Part shown: one piece after another, positions 1-64,000 of the stretch
Numbering within the stretch: position 1 is the first letter of the stretch
Layout: every line of letters begins with the position of its first letter
Assembly (NCBI RefSeq): GCF_035084215.1
Contig: NC_090329.1
Location: 108,190,001 to 108,254,000 of the forward strand
Length of the DNA stretch: 64,000 bases
Origin: Heptranchias perlo
Taxonomy: Eukaryota
Direction: 5' to 3'
Notes under the pieces: generated by a model
The model's database searches: none
The model's input: only the letters and a program-made list of their open reading frames with translations
What the model was told of the DNA's origin: nothing
Program-made: the position numbers and the translations under genes

Positions 1-990
1 ATTTGCAATTTTCCAATCCAATTGCACAATTTCCCAAATCAAGAGAACCTTGGAAAATGATGCCTAATGCATCTGCAATTTCCTCATCTATTTCTTTTAA
101 TACCTGGGGGGGGGGTAGAGACAGGGGAGGGGGAGAGGGAGACCATCAGGTCCTGGAGTTTTGTCCACCTTAAGTCCCATATTGTCTCCATTATCATTTT
201 TTAAACTTGTATTAAATCCAATAAATTCCTCCTCGACTTATTTTTAGGTTCCCTGGTATTTTATCCTAATCATCTACTGTGAAGATTGATACAAAGTACT
301 GATCTAACAAGTCACCATTTCTTTATTTTCGATTACATCACCTAGTCTGTCTTTAATGGGACAACATTCCCTTTACCACTCTCTTTCTCTTAATATATTT
401 ATAAAATCTTTTATTGTTAGCTTTGATATGCCTTGCAAGTTTTTTTTATTATATTGCCTTTTTGTATACCTTTATTGCTTTTTATAGCTCTCCCAATCTG
501 CTGGATTTAGTGCTTTACTTTTTAAATGGGAATTGGCATCCATTCTATCTTTATTCTTTCATCTACATTGGTTATTAAAAGGAGCACTCTAATCATGGCT
601 CAGGGAGAAAAATATGTACCCATGAAATGGAGTAAGGCTGTTTGAGCTCATTTCACATAGGATCTAACTGGTAGGGAGAGCAGATTTTCAACCATCAGTC
701 TGGAATAATTTCAAAGGCAGGTTCCATGGTCAATGTTACAATGCCACTCAATCCCTCGAACATGACATTATAAATACTCCTCTGACAAAATACACCAGGA
801 AATAAACTTTCTGCATTTTTCTTTTTCTCCAGTTCCTGCTGTTAACCGCTTGCTTGGTCATTATGAAAAAAAACACACTAGTATGTCTTGTATGAAAGTA
901 ATATACATTTATATTAGTGTCCACTTCCCAGTCCTGGTCCTGTAAACTTCTTGCTGTCAAACCATTACTCAGTATTTTCTCTCAAGCTTA
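1..990 (-). mobile_element. Degraded CR1 LINE ORF2 fragment
   Basis: Minus strand carries CR1 ORF2 motifs (KVDKTPGPDG at ~144-173, EEIADA at ~70-87). They are homologous to the better-preserved CR1 at 25-27.8 kb. Many stops; ends approximate. Confidence 0.65.
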
Positions 991-1209
991 GCTAGATGCC
1001 TGGCTTCTTTCAACTGAATGTATCTATCAATTATTTCACATTATACAGCCAGATCTCTCAAAAGCTTTGGAACTGTTCCTTAACAGAAATATACTATTTA
1101 CAGTAAAACATGTTTGCACACTCCAACTCACCAGCATCTGAACTGTTCCTTTAACAGTACTAACTCTACAAATTGAGATTTTATCTTCCTCCCATCTTTC
1201 CACTGAGAC

Positions 1210-1540
1210 TCTTCGGCACAGTCAAATAAGCATCAGGTGCTTTCCAATATCTCAGCCAAGTGGTCATTATTCAATGTGAGCTTTGAGAGAAAGGACAGCT
1301 TATTCAACAATGGGATGCATCATCCCCAAATCCAATCCTGTCCTCATCCAGCATCCATATTTGCACCTTCCAGCAGGAGTCATGACCAGGAGTAGTAACC
1401 CTGGCAGATATTTCCCTCTCTAAACCTGGGCACTGAGGCCAATTATAATGCCCATACTGCCATCCCAGCTGAAATGCGCTAGCTTAACAATGACCAATGA
1501 TCAAACCTGGGACCTTCCTAGTCTGCGCAACTCAGTTACG
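1210..1540 (-). mobile_element. tRNA-derived SINE, second family (AmnSINE2-like; name tentative)
   Basis: Shared blocks (ccaagtggccatt, ttccagcagg, actgaggccaatt, aaacctgggaccttcct) recur at ~5340-5580, 13640-13920, 24430-24640, 41180-41505, 50660-50960 and 55680-55905 on minus, and at 50280-50350, 50980-51150 and 62960-63130 on plus. Confidence 0.55.
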
Positions 1541-1775
1541 CACAGATAAATTGTAGGTGGAATTGAATCCTAGCAAGGCATTGGCGGCTTACGATGAATG
1601 GAAAAAATTGACAAAGTAAAAAGGTTTTGTGCAGCTAGAATGTGATTCACACGCCACTGAATTCAAGCAAGGGAGCTCTTGCTGAGCACACTCTGCTAGC
1701 CACATAATCCATCGACATGGTAAGCCCAGCAAGGACCACAAAACAGGCTAAGCGCACAATCAACCACAGCAAGCC

Positions 1776-1878
1776 GTTCTGAAAAAGGGTTGCAGCCAAA
1801 ACGTCAACTTGTCTCTTCTCTCTAGACACTGACTGACCCTGCTGTGTGGTTCCAACCATTTCTGTTCTTGCTTCAGAC
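1776..1878 (+). mobile_element. Penelope-like element terminal repeat fragment with degenerate hammerhead motif
   Basis: gttCTGAAAAagggttgcagccAAAAcgtcaac is a decayed minimal hammerhead core. Its downstream sequence is the reverse-complement homologue of 51270-51402. Confidence 0.5.
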
Positions 1879-2766
1879 ATAGGAACACAGAACAGGAATA
1901 GGCCATTCAGCCCCTCGTGCCTGCTCCGCCATTTGATAAGATCATGGCTGATCTGTGATCCAACTCCATATACTCGCCTTTGGCCCATAGCCCTTAATAC
2001 CTTTGGTTGCCAAAAAGCTATCTATCTCAGATTTAAATTTAGCAATTGAGCTAGTATCAATTGCCGTTTGCAGAAGAGAGTTCCAAACTTCTACCACCCT
2101 TTGTGTAGAAAAGTTTTCTAAGCTCACTCCTGAAAGGTCTGGCTCTAATTTTTAGATTGTGCCCCCTACTCCTAGAATCCCCAACCAGTGGAAATAGTTT
2201 CTCTCTATGCACCCTATCCGTTCCCCTTAATATCTTATAAACTTTGATCAGATCACCCCATAACCTTCGAAACTTCAGAGAATACAACCCCAATTTGTGC
2301 AATCTCTCCTCGCAACTTAACCCTTGAAGTCCGGGTATCATTCTGGTAAACCTACGCTGCACTCCCTCCAAGGCCAATATGTCCTTCCGAAGGTGCGGTG
2401 CCCAGAACTGCTCACAGTACTCCAGGTGCGGTCTAACCAGGGTTTTGTATAGCTGCAGCATAACTTCTGCCCCCTTGTACTCCAGTCCTCTAGATATAAA
2501 GGCCAGCATTCCATTAGCCTTCTTGATTATTTTCTGCACCTGTTCATGACACTTCAATGATCGATGTACCTGAACCCCTAAGTCCCTTTGGACATCCACT
2601 GTTTTTAACTTTTTACCATTTAGAAAGTACCTTGTTCTATCCTTTTTTGATCCAAAGTGGATGACCTCATATTTGTCTACATTGAATTCCATTTGCCACA
2701 GTTTGGCCCATTCGCCTAATCTATCAATATCGCTTTGTAATTTTATGTTTTCATCTACACTGCTCT
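1879..2766 (-). mobile_element. 5'-truncated CR1 LINE (RT C-terminus + 3' UTR)
   Basis: ORF 2057..2692 has MEFNVDKYEVIHFG, LYKTLVRPHLEYCEQFWAPH and LEGVQRRFTRMIPGL. CR1 3' tail (gaatggcctattcctgttc) near 1880-1910. Confidence 0.92.
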
Positions 2767-3177
2767 TTATACTTCACTATCTCAGGGTTGCCCTCCTAGG
2801 AGGCCACTCGCCGGTACCGACCCCGTCCCGGGGGGGGGGGGGGACCCCCTCTTCCCCTGCAAACATCAATACACTTCAAGCCCCCAGTCCTAACTTCCGA
2901 AAGAGAGTCAGCAACCCACAGGACAACATGAGCACTGCATTGTTATTCGGTTGCAGAACAAAGCGACAGGAGTTAAAGAGCCGGCGGGTGTGCACCAGCC
3001 CTGGAGACCCGGCGAAGCCCACGACTGAAACCCTCTGCGCCATCCGCTGCAGGGAGCCGCATTGTTACAGTCCCCCGTGGCTTGTGTGTGTGTGTGTGTG
3101 GAGAGAAACGGTGAGCCTGGGCGACCCGGAGCTCCCCATCGCCCAGATGGAAGGGCCGAGGGCTCGGCCTCACTTAC

Positions 3178-3216
3178 ACTGTCCAGCCGCTTGGCCTCGG
3201 GGTAGTCGTGAGCCAT
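3178..3216 (-). CDS. First coding exon of a host gene transcribed toward the window start (MAHDYPEAKRLDS, phase-0 donor); candidate prolyl endopeptidase (PREP-like) N-terminus
   Basis: ATG at 3216 (acgATGG) lies directly downstream of a CpG-island promoter. 13 codons are followed by a canonical GTAAGT donor (plus-strand acttac 3172-3177). The YPxxxR pattern resembles prolyl oligopeptidase N-termini, but 13 aa cannot fix identity. Confidence 0.5.
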
Positions 3217-3365
3217 CGTTACCGGTCACCGAGCCACCCGCGCCAGGCTCGCACCAACCGCCAGCCCGCCTCGCGCCCGCCGCCGGAAGTGCCCCCCCCT
3301 CCTCCTCCCCGCGCGCGCGCGCGCAGGCGCGGAAGTGAATCCGGGTCACGTGGGCGCGGGCATGA
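3217..3365. promoter_or_regulatory. CpG-island housekeeping-type promoter (ETS x2, NRF1-like site, E-box)
   Basis: CpG-rich non-repeat island at ~2790-3420. CCGGAAGTG at 3283-3291, GCGCAGGCGC at 3321-3330, CGGAAGTG at 3330-3337, GTCACGTG at 3345-3352. Confidence 0.8.
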
Positions 3366-3623
3366 GTTGGCATTGGCAACCTACCCGGAGGAAAGAGACC
3401 AACCGCCGAAGGCTATTCCACCAACCCCCCCTCCCCGGGATCAGGTTGACTCCTTCCCTCCCTCTCTCCCTCCATACTTTGCTGTCTTCCACTCAGCCCA
3501 TTCATCTCTGGAGTGAAGATCCTGCAGGGTTTCCCCCTCCCAAGAGATAAATCGTCCAAATCTCCCAGAACTTGTACCAGAGGTGGTCCAAACCCTGGAC
3601 CATAACCAGCCGCAGGCGGTTCA

Positions 3624-4060
3624 TGAAAGACCTTGAATTTACATCGCATCTTTCACATCCTCAGCACCTCCCAGAGTGCCAATAAGGTACTTTACAAGCG
3701 TAGTGACTGTTGTAACATAGGGAAACGCAGCAGCCAACGTGTGCACAGCGACGTCCCACAGACAGTAGTGAGATAAGTGACCTGTGACTCTGTTTTTGGT
3801 AGTGTTGGATGGGAGATAAATGTTGGCCAGAACTCAAGGAGAAATCCCTTGGTCGTCTTCAAATAGTGCTATGGGATCTTTCACATCCACCTACACAAGG
3901 TTTAATGTCTCTGAAAGATGGCACCTCCAGCAATGCAACGCTCCCTCTATACTGCACTGAGGTGTCAGGCTAGATTATGTGCTCAAGTCCCTGAGTGGGG
4001 CTTAAACCCACACCTTGTGACTCAGTTGCGAGAGTGCTTCCACCGAGCCAAAGCTGACAC
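3624..4060 (-). mobile_element. Full-length tRNA/Deu-type SINE (SacSINE1-like) with L2-type 3' tail
   Basis: Reverse complement shows a tRNA-like head (ggctcggtgg...ggtttaagccc), a central core (gtggatgtgaaagatcccatagcactatttgaag) and a tail ending in aaattcaaggtctttc. Confidence 0.8.
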
Positions 4061-4863
4061 TTGACCTGTAAAGCCCCAGTGACTCAACTACCTGTAGATC
4101 GCTGCTGAAACAAAGCAGCAAATTCATACAGTTGTTCTAATTTTTTTTTGGCGTAGAGTTGGATTGGGGAGTTCCTTTATGTATTTTCAATTTAACTTTG
4201 GGGTGTTTTTATACGTATGTCTTAAATTGGGTACTTGCATTGTAATTCATATACGTGGCCCATGGGGTTCCATTTTACTAGTCTAGTGACCCAAAAATCT
4301 TTTGTGGCACCATTTTAAAAATAAACTCAGCTAAGGTTACCAGTTGTAAGATTTTGGACCCTGCTATCTGGAAATTTGTAAAACATATATAACCAGATGC
4401 CAAAAACCTGATTTTCAAATCAGAAGTCTGTTCATTTTTTCTACCTCTGTCTACCCTTATAAGATCTTAAATTTTAAGATTACTGTGGTTTTCATTGATT
4501 TTTTTTTATCTGCAGTAGATTAAATATGAAAATTGAATCCATGATCCCATCATGATTAAAAGCAGCCAGATTTTGAGCAATCCAAGAAAGAGCCCCAATG
4601 CTTTATTTGGTAAGTGTATTACCCAATGTGGAGCTGAGCCATATGAATAGAGCCTAGTATGGGCTGGGTCTGCTGAGTTTTTCCTTCAACCAATTGGTCA
4701 GCTGGATTGTGGAGAGGGTACTGATAGTCTTTTGATGTTACGCATAGTCATAGCGATATGTTCAAATGTTGTCCAGCAGTTCACATTGGCAGTGAGTGGG
4801 ACTTGAGAAAAGCCCCAAAGCCGCTATTTTTTTTTCAATGGAGCACTGGAAATCTGGGCTTTT

Positions 4864-5332
4864 CGTAGAATCTTACAGTACAGAAGGAGGCCATTCAGCC
4901 CATTGTGCCTGTGCCGGGTGGGTACAACAATTAGCCTGCGCCCCCTGGAGTGGGACTAATTTGAAAGAGCTCTCAAATTAGTCCCACTCCCCTGCCCTTT
5001 CCCCATAGCCATGCAAATGTTTCCTTTTCAAGTATTTATTCAATTCCCTTTTGAAAGTTGCTATTGAATCTGCTTCCACAACCCTTTCAGGTAATGCATT
5101 CCAGATCATAACAACTCGCTGCCTAAAAAAAATTCTTCTCCTCTCCCCTCTGGTTCTTTTGCCAATTTTCTTAAATCTATGTCCTCTGGTTACCCACCCT
5201 CCTGTCAGTGGAAACAACTTCTTCTTATTTACCCTATCAAAACTCGTCATAATTTTGAACACCTCTATTGAATCTTCCCATGACCTTCTCTGTTCTAAGG
5301 AGAACAATCCCAGCTTCTCTAGTCTCTCCACA
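4864..5332 (-). mobile_element. CR1 LINE 3' fragment
   Basis: ORF 4978..5520 contains ERLEKLGLFSLEQRR and FFRQRVVMIWNALPERVVEA. CR1 3' UTR at the left end. Confidence 0.88.
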
Positions 5333-5705
5333 GAGAGATCTGTTGCATAGTTACTGCCAGAATAGCTGTTGATGGGGTCTTCTCCAGTCCACATACAAGC
5401 ACTTTCTAACAAGGATCTCTGGATAGTGATTATGAGCTTATTTTTCCCTCTGGAGCCAGAGACATTGAGGCCAATATTACGGCCACTCTGGCTAAGATTA
5501 TCTAAATAGACTGGGATCAAACCTGGGTCCTTCCTGCATGGCTCAGCTTCACATTTGGTGGTACACTTACCAACCGGGCCATTGGGACCCTTGGGTTTCC
5601 CAAAGGTGGCCGGTATACCCTTCCCTAGACCAGGGGCGCAGGCTAATTGTTGTACCCACCCCAGCTGGCATCAGCTAATTCAGCACAAGCAGTTCAGAAA
5701 AGGCC

Positions 5706-6811
5706 CATGGGATCCAAGGGAATGTGGCAAATTGAATCCAAAATTAGCTCAGTGGCAGGAAGTAAAGGGTAATGGTGGACGGGTGTTTTTGCGACTGGAA
5801 GGCTGTTTACAGTGGGATGCCGTAGGGCTCGGCACTAGGGTCCTTTCCTTTTTGTGGTATACATTAACGATTTGGATTTAAACATAGGGGGGCATGATTA
5901 AGAAATTTGTGGATGATACAAAGAAAGGCCATGTGGTTGATAGTGAGGAGGAAAGCTGCAGACTGCAGGAAGATATCAACGGACTGGTCAGATAGGCAGA
6001 AAAGTGGCAAATGGAGTTCAATCCGGAGAAGTGTGAGGTAATGTATTTGGGAAGAGCAAACAAGGTAAGGGAATACACAATAAATGGGAGGATACTGAGA
6101 GGTGTAGAGGAAGTGAGGGACCTTGGAGTGCATGTCCACAGATCCCTGAAGGTAGCAGGACAGGTAGATAAGGTGGTTAAGAAGGCATATGGGATGCTTT
6201 CCTTTATTAGCTGAGGCATAGAATATAAAAGCAGGGAGGTTATGCTGGAATTGTATAAAACACTAGTCAGGCCACAGCTTGATTACTGCGCACAGTTCTG
6301 GTCACCACATTACAGGAAGGATGTAATTGCACTAGAGAGGGTGCAGAGGAGATTTACGAGGATGTTGCTAGGGCTGGAGAATTTTAGCTATGATGACAGA
6401 TTAGATAGGCTGGGGTTATTTTCCTTGAAACAGAGGAGGCTGAGGGGTGGTTTGATTGAGGTGTACAAAATTATGAGGGGCCTAGATAGATTGGATAGGA
6501 AAGACCTATTTCCCTTAGCGGAGGGGTCAATAACTAGGGAGCATAGATTTAAAGTGAATGGTAGAAGGATTAGAGGGGAAATGAGGAAAACAATTTTCAC
6601 CCAGAGGGTGGTGGGGGTCTGGAACTCACTGCCTCAGAGAGTGGTAAAGGCAGAAACCCTCAACTCATTTAAAAAATACCCAGATGTGCACCTGAAGAGC
6701 CGTGACCTGGAGGAAAGTGGGATTAGGCTGGGTGGCTCGTTTCTCAGCCGGCACAGACACAATGGGCCGAATGGCCTCCTTCTGTGCCGTAAATTTTCTA
6801 TGATTCTATGA
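5706..6811 (+). mobile_element. 5'-truncated CR1 LINE (RT region to 3' tail)
   Basis: KFVDDTK, MEFNPEKCEVMYLG and LYKTLVRPQLDYCAQFWSPH motifs. Ends in a (ttctatga)n tail at ~6796-6811. Confidence 0.92.
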
Positions 6812-7295
6812 AATATAATTATTAAGAAAATGATAACAGCTTCATAAATGTTTCTATGTGAAATACCTTTGAATGAACTTCTGGTAATATATGTTTACAC
6901 ATTGCAATTATTGTCTTGCAGGATTTAAATTAAAAGTGGTTAGAATCCTGTAACTTTAAAATATCATGTTTCGTACAACTTGCTTAATATACATTGGCCA
7001 ACAGTACTAATTACACATCATGTGTAATAAATAATAGCTGAAAGTTATGTTTTAGCAACTAAACGACCTCTAACGCTCTGTTCTTTATGAATGGTTTTCA
7101 CAGTCTTACATTTTATGAGACACATTTTTCTATCTTGAGAACAGTTTTATTGATGATTAAAGCTAAATATGACATTTTATTTGCAGAAGGTAGCTCTACC
7201 TCTACTGTAAAATCTGGTGTTTAAGTGAGATATCATACGTATTTTTAATGTCCTCTACTGAATAATAACTTGAACACCAGTATCACTTATATGAA

Positions 7296-7625
7296 GGGGA
7301 AGTATTTTCAACGTCCACTTGAAACGACATGAAGTTGGCAGCGCGGCCCGACCAACGCCGCTTGGGGAAATCTGAACCATTTTCAGGTTCAGGCTTCATT
7401 TGAATGTAGCCAGCGAGCCGCAGGCGCCAAATGGGCTCCCCGCTGCAGCTTGCCGGCTGTGGGAGAGCAGACAATCAGCCTGCTCTTACACCGATTCCAG
7501 AGAAGGGCAAGCACGGGCCAGCAGTGGGCTGCAGTATTATTGTGGAGCCAGAAGGAGCATTCCTGCTTCTCCTGGGCTCACATAAATTCCACCCCCAAAA
7601 AAATTTCTGGGCCTTGTTAGGCCTC
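7296..7625. mobile_element. Degenerate non-autonomous Harbinger-related fragment
   Basis: Shares internal blocks (ccagaaggagc...ctgggc, caatcagcctg) with the TIR elements at 12196-12919 and 39058-39927. Confidence 0.4.
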
Positions 7626-8139
7626 TCGCCACTTGGTACGAATGGGCTGAGCGTGTGAGGATAGTAATCAGGAATGGGAGCCTCAGCAGACTTTTCCCTC
7701 CCTAGTTTGAGGACATTGGAACCAAACACAATCAATTTTCTGCTTTTATTGTGTTGGACTTTGGTAAACATCAATCATCAAATGAGCAGTTATTTTATAA
7801 TCCGGGCTACTTCCACTTCGTTGCACCCTGGGAGAAAATGTGAGTGGACTGTTTGTTTGGTCGCTAGTCTTCATGCACCATGGCAGACATTACTCTTCCA
7901 AGTAACATAACTTTGGATGGATGCCCAGGAACAGAATCACTACTTCCCCAAGATGGTCCTACCTTTGTCGGTACGATGACTTTCAACGTCATTTAATAGC
8001 CTGAAGATTCCAGGAAGAAAAGAAGACTGTATCTGAGTTCCATGGTTTTGTGGTCTTCCTGATTAGATCAGCTGATCCTATTTTAACCTCACATGTTTTT
8101 AAGGATAGATTTAACCTATTCAGGTGCATTACAAATACT

Positions 8140-10030
8140 AGAGGTATTTGTAACAAGATGCAACTGTTGTGGTAATTGGGAACTGTGATGTAATAGACAT
8201 CTCTGAAACATGATTGTTTCTGAAGCACAATGAAAACAATGAATGCAACTGCAAGGGTTTGGAGTATTCAGGAAGGTCAGATTGGACAGGAGTAGTTCTA
8301 TATGTCAGGGTCGCCCTGGAAAGTAAAGGCAGTAGATTTATTAGTACGTGATAGTTTCCCACTGTGCGAGTGTGGCTAGAAGTATATAGTGCAAAAGGAG
8401 CAGATTACTTTGGGGTTTTACAATAGACTAGGGTCAAAACAAAAAGGAGAATAGGTTACTCTATGAAGAAATAAGGAAGGTAAATGTAAATAGAAAAACC
8501 ATACGAATGGGGGAGTTAAATAGCCAAATATAAACTGGAATGCTCAAGCAGTCTAAAATCTGAACTAGTAAATGTAATGACTGACTACTTTCTAACCCAG
8601 TGCTTTAGGGATGCCATGACAGGCAACTCATATCTGGATTTGTTAATGACGAGTGATCCAAATAGCATACTATGACTGGAAGACTGGGTCACAGTGATCA
8701 TAATAACAACAACAACTTGCATGTATATAGCGCCTTTAACATAGTAAAACATCCCAAGGCGCTTCACAGGAGTGTAATCGGACAAAAAAATTGACCCCCA
8801 GCCAAAAAAGGAAACCTGAGGAAAGATGTAGGGTTTAAGGAGCGTCTTAAAGGAGGAGAGAGAGATGGAGAGGTTTAGGGAGGGAATTCCAGAACTTAGG
8901 GCCTAGGCAGCTGAAGGCACGGCCGCCAATGGTGGGGCGAAGGAAGTTGGGGATACACAAGAAGCCAGAATTGGAGGAATGCAGAGTTCTTAGAGTATAA
9001 TTAAATTTGACACTATCTGGGTATGGTAGACTCATAGTTATAGTCCTTGACTAGAAATCCAAAAGTTGTCAGTTCAAATCCCACCATGGCAAGTTGTGAA
9101 ATTGAATTCAATAAATCTGGTAATTTGTGGGCTAACACCAGAAAATGATCAGGAAAACTTCTGGATTGTTGTAAAAACTCAAATGGTTCACTATTATCAT
9201 TCAGGAAAAAGAACCTGCCACCCTACCAAATTTGGTCTGCATGTAATTCCAGTCCTACACTACATGGTTGACTCTTAATGCCCTCTGGCCTAGCATGCCA
9301 CTCAGTTGCTTCAAGAGAAAGACCCATCTCTCAGGGTAACTATGGATGGGCGATTAATGCGGCCTACCCATAAGTTCATATTATTGAGCATGCATGATAA
9401 ACACATACATAGTAAGCGCAGACTAAACAAACATGATCCTACCTAGATTAACAAGACAATATAAAGTGAAATAAGTACGGTAAACAAATTTTAAAGGCTG
9501 TAGATAGAAAGGCAACAGAAACTAGTGGGAAAAATATTGTAAAAAGGCAGCAAAAGACAAAGAGGGAACTAGGAAGAAGTATAGCTGTAGAAGCCAAACA
9601 CAACAATTAGACATTCTTCCAGCATTACAGCAATAAGAAGGTTATCAAAGATGAATTGAAATTCCTTAAGGATTTAAATCGGTTCAAAACTGAGGATGAA
9701 TTAAGTAAAGTGTATACTAAATGATTATTTCCTGGAAGTATTCACTAAAAACGACACCAGTGGCACACGTTCATCATTAAAAGTTCTACAGCTAAGCTTA
9801 ATGACATTTACATCACTTGGATGGAGTTCATAGACAGACTCAAAGGGCTCACAATCAACAAAGCGCTGGGGTAGGATGGTATATACCAAGGGTGCTAAGT
9901 AAGACTAGGGATAAAATCTACAATGTACGTTGGTCATTACGTGCGAGTCAATGAATACTGGACAGGTCTCACCAAATTGGAAACACACTTGAGATTACTT
10001 ATGTAAAAATTACACCATTATGGGAAGGGG
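8140..10030 (+). mobile_element. Old CR1 endonuclease/linker relic, interrupted by an L2 3' end (8703-8995, -) and a SINE (~9020-9365, +)
   Basis: Degraded APE-domain and linker motifs (DVIDISET, YLDLLMT, DGIYQGC-like). The L2 tail aacaacaacttgcatgtatatagcgcc starts at ~8708. Confidence 0.55.
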
Positions 10031-10086
10031 AGATCCTGCCTGACCAGCCTTGATGTGCTGTGAGGAAGTGACATCCAAGTGAATGT

Positions 10087-11303
10087 TGGATTTGTTAAAG
10101 GAAAATCATGTGTGACTAACTTGATTGAGTTCTTTGATGAAGTAACGGAGAGAGTTGACGAGGTTAGTGCGGTTGATGTTGTGTATATGGACTTTCAAAA
10201 TTCATTTGGTAAAGTGCCACATAACATACTTGTTAGCAAAATTAAAGCCCATGGGATTAAAGGGACAGCGGCAGCATGTATGCAAAATTGGCTAAGGGAG
10301 AGAAAGCAGAGAGTAGTGGTGAACGGTTGTTTTTCAGATTGGAGGGAAGTAAACAGTGGTGTTCCCTAGGTGTTGGTATTAGGACCACTGCTGTTTTTGA
10401 TATATATTAATGACCTGACCTTGGGTATACTGGGTATAATTTCAAAGTTTGCAGATGATACGAAACTCAGAAATGTAGTAAACAATGTAGAGGATAGTAA
10501 CAGACTTCAGGAGGACACATGACAGATGAAATTTAAATGCAGGGAAGTGTGAAGTGATACATTTTGGTAGGAAGAATGAGGAGAGGCAATATAAACTAAA
10601 TGGTACAATTTTAATAAGAGTGCAGGAACAAAGAGACCTGGGGGAATATGTACACAATCTTTGAAGGTGGCAGGACAAGGCTGTTAAAAAAGAGGCATAG
10701 AGTACAAAAGCAAGGAAGTAATACTAAACCTTTATAAAACACTGGATAGGCTTCAGCTGGAATATTGTGTTCAATTCTGGGCACCACATTTTAGGAAGGA
10801 TGTCAAGGCCTTAGAGAGGTTGCAGAAGAGATTTACTAGACTGGTACAAGGGATGAGGGACTTCAGTTATGTGCAGAGACTGGAGAAGCTGGGGTTGTTC
10901 TCCTTAGAACAGAGAAAGTTAAGAGGAGATTTGATAGAGGTGTTTAAAATCTTGAACGGTTTTGATAGAGTAAATCAGGAGAAACTGTTTCCAGTGGCAG
11001 AAGGGTCGAGAACCAGAGGACACAGATTTAAGGTGTTTGGCGAAAGAACCAAAGGTGACATAAGGAAACATTTTTTAACGCAGCGAGTTGTTATGTTCTA
11101 GAATGCACTGCCTGAAAGGGTGGTGGAAGCAGATTCAATAACAACTTTTAAAAGGGAATTGGATAAATGCTAGATGAGAAAAAATTTACAGGGCTATGGG
11201 GAAAGAGCAGGGGAATGGGACTATTTGGATAGCTCTTTCAAAGAGCCGGCACAGGCATAATGGGCTGAATGGCCTCCTTCTGTGCTGTATCATACTACTA
11301 TGA
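10087..11303 (+). mobile_element. CR1 LINE RT + 3' end
   Basis: GFVKGKSCVTNLIEFFDEVT, VYMDFQ, SGVP, KFADDTK and QRLEKLGLFSLEQR motifs, with stops and frameshifts. CR1 3' UTR at 11240-11303. Confidence 0.92.
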
Positions 11304-11499
11304 TGTTGTATAGGGTGGAACGTTCAACTTTGGTGCGGCATACAATGGGTGGTCCTGGAAGCTGTGTAGAGAAAGGGGCACAAGACTGATTCCTTAGTAT
11401 CAAAAGAAAAAAAAAATGCTTCACATCCAATTGGTTACTTTTGAAGTGCTGTTATATAGGCAAATCTGGCAGCTAATCATGCACTGGATCCTTGTGTTC

Positions 11500-11712
11500 A
11501 AATCCCTCCTTTGCCTCAACCCTGCCTAACTCTATAACGTCCTCCAGCTGTACTACCCTCCTCCAATTCTGGCCTCTTGCGCATCCCCAATTTTCATCGC
11601 TCCAACATTGGCAGGCGTGCCTTCAGCTGCCTAGGCCCTAAGCTCTAGAATTCCCTCCCTAAATTGCTCCGCCTCTCTAGCTCTCTCTCCTCCATTAAGT
11701 TGCTCCTTAAAA
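11500..11712 (+). mobile_element. L2 LINE 3' fragment
   Basis: ggcaggcgtgccttcagctgcctaggccctaagctctagaattccctccctaaa (GxRAFSCLGPKLxNSLP), matching the L2 ends at 8850-8990 and 31993-32197. Confidence 0.75.
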
Positions 11713-12195
11713 CTTCATCATTACTGCTGATCTTCTTCCCATTGGAGTGGCTTCAGGCTCCTGTCTATGCTTGCTGATTCCATCTACACCAAGTTGCCCT
11801 AATCCATCATAGCATCTACTGTGCACTGTCAAAGAAAGTATGGAAGATTAAAAACTTTCATAATCACCAACAACACTACATATTAAAACTCACAAATAGA
11901 TTTTGAGATCTTGAACAGAATACAAAGGACCATTATAATAATAACAATAATAATAATAATGTCACATCAAAATGTCCCGAAGTAAAAACGTCACAAGCAG
12001 TGATTTTGTTTTAAGTGCAGTAACTGCTGTTATGTAGTGGCAGTTATTCCCTATGCCAGCAACACTCCAGCAAATCCCTGCAAACAGCAATGAGATCAAT
12101 GAGTAGTTAACTTGTTTTTTGAAAGTATTGGTTCGGAAATGAATGTTGACCAGGACACTGGGAGATATCAGTGCTCTTGTTTGAAGAGAGACATT

Positions 12196-12919
12196 GAGGG
12201 TAATTTTAACCCCCAAGAACGGGTGGGCTGGGTAGTAAAATTTGTTGAATTCTTCAGCAGGACTGCATCTCGGCTCCAACGTGCCCACTTCCGGGTTTAA
12301 CTCAGGCTTGTTAGGATGCACGCTCAACATAAACCCGGATAATCCCGTCTCCACTTAAAGCCAGCAGGCTGATATTTAAAGGGGCAATGTACCTCATTGC
12401 GATAGTTGAGGCGCTTAATTTTTTGTGTATTAGAAATGTCAAACAAATTTAACCTTACCTATTCGGGTTTCCCATCGCTTCCGATTCACGTCAGGTGAAA
12501 GCAAGTGGGAAGGAAAGGGCCAGATCCATGAGGTGAGTGCCTTTGTTACATCGCTTGTGGTCCAGAAGGAGGAGGAGTCCTTCATCCAGGCCCATTAAGC
12601 TCACCTGGCTGACGGAGCCCCGCCCCCCGATCTTCTCCAAGGCCCACCCGATGTAGTCCATGTCCTCGTCCCCCAACCTGATTTCTTCCACGATCCACGG
12701 TCTCTCTCTCCCTCCCTCCTGTCTGATTAGTGGGTCTTTTCCCTTTCAACAGGCAGCCAGCCTGTCAATCTGGCTGCGTGCCCCATGGGAAACCCGGTAA
12801 ATGCTTACCTTCAATTAAGTTGCGATTGCAGAATGCAACGCACTTACTTGACTTCCGGGTTCCCCACGCGAATATCTATAAGCACGTTGGGTTCCCGGCT
12901 CCGAGCTAAAATCATGCCC
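12196..12919. mobile_element. Non-autonomous Harbinger (MITE-like) element
   Basis: Imperfect TIRs gagggtaattttaac / gctaaaatcatgccc, with flanks att/atg. Subterminal gcccacttccggg and ttaaagccagc blocks are shared with the autonomous element end at 15513-15700. Confidence 0.65.
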
Positions 12920-13994
12920 ATGAAGTCGTTAATATTCCCTGATATTAGTTTAATCTTTGATCTTAAGGACTTCTGTTCTTGATCTCAAAATAGTATACAG
13001 TCAGTATAGTTATCCATGCCGTATTCTTTATGCAAGCCATTACGCTTTCAAAATCATACATAAGCTTCCATAAAACTTTATATTTTACATAATGAAACCA
13101 AAGGGAATAAATGTTTTATCTTGTTTTGTTGGAACAACATCGATAAGGAATAAGTATTATTAATACTCAATGACTAGCCTGCAATTTCCCTTTAATATAC
13201 AGCATTCTTGAAGAGCTGGATAGATTTGCTGTGCGAACTGTGTGGAACCCCTGTTTATTCAGCAGGGTGCGGCTTAAATAAGCTGGGTAAATCTGGTTTG
13301 TAGACACAAGGAATAAATAACAACAGCAGAGTTTAAGAAGTGTAATTATACCACTCATATACTTACCAATGTGTAAAAACAGAAAGTCTGGCTTTTGATG
13401 TGATCAAAAAGAAAAACAATATGAAATTTGAGGTTCTGTCCTAGTTATGTAACTTGTGATTTGTGAACCATGTTTTCTATGCTTATCAAAAGAATGAAAA
13501 TCCACACAAGTGTTATAATAATTAAAGAGATTGCAGACATAATAAAATACAAGTAAATTTAAAGCTGATGTTGACTAGTAGCTTCTAAATTTAAATACTC
13601 TTTCTGTTTTTCATCAGTTGTTTTGTTCTCCCCTAACCTTCCCTGCTCTCCCGAAGGCACTGACTTATACCACGATGCGGTTTAGCAGATTCTGTCAACC
13701 ATCTTGTACATCATCCAAGGGGCCACATTCCTCACGTGTGCCTTGACAGTGAATGTCGGCAGGCTATTCGACTTTGGTGACTCCACTGCTCAACCCAATC
13801 CCATTCTCAGAGGACAACCAGACAAGCACAGTTTCCAGCAGGAATTACTGAATAACAATCAGAAGTGAGTATCCTGGCTGAACCAGGAGACACTGAGACC
13901 AATTTGGTTTGTATGGCTCAGTACCGCAAGAAGATTCAACTTGGAACTTTCCTCTATAACTCCATTGAAATGTTATTGTTGACCAGCAATAAGG

Positions 13995-14475
13995 TGCTCT
14001 AAATCTGGAGCACTCTGTTCAGTTCTGGTCCCTGTATTACAGGAGAGATATAGAGTTATTAAAGGGAGTCCAGAGAAGGGTTGCAAAGCTGATTCTTGAG
14101 CTTGGAAGGCAGGCTACAAGGAAGAATTGTCTACCTAGAAATGTACTCTCGGGAGAAGAAAGAGGTCTTAAAAATTTTTAGGGTTGTGGAGAATTTAGAT
14201 CCAGGAAAGAGGATTCAAGGACCAGGGGACACAATTTAAAGTTTAGGGTGTCAAAGGAAAATAAGAAATTTAGGCAAAGTTTTGAGGGTGATAGAATTAT
14301 GGAACAGATTACGAGCAGGTATGGTGGAACAGAAAATCATGGCAAGCTTTGAAAAAGGACTGGATACATTTCTATTAGTAAATAGGGATCATGAATCTTA
14401 GTTCTGGAATCACGTTAAAGAATCTGATAGGAGGTTTGGAAGCGTAAGGTAGATGGACCAATGGTCCTCTCCCTA
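13995..14475 (+). mobile_element. Old CR1 3' fragment
   Basis: LEHSVQFWSLYYRRDI and VQRRVAKLI-like motifs, with a degenerate CR1 3' UTR (gatggaccaatggtcct). Confidence 0.65.
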
Positions 14476-15985
14476 TACAAAGCATTACTATATTCCAACC
14501 ATCGGGGATCATTTTTTGAGACATCTATTCTTCTTTCAGTTGCTTCTGCCCGCACCATGTTATTGTACCAAATATATCACAATTTTATTCAACACACCTA
14601 CTGTGATCATACATGCCAAACAAAGCTTGTGCATGTGTGTGCGAGCATGGCCTTGTGACTCTCACACTGGCTCAACATCAAATACCAGCAGGAGGTGAGA
14701 TATTGGGTGTTTTAGATGGAGAAATGATCAGTTTTTAGTTGCAATGTAATTCATAGGAACAAGAGTAAGCCATTCGACCCCTTGACCCTGTTCCTCCATT
14801 CAATTAGATCATGGCTGATCTGTACCTCAACTCCATTTACTCGCCTTGTTAGAAAAAAATGAAATATTTTCTATATTATTGATTATCAACCTGTTCAGCT
14901 ATAAGTCAATACCTGTTGTATGATGATCAGAAATTTTCAAAGCAGTTTTTCTTTAACTTATTGATATTTGTACAAGTTATATCCATTTAATTTGAAGTTT
15001 GTTTTTAAGGGCAGCTAACACACCCAACATAATGTGAGTCGCAAGCACATCAATATAGATTGGAATTTCACTGAAAATGGAGCAGAAGCTGTTCCTATGA
15101 TAGGCCTCAGTGAACAAATGTAATTCAGCTGTTCATTTGACTGTGGCTGGGAAATTCCTTGGAGCTGCTCCCGCTCTGCCACCGTGACTTCGCTGCAAGT
15201 TACCCAGTTATTGCATGTAAACGGGGTTCCTGCCGTACTTCTGGTGATGTTTCTCAGTATCACTGAATTCATGGCGCCTCCCTGGCATTAGGCCTGAACA
15301 AATTTTTCTTTTCATATGTATGGAAATGTATCCCATGATACACAGAATATAAAGAAGTCAGCCTTGGCTCAGTGATAGCACTCTCACCTCTAAATTGGAA
15401 GGATGTGGATTGAAGCCCCATTCCAGAGACTTGAGCACATAATCTAGATTGGCACTTCAGTGCAGTACTGAGGGGGTGCTGCCTTTTGGATGAGCCGTTA
15501 AACTGAGACGCCGGGCCCGATTTTAGCACCCGCTATCGGGTGCGTTCTCGGTGGGGGGGGCCTCGAAAATCGTGAAATGCAGGACCCCGACCGGATCCCG
15601 CCTCGATCCCGCCCACTTCCGGGTTCCCCACTGACGCGCTGGCGTGCGCGCGCAGCCCCCGCTGGTGGGAATCCTGCAGGCAATTAAAGCCAGCGGGATG
15701 CCACTTGAGAGTATTTATTTAGCTATTTCAGGTCATTAACTGACCTGATTGAGCTGTTTTATTAAAAAGGGTGGGATTTTACCTTGAACTGAGACTGTTT
15801 CCCATACTGGGGTAAACACTCTGGGCCCGATTTTACCAGGGGTGCGGGTTGGCAGCGGGTGGTCGGGCGGGCTCGAGGAAAACGCGCCGGCCAAATTGAG
15901 TGCGTTGCGCACGCGATCGCGGGATGATTGATGTGATTAGCCGGCAGTTACGGGTTCCGCGCTTCTCAGCTGCGTGCCGGCGGCC

Positions 15986-16031
15986 TGCGCATGCGCATTG
16001 ACGTCTGAGCGATGGTTGCGCTCTATTTAAA
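15986..16031 (+). promoter_or_regulatory. Putative promoter of the inner Myb/SANT gene (NRF1 palindrome + TATA-like box)
   Basis: TGCGCATGCGCA at 15986-15997 and TATTTAAA at 16024-16031, ~50 bp before ATG 16081. Both are conserved in the outer copy (23743-23754, 23709-23716). Confidence 0.6.
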
Positions 16032-16080
16032 GGGGCAGTCCACCAAAGCCCCTCCAGCCACAAACTACACTCCATCAAGG

Positions 16081-17951
16081 ATGGAGGAGCACAGGGGTAA
16101 GGCTGCTCCCCGTTTCACGGACCACGCCCTCCAGGTGCTGCTGGACGGGGTCCGCATGAGGAGGGAGACGCTGTTCCCCACGGATGGAAGGAGGTGCCCT
16201 GCCAGCGCCACCAAGAGGGCATGGGAGGAGGTGGCCGCGGAGGTCACAAGCAGGGGAAACACCACCCGCACTTGGATTCAGTGCCGCAAGAGATTCAATG
16301 ACCTCACCAGGTCCGGAAAAGTGAGTACACTAACGCATTCTGCATCACTCCGTCTTCCACATCACCTCAAACACCTCACAACCCCATCTCCACTGACAGT
16401 ACTGCGCTCCCGCACCAATCCTCACAGCCACCCAACTATCATCCTCACAGTGCCTGCACGTACCCACCGTCCCTGTCCCCACTCGACCACTACCACACAC
16501 CCCAATGCCCATACAATGGGATGGCCATGTGGCACACGCATCCTCCCATCCATCTGGCACACGTTCAACCCAATCACACCAATGCTTGAAGCGTCTCACA
16601 TTGTAATCATCACTCAATAACGTTTTTGTGTTTTGCCCTCACAGGAGAAGAGGGCCAGGAACGCACGCGATAGGGCATGCACCGGAGGGGGCCCGCCACA
16701 CGAGGTGGCCCTGACAGACGCCGAGGTCGAGGCACTGGAGATCAGCCGCACGCTGCATTGCCTGTCGATGGCGGATGGCGAGTCTGGTTCTGGCGAAACG
16801 GCCGGTAAGGGAAAGCTGGCACTCATCACTCATGATCGTGAATGATCGTAGCATCACATGGCATATGCCGCACCGCCACATTTGGTCACATGCCTGATAT
16901 TTCCCTCTGTTCTCTTCCAGGACCGTCTGCGATCGACGTCTCGGTTGAGGGCGATTCCTCAGAGGACATGCCCGTCTCTGAGGGTGCATCGTCACACATG
17001 AGCCTTGCATCCACCAGCGCAGATACACACACCTCGGTGGGTCCCCCCCCTCAGCTAGTTGGGATTGCACATGGTGAGTCACCGCGCACACATGAGCATG
17101 AGCAGACCCTGGTGGCAGGGTCAGCCGCGGAGGGTCCGCGTCGGTGGGAGCACTCTTCTCCAGGCTTTGCTCAGCCGGACCCAGATGCTGAACCCAGGGG
17201 GCCACCTGTCAAAAGGAGAGTCGTCGAGGGGCACCAGAACATTGCTGAGGTACTGGGAGAGGTGCCACGCGCACTCTCCACAATCGCACGGAGGATGGAG
17301 GAGTCCAACTCCTGCATGAGGGGAATGGTGGCACAGGTGCAGGAGGGTATCGCCGAGATAGTGTCGCAGGGACGTGAAGGCATCTCTGAGATAGTGTCGC
17401 GGGTAGGTGTGGGAACGTCTGCGGTGGAGGACAGGCTAGCCTCCCTCGAGCGTCACGCACAGCTCACCAATGAGTCCATCCAGGCCCTCACAACGGCTGT
17501 TCGGATTCAGGGTGAACAACATTCTGCCGCCATCAACAGGTTGACAGATACATTGGAGGTGGCCTTGCAAGGTCTCACCCACGTCATCCAAACTGCCGTC
17601 CAGCAGGGTGGAAGGGGTGATGTGGGCCTTGGCCATGAGAGGGAAGATGGTGAACGGGGAAATGGAAGTGTGGACGCTACTCAAGGCGCCCCCAAGTCTC
17701 ACCCGTTGCCCCCCTCTCAACCAGTGCCCGCAATAGTCCATCCTCTCCAGGTGGCCGAGTCTGCCCCTGCACAGGTGCAGGAGGAGCAGTCTGTGGAGGT
17801 GCCCTCACGGGCACCGAAACCCAGGGGGCGTCGGCCCAAAGCATCTACCCGGTCAGGGCACGAACAGGAGCAACCTGCCACCACCTCTGCTGGAGCCACA
17901 GGGGTAGCACCACGTAGGGGGTCCCGAAAACGAACGCCTAAAGTTCCGTGA
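16081..17951 (+). CDS. Harbinger Myb/SANT-like DNA-binding protein, 3 exons (16081-16320, 16645-16804, 16921-17951), 476 aa
   Basis: Exon 1 encodes APRFTDHALQVLLDGV...AWEEVAAEV...RTWIQCRKRFNDL. Donors gtgagt (16321) and gtaagg (16805); acceptors cacag (16644) and ttccag (16920). 240+160+1031 nt stays in frame to TGA. AATAAA at 18021. Confidence 0.9.
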
Positions 17952-18248
17952 GCACACAGGGATTGCAACAGGGTGTTTGTCGTTTTTTTTTAATTTTCTA
18001 CTCTTTGAATGTCACCACAAAATAAACTCACTTTTTCTCACCAATGCTGCCACCTCTTGTCCATAATTCTGCGGCTTGTGCAATATATCCCTTCCCTGCG
18101 CCTCATCATGACGACGACCACCCCGTCCCACCCATTGAGCATAATCCAGTGGGTGCAGGTGTACAGGCACCACTCTTCTGTGGAGGGAGCCTGTATGGAC
18201 CCTCGTCTGTGCACGTTATGACATGTGAACGCCTCACACAGTGTGATG

Positions 18249-19484
18249 TTAGGAGAACCGTTGGCATATGAGTGCCTCCCTGGCCTGACGAGCACGCAGG
18301 TGAGCCGGTGTTCGGCGCATGGGTCGTTCCTCCTCCTCTCCCTCTTCCTCCTCCTCCTCTTCCTCCTCCACCTCCTCCTCATTGTCGTCCTCAATGTGGG
18401 TGGCGGGTGTGCATGGGGCCTCCTCCAGCGGCACCCCTCTCTGTAGTGCCATGTTATGCAGGGCACAGCAGACAACTATAATTCGTCCCACTCTGAATGG
18501 CGTGTATTGGAGCGCTCCCCCGGAACGATCAAGGCACCTGAAGCGCATCTTGAGCAGCCCTATAGCCTGCTCAATTGTAGACCTGGTAGCAATGTGGCTG
18601 TCATTATACCGACGCTGTGGCTCGGTAATGGGGTTCCTCAGAGGTGTCATAAGCCACGTGTGCAAGGGATATCCCTTGTCGCCGAGGAGCCAGCCGTTGC
18701 CGGCGTTGGGTGCGTGGAAGAGGGGCGGGACGGTGGACTCCCTGAGGACGAAGGCATCGTGGCAGCTGCCAGGGTATCTGGCGCACACGTGTAGGAATCT
18801 CTGGCGGTGGTCACAGATGAGCTGGGCGTTCATGGAGTGATACCCTTTCCTGTTGATAAACAGCCCTGGCTCATGTGGAGGTGCCCGTATTGCTATGTGG
18901 GTGCAATCGATTACACCCTGCACCCGTGGGAAGCCAGCCATGGCATGGAATCCAACCGCCCTCTCCGTCTGGCTGCGCTCATCCATGGCGAAGTTGATGT
19001 AGGTCGAGGCCCTGCGGAACAACCCATCGGTGACCTGCCTTATGCACTTGTGTGCAGACGACTGACAGACCCCGGTGATGTCCCCCGTGGCACCCTGGAA
19101 GGATCCGGAGGCGAAGAAGTTGAGGGCAGTGGTGACTTTGACGGCGACGGGTAAGAAGATGCTGCTTGGTCCATCCGGGAGCAGCTCGTCATTGAGGAGG
19201 CTGCAGATGTCGGCGACTACCTGGCGAGTGACTCTGAGCCTCCGTATGCACTGCTGCTCAGAGAGGTCCATGAAGCTGAGCCTCGGTCTGTAGACCCTGT
19301 GCGGAGGGTAGTGCCTCCTGCGACGCATCTCTCTCTGCGGATGCCCTCCATCCTGCTGTGCAGGTGGATGTGCCGCAGCACCGTGTTGTGGGGATGCATG
19401 TCTCTGAGGCGGACGGCGTGGACTGCGAGGCTGCTGAGGCTGGTCATCCTGTTCGTCCTCCGAGGATGTCAACGCAGCACCCAT
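18249..19484 (-). CDS. Harbinger DDE transposase (HARBI1-like nuclease), intact 411 aa
   Basis: VKVTTALNFFASGSFQ HTH region, GVIDCTH, NRKGYHSMNAQLICD, YPGSCHD, LLGDKGY, RSTIEQAIGLLKMRFRCL, CCALHN and an acidic tail. It lies inside TIRs, so it is a transposon gene rather than domesticated HARBI1. Confidence 0.95.
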   Translation of the reverse strand: MGAALTSSEDEQDDQPQQPRSPRRPPQRHASPQHGAAAHPPAQQDGGHPQREMRRRRHYPPHRVYRPRLSFMDLSEQQCIRRLRVTRQVVADICSLLNDELLPDGPSSIFLPVAVKVTTALNFFASGSFQGATGDITGVCQSSAHKCIRQVTDGLFRRASTYINFAMDERSQTERAVGFHAMAGFPRVQGVIDCTHIAIRAPPHEPGLFINRKGYHSMNAQLICDHRQRFLHVCARYPGSCHDAFVLRESTVPPLFHAPNAGNGWLLGDKGYPLHTWLMTPLRNPITEPQRRYNDSHIATRSTIEQAIGLLKMRFRCLDRSGGALQYTPFRVGRIIVVCCALHNMALQRGVPLEEAPCTPATHIEDDNEEEVEEEEEEEEEGEEEERPMRRTPAHLRARQAREALICQRFS

Positions 19485-20260
19485 CTGGCAGGTTTAGGTT
19501 TGCGGGGTTGTGAACGCTAGAAAAGTGTGTCCTCGCACAGGGGTTGGACTTCCACGCCGGTGAATCTTCTTGCTTGGAGGAGGGTGGTGGAGGGCAAGCG
19601 TTGCCCAATGTTACGGAGTGTCCTCCTGCGTTGGTGAAGGCTCTCCCCCCCCCCACCTGTGGAATGCACCTTGGCAGCTGCCACAGGCTGCTGGCTGCAA
19701 CACGTCCGTTGAGAGTGTGAGTGTTTCCCCCAGTATGGGAAACAGTCTCATTTCACTGTAAAATCCGACACCTGTTAAATAAACAGCTCAATCAGGTCAT
19801 TTAATGACCTGAAATACCAAGATAAATACACTCAAGTGGAACCCCGCTGGCTTTAATTGCCTGCGGGATTCCCACCAGCGGGGCCAACGCACGCACCCCC
19901 GCACGTCAGCGCGCAACCCGGAAGTGGGCGGGATCGAGGCGCGATCCGGTCCCGCTCCTCGAAACCGGGATTTTAGAGGCCCCCCCGCCGAGAACGCACC
20001 CGGAACCGGGTGCTAAAATCGGGCCCTCTCACTCCAAACGGACGTGTTGCAGCCAGCAGCCTGTGGCAGCTGGCAAGGTGCATTCCACAGGTTGGGGGGG
20101 AGAGCCTTCACCAACGCAGGAGGACACTCCGTAACATTGGGCAACGCCTGCCCTCCACCACCCTCCTCCAAGCAAGAAGATTCACTGACGTGGAACCGCA
20201 ACCCCGGTGCGAGGACACACTTACCTACCGTGCACAACCCCTCAGACCTACACCTGCCAG

Positions 20261-21487
20261 ATGGGGGCCGCCTTGACATCCTCGGAGGACGAACAGCATC
20301 ACCAGCCCCAGCAGCCTCGCAGTCCACGCCGTCCGCCTCAGAGACGTGGATCCCCACAACACGGTGCTGTGGCACATCCACCTGCACAGCAGGAGGGAGG
20401 GCAACCGCAGAGAGAGATGCGTCGCAGGAGGCACTACCCTCCGCACAGGGTCTACAGACCGAGGCTCAGCTTCATGGACCTCTCTGAGCAGCAGTGCATA
20501 CGGAGGCTCAGAGTCACTCGCCAGGTAGTCGCCGACATCTGCAGCCTCCTTAATGACGAGTTGCTCCCGGATGGACCAAGCAGCATCTTCTTACCCGTCG
20601 CCGTCAAAGTCACCACTGCCCTCAACTTCTTCGCCTCCGGATCCTTCCAGGGTGCCACCGGGGACATCACCGGGGTCTCTCAGTCGTCTGCACACAAGTG
20701 CATAAGGCAGGTCACCGATAGGTTGTTCCACAGGGCCTCGCACTACATCAGCTTCGCCATGGATGAGCGCAGCCAGATGGAGAGGGCGGTTGGATTCCAT
20801 GCTGTGGCTGGCTTCCCACGGATGCAGGGTGTAATCGATTGCACCCACATAGCAATGCGGGCACCTCCACATGAGCCAGGGCTGTTCATCAACAGGAAGG
20901 GGTATCACTCCATGAACGCCCAGCTCATTTGTGACCACCGCCAGAGATTCCGACACGTGTGCGCCAGATACCCTGGCAGCTGCCACGATGCCTTCGTCCT
21001 CAGGGAGTCCACCGTCCCGCCCCTCTTCCACGCACCCAACACCGGCAACGGCTGGCTCCTTGGCGACAAGGGATATCCCCTGCACACGTGGCTTATGACA
21101 CCTCTGAGGAACCCCATCACTGAGCCGCAGCATCGATATAATGACAGCCACATTGCTACCAGGTCTGCAATTGAGCAGGCTATAGGGCTGCTCAAGATGC
21201 GCTTCAGGTGCCTTGATTGTTCTGGGGGAGCGCTCCAATACACGCCACTCAGAGTGGGACGAATTATAGTTGTCTGCTGTGCCCTGCACAACATGGCACA
21301 ACAGAGAGGGGTTCCGCTGGAGGAGGCCCCATGCACACCCGCCACCCACATTGAGGACGACGATGAGCAGGAGGAGGAGGAGGAGGAGTACGAGCGAGAG
21401 GAGGAGGAATGACCCATGGGCCGAACACCGGCTCACCTGGATGCTCGTCAGGCCAGGGAGGCACTCATATGCCAACAGTTCTCCTAA
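20261..21487 (+). CDS. Harbinger DDE transposase of the outer copy; premature TGA at 21410-21412 removes the last 25 codons
   Basis: Same motifs as 18249-19484 (about 23 aa differences by eye before the acidic tail). CGA(Arg) has become TGA after the poly-Glu; the frame continues PMGRTPAHLDARQAREALICQQFS to TAA 21485-21487. Confidence 0.9.
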
Positions 21488-21788
21488 CATCACACTGTCT
21501 GAGGCGTTCACATCTCATCACGTGCACAGACGAGGGTCCATACCATCCCCCTCCACAGAAGAGTGGTGCCAGTACTCCTGCACCCACTGTATTATGCCCA
21601 ATGGGTGGGACCGGGTGTTCGTCGTCATGATGAGGCGCACGGAAGGGACCTATTGCACAAGCCGCTGAAGAATGGACAAGAGGTGGCAGCAGTGGTGAGA
21701 ACAATTGTGTTTATTGTTAATGTGCATTCAAGGACTAAAAATAAAAACCTAACAATTTGTCAGACACCCTGGTGCATTCCCTTTGTGT

Positions 21789-23659
21789 TCAAAAAACCTT
21801 TGCTTTACGTTTTCGGGAACCCCTACGTGGTGCTACCCCTGTGGCTCCAGCAGAGGTAGTGGCAGGTTGCTCCTGTTCGTGCCCTGACCGGGTAGATGCT
21901 TTGGGCCGACGCCCCCTGGGTTTCGGTGCCCGTGAGGGCACCTCCACAGACTGCTCCTCCTGCACCTGTGCAGGGACAGACTCGGCCACCTGGAGAGGAG
22001 GCACCATTGCGGGCACTGGTTGAGAGGGGGGCAACGGGTGAGACGTGGGGGCACCTTGAGTAGCGTCCCCACTTCCATGTCCCCGTTCACCATCTTCCCT
22101 CTCATGGCCTAGGCCCACATCACCCCTTCCACCCAGCTGGACGGCAGTTTGGATGACCTGTGTGAGACCTTGCAAGGCCACCTCCAATGTATCTGTCAAC
22201 CTGTTTATGGCGGCAGAATGTTGCTCACCCTGAATCCGAACAGCCGTTGTCAGGGCCTGCATGGACTCAATGTTGAGCTGTGCGTGACGCTCGAGGGAGG
22301 CTAGCCTGTCCTCCACCGCAGACATTCCCGCACCTACCCGCGACACTATCTCAGAGATGCCTTCACGTCCCTGCGACACTATCTCGGCGATACCCTCCTG
22401 TACCTGTGCCACCATTCCCCTCATGCAGGAGTAGGACTCCTCCATCCTCTGCGCGATTGTGGAGAGTGCTCGTGGCACCTCTCCCAGTACCTCGGCAATG
22501 TGCTGGTGCCCCTCAACAACTCTCCTTTTGACTGGTGGCCCCCTGGGTTCAGCATCTGGGTCCGGCTGAGCAAAGCCTGGAGAAGAATGCTCCCACCGAC
22601 GCGGACCCTCCGCGGCTGACCCTGCCACCAGGGTCTGCTCATGCTCACATGTGCGCGGTGACTCACCATGTGCAATCCCAACTAATTGAGGGGGGGGACC
22701 CACCGAGGTTTGTGCAGCTGCGCTGGTGGATGCTTGGCTCATATGTGACGATGCACCCTCAGAGACCGGCATGTCCTCTGAGGAATCGCCCTCAACGGAT
22801 ACGGCGCTCGCAGACGGCCCTGCAAGAGAACAGTGGGCAATATCAGGCATGTGGACAAATGTTGCGGTGCGGCAGATGCCAGGTGATGCTAAGATCATTC
22901 GCGATCATGAGTGCTGAGTGTCAGCTTTCCCTTACCGGACGTTTCTGCAGACCCAGCCTCGCCATCCGCCACGGACAAGCAATGTAGCGTGTGGCTAATC
23001 TCCAACGCGTCCACTTCGGCGTCCGTCAGAACCACCTGGTGTGGCGGGCCCCCTCCAGTACGTGCCCTTTCCCGGGCATTCTTGCATCTCTTCTCCTGTG
23101 AAGGCAAAACACCAATGCGTAATTGAGTGATGATTGCATTGTGAGACGCTTCAAGCATTGGTGTGGGTGGGTTGAGCGTGTGGCAGATGGATGGGATGAT
23201 GTGTGTGCCACATCCGCATCCCATTGTATGGGGATTGGGGTGTGTGGTAGTGTTCGAGTGGGGACAGGGACGGTGGGTACGTGCAGGCACAGTGAGGATG
23301 ATAGTTGAGTGGCTGTGAGGATTGTTGCGGGAGCGCTGTGGTGTCAGTGCAGAAGAGGTTGTGAGGTGTTTGAGGTGATGTGGAAGACGGAGTGTGGGAA
23401 AGTCCGTTAGTGTACTCACTTTCCCGGACCTGGTGAGGTCATTGAATCTCTTGCGACACTGGATCCAAGTTCTGGTGGTGTTGCCCCTGCTGCTGACCTC
23501 CGCCGCCACCTCCTCCCATGCCCTCTTGGTGGCGGAGCCAGGGCACCTCCTTCCGTCGCTGGGGAACAGCGTCTCCATCCTCCTCCTTACCCCGTCCAGC
23601 AGCAGCTGGAGTGCGTGGTCTGAGAATCGTGGGGCAGCCTTACCCCTGGGTTGCTCCAT
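21789..23659 (-). CDS. Harbinger Myb/SANT-like protein of the outer copy, 3 exons (23659-23420, 23095-22936, 22819-21789), 476 aa
   Basis: Exon sizes (240/160/1031) and GT-AG sites are identical to the inner copy; open through to the stop. Confidence 0.9.
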
Positions 23660-24699
23660 GTTGCGCTACCTCTTGTTTGCAGCTGGAGGGGCATTGGTGA
23701 ACTGCCCCTTTAAATAGAGCTCCACCATCGCTCAGACATCACTGCGCATGCGCAGGCCGCCGGCGCGCAGCTGAGAAGCGGAGAACCCGTAACGGCCGGG
23801 TAATTACCTCAATTATCCTGCGATCGCGCGCGGGACTCACTCAATTCACCGGCCGCGTTTTCCACGCGCCCGAAGGACCACCCGCCGAGAACCCGCACCC
23901 CTGGTAAAATCGGGCCCCCCATCTGCCTGTTCAGATGAATGTAAAAGATCCTATAACACCACTTGAAGAAGAGCAGGGAGTTTTCCATGTTTTGTGGCCA
24001 ACATTCATCCCTCGACTAACACTGCCAAAAACAGATTATGTGGTCATTTATCTTTGTGCTGTTTGTGGGACCTTGCTATGTGCAAATTAGCTGTTGTATT
24101 TGCCTGTATTACAACATTGACTACACTTCAAAAGTACTTCATTGGCTGTGAACTGCTGTAGGACGTACTAAGGATGTGGAAAGCGCTGTATAAATGAAAG
24201 TTTTTTTCTGACAATAATGCGTTACTCTGAAGAACCAGAAATGTTATTTATTACGGTAAATCTGGCGCAGCAGTTCTGGGGTGTGGCTTAATGCCCAATG
24301 CAATTGTCATTTTTGCAACCAGCAAATCCTGTGTGAAAGTTGGGGAAGAGGTCTGGAATCACAAGATAGGATCAGAAAAAGGTTAGGCCTCTGACAATAA
24401 TACAGTTTACATTATGCACTCAAGCCCATTCCCTTTCATTTTTCCCCCTACTTTCCCGATGATGCTGTTCCATAGGTGCCAGTATCCATCTGGTACTTAG
24501 CCCTAGTGGCTATTTTTCATGTGAACCTAGACTGAATTTCAGCAGGTTATTCAATTGTGAGGACATCATAACTAAGCTCTCATTTAACATCTATACATTT
24601 ACATTTTCCTTCAAAATGTGTTGCACGGTGATCAGGAGTCAATTGTAACTCATAACAACTTTATTTTAATAGTTAAAATATTTGTACCTCCTCATGATA

Positions 24700-25050
24700 A
24701 ACAGAGTAACATAGTAACAATTTCAGGCCGGAGAGGACATTAGGTCCATCTAACCCACCTATCCACAGTGTTCCCTTGGTGCATTTCTAATAATCCTGAA
24801 TCCTGTTTGTTGACAAAAACCTGCCTGGTCCCTTCTTGAAACCTTTTAAGGTTCCTTGTTCCACAACCTGTGCTGGTAATTTGTTTCACTTACTTACCAC
24901 CCTTTTAGTAAAAACGTTCCCCCTGCATTTCCTATTTTCTTTTGTTGTCCTTAATTTGTAAGTATAAGCCCTTGTGCTTAAATTTAGTAGACGGCAGAAA
25001 AGCTTACTTGGAGATCCAATTTGTCCAAACCTTTCGTAATTTTAAACATT
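24700..25050 (-). mobile_element. Old CR1 3' fragment
   Basis: Reverse complement gives degenerate RVVSKxNKLPAQVVE-like text and a CR1 tail (gatggacctaatgtcctctc...ttactatgttact). Confidence 0.55.
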
Positions 25051-25077
25051 TCTGACAGTAGATTTCAAAATGCTGGA

Positions 25078-27830
25078 AATAGGACCATAGGAGTAGGCCA
25101 TTCTGCCCCTCAAGCCTGATCTGCCATTCAGTGAGATCATGGTTGATCTGTATTCTAACTCCATCCACCCACCTTGGCTCTATGTCCCTTAATACCCTTG
25201 GCTAGTAAAAATCTATTGATCTCAGATTTAAAATTATTAATTGAGCTAGATTCTACTGCTTTTACATGAAAAAGTGTTTCCTAACTTCTCCCCTGAATGG
25301 CCTGGTTCTGATTTTAAGGTTATGTTCCCTTGTCCTAGACTCCCCCATCAGCGGAAAAAGTTTCTCTCTATCTCACCTATCAATTCCTTTCAAAATCTTG
25401 AAAATCTCAATCAAATTACCCCTTAACCTTCTATATTCCAGGGAATACAAGCCTAGTTTATGTAATCTCTCCTCATAATTTAACCCTTGGAGCCCTGATA
25501 ACATTCGGTAAATCTGTGCTGCACTCCTTCCAAGGCCAATATATCCTTTCTAAGGTGCGGTGTCTAGAACTGTACACCAATGTTCCATTAGCCTTTTTGA
25601 TTATGTTTTTGTATCTGACTACTACACTTTAGTGATCTGTGTACATGGACCCTGAAATCTCTTTGGACCTCCACTGTCCTAGCTTTTCACCATTTAAAAA
25701 ATACTCGGATCTATCCTTTTTTAGTCCAAAATGGATGACCTCACACTTAACTGCATTGAAATCCATCAGCCACTGTTTTAGCCACTCACTTAATCTATCA
25801 ATGTCTCTTTGTAATTTTATGCTCCCGTCTACACTACTTACTATGCCAACAATCTTTGTTTCATCGACAAACTTGGATATATGGCTCTCTATTGTGTTAT
25901 CTAAGTCATTAATGAATATAGTGAATAGTTGAGGTCACAGCACAGACCCATGTGGGACACCACTAGTCACTTCCTTCCAATTCAAGTATACCCATTATCC
26001 TTACTCTCTGTTTTCTACCATCTAACCAATCTCCTAACCAGGTCAATAATTTGCCTTCAATTCCATGAGCTTTATTTTAGCTAACAGTCTCTTATGTGGA
26101 TCCTTAACAAATGCCTTCTGGAAGTCCATATAAACTACACCCATACACAATTTATGACACCATAAGGAAGTGGGACTAATTGGATAGCTCTTTCAAAGAG
26201 CTGGCATAGGCATGATGGGCCAAATGACCTCCTCCTGTACCATACTACTACTATGATACATTCCCATGTCTACTACTTTAGTTACTTCTTCAAAAAATTC
26301 AATTAGGCTTGTTAGACATGACCTATCCTTTACAAATCCATTTTGGCTATCTCTAATCAGCTCAAATTTCTCTAAGTGCTCAGTCACCCTGTCCTTAATT
26401 ATAGATTCCAATAACTTCCCAATAAAAGATGTTAGACTGACAAGTCTATAATTTCCTGGTTTCTCTCTCTCACCTTTCTTAAATAATGGAGTTACATTTG
26501 CAATTTTCCAATCTAATGGGACAGTTTCTGAATCGAGAGAGTTTTGGACGATAATGGCTAAAGCATCTGCAATTTCCTCACCTACTTCCTTTAAAACTCT
26601 GGGGTGGAAACAATCAGGTCCTAGGGATTTGTCAGTCTTTAGTGCCATTGTTTTTTCTAATACTGTTTTCTTGCTTACATTAAGCTTAGTGAGTCCCAGA
26701 CCTTGATTCATTATTTGTTTCCCTGGAATGTCAGGTATATTATCCTCTTCCTCTACTGTGAGGACTGACACAAAGTAATTATTCAACAAATCTGCCATTT
26801 CCTCATTTTCATTTGCAATATTACCCGCATCTGTTTTTAAAGGGCTCACATTACCCTTGACTACCCTTTCTCTTCTAATAAAATTGTAAAAACTTTTCAC
26901 ATTAATCTCGATATCCCTCATAAGTTTCTTTTCATATTCCCTTCTTATAGCTCTTGCCATCTTTTTTGTCTTCCTTTGCTGTTCTTTATATCTCTCCCAG
27001 TCCCCTGGATTTACACTATTCTTTGCACTTTTGTACGCTCTTTAGTTTTATGTTATCTCTCACCTCTTTTGTCGACCGTGGCTGGTTTATTTGATAAGTA
27101 GAGCTCTTGCCCCTTAGGGGTATATACTGGTCCTCTATTAAACTAAATTCTTTCTTGAACACCCCCCACTGTACATCTATATTTTTACCCGATAACAGTT
27201 TTGACCAGTTTGCTGTCGTCAGTCTCTGTCTGATCCTGAACCAAAATCTAGAATCTTAGTAACTGTGTTAAGTTTCTCATTTTCAAACCTAATATTGAAT
27301 TCGATCATATTATGATCACTGTTAGATAAATGTTCCCTTAGATTATTAACTAAGTCTGGCTCATTTCTCATTACTAAATCTAGAATGGCCTGCCCTCTTC
27401 TTAGTTCTAGAACATATTGCTCCAGAAAACTATCTTGAATGCACTCAGGAAAATCACTACCTTTCTGACTTGAGCTACTTTGTTCTTCCCAAGTACATGA
27501 AAATTAAAGTCTCCCATTAAAACTTTTGCTACAAGCCTCTCTAATCTCTGAATTAATACATTCTGCCACTTCATTCCTGCTAACAGGAGGCCTGTAGATA
27601 ACTCTCATTACAGTTTTAAGTCCTCGCTTATTCCTCAATTCTAACCATTGAGTCTCTGCTGATTGCTTTCCCTTACCTATATCCTCTCTTACTAATGTTG
27701 TAAAAGTACCTTTAATCAATAAAGCTACTCCTTCTCCTCTTCCAGTTTCCCTATCCTTTCTAAAGACCTTATAACCTGTAATATTTAACTGCCAATCATG
27801 ACAAGCTTGCAGCCGTGTTTCAGTAATGAT
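25078..27830 (-). mobile_element. Long CR1 LINE ORF2 remnant (endonuclease to 3' UTR) with internal deletions; short CR1 3' end inserted at ~26160-26255 (+)
   Basis: ORF 27504..27896 (WQLNITGYKVFRKDR, IYRPP) and ORF 26193..26960 (KSLGPDCFHPRVLKE, DWKIANVTPLFKKG, GFVKDRSCLTSLIEFFE). 3' tail at 25080-25110. Confidence 0.92.
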
Positions 27831-28120
27831 CTGAAAGATCTTCCTCCCTCCGTCAAAAACAAATCTTATCCCCAAATCTGCCACTCCAAAAAACACACAC
27901 TTATGTTCTTTAGTTTTTTCCTGTAATAAAAGTGATGGATTATTGGCTACACCTGCAGCTTAAGTTATGACAGGTTTCTATTCCACTGCACTCCTATTGC
28001 AACTACTTGTTTTCATGTGTCATAGGCAAGGCATTCGGTTTTGGTTTTCATATAAAAACAGCCTGAATTGTAGAATATGATCCCCAAAATAATGGGAAAA
28101 ATTCTATGAATCCATGTAAT

Positions 28121-28395
28121 AACCTCTACCCCCTAGAAGGACAAGGGCAGCAGGCACATGGGAACAACACCACCTGCACGTTCCTCTCCAAGTCACACAC
28201 CATCCCAACTTGGAAATATATCGCCGTTCCTTCATCGTCGCTGGGTCAAAATCCTGGAACTCCCTTCCTCACAGCACTGTGGGAGAACCTTCACCACACG
28301 GACTGCAGCGGTTCAAGAAGGCGGCTCACCACCAACTTCTCAAGGGCAATTAGGGCCAGCGACACCCACATCCCATGAACGAATGAAAAAAATAA
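28121..28395 (+). mobile_element. 3' end of a CR1-group (Zenon-like) LINE
   Basis: Homologous to the reverse complement of 63242-63530 (gcagcggttcaagaaggcggctcaccacc...cacatcccatgaacgaat). Confidence 0.8.
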
Positions 28396-28643
28396 AAACA
28401 GAATGTAATTTATTCATCACCTTAAAACAGTGGCCCTAGTAACAGGTCGATATTCAAGGCAGTTTATAAGTTGTCAACGTTTTGGGGGTTGTGTCAGTTT
28501 TTGTGAAGCTGTTCGTCAGCTTTAACTAGTTTTCTAGGTTGTTTTGTGTGTATCTATGATTGACAGCGACAAAAGGAAAGGAAGCAATTCCCTCTAAAAC
28601 TTCCCTCTGAGTTCTGAAATTAAATCAATGAAAATAAACATTT

Positions 28644-28765
28644 GGGCCGGGAAGTTCCTCTGAGGTGCTTCCACTCTGCAGCCGTAACTTTGCCGGAAGT
28701 TTCCGCTGCACTTCTGGCAAAGTTACCGCGGCTGAGCAGGAGCAGCTCCAAGGAAATTCCCAGCC
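28644..28765. mobile_element. Short palindromic MITE (Harbinger-like)
   Basis: Ends ggccgggaagttcct / aggaaattcccagcc with an internal inverted pair gtaactttgccggaag / cttctggcaaagttac. A related end lies at 15142-15175. Confidence 0.55.
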
Positions 28766-29879
28766 ACAGTTTAATTTTTGTCCCATTATGTCGGGATTAG
28801 AGGTTTACTGAGTTTAATCCTAAAATTACAGTTTAATTTATCCGTAAAACCTCATACTTTGTTTGTATATTATTAAATTGAAAATAAGTACTGCTATTGA
28901 TATGTTATTTATTTAGCTGCAAAGCCTTTTGTGTGTGTGTGTGTGTGTGTGTGGCATGTAACTTTAAAGAAGAAAGTGCTGTTTGGACAATTCAAACCAC
29001 AAGATGGCAGTAATGATCTATTTAAATTGTAATTTTTGCACTTGTGAGCACACAGTAAATGGGATCAATATACTAGAATTTGTGGCCTTTGCAATTTTTT
29101 ATTACACTGGACACTTTATAAGAAGTTCTTATAAGCCCAAGAAAAAGGTTGATGTCAAACAAGATGGTAGAGCTCCCTGCATTGTTGTATTAAAAGATCA
29201 AGAAATGATTTTTAGTGCACATCTATTTTTTTGTCTCTAGTTCATTAAAAGCATATCCAGTGGCAGTTAATGAGTACTGCACCAATTTTAAAATAAATGT
29301 GGCTGGAATTTTCCCTCATAATCAATGGGGCAAAATACCACATAGCCAGCAATTAAAAACAGTGCCGTATTTTCTTCTGTTTGCTAAATCAAGGAACAGA
29401 AGTTAGACATACATAAATAAATGTGTAGTACTGGTAGAAAGTGATAACAGATCACTCATCCACATTTAGTGCTACTCTGAGGATTTCCCCTATGCAAAAA
29501 TGGGTTGCAGAAATGGACAAAAAACAGCTTTTCACTTATTAAGGCCTTGTTAAATCATGGGAAACTCATTCGGAATTGTATGGGGAGAGAAGACGAGGAG
29601 GTGCTATAGATGAAAGGTGGGTACTAAACCCGAGGTCATATCTGGCGTTAGCCTGCTGAATGAAGGCCAAGATTTTGAAGTACTACCACTAGACTGACGG
29701 AACTATACAGAAAAGCACAATTTTCTGGTGCACAGCATGGGTGTGGTGAGTATTCCCAGCTAACTCAGTGCAGCAGAAGCAAGAGGGGAGGGCAGTCCAG
29801 AAGCAAAGGGGCATAGGAGACAGACAGCTGTCTCAGGCAGTTGATCGATTGCAACAGAGTCACTTACGAGGGGCGTATG

Positions 29880-30112
29880 GAAGAAGCAGTGCATGATGAG
29901 GCTTGGGTTCACAAAGGAGGCTGTGACTGACACGCCTCACCTGGGTCACAAAGACCTGCAAGGACAATCAACTCTCCACACTGCACTATCATTAGCAGTA
30001 AAAGTCACCGCTGCTCTGTAACATTTATGCCACTGGATCCTTCCAGTTACCCACCGGGGGTATCACAGGAGTCAGTCACCTTTCCATGCACCACTCTATT
30101 GAGGAGGTAACT
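29880..30112 (+). pseudogene. Ancient Harbinger transposase N-terminal relic
   Basis: Translates across frameshifts as QCMMRLGFTKEAVTD...ALSLAVKVTAAL...YATGSFQLPTGGITGVSHLSMHHSIEEVT, colinear with the transposases at 18-21 kb and 61 kb. Confidence 0.75.
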
Positions 30113-30429
30113 ACTAAAGTTTGTCTAAATTGTTGGCTTCCCTGAGATACAGGTCATCAATGGCTGTACACAGATAGGCCCCAAAATTCCTCAGGGTTCC
30201 ACTGGTCCTCTGGCAGAAGACTGGCAGTCAGCAGACCCCTGCCAAAAATACAGCAGAGACCCGCCAGGATTGTAAGGGATGGAGCCTCCATCTGCTCCTT
30301 AAAAGGCAAATGACAGCCAGGGGTGGGAACTCGTGCCCAACTGCATTTTCAGTGTAACTACATGACATAGGCCTGTATGCAAGATTGTTTTGGAGCTGGC
30401 ATGTATGGATATGGTACTCATTTAACATG

Positions 30430-30765
30430 AAAAACACTAACGTCCATATAAATGACATCTACGACATTCCCCCATCTATACTTTCCAACATGCTCTTAAG
30501 GTTAAGCCAATGTGATTTGCCCTTCACAAATCCATGCTGATTTTCTCTGATCAGTCCATGTCTTTCTAAGTGTTCATATATTTTATCTCTAGTCATTTTC
30601 CTAATATTGTGGTAAAGGTAACCAATTGATAGTTGTCTGGCTGATTCCTTTCCCCTCTTTTAAACAGGTGTAACATTTTCCACTCTACAATCCATTGGCA
30701 CAGCTCCTGACCTTCATTTTCATCTAAATAAAGTATGCATTTCATAACTATGCCATTTTCTCATC
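30430..30765 (-). mobile_element. Old CR1 RT fragment
   Basis: Reverse complement encodes QHGFVKGKSH and PDNYQLV-like motifs. Confidence 0.6.
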
Positions 30766-31041
30766 TATCATAATGATCGCACCCCGCCTTAATGATTTTC
30801 TTTACCCATCTCAATTGGATGCACAACTGAATGAACCTTGGCAGCATTTGAACTCAGGAACTAATTGGCCCTGAACCCAGTGTTCAACAATATGGAAATA
30901 GAGCAAGTAGATAAAAAATTTTTACTTGGGTAGTCTAATAGTCACGACCAAAGTAGTGCATAAGTCAAATGGAGGAATAATCGCAAAAGAAACATTATAA
31001 ATGTTCTATGTAACCGTAATATCAAACTTGTCATAACAAGA

Positions 31042-31202
31042 GGGGGTAATTTTAACTTTTATCACGGGTGAAAACAGGTGACAGCGTATCGGCAGCCCGT
31101 TTTACACTTGGCCCAATTTTCTTTCCCAAATTGGGTGTAAAATGGGCGGCCGATTTGCTATCACTTGTTTATCACCGGGCAATAGAGGTTAAAATCACCC
31201 CC
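31042..31202. mobile_element. Palindromic Harbinger-type MITE (~160 bp)
   Basis: TIRs gggggtaattttaac / gttaaaatcaccccc with near-complete internal self-complementarity. Relatives at 40470-40606 and 45587-45762. No clear TSD. Confidence 0.65.
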
Positions 31203-31724
31203 TAGGTGCTGAAGCGTTATGTATGGTCAACAAGAAAGTACAATCTAAAAAATGGGTCTTGGGTAAGAAGTAAGAAGACTGGAGTCACTTCAGTTATGGT
31301 GCTACATTCATATGCTGACATTGAATGGACAAGAGGAATGACGAATGAGAGGTCTTTGAACTAGCATAAGAATAGAGAGACTCGATGCAGCTAATAATGA
31401 TGAGAAAGATGAAAAACTGAGGTGAATTTTCCTGGGCTCTGCATGGTGCACAGAGCCTTGCTAGCGATGTGCTTGGGTCAGAAAATCAGATCACCAATCT
31501 CACAGGTTGCATTCCTCCCTGGTGTTTGTTTTTGCCAACGAATGGTGGGCCTCACTGTGGGCCTGTGGAACCTTTGTTTACAAGATAAATATTTAAATGA
31601 AACCAATGACAGAGCTTTCAACTTCGGGCAAGACTCTCTGTGAACTGCCTGCCCATATAAAATGGCCACTTCTTTTTGAACGTGGTCTAACCTGCTTTGA
31701 AGATTGTTTAAAGCTGACTTGCTG

Positions 31725-31982
31725 CAGTTTCTTTTTAATTTCAAAATATACTTTATTTCATAAAATTTAAGAATACACACAGTTCAATGCAAATATCACA
31801 ATTACAATTCAAAACAATACAATACAGATTGTACACACTACGATCCATTATTACAATACAAAACACAGTATATATCTTTTAATATGTCCTGTACAATACA
31901 AGGTGGCATGGCCTTATATGGTGGCCTTTCCCCATACAGCCTTTGCGTAGGCTACACCTCGCTTCAGTGCGTCCCGCAGCAA
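31725..31982 (-). mobile_element. L1/Tx1-type LINE 3' end
   Basis: Minus strand reads LRDALKRGVAYAKAVWGKAT, then a TG-rich 3' UTR with AATAAA and an A-rich tail. Confidence 0.55.
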
Positions 31983-31992
31983 CTTACTGCAG

Positions 31993-32197
31993 TTGCCGTG
32001 CCTTCAGCTGCCTAGGCCCTAAGCTCTGGAATTCCCTCCCTAAACCTCTCCACCTCTCTAACTCTCTCTCTCTCCTTCTTTAAGATACTCCTTAAAACCT
32101 ATCTGTTTGACCTCCTATCCTAATATCTCCTTATGTGGCTCGGTATCCTGTGAAGTGCCTTGGGATGTTTTGCTATGTTGAATGCACGTTGTTGTAG
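31993..32197 (+). mobile_element. L2 LINE 3' end
   Basis: gccgtgccttcagctgcctaggccctaagctctggaattcc...tgtgaagtgccttgggatgtttt...gttgttg tail. Confidence 0.78.
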
Positions 32198-32459
32198 TTG
32201 TTTTTTTACATATTTAAAGAAGGACCCCGCCACCTTCCAGCAGGTGTCCCTCTTGCCTGTTCAAAAGAGCAGGTTAAAATTGCAACCCGCAGGAAGGCAG
32301 TGGGATCAGTGGGGGTAATTCCCAACAGCCATTTTAACTGCCTGCTCGGTTTCCACCGAGTGGGTAGGGTTGAAATCTGGACTTTTAGTGTGCTAACCCC
32401 TCTTGATTTTGTAAAGTTAGCTTAATTTACTTAATGTGAGCAAACTCCCAATCCATATT

Positions 32460-33506
32460 GGGCCTGGTTTTGGGAACTCGTCAGAGGGGGCAGGAAATCA
32501 CAGGCTGCTCTCTAGAAGTTTAAAGAGATGTTACCACTTCAACGTAAGTGGCCTCATAGAGGGATAGAAATATTGGTAGCAATTATAAAAGCTTCTTACA
32601 TTTTTAATGCATATTTCAGTCTTTCCAAAGGTTGTTTGAGTAACAAAAAATGCCTGACAAAACCCAATAGCTGGCACAATAAATGTGGAGGTAGGAAACC
32701 AAGTCTGTGGCCAAATGATGGAGCGACACAACACTCCAACTCTATCTGGAGGCTGGCAAAGTGGAATTGATGCAGAATGAGGTGGCAGCAAGGAAGGTGG
32801 CTCTGCCTACCTCTGCAGGGCATCATGCCCATAGGACAACACTGCAGCATGCTTGAAAGGAGGCAGATAAAGAGAACTTGAAAGTACTGCTTACTGTTAT
32901 TGTTACTGAGAAGGCCACCTCTCTGCTGCAGGTTAGCTGCAGGTCTCCTTACAGCAGATGGCATTGGTCTGCATCTGGCCATCTGTTGAGCGCAATTGTT
33001 GCTAGATAGATTCACCACTGGCTGTAAATATGGATGACAGCGTAATAAAAGATGGTCGCAGTACAAATAAAATGGCAGTGCCAGAAGACTTGGCACAAAT
33101 CCTTCTGACTAACTACGTGAAAACAGAAAACAAATTAATAAAGAAAGAAAAAGATTCAGAAATAGCCTCAAAATGCTGCTACACATCTTACTCTAGGGAT
33201 CGTTTAATGTAACCTGCAAATAGAAGCCCTGGACCCACTTTATAAGGGTGGGTAGATGACTCAGCATTATATCGGGAAGAAAATTGTGTGGACATCCAAA
33301 TGATGTCACTGGGGCCGAATTTTAATATAATTAGTTGATGTAATCTCTGCCCAATTTCCTGATTGGTTACATCCACTTTACGACTGTTAATCGAGTGGAA
33401 CCAGTTGGGAAAGCTATCCTATATTGTCTAGACTCATGTGAACATGTGAATTGACACTTATGCACAAGACAGCAGAAGGCTGTCAGTGGCTGTGAAATTG
33501 TACCCC
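32460..33506 (+). mobile_element. Old repeat carrying a Myb/SANT exon-1 relic (probable Harbinger deletion derivative), copy 1
   Basis: Colinear with 37170-38850. Contains ELMQNEVAARKVAL, similar to VLLDGVRMRRETLF of the Harbinger Myb protein. Confidence 0.5.
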
Positions 33507-33544
33507 AAGATGACTCACCTCATACAGGAGAAATGGAATATATT

Positions 33545-34399
33545 ATAGAATCATAGAATCATAGAAGTTTACAACATGGAAACAGGCCCTTCGGCCCAAC
33601 ATGTCCATGTCGCCCAGTTTATACCACTAAGCTAGTCCCAGTTGCCTGCACTTGGCCCATATCCCTCTATACCCATCTTACCCATGTAACTGTCCAAATG
33701 CTTTTTAAAAGACAAAATTGTACCCGCCTCTACTACTGCCTCTGGCAGCTCGTTCCAGACACTCACCACCCTTTGAGTGAAAGAATTGCCCCTCTGGACC
33801 CTTTTGTATCTCTCCCCTCTCACCTTAAATCGTTATAGACTCCCCTACCTTTGGGAAAAGATTTTGACTATCTACCTTATCTATGCCCCTCATTATTTTA
33901 TAGACTTCTATAAGATCACCCCTAAACCTCCTACTCTCCAGGGAAAAAAGTCTCAGTCTATCCAACCTCTCCCTATAAGTCAAACCATCAAGTCCCGGTA
34001 GCATCCTAGTAAATCTTTTCTGCACTCTTTCTAGTTTAATAATATCCTTTCTATAATAGGGTGACCAGAACTGTACACAGTATTCCAAGTGTGGCCTTAC
34101 TAATGTCTTGTACAACTTCAACAAGACATCCCAAATCCTGTATTCAATGTTCTGACCAATGAAACTAAGCATGCTGAATGCCTTCTTCACCACCCTATCC
34201 ACCTGTGACTCCACTTTCAAGGAGCTATGAACCTGTACTCCTAGATCTCTTTGTTCTATAACTCTCCCCAACGCCCTACCATTAATGGAGTAGGTCCTGG
34301 CCCGATTCGATCAACCAAAATGCATCACCTCACATTTATCTAAATTAAACTCCATCTGCCATTCATCGGCCCACTGGCCCAATTTATCAAGATCCCGTT
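33545..34399 (-). mobile_element. Young 5'-truncated CR1 LINE
   Basis: ORF 33825..34271 has LYKTLVRPHLEYCVQFWSPYYRKDI; (tagaatca)n tail at 33545-33565. Confidence 0.92.
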
Positions 34400-35433
34400 G
34401 ATATTGTTACATTATAATTTATATTATATTATTACATCATTTTATTTGCTGCGTGCAAATTGGCTGCCACATTTCCTACATTACAACAGTGACTACACTT
34501 CAAAAAGTACTTAATTGGCTGTGAAGTGCTTTGGAATGTCCTGGGGTCATGAAAGGCACTATATTAATGCAAGTCTTTCTTTAAAGAAAAAAAATTCTTT
34601 TTTTGGCTTTCTGAAAGCAAATATAAACCAGGAGCTGCAAAAGTACATAGAAAATAAAACTACAATTAAATATTTTGAATATCTAGGATACAAATTGCAA
34701 TTTTTTGTTTCCTTGTGCTTGCTATTTAGAAGTATTCATCGCCCCCCTCCCCCCTCTATAAAGCTTCAGGTGTGGTAACAGTGGGTTCTTACTGTGGTGG
34801 AACTACACAGGCCTTCTGCACAGTGAAGTGTTGAAAGCCTTTGAACAGCTTCAAAAAGGTGACAGCCTAGATAAGATGCATTTCCTTCGGGTTTTTAAAT
34901 GTAGGTAACATGTAGGACTCATTCCCTGGCTGCTATTTCTGACTTCATCTTTTATGCCCTCACCGCTTCCCCCTCCCCCCACCGCTGGGACACGTTTTAA
35001 AATAATTTGGGAACCAAAACCTTTTTATTTTAATAGCATATTTAATTCATAATCTTTCAGCGTACACAGAGCGCTCAAAGCTGCATCTGGGGCACCGGTC
35101 CTTGGAAAATGACTATACTCTTAGTGTACGCACCTGCTCCACTTGGAAGACAGTCAAAGACATTAAACTTAAACTATTCTTCCGGTATCACATTACCCAA
35201 TTTACTTAGTTTTCCCTTATCATCCTTCCCACTTTGTTCTTCACATGATTTTAACAGGGTCACATATTTTTCTCATTTTGATCATGTTCCAGAATGTCCA
35301 CTCAATGATAAGCAGTAAGAAAGACTTTAGGTTCTACTTAGCTGAATTTGAGGCTCCTGCTTGAAATATTCATTTAATTAGGCCCAACTAAATGTGTTAT
35401 TTTTGTTTCTTTTGCTGTTTTCCCTCTCCTCTC

Positions 35434-36020
35434 AGAAGCAAGGAAGTTATTCTAAACCTTCATAAAACACTGGTTAGGCTTCAACCGGAGTATTGTGCCC
35501 AATTCTGGGCACCACACTTTAGGAAGGATGCCAAGCCTTGGAGAGGGTGCAGTAGAGATTTACCTGAATGGTACCAGGGATGAGGGACTTCAGTTACATG
35601 GAGAGATTAGAGAAGCTGGGATTGTTCTCCTTGGAGCAGAGAAGGTTAAGGAGAGATTTAATAGAGGTGTTCAAAATTATGAAGGGTTTTGATGGAGTAA
35701 ATAAGGACAAACTGTTTCCACTAGCAGGAGGGTCAGTAACCTGAGGACACAGATTTAAGAAAATTGGTAAAAGAACCAGAGGGGAGATGAGGAGAATTTT
35801 CTTTACGCAGCAAGTTGTTATGATCTGGAATGCACTGCCTGAAAGGGTGGTGGAAGCAGATTTAATAGTAATTTTCAAAAGGGATTTGGATATATACTTG
35901 AAAGGGAAAAATTTGCAGGGTTATGGGGAAAGAGCAAGGGAGTGGACTAATTGGATAGCTCTTTCAAAGTGACACGATGGGCTGAATGGCCTCCTTCTCT
36001 GCTCAAATGATTCTATGATC
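35434..36020 (+). mobile_element. CR1 LINE 3' fragment
   Basis: SKEVILNLHKTLVRLQPEYCAQFWAPHFRKD and IWNALPERVVEAD motifs; ttctatga tail. Confidence 0.88.
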
Positions 36021-37169
36021 ATACTGCATGCTGAAATTCTCTTTCTAAACTCCTCTGCTTTACTCCATCTCTCTCACCTTCAAAAACCTCTTCAAAACGT
36101 ACAGCGCTGGCCACACCTTGGATCATCTCCCCCATCCCATTAAGCGCTTTGGGACAGTTTGCTATGTTAAAGACACAATATAAGTTGAAGTTAATCCATC
36201 CCAGGTAATGCGCTGGACTAAGTTCACAAAGCGTATGTGCAAATTTAAATTGAAATGCGGAGATTGAAGGCATTGAAATTCGACCAGTTCCTGGACTTGA
36301 ATGTAATATAGACGCCGTTTCAATTAATGTCTGCTGTATAATCAGGATGGATTTCAGTTCTGGAAAAAAAAAGAAAGAGGCTGTTAATCTACAGCAGGTA
36401 AGTTAAAACTCTGTGCTAAAGTGGAAAATAAACTGTGGCCTGGGTTTTCCAATGGACAACAAGTTACCACCTGATTTGGTAATTCATTAGTAATTTTGCA
36501 CCATGCGCCCACGTAAGTGGTAATAGCTCACAGCTCGTGTGGTTGAAGGATATTAATCAGGGTTGGGTCGGCCGCATTGCCACCCACTCCTGATTCTGCC
36601 TGTTAAAAACACGAGCTGTGATAAGGAGGGAAAAACACAGCCCTTGTGATCTGAACAGGGTGGAACAAGCCAAAAGGTAACAAGAGTGGGTCACAGATGT
36701 GGAATTCAACCCCAGTCACATGCTTCAATATGTCAGGAGTCCTATCATCTGTAGAACTGGACTTGGAGCGTTTTGATGAAAATGTTTAATGTTTGTCTTT
36801 CAGTCCATGAATTGCTGGTCTACTCTATTAAGTTGCCCTGAATACTCCCTGATATTCACCACCTACACTCACAAATCAAGAATAGCTGCTTGATCATATT
36901 ACTAGAGGGCATCTGTCACTGAAGAACTGTATTGTGCAATCAATGACCATCTTCAGGAAATGAAAAAGGGAAGGAAAAGAAATTTAAAAATAACAGCAGC
37001 CTATTGGCCCATACAACTCACACATAGCAGAAAACCGGCATGAGCGTTTCATTTGGATATAACATTATTCCGAAGTTAACTTCCCTATTATTAGCACCCT
37101 CCCGGCTATTTGTGGGCTGATCCCGCCTGATTTTGTGCAATCAGTTTTATTTACATAACATGGTCGAGC

Positions 37170-38850
37170 TCCTGGCTCATTTTGGAGCTCGCCAGAGAAA
37201 AAGGTGAGAAATCAAATGTAAACATGGGATGATGGGTAAATTTAAAGAGATATAGCCACTTAAAAGTAAGCAGTCACATCTGGGATAAAAGTGTTGGTAG
37301 CAATTACAGAGATTGCTATTATTTTCCATGTATATTTCAGCCTTTACAAAGGTTGTTTGGGTAACAAAATGCCTGGCGAAACCCAGTGGCCGGCATAATA
37401 AAATGTGGAGGTAGGAAACTGAGTTTGTGGCCAAGTGATGAAGCTGCACAACATTCCAACTCCCTGTTGTTGAAGCACAAGTGGTACAGAATGGGGTGAC
37501 AGCAAGGAGGGTGGCCCTGCTTTGCATTCCAGGATACCATCCCCATAGGATAGAATTACAATGTGCCTGGAAGGAAGCAGAGGATGAAAACTTGAGGGTG
37601 CAGTTGACCGTTGCTAGCAGTATCAGTCCTATGATGCCTGTTGGCTGCAAAATGTCCTTCCAACAAATAGCACAGCCCTGCATCTGGCTGCCTGCTGGCC
37701 TGGAGCCTGTATAGCCAGTTCTACATGATCATTGCCAGATAGGTGCAGCTCTGCCTGTAAATGTAAGTAGGAGGCCGTTGGCTGATTGACAGAGTTACCG
37801 GTACAGCTTGATCGGCTGGCATTTTTTTTATTCATTCATTCTTGGGATATGAGCATTGCCAGCAAGGCTGGCATTTATAGCCCATCCCTACTTGCCCTGA
37901 GAAGGTGGTGGTGAGCTGTCTTCTTGGACCGCTGCAGTCCACGCGGTGAAGGTACTCCCACAGTGGTGTTAGGTAGGGCATTCCTACCTTTGACTCAGCG
38001 ACGATGAAGTAACAGCGATATATGACAAAGTCAGGATGGTGTGTGACTTAAAGAAGAGCTTGGTGTTCTCATGTGCCTGCTGCCCTCGGTAGTAGAGGTC
38101 GTGGGTTTGAGAGATGCTGTCAAAGAAGTCTTGGCGAGTTGCTGCAGTGCATCCTGTAGATGGTACACACTGCAGCCACGGTGCACTAGTGGTGAAGGGA
38201 GTGGATGGGCTGCCAATCAAGAGGATTGCTTTGTCCTGGATGGTGTCGAACTTCTTGAGTGTTGTTGCATCTGCTCCCATCCAGGCAAGTGGAGTATTTA
38301 ATCATATTGTTGACCTGTGCCTTTTAGGTGGTGGAGAGGCTTTGGAGAGTCAGGAGTTGAGCCACTCACTGCAGAATACCCAGACTCTGACCGGCTTTAG
38401 TAGCCATGGCATTTATGTGGCTGGTCCAGTGGAGTTTCTAGTCCCAACACTGTTCTTTCTCTTCTTGGTCGAAAGAAACCTAAGTAAGGGGGGATTTCCA
38501 CTAGAAAATCCATTGGTCCAATGCTATGGACATTCCAAGAAAAGATGGTGCCAGAACATTCGGTGTAAAGTCTTCTAACCTACTACGTAGAAACAGGAAA
38601 GAAACAAAAAAAAAGCAAGGTTCAGAAATAACTTCAAATTACTTCTACAAATCTTACTATGTGGTTCTGTAAATGTACTTCCACGAACAGCACACTCAGC
38701 AGCCCTGGGCACCCGTTTTGATGAGTGGGCAGGTGACAGCACTATAATAGCCTAAATACCGGAAAATTGTGTGGAGGTCTAAATGACATCAGTGGGGGTG
38801 GGGGGGGGAGGCTAATTTTAATATAAACTGGCAAGTGTTTCTGGTGCCCA
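37170..38850 (+). mobile_element. Old Myb-relic repeat, copy 2, interrupted by a Zenon-like LINE fragment (37825-38437, -)
   Basis: Matches 32460-33350 on both sides of the LINE. ORF 37481 reads VQNGVTARRVALL...LQCAWKEA. The LINE part encodes MGADATTLKKFDTIQDKA, as in 63298..63993. Confidence 0.55.
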
Positions 38851-39057
38851 TACAAACACCAACTGGAAAAATGGATGGTGATTAAATAATTGAAAATTTG
38901 CCATTCCAAATAACCGCTTACATTACACCAGTAAATTGTGTGTAATGAATTGGAAAAACCACCTTATCAATTCAGTTTTGTTAAACTTGGGTGATATCCT
39001 TTGCACTCAACATCCAACAATAACCATTGAAAGTTAATTTTGAATAATAACAACCTG

Positions 39058-39927
39058 GGGCATGATTTTAGCCTGGGGGCAGAGTGGAACTCCTGTCGGG
39101 AAATCTGGAAGTATGGCTTTCCTGGATGTCCTTATGAGTTTGACGTAAGGATGTCGTTTTTTTCTTTTTTGCCGGTTTCCAGCCCGACAGGCCGGCCTGA
39201 TTGACAGGCTGGCTCTCAGTCGGACGGGAGAAGAGCCAGGAAGAGGACGTGTTCAGGTAAGTGTTAGATGGGGGGCCATTGTGGGGGGGTGGGGTCGGAT
39301 GTCATGGGGGGTCGGGGTCACGGGGGTTGGGGGTCACCGGGCAGTTAGTCATGGGGGGGGGGTCAGTCATCGGGAGGTCAAGGGTCACTGGGAGGATCAC
39401 TCATCTGGGGGCTGTCAGTCATCGGGTGGGGGGGGTCAGGGTCGGAGGTCATCATGGGGTCGGGGGTTATCGCTGGGTTGGCGATGGTGGAGGGTCAGAG
39501 ATCGTGGTGGGGGGTCGGAGATCATAGTGGGGGGTTCGGAGATTGTGGGTGGGGTTGGAGATCATGGGGGGAGGTTTCGGATACCATGGGGGTGGGCGCT
39601 GCAGGTAGGCTTGTTGGGCCTGGGGGAAGCACTCCTGCTCCTCTGGGCCCACAAGCAGTGCTATAAAGGCACTTACCTGCAGTTTCGGGTCTTCTTGCCT
39701 CCTTTCACGCGGCGTGAAGGAGAAGGCCCGGGGATCAGAAAAGCTTTGAAAATGGAGGCCCGCCACCTCCTTAACAGCTTTCACTGACTGACCCGCCTCC
39801 TAAGAACGGGTTAGTCACCCGCTCCACCTCCCCTCCCCCCCCACCCCGTGAAAGTGGGTTTTAGATTTTTGCAATTGTTACTGCCCTGCCCCCAACCCAC
39901 CCGTTTTTCCAGGCTAAAATCATGCCC
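39058..39927. mobile_element. Non-autonomous Harbinger element, TSD CTG
   Basis: 19-bp perfect TIR GGGCATGATTTTAGCCTGG / CCAGGCTAAAATCATGCCC. CTG at 39055-39057 and 39928-39930. G-rich degenerate repeats inside. Confidence 0.88.
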
Positions 39928-40023
39928 CTGGGGTCCGTAATCAGAAAGTGTGTAAAAAAGGGAGAGCAAGTTAACCAGCTGACATTCCAAATAGGTATTC
40001 ACCTTTATATGGTGCTTTTAATA

Positions 40024-40348
40024 AAGAAAGAACTTGCATTTATATAGCACCTTTCACAATCTCAGGATGTCCCAAAGCACTTTACAGCCAATGAAGTACT
40101 TTTGAAGTGTAGCCACTGTTGTAATGTAGGAAACGCAGCAACCAATTTGTGCACAGCAAGGTCCCACAAACAACAATGAGATAAATAATCTTGTTCAAAT
40201 AGTGCCATGGGATATTTTATGCCCACAAGCGGGGGCAGATGGGGACTTGGTTTAACATCTCATCCGAAAGATGGCACCTCAGACAATGCAGTAGTCCCTC
40301 ACTACTGCAATGGTCCGTCTGCCTAGATTACATGCTTAAGTCTCTGGA
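40024..40348 (-). mobile_element. Deu-type tRNA-SINE (5'-truncated)
   Basis: aagaaagaacttgcatttatatagcacc tail and core shared with 3624-4060. Further copies at ~34440-34585(+), 41520-42005(+), 49850-50120(+), 52330-52680(-), 57346-57641(-), 57643-57797(+) and 62445-62850(-). Confidence 0.8.
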
Positions 40349-40469
40349 TACATTTAGTTAATACCATTTACCAGTAGCTCAAAGACTAAAATATTTCAGG
40401 TTAAATTTGCTCACTACGCAATGACAAAGCAATTTTCCTTTTGGGAATTCGGTACAACCTGTACTCTTT

Positions 40470-40606
40470 GGGGGTAATTTTGACGTTGTGTAATAGTTTA
40501 AAACAGGTGACGGTGAATCGGAAATAAAAATCGGGAGAGATGTAAAACAGACTGCCAAATCACTATCGCCCGTTTTATACTATCGCACAAAGGCAAAATG
40601 ACGCCC
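40470..40606. mobile_element. Short Harbinger-type MITE
   Basis: gggggtaattttgac / ggcaaaatgacgccc ends flanked by ttt/ttt; related to 31042-31202. Confidence 0.55.
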
Positions 40607-41562
40607 TTTGACACATAAGCAGGGCAGGACTTCTGCTCGCTACACAGATTTGCACCTGGCCCCAGCCAATTTTCTGACTTCACGCTTGGTTATATTTTTC
40701 AGGCAGGCTCCCCATTCTACTCTAGGGAGTCCACAGGGAGCGGGGGCAGAGATTGGCTGCGGCAGGCTCTGTGAACAGTTGCATAGGTTTTTAGACTGTT
40801 TAAATTTTAAAGGGCCAATAGCAACGCTGGACACCAGGGATGAATAGGCATACCTTGTACCCAGTGTTGCTGCAGTGAAATAATGGAAAATATGTTGGAT
40901 GACATACTTCATTTGCATAGCATCACAATATATCCACATATATATAAGTGGAAGTATTGTACGCCCACTATAACCTTCCTGGAAGGGGTGAGAGATAAGT
41001 TAGGAGCGTGGATCTGCCTCTATCTGCCCAAGTTGGACGGGGAGGTGGGGGGGGGGCGGAATCAGCATAACTCAAGTGGAAAATCTAGGCCATCCTGTCA
41101 TTCGTCAGTGTTGCCTCTGTCTCTCATAATTTTCCATGAGGTGCTGATTCATATTGGTGTACTGTCGTGTGGCTCTGACAAGCTCCACAGTACCTTGTCT
41201 ATTCTTCATCTATGAAACTTGATAGTGTTGGCAAGTGATACAACTGTCAGCTGCATCAAGGCTGAGCCCAAACCTGTCGTGAGGCTTTGCAACTGTGGTC
41301 ACCATGGTGATGGCAGTGAGAAGCGGGAACCTTGTCAGGTTTTTCTGTTCTGTGGCCTAGGAACACTAAGGTCAATTGTAGTGGCACCATTCCTACCCTA
41401 GCTGAGACCAGCTAACTCAGCACTGACTGGGAATTAAAATTGAGACTTTCATAGTCTGCCTGTCTCTGCACCACAGTGGACGGTGCTTTTGCTCACTGAG
41501 CCACTGTGAATGCTCCAGATGGCACTCTTTTCGAGGGGAGGGAATTCTCCTAGTGTCCTAGA

Positions 41563-41815
41563 TAGGATCGCCAACCCTCCAGGAATTGAAAATTAATCTT
41601 CCGGACTCTGCTATGAGCAAACCTGGAGAAAAATCATAGGGCGTTAAAATAAATTGTGATTTCTCTTCTGCATTTTCTTTGAACATTTTTGTTTATTAGT
41701 TATAAAAATATTAGAGATGGGATAAAAAGGCTGTTTGACCGGGTGGGACAGTTGGAGGCAGGAGGTCATGTGATGAAACCTCCAGGAATACGTTCAGCCA
41801 GAGTTGGCAACCCTA
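41563..41815. mobile_element. Non-autonomous hAT element with 8-bp TSD, inserted in a SINE
   Basis: TIRs taggatcgccaac / gttggcaacccta. Flanks gtcctaga (41555-41562) and gtccgaga (41816-41823). Confidence 0.8.
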
Positions 41816-42403
41816 GTCCGAGACACTATTCATTCCTCAATTGATGCCACCAAAAATGGTTTAACTCATTATTCATATAATTGCTGTTTATGGAATATTG
41901 CTATTGTAGATTGGCTGACATGTTCGTTACTGATCTTCAAAAATATTTCATTGTGTGAAGCACTTTGAGGTATTTCAATATGACAAGGTGTTATATGAGT
42001 GCAAGTATTATCCATTATATAAAAAAATTCACATTTTCAGAACTTGAAAGAAAAGTGAAAGCTTTATTTTAGGAGAGTTCATTTTAATGAATGCTTTGGA
42101 GATACAAGGTTAAGTAATGGAGTCAGGCAACCATCAGTCAAACAGATGCCTGAAATCTCTGTGTGCGGTTCTCTCTATTTACTTTTCCTCTTGCTGCTGC
42201 TTCCAATCAGGATGCCAGGGGCCTGCAATTCCATTGCTAAAAGGGATGAGGGGATGTGGCTCACCACTTCAGTAATTAAATGAAAACCCAATGGCAGCTC
42301 GTAAAAGCCATCGCAATCCAATGCAGTCAGGTTTCCTTAATATCAGCTAGTGTCCAAGCTTTTTGTCTTGGTAGGCAACATAGACCCTCAAGGGCCACGT
42401 ATG

Positions 42404-42956
42404 GGCCTAGAAATTCAATGGTGCCATGCCATGGCTTTAAACCTGCACCTAAGTCTCCAATATGGTGGGCAGGAAGCATGCGCTCATTACGAGCTGGAAG
42501 TGATCTGCACGCCATATTGTTGTATGCAAAAGTATAGGCCTCTAGGGACGACCCCTGAAACAAATATTAGGCCCTTTCCTTTTGCAAATAAGGGCACTCC
42601 GTCCCAATGTCCCAATCACCTCCCCTTCCCGGTCGCCCAATCAACCCTCACCTGATTTGCAGCCTCACCCACCCCCCACCCCTCCGATTGCCCTCCCTTT
42701 CCCAGTCATCCCCCTCCCAATTTCATCTCCTTCTCCTATAACAACTTACCTGACAGCTGCTGCTAGCAACAGCAATGGCCTGAAATTCGAAGCCTCTTCA
42801 CCGGTGAGCTTCTTGGGGACACCGAGCTGGTGTCCACAGCTCACTGGTCTCATTTAAATGAGGCCCAATATCAGGGCGGCCTCAGGCTGCAGGCACAGGG
42901 AATGTTCCTTGTGCCCAGTTTGCATCGGCCGGCTTGCGGGAATGAATTTCTAGGCC
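42404..42956. mobile_element. Non-autonomous Harbinger-type element, TSD ATG
   Basis: 14-bp perfect TIR GGCCTAGAAATTCA / TGAATTTCTAGGCC. ATG at 42401-42403 and 42957-42959. Confidence 0.8.
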
Positions 42957-43519
42957 ATGAAATTTAAATCCATGTTCCAATTAATCTACATATATTTTAA
43001 ATTGCTGATACTAACTAAGTTGCTATGGTGATTTAAGATTTATCCTCCAAAGAGGCAACAGTGCAGAGAACAGTCCTTTCCAATCTTCCTGGCCCATAAA
43101 ATTCGAAGAGTTTAGACACTCCTGCTTCACATTAGACAGTGTTGTTGACTTCATACAGCATGTCGACTGTCAACAGCACTCAATTAATGTAAACCACTTT
43201 ATTGAGCACTAATTATAAACCAAAGGAAACTTCCTTAAGCTGGCTTCCATAGCAGATATCTCCTACAGCAGCTACATCAAAGTAAACCTTCTGAAAAATT
43301 CTAGCCTGGTAATGAGGAAGAACCATTTTCACTGGGTCTTTCTGGCTGCCACTAGCCTCATTGAGGCTGGTAAAATACACGACTGCCATTACAGCAGTAT
43401 GTTTCAGTGGCAATGTTTTGGAATCATCATATACAAACTTTTGCCATAGTCTATCTCCCTCCTTTTCTCCCTCAGCCTCTACACTGAGTGATTCCTCATC
43501 CTCAGTAGTTTCAATCTCG

Positions 43520-44230
43520 ACCTTAGCTCTCCTTGCCCTGTCTTCTCTGAGTCCATTATCTTCTGTCACTTTTTCCATTATATCTTACTATTACCTCTTC
43601 CTTCATATAAACTCTCCAATTCATAGTCATGGCCGCTTTCTTGACCTCACCATCTCCCATGGCCTTTCTAGTTCTGCAGTCTTGACAAGATAATCTCTGA
43701 CCACTTCTTTGTATCCCTTCCCACCCATATCCCCACATCTCCTTCCAATTCCACTTCTTTCTGTTTCTGTCCCTGGAAAAACTGCCTAGCCTTTGATCCT
43801 CCATTTGCCACAACACCTCTGCAGCTGCTGATTTGCTCAACCACTCCCCCACTTTTGATGCCTTTTTCCCCAGAAAAACCTTCACTTTCTCCCATCCTGG
43901 CTGTTCTACCTGGTACAGCCTCCATATTCACTCCCTCAGGTCTAAGGACCGCAGACTTATGCATATCTGGGGCACAACTGGCTTAAGCATCCATCCCCTG
44001 ACCTGGCTGGACCACATCAAGCTATACTGGCCCTCATTCTCCTCTGCCAAAACTGCTCACTATTCTAGGATCATACTCATTTCTTTTCTCCACTACCAAT
44101 GGCCTGCTTAAACCTTTCCTTCCTTGCCCACTCCACCCTCACCTCTAACAAAAAGTGCAAGGAATTCATGGACTTCTTTGTTACTTGGAGACTGTCCATT
44201 TAGCTGGCTCTACTCCTACCCCTCCCCCTT
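43520..44230 (+). mobile_element. L2 LINE ORF2 (endonuclease/linker) relic
   Basis: LHINSPIHSHGRFLDLTI, ISDH, TFDAFFPRK...WYSLHIHSLRS and AKTAHYSRII motifs; CT-rich L2 composition. Confidence 0.7.
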
Positions 44231-45586
44231 GTCTCTTTAAGGACTGTTAGTTAGGCCGCATGTAGACCATGTTATCCTGAACACAGCGATCCGGCACTGC
44301 TGCATTCAGGGCAGCCAAATTTTGCAAAGGGGGCATCAAATAGATGATAGTGCCCCTACCAATAGTCTGGCTGAAATCACCTAATTTAGCACTGACCAGA
44401 GATCAAATCAAAGACCTTGCTGTCCCTTAGCACTTATTGTATTTGGGGGGAGATAAATTGCTTTTTAATCCCACTCTTCTCCCCTCCTCACCCAAAGGTA
44501 CTGGGATATAGTTCCGTAGAGACCCACAGCCCTTCAATACCTCACCCAAGTGGCCATTTATCCACTGAAACCAACACATGGGCCCCAAATTTCCTCAGGA
44601 CCTGGGGCACACTCCTGGTGCAAAATAGCCAGGAGTGCAGCAGAAGGGGAAGGAAACGCTGGTCTCCACCCAGAAGAGGAGCCAGGAAGGATTTCCGCTG
44701 GGTCCTGGAGTGGGTGAAAGTTCCGACTGCCCCATACAAGTCTCGTGACATGCTGAGGAGGTAGGGCCAGTGGGAGGGCTTCTCCTGACGGTTTTCCCTG
44801 GGCTCCCACCTCCTTTGTGCTCAGCCACCCGAACGGCAGAAAGATAAACAGGGTCATGATTTGGAAGAATTCAGAAATGCACTTAATTTTTTTTTAAACA
44901 TTGGCCCAATGAAGGGGCCAATAACCTGGACAGCAACAACTTATTGACCGCTCCCCCTCCCCCCCCCATACACAGTACCTTCCTCCCCTGTCTAGCGGTC
45001 AACCAAGATGTGCCCAAAATACCACGGCTGTGCACTAGAAACATTTAAAATAGATGACCCCGCCCTGATCTTTGATACTCCACCGGGGTCAGGAGTGGAG
45101 GGCAATAGCAGAGGATGATTCCCACTCCATCACTCTTACGGTGGGACAGTGGTGGGAGGAATAGCCGGTCTAAAGATGTATTTGGCCCTGTGATTTCATA
45201 ACATAAATTTGTTTTGTTTCTGGTTTTGTTTTTCACATTTGCCACAATATTCATCTACATTCTTGCATTACCTTGTTTCTGTTTGTTTGTGAATCATATA
45301 ATTATGAGGTGCCTCAACAAGCACGCCAGACCTTACCATAGAGAAAGGGCATCGTATTTTTAAACTTGTTTATGATATCTGAAAACCTGTTTGATTGGTT
45401 CTATGATGCTACAGGTGCTGTTTACCACCTGACAAAATTGCACTTTATAATAATGTAATGGACCACTTATTGTATACACAGATCATCTGGAAATAGATTT
45501 TAGTAGGTTGCAAAGTCATTTTATCAAATCTGATTTTCTTATCTTTTTCTTTTTATAATCTACCAATGGAACCTCCAAACCTCCAG

Positions 45587-45762
45587 GGGAGCTCTCTTAA
45601 TCTAACCCGCCCGCCGGGAAACTGACGAGATCGGGTGCAGTGCTGGTTTTACACTCCGCTCGATTTTACTCTCCATTAAAGTCAATGGGCAGGGTGTAAA
45701 AACCGGCTTTCCCCCCGATCCCATGGGTTTTCCGTTTGACAAGTTTGGTTAAAATTACGCCC
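45587..45762. mobile_element. Palindromic Harbinger-type MITE, TSD CAG
   Basis: CAG at 45584-45586 and 45763-45765; right TIR ggttaaaattacgccc; internal inverted pair ggttttacac / gtgtaaaaacc. Confidence 0.6.
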
Positions 45763-47345
45763 CAGATCTCTGACTCTGGCCTCCTGTGCACAACCCTACC
45801 CCCCCGCCCCCCCCCCCACCCCCCATCACCAACCCTCAGCTACACCTTCAGTTACCTCTTTGGAACTCCCTCCTAAAATCTCTGCCTTGCCACCTCCCTC
45901 CCCCATTAAACACAGCCCTTTGACCAAGTTTTCAGAAATCTCTCCTAACCATTCTACAAAGGTTTGGTGCCTGCTTCTTTTTCCTCTTTGAGGTGCCTTG
46001 AGACATTTCTCTACACGAAAGGCACTTTATAAATGCAAGTTGTTGTTGACGATATTAAAAAGCCAATAGTTTTCCAACATCCTAATCTGGTTTATGGTGT
46101 TAGCTTCTAACATAGTTATTACATTAGTGGGCGGCTTCCAGCCAAATGCTAAGTTATAATTTGTTCACCATTTGGGAGCATATGTTCAAAACTCAATGTA
46201 ATGTTAACCTGCTTGTCTTCTGGTTTCTTACATAGTTGTTCGGACTTACTGCATGGAACAAAAATTACAAAACAAAAAGATGCAGTTTTTTTTTGATTAC
46301 TCCTCTGTGAAGCATTTTGGGATATTTTTCTACGTTAAAGGAACAATATAAATCATTGTTGTCTTTTTAGCACAAGAAGGGCTCCAGGCTACACTCTCAG
46401 ATGGACAGAAAATCATGTGGAGTACTGTGTTCAGTTCTGGGCGCCGCACCTCAAGTAGAATATATTGGCCTTGGCGAAGATGGTACATAAGAGCAGCCTA
46501 AGGTGTTTTGCTGTCCACTCATTTCTTCCTTTCTCTTTCTCTTTGCTTAGACTCTGTTTCACACCTTCCTCAATAGCTTGACTGAAGTCAGAAACTTGAC
46601 ATGCATCAACATGTATCCCCATTCTGTGATGCAGCCTGTACACCAACAGGTTGCACCACATGACCATGTTGGGAACTGAAAGCAGTTGTTACAGTCCATT
46701 GTATTGTATTTATTGTTCTACAAGGCCTGTTTTTCCATGTTTTCCTGGAGGATGTTGATTAATGTGGTACGTGATCTTGACTGGCCTCATCCTGTACAGT
46801 AAGTCTTACTCCCCTGTTGACTTGTATGTTACTGAAAGTGAATGAATAAATTAAAAACAATGTCAAAGAAACACAATAGGAACAAGGCATACATGGGTCA
46901 GCCTGACAGACCATGAAAACCATGAGTCAGGTAAAATGGTGCCAGCTAAACATCTCCCTTTTATAAAATATACAAGTCAATAGCAGAGGCACACATCCTG
47001 GTGCAACAATTGAGGAATGATTTCTCATAAGCCAGGGAAGCACCTGCGATTTTGAATTCATGGCTATTGTTTCAGTCTTGATGGAGAGATTTTTCCAGTG
47101 CCTCACACCTCTTCTATCACTTGTGAAATATGACCTTATCTTTGCCACATCAGAATTTGCTGGTTAGGTGGAATCATCAAAGCTGCATTGTTTGACTATT
47201 TTAAAGGGCATTTCATGTATTCTATGTTTCATTAACTGTTTAATGTGTATCGTTAGCTGTGAGTACCAAGTTTTACTTTCACTCAACGAAAACTTCTGCT
47301 TTCATCCAAGTTACAAATAATAAATTATTCTATGATTGTTTTAAT

Positions 47346-47546
47346 ATATGATCTGATATGACCTTTGAAATGTATTTTAACAAATAATTTTAAAACATTA
47401 GAGGAGTCAGTTTAATCCTACCCGCCCTGCCGAAACCGGGCGGGCAGGCAGTTAAAATTGCCCAGGTTACTTACCGGTTCTGATATGATCTGATATGACC
47501 TTTGAAATGTATTTTAACAAATAATTTTAAAACATTAGAGGAGTCA
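47346..47546 (+). repeat. Exact 64-bp direct repeat (47346-47409 and 47483-47546) separated by 73 bp
   Basis: atatgatctgatatgacctttgaaatgtattttaacaaataattttaaaacattagaggagtca occurs twice. Confidence 0.9.
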
Positions 47547-49010
47547 ACATCGGGACCTGACTGCCATTTTAACTGGTGGCACTCGGAACAGGTGAGAAAT
47601 CGGCTGGCTAGGTTTAAATGAGGCCCGTGAGTTAAAATAGCCTGGGATATTAACTCAGGGATATTAAGGCTAATTGTGACACCTCTACAACTGCTCAGCT
47701 ATCAGTTAACACAGCATAGAAAAAAAAGTGAACCTTGAACCTTCCTGGTCTGTGTGGCTCAGCTGAGTACTGATCAATTGGGAAGCTCTTAATTAATCTT
47801 TGATGCACATGCCAGCAATTTCTATTCGTGTCTCATAGCTCTGTCATGCATCACTTGCCACCATTTGGTAATTTTTACTTGAGTCACATTAAAACTAGTG
47901 AATTAATCTTTCCACAAGAATCTATTTCCTCGTCAACAATGATAAAAACAAAAATAATGTACATTTATATAGTGTCCTCAATGAAGAACATGAACACTGA
48001 GCAGCATTTGGGAGATTTAGGTGAGGTGACTAAAAGTGTGGTAAAATAAATAGGTTTTCAGTAGGCTTTTAAAGGTCAGGAGCAAGATAGCAAAGCAGAG
48101 GAGTTTAGGAAGGGAGATGTAGAGAGTAGACCCGAGTCATTTCAAGCCCAAGTTTTGCTCATTGAAAGAACAAAATGGTGCTTGACCTGGCCCAGGTTAT
48201 TGAGAAGTGCAAAGGCATACCAAGTATGGCAATGTGGCAATGTTACATCACTATAATATAATCTATTATGTAGACATTCCTGCTTTTAAAAACAGACTTC
48301 TGATTCTCTCCAGCTTAATTCCAGAGTAGAAACATCCTTAATTGTGGCCTTTTTTGTTGCCTTTGTTTATTTTTAAAATTTAGTTTGAATTCCAAAGCTT
48401 TGATTGCTACCGAAATTTATCTGTTCGCAGGAAATATGAGTCTGAGTTGAATATGGAAGGAAAACAGCAAAAGTTCTGAATCAGTGAAGTTTTGGACTCC
48501 CATTGTGGTGGGATACTGAAGGAGCTTGATTCAGAAACAGTGGCCTTTTATTTCTGGGTAGTAACATGCATGACAAATTTGATGCCCCACTTTATTAATA
48601 TCCTCAATGTATTGTCTATGGGCTTAGGTCAGAGATTTCAGACTGTAATGTTAACGACCTGATAAAACATCGTAACAATTCCATGATTTCCATACTTGGT
48701 TTGTTATCATTTGTGAGATTGACCAGCTAGCGCGATCCATTAAGGGACTTGGAACAGGTTGCTCTGGCGTGGGATTCTTCCCACTCGGCTTCAGATAACC
48801 CTGCAAACCAAAGCCCTAACATGTTGTGTTCACTGGCATGGTTTTAGCTAGTTAAACTTCAGCAGTACCCCTGTGCACACTCGGCTCGTCACCATGTACC
48901 TAAGCTGTCTAGATTTAGGTATGATGTGGAGATGCCGGTGATGGACTGGGGTGGACAAATGTAAGGAATCTTACAACACCAGGTTATAGTCCAACAGTTT
49001 TATTTGAAAA

Positions 49011-49047
49011 TCACAAGCTTTCGGAGCTTACCTCCTTCGTCAGGTGA
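49011..49047 (-). ncRNA. Minimal type I hammerhead ribozyme motif (minus-strand copy)
   Basis: Reverse complement is UCAC-CUGACGA-A-GGAG(guaag)CUCC-GAAA-GC-UU-GUGA. Confidence 0.75.
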
Positions 49048-49141
49048 GTGAGTGAAAGGTTCTAAAATCACATAGCATATATTAGGCTAGATCGTCTCCC
49101 AGCCTAATATATACTATGCGATTTTAGAACCTTTCACTCAC

Positions 49142-49178
49142 TCACCTGACGAAGGAGGTAAGCTCCGAAAGCTTGTGA
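49142..49178 (+). ncRNA. Minimal type I hammerhead ribozyme motif (plus-strand copy)
   Basis: Stem I UCAC/GUGA, core CUGACGA (49146-49152), stem II GGAG/CUCC, GAAA (49167-49170), palindromic AAGCUU helix III. Predicted cleavage after 49174. Confidence 0.75.
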
Positions 49179-51269
49179 TTTTCAAATAAAACTGTTGGAC
49201 TATAACCTGGTGTAGTAAGATTCCTTACATTAGATTTAGGTAAGCGGAAGGTGTCCCTATGAAGGGAACATGTGCAATCTGTCTTGTGCAAACAGGAACC
49301 CTACCTATGTGAATTTCCGGGTAGCATTTCTCCAAGGGTTCTGCCAATCCTCTGCCAAAATTATGGCAGTAGATCATTAGCAACCACTGGAAATTCAAGG
49401 GACAGGAGTACAATCTCAAAATGTGCTAACAGCATAAAAGAAAGCGGTTTGGTATACCGTGAGAAGAACTAGAAAAAAAACAGGAGGATGTAGAGAGGTT
49501 AGTGGAATAAGCAGAGAGGTGGCTGATGCAATTTAATGTAGAAACCAAGAAATTTAAGATAGAAACTAACCAAACTTAGAGAGGATAAGACTTCGAGTCT
49601 GGATGGATTGCATCTGTGCATACTAAAAGGAGCTAGGGAAGAGATAGCAGAGGCCTGGAATGCTTTCCACAGGGAGTGGTTGAGACAGAGATCATTGCAT
49701 CTTTTAAGGGAAACATGGATAAATATTACAAGCATAGGAAGATACAGAACTATAGGGAGAGAGCAGGACAGACACAATGGCCTTCTTATATCCTGTAAAT
49801 TTTTATAGTTCTATGGACATTTTAGAGGTTGTGTAATTATGGTCTGGGACATAAAAGATACCAAGCCACTATTTGAAAAAGATCAGGGAGTTCTCCCCAT
49901 ATCCTGGAAACCATTCATCCCTTAACCATCATCATCAAAAAATATTATCTGATTATTTATCTCATTTGCTATTTGTGGGATTTTACTGTGCATAAATTGG
50001 CTGCAGCACTTGCCTACATAATAACAGTGACTGTATTTCGAAAGTAATTTGCTGACAGTGAGGTTCTTTGGGACTCCCTGAGATCATGAGAAGCGCTATA
50101 ACAATGCAAATTCATTCTTGTTAATCCTAGATTTGTCCCTTTGCTTGCTTGAAGTAGTAATTCCCCATCACATAGTCCCCTAATGCTGAGAGGAGGCAGG
50201 AAGGCTGGACATGGGCATTCTCTCATCAGCTGATGTGACTGATTGTTCCTCTTAATGTCTCAGCGAGTAAATGCTGAGGTTCTTAGGCTACAAGGTCCCA
50301 GGTTCAATTTCAGGTTTGTGCTGAGTTAGCTGATCTCAGCCAGGGCAGGAATCTGTGTATTTAGGAGATAAGGAAAAAACTAGAGGAGGGGGAAGGCCTA
50401 GCAGAACTGAAAATTGGTAAGAGGAAAAATTGACTGTATCAGTTTCCATCCTCGCCCATTTTGAGTTGGAGTCACCCACCATAAAGGGGTACCTTGGAAT
50501 TTAACTCGTCGCCATCTAATTGGGTACAAGGAGCTCCAATAGATGTTGTCCTGTCTCACTCACTGCTTAGTTCATTGTTTACAAGAAGGTTATACAACAA
50601 TGAAGTATACCACAACTGAGGAAGTCTGTTAGAGCATGAGCAAGGAGCCATGTTTCCTCCCCCAGTTTTATCTCCTCCTCTTCTGAATTTGGTGACTTAT
50701 GCTGGAATATGGTTAATGTGGACACTGGGCACCATCCGGTACCTCACCTAAGTGGCCATTTGTCATATGTGAAGTCTGACGGTGACTGCCGGCAACCTAT
50801 TTGACCGTATGGGAGTATCGCAGCAAGTCTGATACGGTCCTTGCCAAACATCAACATGCGCACTTTCCAGCAAAATCACTGGATATCAGTTAAAAGCGGG
50901 AATCAAGGCTAATTTCTCCCTTTCTAACCCAGGGAACAACTGCAGCACCCGTACAGCCATGCCAACCTGGGAAAGACCCAGCTTTGACCCCTGGTCAGTG
51001 CTGAATTAGCTGATTGCAGTAGAGCTATTACAGTTGGACTCAATATCTAGCCATTTCCTATTAAGGCTCAAGTATGAGGAATTGCCAGTTGGGCAGTTAT
51101 CAGAGAGCATCATGCACCCAGGGTCAACACCTTCAGGAAAAGAGTAGAGAAAGTTCAAAAAATAAAATGTGAAAAATTAACTGTATTCTCTAAAAACAAA
51201 ACTAGATATGCTAATAAAACAAGCAATAATGAACGTCTGGCAGTGAGTCTACAGCAGTAATTCAGCTTC

Positions 51270-51640
51270 AAAAGCAAAATACTGCGGATGCTGTAAATCT
51301 GAAATAAAAACAGAAAACGCTGCAAAAGCTCAGCAAGTCAGGCAGCATCTGTGGAGAAAGAAACAAGTTAATGTTTCAGGTCGAAGACCTTTCATCAGAA
51401 CTGGAAGAAGCACAAGAGTTAAAGTTTTTAAGCAAGTACAGAACCAGGGAAAGTGGGGGGGGGGGAGGAGGAGGGGAGGAAAGAACAAAAGGGAAGGTCT
51501 GTGATAGGGTAGAGGGCAAGAGTGATTAAATGACAAAAGGGATGATGGTGCAAGGCAAGGAGGGTGGTAATGGGACAAGTAAAGAAACAAAAGATCAGTC
51601 TAGAGTAGCTGTAAATGGCAACAGCAGAACCAGCTGCAGT
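51270..51640 (-). mobile_element. Penelope-like element 3' fragment with hammerhead motif (51366-51402)
   Basis: Minus strand reads AGUU-CUGAUGA-A-AGGUC(uuc)GACCU-GAAA-CA-UU-AACU, followed by gatgctgcctgacttgctgag...cagcatccgcagtattttgc. Confidence 0.75.
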
Positions 51641-54559
51641 CCAATAAAGAAAAAAGAATAAAATCCATCTTGTGGTTTGTGATATCATCAGACGTGCCAA
51701 ATATCTATTAACCAGCATGTATCCCACAAGTCCCAAAACCATACCTATAGAATAAGTTGTGTTTGTGTAGTGTTTTGGTCAACTCTGAACCCTTTCCAAA
51801 ATAAACAGCCATGCGTAAATGTGGCTTAGAAGTTGAAAAAAAAACATAAAATTAATTGTAGAGAATGAAATGAAGCTGTTACTTATTTTCAAATTCAGGT
51901 GTGTTTTATAAAGCCCTGCGTCATTCGGAGAATCTTGCTTGAAGCAAGAAATTTCTTTTGATAACTAATGTTGCCACTAGGGTCCTGTTGCTGATATGGC
52001 AGCACTTGAACAGTAAACACGGTTACTCTGCCGCACCTTTACAATAATCATTATTTTGAACAGATTTTCTCATCCCCACACCAACAAATTGAGAGGAAAA
52101 TTGTGTTACTGAGTCCACACAAAAAAAAATGTTTATTGGAAAATCACAACAGAATTAGTCACAAGAGCCATTGTTAGGTCAAGTGATCTGTTATCACAAG
52201 ATAGACGCAGATCAGGAAAGCCATTACTCTCATCTTAGATCACCCATTTAGAAAGAACCTACACTTCCCACATCACATCATCCATAAGCATACATATTGC
52301 TCTTTAATTTAGTTAGTTTTTTTGAGGAGAAAGACTTGCATTTATATAGCACCTTTCATGACCTCAGGACGTCCCAAAGCGCTATACAGCCAATGAATTA
52401 CTTTTGAAGTGTAGTCACTGTTGTAATGTAGGAAACGTCAGTCAATTTTGTGCACAGCAAGCTCCCACAAATGTGATAATGAAAAGATAAATCTGTTTTT
52501 AGGTGTTGGTTGAAGGATAAATATTGGCCAGGATACCGGGGAGAGCTCCCCTGCTCTTCTTCGAATAGTGCCACGGAATCTCTCAGTAATATACTGGAGC
52601 CTCAGCCTAGATTTTGTGCTCAAGTCTCTGGAGTGGGACTATGAATCCACAACCTTCTGACTCAGAGGTGAGAGTGCTCTGGATTACAGGGGATTACATT
52701 TTTTTGTCTTTAACATTTTTCATATTTTCTTCAGCAGTAAATGAACCAGCCCTCCCCAATCCTGGATTCCTGATATCCTTGGTTGTGAGGAAAGGATCAT
52801 CCAATGCAAACATCTGTACTTGGTTGATCCAGCAGGAGGTGCATTCGGATGATGTGGGAAGAAATCAAAGAAACAACCCAGCCAAGACAGACAAACTCAC
52901 CACACAGTTGGAGCCAGATATATGAAATCCAGTTGAAACCAATGTCTCAAAGTCTACAGTTTCACTCTTCTGGTGGTAAAATCACAGTGTAAGACAGTTT
53001 CAGCAGCAGGAGGGAGGTAAGTGGTAGCACAGCCACTTCCAGCTTGCTGCCTGAGGCCTACATGTGCTCTCTATGCCTGCAATTGAAGCAGGTTTTTGGA
53101 GCACTTTCCAGAACCACTTGCCTAATAAAAATATTTTTAATACAGTATTGTCTACTGCCGCAACAGGCTGAAAGAAACGTAGTTTATTTTTCTAAACTTT
53201 TTTTTTGCTTTCCCCCACATTCTTTTCCAGCCAATTTTCTCCTCCTTTCCTGAAGTCCCTGAGTCCTTGCAGGGGTACGGGTCCACAGGCAAAGACATGA
53301 TGGACTGGTTGCCCTCCTTCTGTGCTGTAAACTTCTGTGGTCCTATAGGCACTGAATGACTTCACGTTGCCGAGAGTCCTGTTCTTTGGCCTCCAATGGT
53401 ACAGTCACAATGGTGGCAAAAGTCCGGTCATTTGGAAACCGATCAAAAAGGTAGTTTAGTTTAAGTCAGATAGTTTGGAATTGCACTATTCACAGTGGTA
53501 AACAGATGAACCATGCAGTAATTCTGTTTTTTTTGCCACAGTAAACAAGGCCTGAGATTCAGACATCGATCTGCTTGTTAAGAATCTGATTCTGGTTACT
53601 GAGTAAGTCATTTCTGATTTGTGCACAGAGAATTCCAATATGGCATTTCACCCTGAGCAGAACATCCATACTGAATGGAAACAGATGGAATGTTACCAAG
53701 TGGTTAAATCAAACGAGCTGCTCTATTTATTGAATGACTTCACAAAGCAAACTCATTTAAAAATGGAGAAAAAAAAGCCAACAGTTAAACGTTAGACATT
53801 ATATTTAATAAGTGTTTGGCAAGTGTTGCATTTTTAAAATAATTGTTATATTGCTGTCCCTAATCACACTGAAGAAGAACCCTGCACAAACCAATGTGTG
53901 GCTTCGGTCAGCAAATTATGCTATCAAGCAGTAATCTTACGTTACACAAACAGTGCATAAATCAGCCATAACATAATGGTAAGGGCTCTTTAAGGTTAAT
54001 AAGTGTTAACAAATTTAAAGGTTACCTAATGGAGGAAAGGGCAGAAGGACAAGACCCACACTCTAAGTAACCTGTTGCCCAGGTGACATAGTGTTATGAA
54101 CACTGAAATTTCTTAGATTTGACATATCAACTGTTACACATTAACTACTGGCCAAATGATGCTGATTGCTCTATGATGACATCCCACTTTCTACTTAATG
54201 GTACCAGCGTTAAAAGATAGCATATTAGTTTTATGGTGGCTCCAGAGAAAAGTGCTTATTGCTGTGGCCTTGTGCTTTGTTTCCTACCTACGTGTTTTCG
54301 ACAAGTAAATAGATTTGTTTTTAAACTTTCTAGACAGATAAGTATGAAGTACGATTGTTGGAGATACACACAAGAGATGATTCATAGTGCACTGTGCATG
54401 TGATGAGTTGACTTGGCAGCAAAAAGTAACCTATTTGTATTATTCTTGCTCTGCATTATTCGACTTCTTGATACATTTGATGAATCAGGGTGCCATCAAA
54501 GTATTAAAAAATAAAGTCTTCAAACAAAATGCTGTTCTGCTAGATCCACAAATTAATCG

Positions 54560-55600
54560 AGTTACATCAATCAAGTTACATCAAAGCTACAGCACAGAAA
54601 CAGGCCGTTTGGCCCAACTGGTCTATGCCAGCGTTTATACTCCACACGAGCCTCCGCCCTCCCTATTTCATCTAACCCTATCAGCATACCCTTCTATTCC
54701 TTTCTCCCTCATGTGTTTATCTAGCTTCCCCTTAAATGCATCTATGCTTTTTGCCTCAACTATTCCTTGTGGTTGCGCGTTCCACGATTTTACCACTCTT
54801 TAGGTAAAGAAGTTTCTCCTGAATTCCCCATTGGATTTATTAGCAACTATTTTATATTTATGACCTCTAGTTTTGGACTCCCCCACAAGTGGAAACATTT
54901 TCTCTACGTCTACTCTATCAAACCCTTTCATTATCTTAAAGACCTCAATCAGGTCACCCCTCAGCCTTCTATTTTCTAGAGAAAAGATCCCCAGCCTGTT
55001 CAGCCTTTCCTGATAAGGATATCCTCTCAGTTCTGGTATCATCCTTGTGAATCTTTTTTGCACCCTCTCCAATGCCTCTCTATCCTTTCTATAATATGGA
55101 GACCAGAACTGTGCACAGTACTCCAAGTGTGGTCTAACCAAGGTTCTATACAAATTTGCTTTTCAATTCAGTCCCTCTAGAAATGAACCCCAGTGTACGG
55201 TTTGATTTCTTTATGGCCTTATTAACCTGCACTGCTACTTTTAGTGATTTGTTTATCTATATCCCTAGATCCCTTTGCTCCTCTATCCCATTTAGACTCT
55301 TATTATCCAAGCAGTATGTGGCCTCCTTATTCTTCCTATCAAAATGCATCACCTCACACTTATCTATATTGAAATTCGTTAGCCAATTACACGCCCATTC
55401 TGCAAGTTTATTAATGTCCTCTTGTATTTTGATGCATTCTTCCTTTGTATTAATTATACCTCCCAATTTGGTCCATTGCTAATTTTGAAATAGTACTTCT
55501 GATTCCTGAATCCAAATCATTAATGTAAATTGTGAACAACAGTGGTCCCAGCAACGATCCCTGTGGAACACCACTTCCCACCTTTGCCAGTCTGAGTAGC
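54560..55600 (-). mobile_element. CR1 LINE RT + 3' end
   Basis: [32 protein letters not shown] and YRTLVRPHLEYCAQFWSPYY motifs; 3' tail at ~54560-54610. Confidence 0.92.
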
Positions 55601-56084
55601 CTCAATGATATCACAGAAATTAAAAGTAATTTTGTGAGAGTGACACTCCCTCCTCCTTTCCCCATTTTTCATCTCATTGACTCCCTTCCCTGACCCGAAG
55701 GCAGAGTGTAATTCCAGAACACTCCAGTCGCTCTCCGGTACCTCGTCCGACTGACCATCCTTCCTCCATGAGTCAAGGTAGTGAGTGTCAGCAACCTATT
55801 TCATGGTGGGCATTCCAGCCAAGCCTGATCCTGCCCTCACCTGCATGTCCGCATACTTGCACTTGTTCAGCAGGGGTCACTCGGTAATGATTAGGAGTGG
55901 GAGATGATGGTTGTTCAGCATTGATCTCAAATTAGCACTGTTAATTTTCTTCAGGACCTGTCTAAAGCCTTGTGAAATGTAAACTTCATTATTAAAATAA
56001 AATGAGTGCTGTATTGTGGTTAATACTTCAGCCAGCAACTGGTGTCAAATTGAAGAACCAGTTATGCTGTTGAAAAACTGGTCG

Positions 56085-56498
56085 GAGGGACTTCAGTTAT
56101 ATGGAGAGACTGGAGAAGCTGGGATTGTTCTCTTTAGAGCAAAAAAAGTCAAGGGAAGATTTAATAGAGACGATCAAAATCATGAAGGGTTTTGATAGAG
56201 AAAATAACGAGAAACTTTAACGGTAATTGGCAAAAGAACCAGAGGTAAGATGAGAAGAATGTTTTTATGCAAAGCATTGTTATGATCTGGAATGCACTGT
56301 TTGAAAGGGTGGTGGAAGCAGATTCAATAGTAACTTTCAAAAGGGAATTGGATAAATACTTGGAAGGGGAAAAATTTGAAGGGCTATGGGGGGGAAGAGC
56401 AGTGAGTGGGACGAATTGAATAGGTCTTTCAAAGAGCCAGCATGGACACGATGGGCCAAATGGCCTCTTTCCGTGCTGTAAGTTTCTTTGATTCTATG
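56085..56498 (+). mobile_element. CR1 LINE 3' fragment
   Basis: SYMERLEKLGLFSLEQ and IWNALFERVVEADS motifs; attctatga tail. Confidence 0.85.
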
Positions 56499-57188
56499 AC
56501 AATTGTAGTTGCAATATGATATTTTATAAATAATTTATGTTAATAATAAACCCTTATGAAACAGACAACATGTAATGTTATTTAGCAAAAGAGCACCACA
56601 ATTGCAATGTTTCTATACATTTTTGTGACTCACAGGAAAAGTATACAGGAAGGTTCTTAATGCTACACAGAAATATTTTGAGAAAGGCCTTTCTGGAACC
56701 AGGAAACCGAAGAAGGTATCGTGAGGAGTTTGGTAAACAGAACTGTGCCAGGTGGAACTAAGCCAAGTGGTTTTTGTATTGCAGCACCAGGAAAATTGCT
56801 ACACTCTACACAAGGATAATAATTCATAGCGCGGTGAAATATAAGAGTATTACTGCAGGGGCAGACGCAGTCATATGCAATGAATACAGTGCCATACATT
56901 GTTTTTGCCGGGAGCACCAGTGTGATCAGTGGATCACCGATTCTAAAGTGGAAGGAAAATGTCAGCATTAAAAAGTCCATGAGTACGAATATATATATAT
57001 ATATATATATCTTAATGTCCCTGCAAGTCAGTTTGGGGCACAGGAACATCATGGTGCACAGTTGTGCTCACACACGTGCATTACTTTTGGACGGCTGTTT
57101 CACTCTGTTTCAGCACTGGTGCTCCGCCAATCACACCAAACATATTCTGTACAGCTAGTATATTTTATTTGAGAATATAATCTTATCA

Positions 57189-57346
57189 TGTTAGGGCTAG
57201 GGTTAGAATCAGAGTTAGGGTCAGATTTTGGCTTCAGTTTAGGCTAGTTTTAGGTCCGTTTTAGGATTAGATTTTGGCTTACAGTTAGGGTTAGAGTTAG
57301 ATTAAGGTTAAGGCTAGTTTTAAATTTTAGGTTAACTCAAGGTTAG
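57189..57346 (+). repeat. Degenerate interstitial (TTAGGG)n-like tract
   Basis: Run of ttaggg/ctaggg/ttagag/ttaagg hexamer variants over ~155 bp. Confidence 0.6.
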
Positions 57347-58087
57347 AAAGAAAGATTTGCATTTATACAATGCCTTTCACAACCTTAGGACATCTCAAAG
57401 CGCCTTACAGACAATGAAGTACTTTTGAAGTGTAGACACTGTTACAATGTAGGAAATGCAGCAGCCAATTTGTGCACAGCAATATCCCATAAACAGCAAT
57501 GATATAATAACGAGATAGTCTTTTTTAATATTGTTGGTTGAGGGGTAAATATTGGCCAGGACACCGGAGATAACTCCAGCGCTCTTCTTCGAAATAGTGC
57601 CATGTGATTTTATACATGCAAGTAGGAGGGCAGGCGGGGCCTCTCATTGCTGTTCGTGGGACCTTGTGTGCAAATTAGCTGCCATGTTTTCTACATTACA
57701 ACAATAACTACACTTCAAAAGTACTTCACTGGTTGTAAAGCGCTTTGGGACGTCCTGAGGTCGTGAAAGGCACGATATAAATGCAAGCCCTTCCTTCTTC
57801 AGAGCCTTCAGCGACCTGAAGGCTACTCTCTGGGACTCCCTCCCTAAACTCCTCAACCTTGCTACCTTTCTCTTTGCCTTCAAAAACCCTCTGCTAACCC
57901 ACTTTTGTTCACTGGTCCTAACTCTCCCACTAAAGCTCAGCGTGCATTTTATTAATCTGTGAAGTGCTTAGGGATGATTTTCCTACGTTAAATTTCTTAT
58001 GTTAAAAGTGCTATATAAATACAGGTTGCCATTGTAAAATATTGATGGAGCTCTTTATTATGAATGATTGTAAAAATCGATTGAATT

Positions 58088-58364
58088 CAAATGTGATGGA
58101 CTCTTACAGTAAAAAAGTGATGAACACGTAGCAAAAAGTGATGAACTCTCATGATAAAAAATAATGTACTCATAGTAAAATGTGATGGACTCTCAATAAA
58201 AAGGGACAAACTCCCTTAGTAAAAAATTGATGAACCTGTAGTAAAAAGTGAACTCTCACATAAAACGTGATGAACTCTAGTAGTAAAATATGATGGACTC
58301 TCACAGTAAAAAGTGATGAACTCTCGTAGTAAAAAAATGAACTCGCAGTAAAAAGTAATGAACT
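58088..58364 (+). repeat. Degenerate minisatellite, ~21-22 bp unit (aaaaagtgatgaactctcayagt), ~13 copies
   Basis: Recurrent gtgatg(a/g)actct...gtaaaaa units with no unique spacers. Confidence 0.8.
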
Positions 58365-58576
58365 ATCCCAATAATTCTGCCTGTCTGTCCTTTTCACCCT
58401 GAATATCTGATTACAGGTATGGTATTGACCAACCTCATATAAATTGACAGAAATGAATTTTTTCCTGCCACATTAAAAAATTTGCATTTATACAATGCCT
58501 TTCACAACCTTACCTCTTAAAGATGCAGGTGCACGTTTCAAATGGCAGGTACACAGTTTACTTGGAGAAGGGAAAG

Positions 58577-60420
58577 ATGGCCAGGAGGATAGTAGGACTG
58601 GCACGAGAGAGGGCTCCACACTTCTCCAATGATGCTCTGGAGGCCCTGGTGGAAGGTGTGGACGAAAGGACGGCCAACATGTACCCGCAGGGAGGCTGGA
58701 GACCCTCCAGACTGCAGATCTGCAGGCATTGGCAGGCTACGGTGCAGGAAGTCAATGCCAGGAGCATTGCACCACGCACGTGGTCAAGGTGAGTGAATGC
58801 AAGTGTCAAATGGTACATCCTACCAACTGCACCACTGCTCCACTGCTCCATGCATCACACTCCCTGTCACCCACCCACCAACAAACACTGCCCATCCATA
58901 CGCAATGCTGCACTCGGTGTGCTGCATCTCACCCGCACATAGTACCATACTTGCAGGCCACACAACCACCACTCACAAGTCACGCAAACTGGCAGCTATT
59001 TGACCATGACAGGCACATCACTCACACACCTTGCAGGAGACTCACTGACACACTGTCCTCTGTCTTGCAGGTGAAGGTGGCGCATAACAGCTGGCAGCAG
59101 GAGGGACCTGAGGGTGGACGGGCACGTTTACACATCCTCACCCCCCTAGGGGAGACAGTGCTTAGGATCATTGGGAGGGCCATCACAGCAGCCATCACAA
59201 CACGCCGCGCTGGAAGTCCCGGTCAAGGGGCTCTCTGCATATCTAATGCTCCTTCTCCTTTTCCACATCTCCCTCTTCCCATAATCTTTTCTGACTCACG
59301 TGCTGCAGATGCTGTCAGCACACACCTCTTACTTGCTCTTCTCCCCACTCCACAACTCAACCTGTTTCCCATCGTCATTGCAGATACCCAAGAATACGTG
59401 GCGGCACCGTCCGAGGAAGAGGAGGGAGACACTGAAGCCACACCATCACTCGATCTGACTCTTGCTTCCACCAACACAGAGACTGACACTGCGAACTTTA
59501 GAGGTTAGGTTAGAGGAGGGATCTGCACGTGGTGAGACACCGGCACAAGTGCACAGGAGCCGGGGCGGGGGGAACAGATACCACAGGTGCCAGCTTGCCG
59601 GAGGGAGAGGTCGCTCACTAGTTCTGCTGCAGAGGAATCAGATGAGGACTTCGATGGACCAGGCTACAGAAGACGGCTGATGGGCGTACACCACCAAATG
59701 CTTGGGGCACTGGAAAACCTGCCAGAAAGCCTGTGCACAATGAGAAGGGGCATGGAGGAGTCCAGCCCCAAATTGGCCCAGGGCTTTGCGCAGAGCTTGG
59801 AGTCCATCCTTTCCCACATGGAACGGGTGGTCACCTCCATCAGTGCACCTGTGGAACCCACCATGATTCAGCGTCTGATGACTGATGTCACAGTTTCCAT
59901 TGCAGCACAAACATCTGCCATCCAAGGTCTGACTGATGCATTTGGAGCTCAGACGGGGGCCTTGGAAGCTCAGATTGCTGCTATTGTGGGTCTGGGGACC
60001 ACTGTGGAATGGGGCTTCCAGGGCGTCACAGCACTCCAGCAATCCGTTCTCCAGCTGATCACCAGGATTGCTGAGGCGCCGCCCCGGGAGAGTGGCAGTG
60101 GCACCATGGCAGTCGGACCTGCTGTCCTCTCTCAGGACGACAGCCTTCCTGCTCCAACCCCTGCCACTCCACCAGTGCCCCTGCTGCCTCTCGGCCAGCC
60201 AGGCCAGGCTGCTGCAGCCCATGATGCGGTCTGAAGCCGGGCCCTCCAGGCCCAGAGCTACTCAAGGTCGTCTTCCAAGGCTATCTGCATGCTCCTCCAT
60301 TGAAGGTCAGCAGCCTTCCACCACCCATGCTCAGCAACTGGGGAAGCACCTCATAGGAGCACTAGGATAGGTAAAGGCACACGGACACAGGCACTAAGGG
60401 AATGCACAAGGGTGAATAGT
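58577..60420 (+). pseudogene. Harbinger Myb/SANT gene relic (exon 1 58577-58788, exon 2 from 59071, exon 3 from 59384)
   Basis: RERAPHFSNDALEALVEGV...WQATVQEVNARSIAPRTW, but the QCRKRFNDL helix is deleted. The exon-3 region has RRGMEESS, like RRMEESN of the intact copies. Frameshifts present. Confidence 0.75.
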
Positions 60421-60616
60421 TCTGTTATGTTTGCATAATTTCATTTCTTCATTGATAAATGAGACTTTGATTTTGAATTTGTTGGTGGTTTTTATTTATG
60501 CAATGAGCTGAGAGGGACACCAATCTGTAATCAGATGGAGGGCGATTTGATCGTCTTGTGGGAGCGGAAAGGTGGGGAGTGTAAGACTGTTGGTGAGTTG
60601 GGGGATGTAGTTCACA

Positions 60617-61842
60617 TTATTGATAGCGGGCACAGATCAGGCGAGCACGCAGAGCCTTTGCAGACAAGACGTGTGGTTCCTGTTGCACCCTTGCGTCTTC
60701 CACCACTTCCTCTTCCGGTTCCACCCCCTCCTCCTCCTCCTCAGCCTCTTCCTCCTCCTGTTCCTCTGCCTCTTCCTCCTCAGCCTCCTCCTCATCCACC
60801 TCTGGCTCAGGGTCTTCTCCAATCATTGGTTGCAAAGACTGGTCCATCATGATGGCAAGGTTTTGCAGCATGCAGCAGACCACCACAAATCTGCCTACCC
60901 ACTCAGGGGAGTACTGCAGGGCTCCTCCAGACCGGTCCAGGCAGCAGAAGCATTGTTTGAGGAGACCTATGGTGTGCTCTACAATGTTGCGTTTGACAGC
61001 ATGGCTCTCATTATAGGCCCGCTGTGCACGTGTGCATGGGTTCCTGACCAGTGTCATAAGCCATGGCGTGAGGGGATAGCCCTTGTTGCCCACTAGCCAG
61101 CCTTTGACTTGCCGAGTTGGGTGAAAGAAAGCTGGCACGTTGGACTGCCGCATGACGAAGGCGTCATGACTGCTCCCAGGGTAGCGGGCATCGACCTCCA
61201 TGATTCGATGCGTGTGGTCGCACACCAGCTACACTTTGAGGGAGTGGAAGCCCGTTCGGTTGACGAAGACGGCTGAGTTGATGTGCGGGGAACGCAGGGC
61301 AATATGCGTGCAGTCAATGGCACCCTTCACCATGGGAAGCCAGCAATGCGGGCGAACCCCCGTGCTTGCTCGTTCTGCTTGTCTTTTTCAAGAGGAAAGG
61401 TGATGAACCTGTTCCTCATCTGGTACAGTGTGTCTGTGACCTCCCTTATGCAGCAGTGCATTGCATACTGTGAGATGTTGCACTTGTCGCCAGCAGAGGC
61501 CTGAAATGCTCCTGAGCCTTAGAAATTCAGTGCCACGGTGACCTTCACAGCCACAAGCAATGCTGTCCTCGCCCTGCTCTGAGGCTGCAGTTGTGGCTGC
61601 ACCAGTTGACAGATCTCGGTCACGGCTTCCTTGGTGAACCTCAGGTGTCGGATGCAATCCTCCTTGGTCACGTTGAGGTCAGAGAATTGATCTCTGAAGG
61701 CCATCACTGGGTAGGGCCTCCTGCTCAGTGCCCTGTGCCTCCTCGTCCTCCGTCTCCCGACAGCTTGACCTGCTATGCGTGGTCTCTCTGCATGTTCCCA
61801 GTCATGCTCAATGCCCAGCGGGAGCCCTAGCAGACCGCCCAT
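60617..61842 (-). pseudogene. Harbinger DDE transposase pseudogene
   Basis: ORF pieces 61519..61842 (LRFTKEAVTEIC, VAVKVTVALNF, then stop) and 60617..61225 (YPGSSHD, GNKGY with the catalytic D changed to N, RNIVEHTIGLLKQCF). Confidence 0.88.
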
Positions 61843-63241
61843 GGTTGGCAGGTATGTTGTTCAACCACGGTTGTAACTTTCCGACCCGTAAGGCAGTACC
61901 TGCCAAAGCACTCTCAAAAGTAGTGTAGGGACTCTCAGTAAGAAGAGGGAGCTTCAAAAAACACTTCCTACTCCACCAGCAGCCAGAAGCAATAATCCAG
62001 CAACTAATCTGCAACACTTACATGGCCCTTTAAATAGCTCTGGTGGGGGGGTCCTACAAGCACTATAAGACATGTTCAGATGGTCGGGGTTAAGACTGTG
62101 CGTTGAGTTGAGTGTTAAGGTCAAAAATAGTGTATCACTTTAAATCAGCGTTGCACATTGATTGCGCGCATTTTCTCCCTACTTTACACGCTTCCAGCAT
62201 TCCGTATTTGCACATGCGCTAATCCCTATACCAAGATGGCGTCCGGTGCACATCGCACTGGAAAAGTGCGTGCACATCCAAATCGCCATCTTGGATGTCA
62301 GAGAGGACATGTAGCGCTGAAACAACGGGCGCTACACGGCCCAATTTAATGCCCATAGTTTGTTACAACAGAGAACATGTAGCAGTATATGTTCCATAAC
62401 ACCGTATAAAATTTAAAGCTGCATTGCCTTTCTAACACACAAAAAAAGAAAGAACTTGTCTTTATATCACACTTTCTTCATCCACAAGTCACGCCTAAGT
62501 GCTTCACAGCCAACAAAGTAAGTTTTAGATTTTGTGAATTTGGTAATGTAAGGAAACAATTTGCTTATAAGCAAGGTCCTACAAACAGCAATGAGGTAAA
62601 TGACCAAATAATCTGTTTTTTTAAAGAGTTGTTGATTGAGGAATAAACGTTGGGTAAGGACAACTTGCCTGTCCTTCATCAAATAATGCCATCTGATCCT
62701 TTATGTCCACCTGAGAGGGTATAGTGTCATGATTTAGCATCTCATCTGAAAGACTCTCTCAGTAGTGCACTGCAGCGCCAGCCTAGATTATACGCTCAAC
62801 TCTCAGGATTGTGTCTTGCCCGAGGCACCAGTGAGCCAAAGTTAACACCTAATATGCTGTCATCATGTGCCTTTCAATAGGGGGAAGGTCATAAATGCTT
62901 TCATCGACATGTTTGATTATATAAGTCTGGCTAGTAACTAGTTGTAGCTTAGTTGGTCAGTGCACTGTGCAGCTTGGTACACCAGGAGGATCCGAAGTCT
63001 GTGCTGAGTTAGCTGATATAATTTTGAATGATAGTAGAGGTATTATAGTTGACCTCAGCAACTCTGCAATAGGGAAGAGAAGATCAGCCCGGTTTCCTGT
63101 ACCTAATTGCCATCCAGTAATCCCTGAAGGAAAGTCCATATACTTGGACATCTTAGACAACAACGTGCATTTATATAATGCCTTTACAGGAAAACAGCCC
63201 CAAGGCATTTACAGCAGGATTGGGACCAGTTTTTTTTTGTA

Positions 63242-64000
63242 TTATTCGTTCACGGGATGTGGGCGTCGCTGGCAAGGCCGGCATTTATTGCCCATCCCTA
63301 ATTGCCCTCGAGAAGGTGGTGGTGAGCCGCCTTCTTGAACCGCTGCAGTCCGTGTGGTGACGGTTCTCCCACAGTGCTGTTAGGAAGGGAGTTCCAGGAT
63401 TTTGACCCAGCGACAATGAAGGAACGGCAATATATTTCCAAGTCGGGATGGTGTGTGACTTGGAGGGGAACGTGCAGGTGGTGTTGTTCCCATGCGCCTG
63501 CTGCCCTTGTCTTTCTAGGTGGTAGAGGTCGCGGGTTTGGGAGGTGCTGTCGAAGAAGCCTTGGCGAGTTGCTGCAGTGCATCCTGTGGATGGTGCGCAC
63601 TGCAGCCACAGTGCGCCGGTGGTGAAGGGAGTGAATGTTTAGGGTGGTGGATGGGGTGCCAATCAAGCGGGCTGCTTTATCTTGGATGGTGTCGAGCTTC
63701 TTGAGTGTTGTTGGAGCTGCACTCATCCAAGCAAGTGGAGAGTATTCCATCACACTCCTGACTTGTGCCTTGTAGATGGTGGAAAGGCTTTGGGGAGTCA
63801 GGAGGTGAGTCACTCGCCGCAGAATACCCAGCCTCTGACCTGCTCTCGTAGCCACAGTATTTATATGGCTGGTCCAGTTAAGTTTCTGGTCAATGGTGAC
63901 CCCCAGGATGTTGATGGTGGGGGATTCGGCGATGGTAATGCCGTTGAATGTCAAGGGGAGGTGGTTAGACTCTCTCTTGTTGGAGATGGTCATTGCCTGG
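63242..64000 (-). mobile_element. Young CR1-group (Zenon/L2-like) LINE 3' portion, running off the window end
   Basis: ORF 63298..63993 has ILGVTIDQKLNWTSHI and YKAQVRSVMEYSPLAWMSAAPTTLKKLDTIQDKAARLIG. 3' UTR ...cacatcccgtgaacgaat at 63244-63262. Confidence 0.85.

Follow-up and report, generated by a model that had tools for sequence, protein, structure and literature searches.

A classic double Ds consists of one Ds element inverted within another. The nest described here resembles this maize structure, since same-family elements are inverted so that unlike ends are directly oriented. It also differs from it: double Ds belongs to the hAT elements, whereas the nest belongs to the Harbinger superfamily and has a 3-bp TSD and two genes. 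Moreover, the copies in the nest are full-length and gene-bearing and derive from distinct sublineages rather than a local hop. By analogy the nest may at most work like a double Ds, and it is not a member of that class. In Ac/Ds, directly oriented pairs of 5' and 3' ends are described as substrates of sister-chromatid transposition and breakage (PMC3239180), and nested Ds elements are thought to be selected against (PMC3260210).

Related systems exist within the superfamily itself. Tourist-type MITE multimers of rice and maize are nested same-family copies that arose via independent insertions, and in rice multimers are reported to hold more than 10% of 6,600 MITEs (PMC5172404, there citing Jiang and Wessler 2001). 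These are short non-autonomous plant elements, whereas the nest combines two 4.2-kb coding elements in a shark. The MtPH-M-2-IIa composite of Medicago is likewise described as a PIF/Harbinger copy targeted by a related element; its host copy is ancient and broken, while both shark copies are near-intact (PMC2213677). The nest shares with zebrafish Harbinger3_DR and the shark HARBI1-type elements a DDE_Tnp_4 transposase paired with a Myb/SANT partner, a likeness judged from the proteins. The TSD core given for Harbinger3_DR is CWG (PMC3016246), in contrast to TCT and GCC/CCC in the nest. No paper describing an antiparallel nest of two autonomous vertebrate Harbingers was found among the top-ranked literature matches, which is weak evidence of absence. 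The nest is an accident of an already described kind, not a new system.

The locus lies in a stretch of 64,000 nucleotides from Heptranchias perlo, analysed here as a whole (the window). It is a three-level nest, in which one Harbinger resides within a related Harbinger that itself interrupts an older SINE. Its features are as follows, with the supporting evidence in parentheses.

15357..15512, + strand: SINE 5' half with tRNA-like head, ending in GCC at 15510-15512 (BLAST/MAFFT against window paralogs)
15510-15512 and 23918..23920, + strand: outer TSD, left copy GCC and right copy CCC (junctions, SINE alignment)
15513..15822, + strand: outer Harbinger, first 310 bp, transposase-side end, with TIR at 15513-15525 (85% to inner 20026-19719)
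15820-15822: left TCT copy of the inner-insertion TSD, in the outer element (junction reading)
15823..20026, - strand: the complete inner Harbinger of 4,204 bp, in the opposite orientation to the outer copy (junction alignment, TIR matches)
15823-15835 and 20014-20026: inner TIRs of 13 bp, on the Myb side and the transposase side, respectively
16081..17951, + strand: inner Myb/SANT gene, exons 16081-16320, 16645-16804 and 16921-17951 (gene model; PF13873, E=1e-10)
18249..19484, - strand: inner DDE transposase, 411 aa, open (PF13359, E=1.3e-36)
20027..20029, + strand: right TCT copy of the inner TSD (junction reading)
20030..23917, + strand: remainder of the outer Harbinger, with Myb-side TIR at 23905-23917 (91% to inner 19721-15823, colinear rejoin)
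20261..21487, + strand: outer transposase (PF13359, E=4e-36)
21789..23659, - strand: outer Myb/SANT gene, exons 23659-23420, 23095-22936 and 22819-21789, 476 aa, open (profile search, gene model)
23921..24208, + strand: SINE 3' half; the tail has a T-rich run at its end (68-80% matches to 8 window paralogs)

A first-pass annotation had placed four TIR ends at 15513(+), 15823(+), 20026(-) and 23917(-). Each of them is an exact copy of the 13-bp end GGGCCCGATTTTA, and these 4 are the only zero-mismatch matches in the 64 kb. Allowing up to two mismatches raises the count to 8, a number reached by none of 100 shuffles. The TIRs of both elements are perfect over 13 bp. The perfect TCT TSD that had been read around the inner copy is present at 15820-15822 and 20027-20029. 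In silico excision of 15823-20029 restores a colinear outer element of 4,198 bp that aligns end to end with the inner copy. In this alignment to the reverse complement of the inner element (4,204 bp), 3,828 of 4,190 ungapped columns match (91.4%), and none of the 22 gap columns falls at the rejoined junction. The TSD and the colinear rejoin back the annotation's proposal that one Harbinger lies antiparallel within the other, 310 bp inside its transposase-side end. An arrangement of two head-to-head elements plus an orphan end is ruled out by the gap-free rejoin of the outer copy.

Inverted arms of 3.9 kb are a difficult structure for assemblers, and the nest is judged here from the assembly alone. 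A fold-back read or a mis-join of dispersed copies could in principle produce such an arrangement. However, the window is without any N and the arms differ throughout, which makes a fold-back artefact unlikely: they are 8.6% divergent along their whole length, and the longest identical run is 146 bp. The exact TSD, the gap-free rejoin of the outer copy and the rejoining of the SINE halves also speak against an assembly error, which we consider very improbable.

Both elements carry a 3-bp TSD of the PIF/Harbinger type, TCT/TCT for the inner copy and GCC/CCC for the outer copy, where it corresponds to a 3-nt excess in the SINE. The outer TSD is imperfect, with one mismatch, and does not appear in the first-pass annotation. 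Neither TSD fits a TWA or CWG core, although these cores are typical of many families rather than universal. A separate MITE at 39058-39927 has a CTG TSD.

Both copies have the coding content of an autonomous PIF/Harbinger element. Each encodes a transposase of the DDE_Tnp_4/HARBI1 type, with PF13359 matches above cut-off and homologues named HARBI1; the best matches are elasmobranch proteins annotated 'putative nuclease HARBI1', at 62-76% identity. The second gene is of the Myb/SANT type in both copies (PF13873/PF13837, spliced ORFs of 476 aa). In the inner copy this gene is open, with GT-AG introns and splicing as in the RefSeq relatives P0121-P0123, and the transposase retains the motifs DCTH, LGDKGY and IEQ at 190, 266 and 304. 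The outer transposase has a premature TGA at codon 384 (21410-21412), past its DDE motifs, where the inner copy has CGA. In each element the two genes run towards each other and end at poly(A)-like signals of their own. A search for shared subterminal Myb-binding motifs found nothing clear except the TIR and its 7-8-mer echoes. Elsewhere in the window, a Pfam search of 300 of the 305 unmasked ORFs of at least 45 aa gave a single weak LINE-endonuclease match. Another reading considered was that the arms lie in a host intron and yield a long hairpin RNA; it was set aside, as no host exon was found in the window by a search that short exons would escape.

The sequences flanking the outer copy can be rejoined into one SINE, as the first-pass annotation had recognized. 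Joined, they match a further SINE copy, at 4058-3651, in one alignment of 422 columns with 72% identity, with the 3-nt excess as TSD. With a copy near 40.2 kb that spans the junction as reference, the score is highest (72) when exactly 3 nt are trimmed, and the 6 alternative trims score 57-70. The head contains degenerate A-box-like (15365-15375) and B-box-like (15407-15418) sequences, identified by eye against the consensus of these boxes, and Rfam returned no match at the gathering threshold. The interrupted element may be akin to SacSINE1, which it resembles. SacSINE1 of sharks, an abundant and old elasmobranch SINE, is described with a tRNA head, a Deu domain and an L2 tail; the rejoined SINE, at ~444 nt, is close to the upper range of 425-463 bp given for its copies in skate and whale shark (PMC5499810). 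Window paralogs of the SINE are 66-80% identical while the Harbinger ORFs are nearly intact, which argues that the SINE is older than both Harbingers.

The differences between the two Harbingers bear on how they came to be together. Their coding sequences have diverged under purifying selection, with a dN/dS of 0.32 over 883 codons (95% CI 0.24-0.44; Fisher p 2e-12). The copies differ by 139 transitions and 223 transversions, whereas for 16 other pairs of repeats in the window the count is 298:133. This excess of transversions means that most of the 8.6% divergence is not post-insertion decay. Double Ds forms by local transposition (PMC7584900), and the similar geometry would allow an element to have entered its own sister-chromatid copy here, followed by divergence in place. 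Under that history dN/dS would be neutral, at about 1, and frameshifts and CpG transitions would be numerous, but the transversion excess and the dN/dS of 0.32 are instead accompanied by 0 frameshifts and one stop. A local hop is hardly credible on these grounds, and in-place self-duplication is ruled out by the dN/dS and the transversions unless the host selected both gene pairs.

The inner and outer copies instead come from separately replicating sublineages. Of the 47 Myb differences, 23 are private to the inner copy and 7 to the outer copy. Ten relatives of Myb exon 3, all named H. perlo, span 58-100% identity and reveal a family with multiple subfamilies. The RefSeq relative P0121 may be this very locus or a sibling copy. 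Synonymous divergence is uneven along the elements, with a dS of 0.076 in the transposase, 0.11 in Myb exon 3, and 0.36 and 0.67 in Myb exons 1 and 2 (chi-square p 4e-12). Gene conversion between the arms might produce such differences between gene segments, but the arms share no identical tract longer than 146 bp, and recombination between subfamilies explains the pattern equally well.

Both insertions look young. The 2.67 kb of coding sequence contains 0 disabling changes in the inner copy and 1 in the outer copy. The 95% upper bounds on decay are 1.2-2.0% for the inner and 1.9-3.2% for the outer copy if indels are assumed to be 5-10% of substitutions, and 4-8% if indels are ignored. These figures point to probable decay of about 2-3% or less in each copy.

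An ordinary series of cut-and-paste events is probably the best account of the locus, with the SINE first, then the outer sublineage, then a sister sublineage inserted in inverted orientation. An old SINE would have been struck by a full-length Harbinger of one sublineage, creating a 3-bp duplication that now carries one mismatch. Later, a copy from a sister, more derived sublineage would have excised elsewhere and entered the outer element inverted, 310 bp from its transposase-side end, duplicating TCT. The outer transposase would thereby have lost its native upstream region, and it would have gained its late stop. The landing may have been largely a matter of chance in a genome with many relatives: if the genome is taken as 3-4 Gb with 1,000 full-length copies, about 0.5-0.7 chance nests are expected. 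With only 300 copies the expectation is ~0.05, and a targeting bias would be needed.

The first-pass annotation proposed the same order. It holds in so far as the SINE is oldest and the inner copy came after the outer one, while the data leave both this SINE locus and a donor site as places where the inner copy could have arrived. Its 'two rounds' of movement apply trivially to every nest; the data contribute the further point that there were two sublineages. Arrival in an outer copy that already resided at this SINE is likely, being weakly favoured by the imperfect outer TSD, the outer stop and CpG decay (27 outer versus 17 inner, p=0.17).

Movement of the whole 8.4-kb unit by the outer ends, which the annotation also raised, is geometrically possible. 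A composite formed at a donor locus might then have entered the SINE in a single jump. In favour of this, the outer ends are preserved together with the first 310 bp of subterminal sequence and form a correct pair, and a rice 'megatransposon' is reported to consist of two mPings plus 8.1 kb (PMC7584900). Such a jump nevertheless seems improbable. Of the two TSDs, the outer is mismatched and the inner perfect, and the outer copy is also the one with the stop and with more CpG decay (not significant). Larger PIF/Harbinger elements are reported to excise and reinsert less well (PMC10288884), and the inner ends would compete.

Alternatively, the family may carry a preferred target ~310 bp inside its transposase end, so that nests recur there and separate the resident transposase from the promoter. 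The target of Harbinger3_DR is a conserved 15-bp palindrome. The inner site, AAACAC-TCT-CACTCC, agrees with the flank consensus given for zebrafish Harbinger3_DR (PMC3016246) at 8 of 12 positions, including all 6 of the left half. Scores of at least 8 occur at only 17 of 4,184 outer positions, and a perfect half-site at 4 of 4,184; at the corresponding place in the inner copy the score is 9/12 (4 of 4,190 positions). This comparison is post hoc, with n=1 and a motif taken from a distant family. When the central triplet is counted, the inner site scores 8/15 and 147 of 4,184 positions do as well. The outer insertion site scores 6/12, which is reached by 9% of window positions, and the values at the sites of three MITEs are 7, 3 and 6. 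Self-targeting is unlikely on balance. A still more doubtful extension is that it would repeatedly drop new sublineages into older ones, uncouple the resident transposase and build vertebrate chromosome breakers resembling double Ds. If self-targeting were true, two transposase genes would face each other head to head across a single end that contains GC-box/ETS motifs, and the family would have a built-in route to self-limitation and genome rearrangement.

Target immunity is a trait of bacterial Mu, Tn3 and Tn7. The annotation's statement that this family shows no target immunity is too strong for one event (n=1), and same-family nesting is already reported for Tourist-type MITEs of the same superfamily (PMC5172404).

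The four ends of the nest combine into pairs of three kinds. Two pairs are correct and bound the inner 4.2 kb and the whole 8.4 kb, two consist of ends of the same type that point inward, and two join unlike ends in direct orientation, namely 15513/15823 and 20026/23917. This double-Ds geometry had escaped the first-pass annotation. By analogy with Ac/Ds, the direct unlike pairs might serve as substrates for sister-chromatid transposition and for breakage, provided that the locus is not silenced. No report of chromosome breakage by such a geometry was found for Harbinger in the literature consulted, and no rearrangement is visible at the locus, where both SINE halves are in place. The nest thereby poses a testable point, namely whether the transposases of PIF/Harbinger elements act on unlike ends in direct orientation, or on two like ends.

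Recurrence of nests at this position across the genome would give the locus more weight. As it stands, the locus is a clean marker for relative dating, which places the SINE, an older Harbinger sublineage and a derived sublineage in order. The inner copy is probably the part that can move and, judged by the integrity of its ORFs, offers itself as a candidate for an active Harbinger in a vertebrate. Near-intact autonomous Harbingers appear to have moved recently in a shark.

Every feature that the first-pass annotation assigned to this nest, a Harbinger within a same-family Harbinger within a SINE, was found where that annotation placed it. The nest and the other features of the window are as follows:

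15823-20026, inner Harbinger, complete, antiparallel to the outer
15513-23917, outer Harbinger, interrupted 310 bp from its transposase-side end
15357-24208, older host SINE, split by the outer Harbinger
12197-12919, Harbinger-like MITE with related ends
31042-31202, Harbinger-like MITE with related ends
39058-39927, Harbinger-like MITE with related ends and a CTG duplication
58500-62356, distant degraded autonomous Harbinger (transposase on minus strand, 42-55% identical; Myb on plus strand)
29881-30191, additional transposase fragment
48958-49231, near-perfect palindrome (131-nt arms 98% complementary, 12-nt spacer), probably a young foldback element
3000-3400, CpG island of 57 CpG/kb in which ETS-like and E-box-like motifs were noted by eye, probably a host-gene promoter or first exon; the gene possibly lies on the minus strand and extends beyond the window

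The 13-mer GGGCCCGATTTTA has exactly four zero-mismatch occurrences within the 64 kb, which are the four element ends. Past base 13 these ends are of two types, transposase-side (15513 and 20026) and Myb-side (15823 and 23917). TCT is present on either side of the 4,204-bp inner element. As the annotation had proposed, excising this element in silico with one TCT leaves a gap-free junction and a 4,198-bp outer element colinear with the inner one; it aligns end to end with the reverse complement of the inner element at 91.4% identity. The outer target-site duplication (TSD), GCC/CCC, has one mismatch. The SINE halves also rejoin across the outer element, giving a single 422-column hit (72%) to a SINE copy at 4058-3651, which carries its own deletion at the junction; against a copy near 40.2 kb the fit is best with 3 nt trimmed. 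Self-BLAST of the window yields inverted matches between 15513-15821 and 20026-19719 (85%) and between 15823-19721 and 23917-20026 (91%). Such inverted arms might be a fold-back assembly artefact, but this is unlikely because an artefact predicts identical arms, whereas these diverge throughout (longest identical run 146 bp).

Each element carries two genes, one for a DDE_Tnp_4 transposase and one for a Myb/SANT protein, the layout described for PIF/Harbinger (PMC13668399). The transposase, Myb partner, terminal inverted repeats and 3-bp TSDs place both in this superfamily, with TSD cores (TCT; GCC/CCC) that are atypical for it. The inner transposase (411 aa) and Myb gene (476 aa, three exons, GT-AG introns) are open, as is the outer Myb gene (476 aa). 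The outer transposase has a TGA at codon 384, downstream of the catalytic motifs. The best 39 of 120 listed transposase matches are all elasmobranch proteins, and all ten Myb exon 3 matches are named Heptranchias perlo (58-100% identity). These matches point to a shark as the host, probably of that species. P0121, a RefSeq relative, matches 375 of the 376 inner Myb residues from 101 to 476; it may represent either this very locus or a sibling copy. Two other RefSeq models, P0130 and P0127, splice host-like coding sequence (in P0130, a CDK2-like kinase) to the family's Myb exon 3, fusions that would represent exonisation or mis-annotation. No host exon was found among 300 of the 305 unmasked ORFs of the window, and an Rfam search returned no match. 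The SINE presumably resembles SacSINE1. The SacSINE1 family is described in PMC5499810.

The inner and outer coding sequences differ by dN 0.046 and dS 0.141 over 883 codons, and dN/dS is 0.32 overall (CI 0.24-0.44; transposase 0.48, Myb 0.28). Their differences comprise 139 transitions and 223 transversions, compared with 298 and 133 in 16 other repeat pairs of the window (16 of 20 rows were kept; the 4 dropped were both Harbinger rows, one identical tandem pair and the self-hit of a palindrome); the p value for this contrast, 4e-18, is inflated because control pairs overlap. Together, dN/dS and transversion richness indicate that most divergence built up under selection with both lineages still replicating, which excludes local self-duplication. 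Unlike those of the window's SINE and LINE pairs, inner/outer mismatches (15513-23917) are clustered, with 59 adjacent pairs against 31 expected. The transversion excess and clustering may reflect a mutational process of actively replicating copies.

When 47 Myb differences were polarised on six relatives, 23 were private to the inner copy, 7 were private to the outer, 14 showed both states and 3 were unresolved. The inner lineage is thus more derived; in the tree, branching among outer, inner and the RefSeq relative P0126 is not separable. Synonymous divergence is uneven across 16081-19484 versus 20261-23659 (dS 0.076 to 0.67), and in Myb exons 1-2 dS is above intron divergence (about 10%). 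The unevenness suggests mosaic subfamilies or conversion, plus constrained introns.

With no disabling changes in the inner element and one in the outer, upper bounds on post-insertion decay are about 1.2-2.0% and 1.9-3.2%, respectively, for indels at 5-10% of substitutions (4-8% with indels ignored). Judged from sequence, both Harbingers would be recent arrivals; the SINE is far older (66-80% identity to paralogs). The imperfect outer TSD, the outer stop and CpG decay (outer 27 versus inner 17, p=0.17) favour, weakly, the order given in the annotation, SINE then outer then inner. The alternative to this order, a pre-formed composite jumping into the SINE as one unit, seems improbable.

The most likely reading, which we consider probable, is that a copy of the younger sublineage excised elsewhere and that ordinary cut-and-paste then put it into a resident older Harbinger. 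Whether chance is adequate depends on family copy number: for an assumed genome of 3-4 Gb, about 0.05 nests are expected with 300 copies, 0.5-0.7 with 1,000 and 5-6 with 3,000. The insertion point precedes the ATG of the outer transposase by 231 bp, GC-box and ETS-like motifs of that gene are displaced by 4.2 kb, and the inner element's equivalent end, in reverse, is now directly upstream. This displacement may silence the outer transposase or cause both transposases to be driven divergently. A 21-bp near-perfect palindrome in the transposase-side subterminal region (19792-19812), kept in the outer copy with one change, has AGGTCA-like halves, AGGTCA being a nuclear-receptor half-site.

Target immunity is a trait of bacterial Mu, Tn3 and Tn7. 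Its absence, which had been read from this nest, adds little, since same-family nesting is already in print and a single event is no measure. Within PIF/Harbinger, published cases include Tourist-type MITEs (PMC5172404) and a nest of related elements, the Medicago composite (PMC2213677). The nest is real and well preserved, and same-family nesting itself is already known; top-ranked literature matches included no report of two autonomous Harbinger copies nested in a vertebrate.

Six pairings are possible among the four ends. One delimits the inner element (4,204 bp) and one the whole 15513-23917 unit (8,405 bp); two more join like ends that face inward (4,514 and 8,095 bp), and the last two join unlike ends in direct orientation. 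The nest shares its layout with maize double Ds without belonging to the Ac/Ds elements. In Ac/Ds, directly oriented unlike pairs lead to sister-chromatid transposition as well as to breakage, deletions and inversions (PMC3239180), and selection is believed to act against nested Ds (PMC3260210). By analogy, the direct unlike pairs here could be substrates for transposition and breakage of this type. The haplotype is free of rearrangement, with the four ends and both SINE halves all in position. Aberrant transposition of linked mPings, including a two-element megatransposon, has been inferred in rice (PMC7584900). Both mPing ends act alike (PMC9921582), which would make like-like pairings plausible here. 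Excision and reinsertion are reduced for larger elements (PMC10288884), which makes the inner copy a likelier mobile unit than the 8.4-kb whole.

The family's own transposase-side end might carry a Harbinger3_DR-like target. The flanks of the inner target match those of the Harbinger3_DR consensus (PMC3016246) at 8 of 12 positions, a score that 17 of the 4,184 positions in the outer element reach; within the inner copy, the homologous site scores 9 of 12. However, when the central triplet is included, 147 of the 4,184 positions equal or better the inner target; the outer site scores 6, the three MITE sites score 7, 3 and 6, and the match was spotted before scoring. We regard such a built-in target as doubtful, and the recurrence of nests at the same position genome-wide as slightly less likely still. 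Such recurrence, if true, would raise the importance of the nest.

Follow-up and report, generated by a model that had tools for sequence, protein, structure and literature searches.

A probable autonomous-type two-gene Harbinger transposon nested within an older, disabled copy in the shark Heptranchias perlo

A 64,000-nucleotide stretch of the Heptranchias perlo genome (contig NC_090329.1; hereafter the window) contains a complete two-gene Harbinger of 4204 bp (15823..20026; element A). Element A is most probably a structurally complete, autonomous-type PIF/Harbinger of a young shark subfamily, inserted by cut-and-paste into an older and disabled relative (element B). The earlier note on this DNA had described an intact autonomous Harbinger with perfect TIRs and TSD, and this description held: both genes, the TIRs and the TSD are all present, as expected of an autonomous-type PIF/Harbinger. 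The left TIR (15823..15838, forward strand) and the right TIR with which it pairs (20011..20026, reverse strand) match at 13/13 and 15/16 positions, falling to 18/30; the TIRs of A are thus short, with a perfect match at the tip alone, and shorter than the usual 25-50 bp of PIF/Harbinger elements (PMC9179366). The trinucleotide TCT flanks the element on both sides (15820..15822 and 20027..20029, forward strand), and when A and one TCT are taken out, the host copy B aligns without a gap to A's own matching region. The chance of a 13-bp TIR together with a 3-bp TSD at fixed ends is ~2e-10. The CpG observed/expected ratio is 0.67 in A versus 0.33 in the flanks, indicating little decay of the element. 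Two extra subterminal GATTTTA motifs (19759-19765 and 19969-19975), both kept in B, have no counterpart in the 3.4-kb interior of A and are candidate Myb binding sites. An Rfam scan of 14500-25000 returned no matches.

The transposase gene (18249..19484, reverse strand) encodes 411 uninterrupted residues that match Pfam DDE_Tnp_4 (PF13359; E=1.3e-36). The IDCTH, GDKGY and IEQAIG motifs place the catalytic residues at D193, D269 and E305, as the earlier note had read them, and each is the commonest residue at its column in homologs. Of the 80 columns at which at least 80% of aligned homologs agree (120 examined), the protein keeps 79, and it also has a conserved C-terminal ARxxRxxLI helix. The sole change in a catalytic or invariant column is M72, which B also carries; C140 is rare, being found in 4/113 homologs, 90 of which have Ser. 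A first, full-length model had pLDDT below 50 at residues 253-278, D269 among them, and Foldseek with this model gave no match at E 0.001 or better. The model of the core reached a pLDDT of 91.8, and the best 33 of its 50 listed fold matches are DDE transposases or integrases, with piggyBac as the top match (Z 9.9, rmsd 5.2, 227 aligned). The modelling thus predicts an RNase-H DDE fold. A PDB sequence search with the family profile matched no solved structure (best E 0.96), and a search for shorter transposase relatives gave 31 matches, the best at 69% and none near-identical.

The second gene, convergent to the transposase, encodes a Myb/SANT protein of 476 aa without an internal stop in three exons separated by GT-AG introns, in line with the spliceable gene proposed earlier. 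Exon 1 (16081..16320; 80 codons; all Myb features on the forward strand) matches Myb_DNA-bind_5 (PF13873; E=1.1e-10) and is followed by intron 1 (16321..16644; 324 nt), exon 2 (16645..16804), intron 2 (16805..16920; 116 nt) and exon 3 (16921..17951). Exon 3 encodes a low-complexity linker, a region without a Pfam hit in which heptad-like hydrophobic spacing was judged by eye, and a basic C-terminal tail that is a candidate NLS. Two H. perlo gene models (P0122 and P0123) are joined at both predicted junctions, and a third (P0121) shares the second. Mismatches between A and B are distributed over the codon positions of the exons as 14/12/35, a third-position excess (p=3e-4), and over those of intron 1 as an even 14/11/8 (p=0.44). 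Shark homolog junctions and codon-position divergence support the splice model, and on the same evidence a coding intron 1 was rejected. Intron 1 is open in B; were it coding, the TAA at 16618 in A would be a lesion. In runs X5 and X6, whose RNA nature is a guess, six listed contigs cross exon-intron borders unspliced and none of the joints falls at a predicted splice junction among the 15 of 37 listed. The promoter motifs and AATAAA of the earlier note are also in place: upstream of the gene (15987..16031, forward strand) lie NRF1-like (15987), CRE-like (15999) and TATA-like (16024) motifs, which we take to be a putative promoter. Convergent poly(A)-type signals (17989..18026) comprise AATAAA at 18021 on the forward strand for the Myb gene and ATTAAA at 17989-17994 on the reverse strand for the transposase; the 3' ends of the two transcripts would overlap.

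Element A lies nested and inverted within B, a full-length sibling of 91% identity (15513-23917, reverse strand). The first piece of B, its right end (15513..15822), is 85% identical to the right end of A, and its main piece follows A (20030..23917). The B transposase (20261..21412, forward strand) is interrupted at codon 384 by a TGA that is a CpG change, with loss of the conserved C-terminal helix, while the three-exon Myb gene (21789..23659, reverse strand) keeps its splice sites and an open 476-aa frame. Between A and B, dN/dS is 0.27 for the Myb gene (p=2e-11) and, over codons 1-354 of the transposase, 0.35 (p=9e-4); purifying selection acted on the A/B lineage. Element B in turn splits a dispersed SINE (5' part 15357..15512, 3' part 23918..24205, forward strand), presumably of a SacSINE1/Deu-like family. 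The flanks of B are GCC and CCC, alike at 2/3 positions; when seven SINE copies were aligned to examine this duplication, two had a 3-base gap and the rest had gaps of 1-5 bases or were uncovered, so that a 3-bp duplication at B is weakly supported. The earlier note had overlooked the nesting of A in B, that of B in the SINE, and the non-canonical (not TWA) TSD of A.

Relatives of A are numerous in this shark. A 44-row tree places A and B within an H. perlo clade (100/99) that itself belongs to an elasmobranch clade, and A groups with lineage-specific copies, apart from clades conserved across species. No protein exactly identical to those of A and B is present in the protein collection searched. 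DNA run X3 yielded 34,888 matching contigs, 4,717 of them at 99% identity or more, and the near-identical copies that the earlier note had suggested looking for were found: a 111-nt contig identical to A reaches a depth of 2,899, whereas six low-depth contigs lie at 7.7-26, and the P0121 model is identical to the Myb protein of A at 375/376 residues. Taking the low-depth contigs as single loci suggests that ~100-400 copies share the sequence of A, and hence that its subfamily is young. Run X9, from another organism, gave 26 contigs, some 99.5-100% identical, at a depth of ~3 and with a profile following that of X3; contamination and true sharing are not distinguishable as sources of these matches, and we make no claim of horizontal transfer. 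A joint between 15818 and 20026 in X5 has the form of an empty site, but it does not prove polymorphism, because its depth of 80.6 marks it as multi-copy and not specific to this locus.

Two alternatives concern what A is. The long inverted repeat formed by A and B, with its 304-nt spacer, could reflect a fold-back chimera in the assembly or an inverted segmental duplication, and no contig crosses the A/B junctions among the 32 of 37,140 pieces listed; the 9% of differences between the arms, however, follow codon structure, and the breakpoints coincide exactly with TIRs bordered by a 3-bp duplication. Both readings are very unlikely. Even less credible is a domesticated host gene pair resembling HARBI1/NAIF1, a reading already largely refuted. 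Database relatives do carry the name 'putative nuclease HARBI1' and the genes evolved under purifying selection, but A has TIRs and a TSD, sits in another repeat with a second copy adjoining, is matched by tens of thousands of contigs, and falls in the tree with lineage-specific copies rather than with cross-species conserved clades.

The remaining alternatives concern its present state. The earlier note had held that this copy may work as it stands; the complete structure and near-identical copies speak for this, while open frames are weak evidence and some letters look private to A. That A is currently active, with germline expression and new insertions still being made, is possible but doubtful. 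In its favour are the complete anatomy, full agreement with the high-depth path of X5 across 1,248 nt (all seven listed pieces inside A), an X3 depth of ~2,600-2,900 at letters of the A type, the Myb model almost identical elsewhere, and a sister subfamily whose Myb proteins are 99.4-100% identical on different chromosomes. All eight listed pieces of X6 differ from A (25 differences in total; 11 in 1,359 nt once record 22, which is clearly foreign, is set aside). Against activity, A differs at three of 33 listed places (18087, 19399 and 19513) from all listed depth, which carries the letter of B (40 of 250 rows); these letters, transversions among them, are apparently private to A, and that at 19399 gives H29 instead of R in the transposase. 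Three such letters in 4,204 bp correspond to ~1e6 generations if the epaulette-shark rate, 7e-10 per generation, applies (5e5-5e6 across the published rate interval). In a shark, near-identity is therefore no proof of recent origin. The probability that both frames stay open is 0.91, 0.61 and 0.38 at 0.1, 0.5 and 1% divergence; frames are expected to be open by chance at such divergence and therefore say little about present activity. The same observations, with C140 and H29, favour a dead relic of a burst at least 1 million generations ago, disabled by missense change or silencing, its frames open solely because sharks mutate slowly; we give this reading a little short of an even chance. It is weakened by catalytic and invariant columns unchanged except for the M72 common to B, by the position of H29 in the low-confidence N-terminus of the model, and by the limited CpG decay, and a small parent lineage may account for the private-looking letters.

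For the structurally complete, autonomous-type element that we favour, the following course of events is proposed. The nesting shows that B split the SINE first and that A entered B later, in reverse orientation and probably by cut-and-paste. By analogy with Harbinger3_DR and Ping/Pong, the spliced Myb/SANT protein would bind terminal and subterminal motifs, with GATTTTA as a candidate, and would also bind the transposase and carry it into the nucleus, possibly by means of its basic C-terminal tail. The D193/D269/E305 transposase, with its predicted RNase-H fold, would excise A and insert it elsewhere, a 3-nt stagger at the target accounting for the TCT duplication; were A to leave again, B would probably be restored exactly. 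The TSDs of A and B (n=2) are neither TWA nor CWG; TWA, or CWG in Harbinger3_DR, is typical of PIF/Harbinger as a tendency and is not obligatory. An AAACAC half-site, found at 80 of 64,000 positions in the window and 4 of 4,198 in B, adjoins A on the left. The 15-bp palindromic target score is 8/15 for A, reached by 4.5% of window sites, and 7/15 for B, reached by 12% (post hoc, n=2).

There is perhaps one chance in three, in our estimate, that A's own proteins would mobilise a reporter in cell culture, and continued movement of its subfamily in the host appears rather unlikely. Only tentatively do we suggest that the subfamily is natively transposition-competent, that its near-identical copies number in the hundreds, that its TSD core is relaxed and that it has a preference for AAACAC in common with Harbinger3_DR. 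Were this true, it would offer a native vertebrate Harbinger mobile without reconstruction, of which none was found in the literature searched, and a DNA transposon still alive in a vertebrate lineage that is among the slowest to mutate. The vertebrate Harbinger mechanism is currently based on one reconstructed zebrafish element; A would be a sensible choice for assaying a vertebrate Harbinger in native form. With a native ORF pair and the ends that belong to it, two-protein transposition, the choice of target and the precision of excision could be tested directly, and the pair and its ends might become a tool. If A is inactive, slow shark mutation keeps old transposons intact-looking. A study that detected no Harbinger in the elephant shark called for a look at other cartilaginous fish (PMC9179366), and a Harbinger family abundant and young in a shark answers this gap. 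The family may already bear a library name in Repbase or Dfam, and native active fish DNA transposons have been published.

Zebrafish Harbinger3_DR (Sinzelle et al. 2008, as cited in PMC2836001, PMC3016246 and PMC9710019) resembles A in its DDE transposase, Myb-like gene, TIRs and 3-bp TSD, and the left arm of its AAACACCWGGTCTTT target consensus equals the left flank AAACAC of A. It is a reconstruction with a CWG TSD, whereas A is a native copy with a TCT TSD and a target match of 8/15. Harbinger-Snek of sea kraits is, like A, a recent, high-copy, intact two-ORF vertebrate Harbinger, with 269 intact copies in L. colubrina and one in L. laticaudata and possibly continuing activity; it came by horizontal transfer and has RNA reads on both ORFs (PMC8437027), whereas A nests among shark sequences and is known here from DNA. 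Large or recent expansions occurred in other hosts, as LatiHarb1 in the coelacanth (9.3% of the genome; PMC3787270) and in a recent burst of Harbingers in the newt Pleurodeles waltl (PMC5741667). Rice Ping/Pong-mPing shares the 3-bp TSD with A and is a model for its precise excision; Ping/Pong requires two proteins and has an extended target preference (PMC2836001). It is a plant system with a TWA target and proven activity, while A is a shark element with TCT and putative activity. The HARBI1/NAIF1/MSANTD genes have domains PF13359 and PF13873 in common with A but are conserved host genes (PMC9392472, PMC9710019), whereas A is bounded by TIRs and a TSD and its relatives number in the hundreds. 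Intact two-gene vertebrate Harbingers are thus already known, and A adds one from a shark.

Element A, a two-gene PIF/Harbinger transposon, spans positions 15823-20026, delimited by terminal inverted repeats (TIRs) and a flanking target-site duplication (TSD). Its two ends agree at 13/13, 15/16 and 18/30 bases and TCT lies on either side, bearing out the perfect TIRs and TSD described in the earlier note over those 13 bases; the TSD is unlike the usual TWA. The transposase gene (18249-19484, minus strand) is, as had been claimed, an uninterrupted 411-residue frame (Pfam DDE_Tnp_4, E=1.3e-36), with D193, D269 and E305 in the motifs already named. On the plus strand, a Myb gene of three exons with GT-AG introns reads through 476 residues without a stop, the Myb/SANT domain being exon 1 (Pfam, E=1.1e-10). 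The promoter motifs and poly(A) signals that had been pointed out are present as candidates, with putative functions and under the names customary for such sequences. With these hallmarks (DDE_Tnp_4 transposase, Myb gene, TIRs and a 3-bp TSD), A is apparently a hitherto undescribed shark representative of the known PIF/Harbinger superfamily.

Element A lies within copy B, a full-length older sibling in the opposite orientation (15513-15822 and 20030-23917). Once A and one TCT are deleted, B aligns with A at 91.1% identity and free of gaps at the insertion point; A therefore inserted into B. The two arms are 9% divergent, with differences that follow codon structure, and the breakpoints fall exactly at the TIRs, which makes a fold-back artefact unlikely; the nested arrangement is clean. 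B, flanked by GCC/CCC, in turn interrupts a dispersed SINE, with the expected 3-base gap in 2/7 aligned SINE copies. The order of insertion is SINE, then B, then A. The Myb frame of B is still open; its transposase has a CpG change to a stop at codon 384, and lacks the C-terminal ARxxRxxLI helix found in the alignment of the transposase family. The outer ends of B (15513-23917) are still 15/16 alike, so that a transposase supplied in trans might in principle mobilise the whole 8.4-kb composite.

Intron 1 of the Myb gene is 324 nt long and open in B, so its coding status was tested. By codon position, A and B mismatch evenly along intron 1 (14/11/8; p=0.44) and mostly at third positions along exons 1 and 2 (14/12/35; p=3e-4), which speaks against a coding intron 1, a reading that would make the TAA at 16618 in A a lesion. 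Both predicted junctions are joined in P0122 and P0123, and the second in P0121, all database-predicted gene models from Heptranchias perlo; the spliceable 476-residue gene proposed from the sequence is thus upheld by the codon-position test and these junctions. At 17324-17390 in exon 3, an 11-residue tandem duplication is present in A and B and absent in the other 9 aligned relatives.

Of the 80 transposase columns that reach 80% conservation or more across 120 homologs, A differs at a single one (M72, also in B) and B at two. At residue 140, A has Cys where B and 90/113 homologs have Ser. The full-length predicted model has low confidence at residues 253-278, and the core model reaches pLDDT 91.8 and pTM 0.90. 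The top 33 of 50 listed fold matches to the core are DDE transposases or integrases, the best being piggyBac (Z 9.9, rmsd 5.2, 227 aligned). Between A and B, dN/dS is 0.27 for the Myb gene and 0.49 for the transposase (0.35 over codons 1-354), with 146 transitions against 229 transversions, which points to two lineages diverging under selection while active rather than decaying in place. Third-position differences are uneven, at 35/133 (26%) in Myb exons 1-2 (16081-16804) against 21/354 (6%) in the transposase (18249-19484; p=4e-9), and this mosaic suggests that subfamilies exchanged or recombined sequence.

The closest transposase relatives come from sharks and rays and bear the label 'putative nuclease HARBI1' (62-76% identity in the top rows), and 8/8 protein matches to Myb exon 3 are from H. 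perlo. In a tree of 44 rows (A, B and 42 chosen database matches), A and B fall in an H. perlo clade (support 100/99), itself within elasmobranch sequences; no sign of horizontal transfer was seen in this tree and the protein matches. The window most likely comes from H. perlo or a species close to it. P0121 is identical to the Myb protein of A at 375/376 residues; its Met at a position encoded by GTG in A makes it probably a separate copy of the family. Sister-subfamily Myb proteins P0124, P0129, P0130 and P0131 are 99.4-100% identical (P0131, 95%) although their contigs, of chromosome size, are distinct; they mark another young burst. Three groups of shark and ray 'HARBI1' proteins kept across distant species (P0014/P0019/P0034/P0055, P0002/P0004 and P0017/P0020; pairs compared, 89%, 84% and 80%) have short branches and resemble additional Harbinger transposases domesticated in elasmobranchs; P0002/P0004 have lost the third acidic residue. 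The last ~100 residues of P0128, an H. perlo CDK2-like model, match A-family Myb exon 3 at 76%, a possible exonisation or else an annotation error.

Elsewhere in the window, Harbinger-like MITEs lie at 39058-39927 (TIR 16/16; TSD CTG, a CWG; carrying GATTTTA) and 42404-42956 (TIR 15/16, TSD ATG). At ~58570-61900, an older Harbinger from a different family, with frameshifts and 42-55% amino acid identity to A, has the same convergent layout (Myb plus, transposase minus); its ends were sought and not found. Degraded transposase fragments occur at 29881-30191 (joint E=3e-9), and a near-perfect ~270-bp hairpin with ~130-bp arms at 48960-49230. A CpG-rich, promoter-like stretch at ~3000-3400, with motifs that we take to be ETS- and E-box-like, is possibly the start of a host gene.

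In the zebrafish and rice systems, according to the accessible text of the studies, the Myb protein binds the element ends and the transposase and carries the latter into the nucleus; both proteins are required, excision is mostly precise and a 3-bp duplication is made (PMC2836001, PMC9710019). By analogy, the Myb protein of A would bind A's ends and transposase and import the transposase, and A would transpose only with both proteins, excise precisely as a rule and leave a 3-bp duplication. In A as in B, GATTTT(A/C) occurs once in the left end and three times in the right end, and it is absent from 3,404 interior bases; this confinement makes it a candidate Myb binding motif. The target of A starts with AAACAC, the left arm of the consensus target of zebrafish Harbinger3_DR. 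This half-site adjoins 80/64,000 positions in the window and 4/4,198 in B, and the full 15-bp target scores 8/15 at A, a score reached by 4.5% of sites; an AAACAC preference, post hoc and from two insertions, is a hint.

Element A is present in 11 public runs, and contigs from four were aligned. In DNA run X3, 34,888 contigs matched (4,717 at >=99%), and a 111-nt contig identical to A has a depth of 2,899 against 7.7-26 in six low-depth contigs; residual depth of A-type letters is 2,602 at 16400 and 2,736 at 18138. Near-identical copies, for which the earlier note advised a search, thus exist, P0121 (375/376) among them, and A-type copies number roughly 100-400, provided that the low-depth contigs are single loci. 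In a comparison of the longest 32 of 37,140 contigs, 7/7 contigs of run X5 inside A are exact over 1,248 nt among the matches listed; run X6 has 25 differences in 8 contigs, or 11 over 1,359 nt once record 22 is set aside. At 18087, 19399 and 19513 (3/33 places among the matches listed), all listed depth carries B's letter, and A's letters there look private in a comparison of 40 of 250 rows, in contigs that lose rare variants. At the epaulette shark mutation rate of 7e-10 per base per generation, taken from the accessible text (PMC10587355), three changes amount to ~1e6 generations (range 5e5-5e6); the letters could instead descend from a small parent lineage. Counting substitutions only, the probability that a copy keeps its two frames open and every splice site intact is 0.91/0.61/0.38 at 0.1/0.5/1% divergence. 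Intact copies are therefore expected often in such a family, and intactness does not demonstrate present activity. The suggestion that A is an intact, perhaps working Harbinger is confirmed as to structure and partly supported as to function. We regard native activity of A as rather doubtful; A is a fair candidate for a native transposition assay.

In the literature searched, with most subscription papers beyond reach, no title dealt with A's family; none reported a native vertebrate Harbinger shown transposing, and a 130-transposon survey or supplements may include some. Outside the Harbingers, fish have DNA transposons that are active in their native form, reportedly ZB and Passer and, from the accessible parts of published accounts, Tol1, Tol2 and Passport (PMC3016246); those sources also describe a natural PIF/Harbinger insertion caught in a nematode (PMC13668399) and large Harbinger expansions in coelacanth (PMC3787270) and newt (PMC5741667), with further general background elsewhere (PMC9392472, PMC5499810, PMC11304231, PMC8151067). 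The accessible text of an elephant shark study reports no Harbinger there and calls for work on other cartilaginous fish (PMC9179366). Intactness in a vertebrate Harbinger is a feature that A shares with Laticauda colubrina, for which the available text describes 269 intact copies (PMC8437027).
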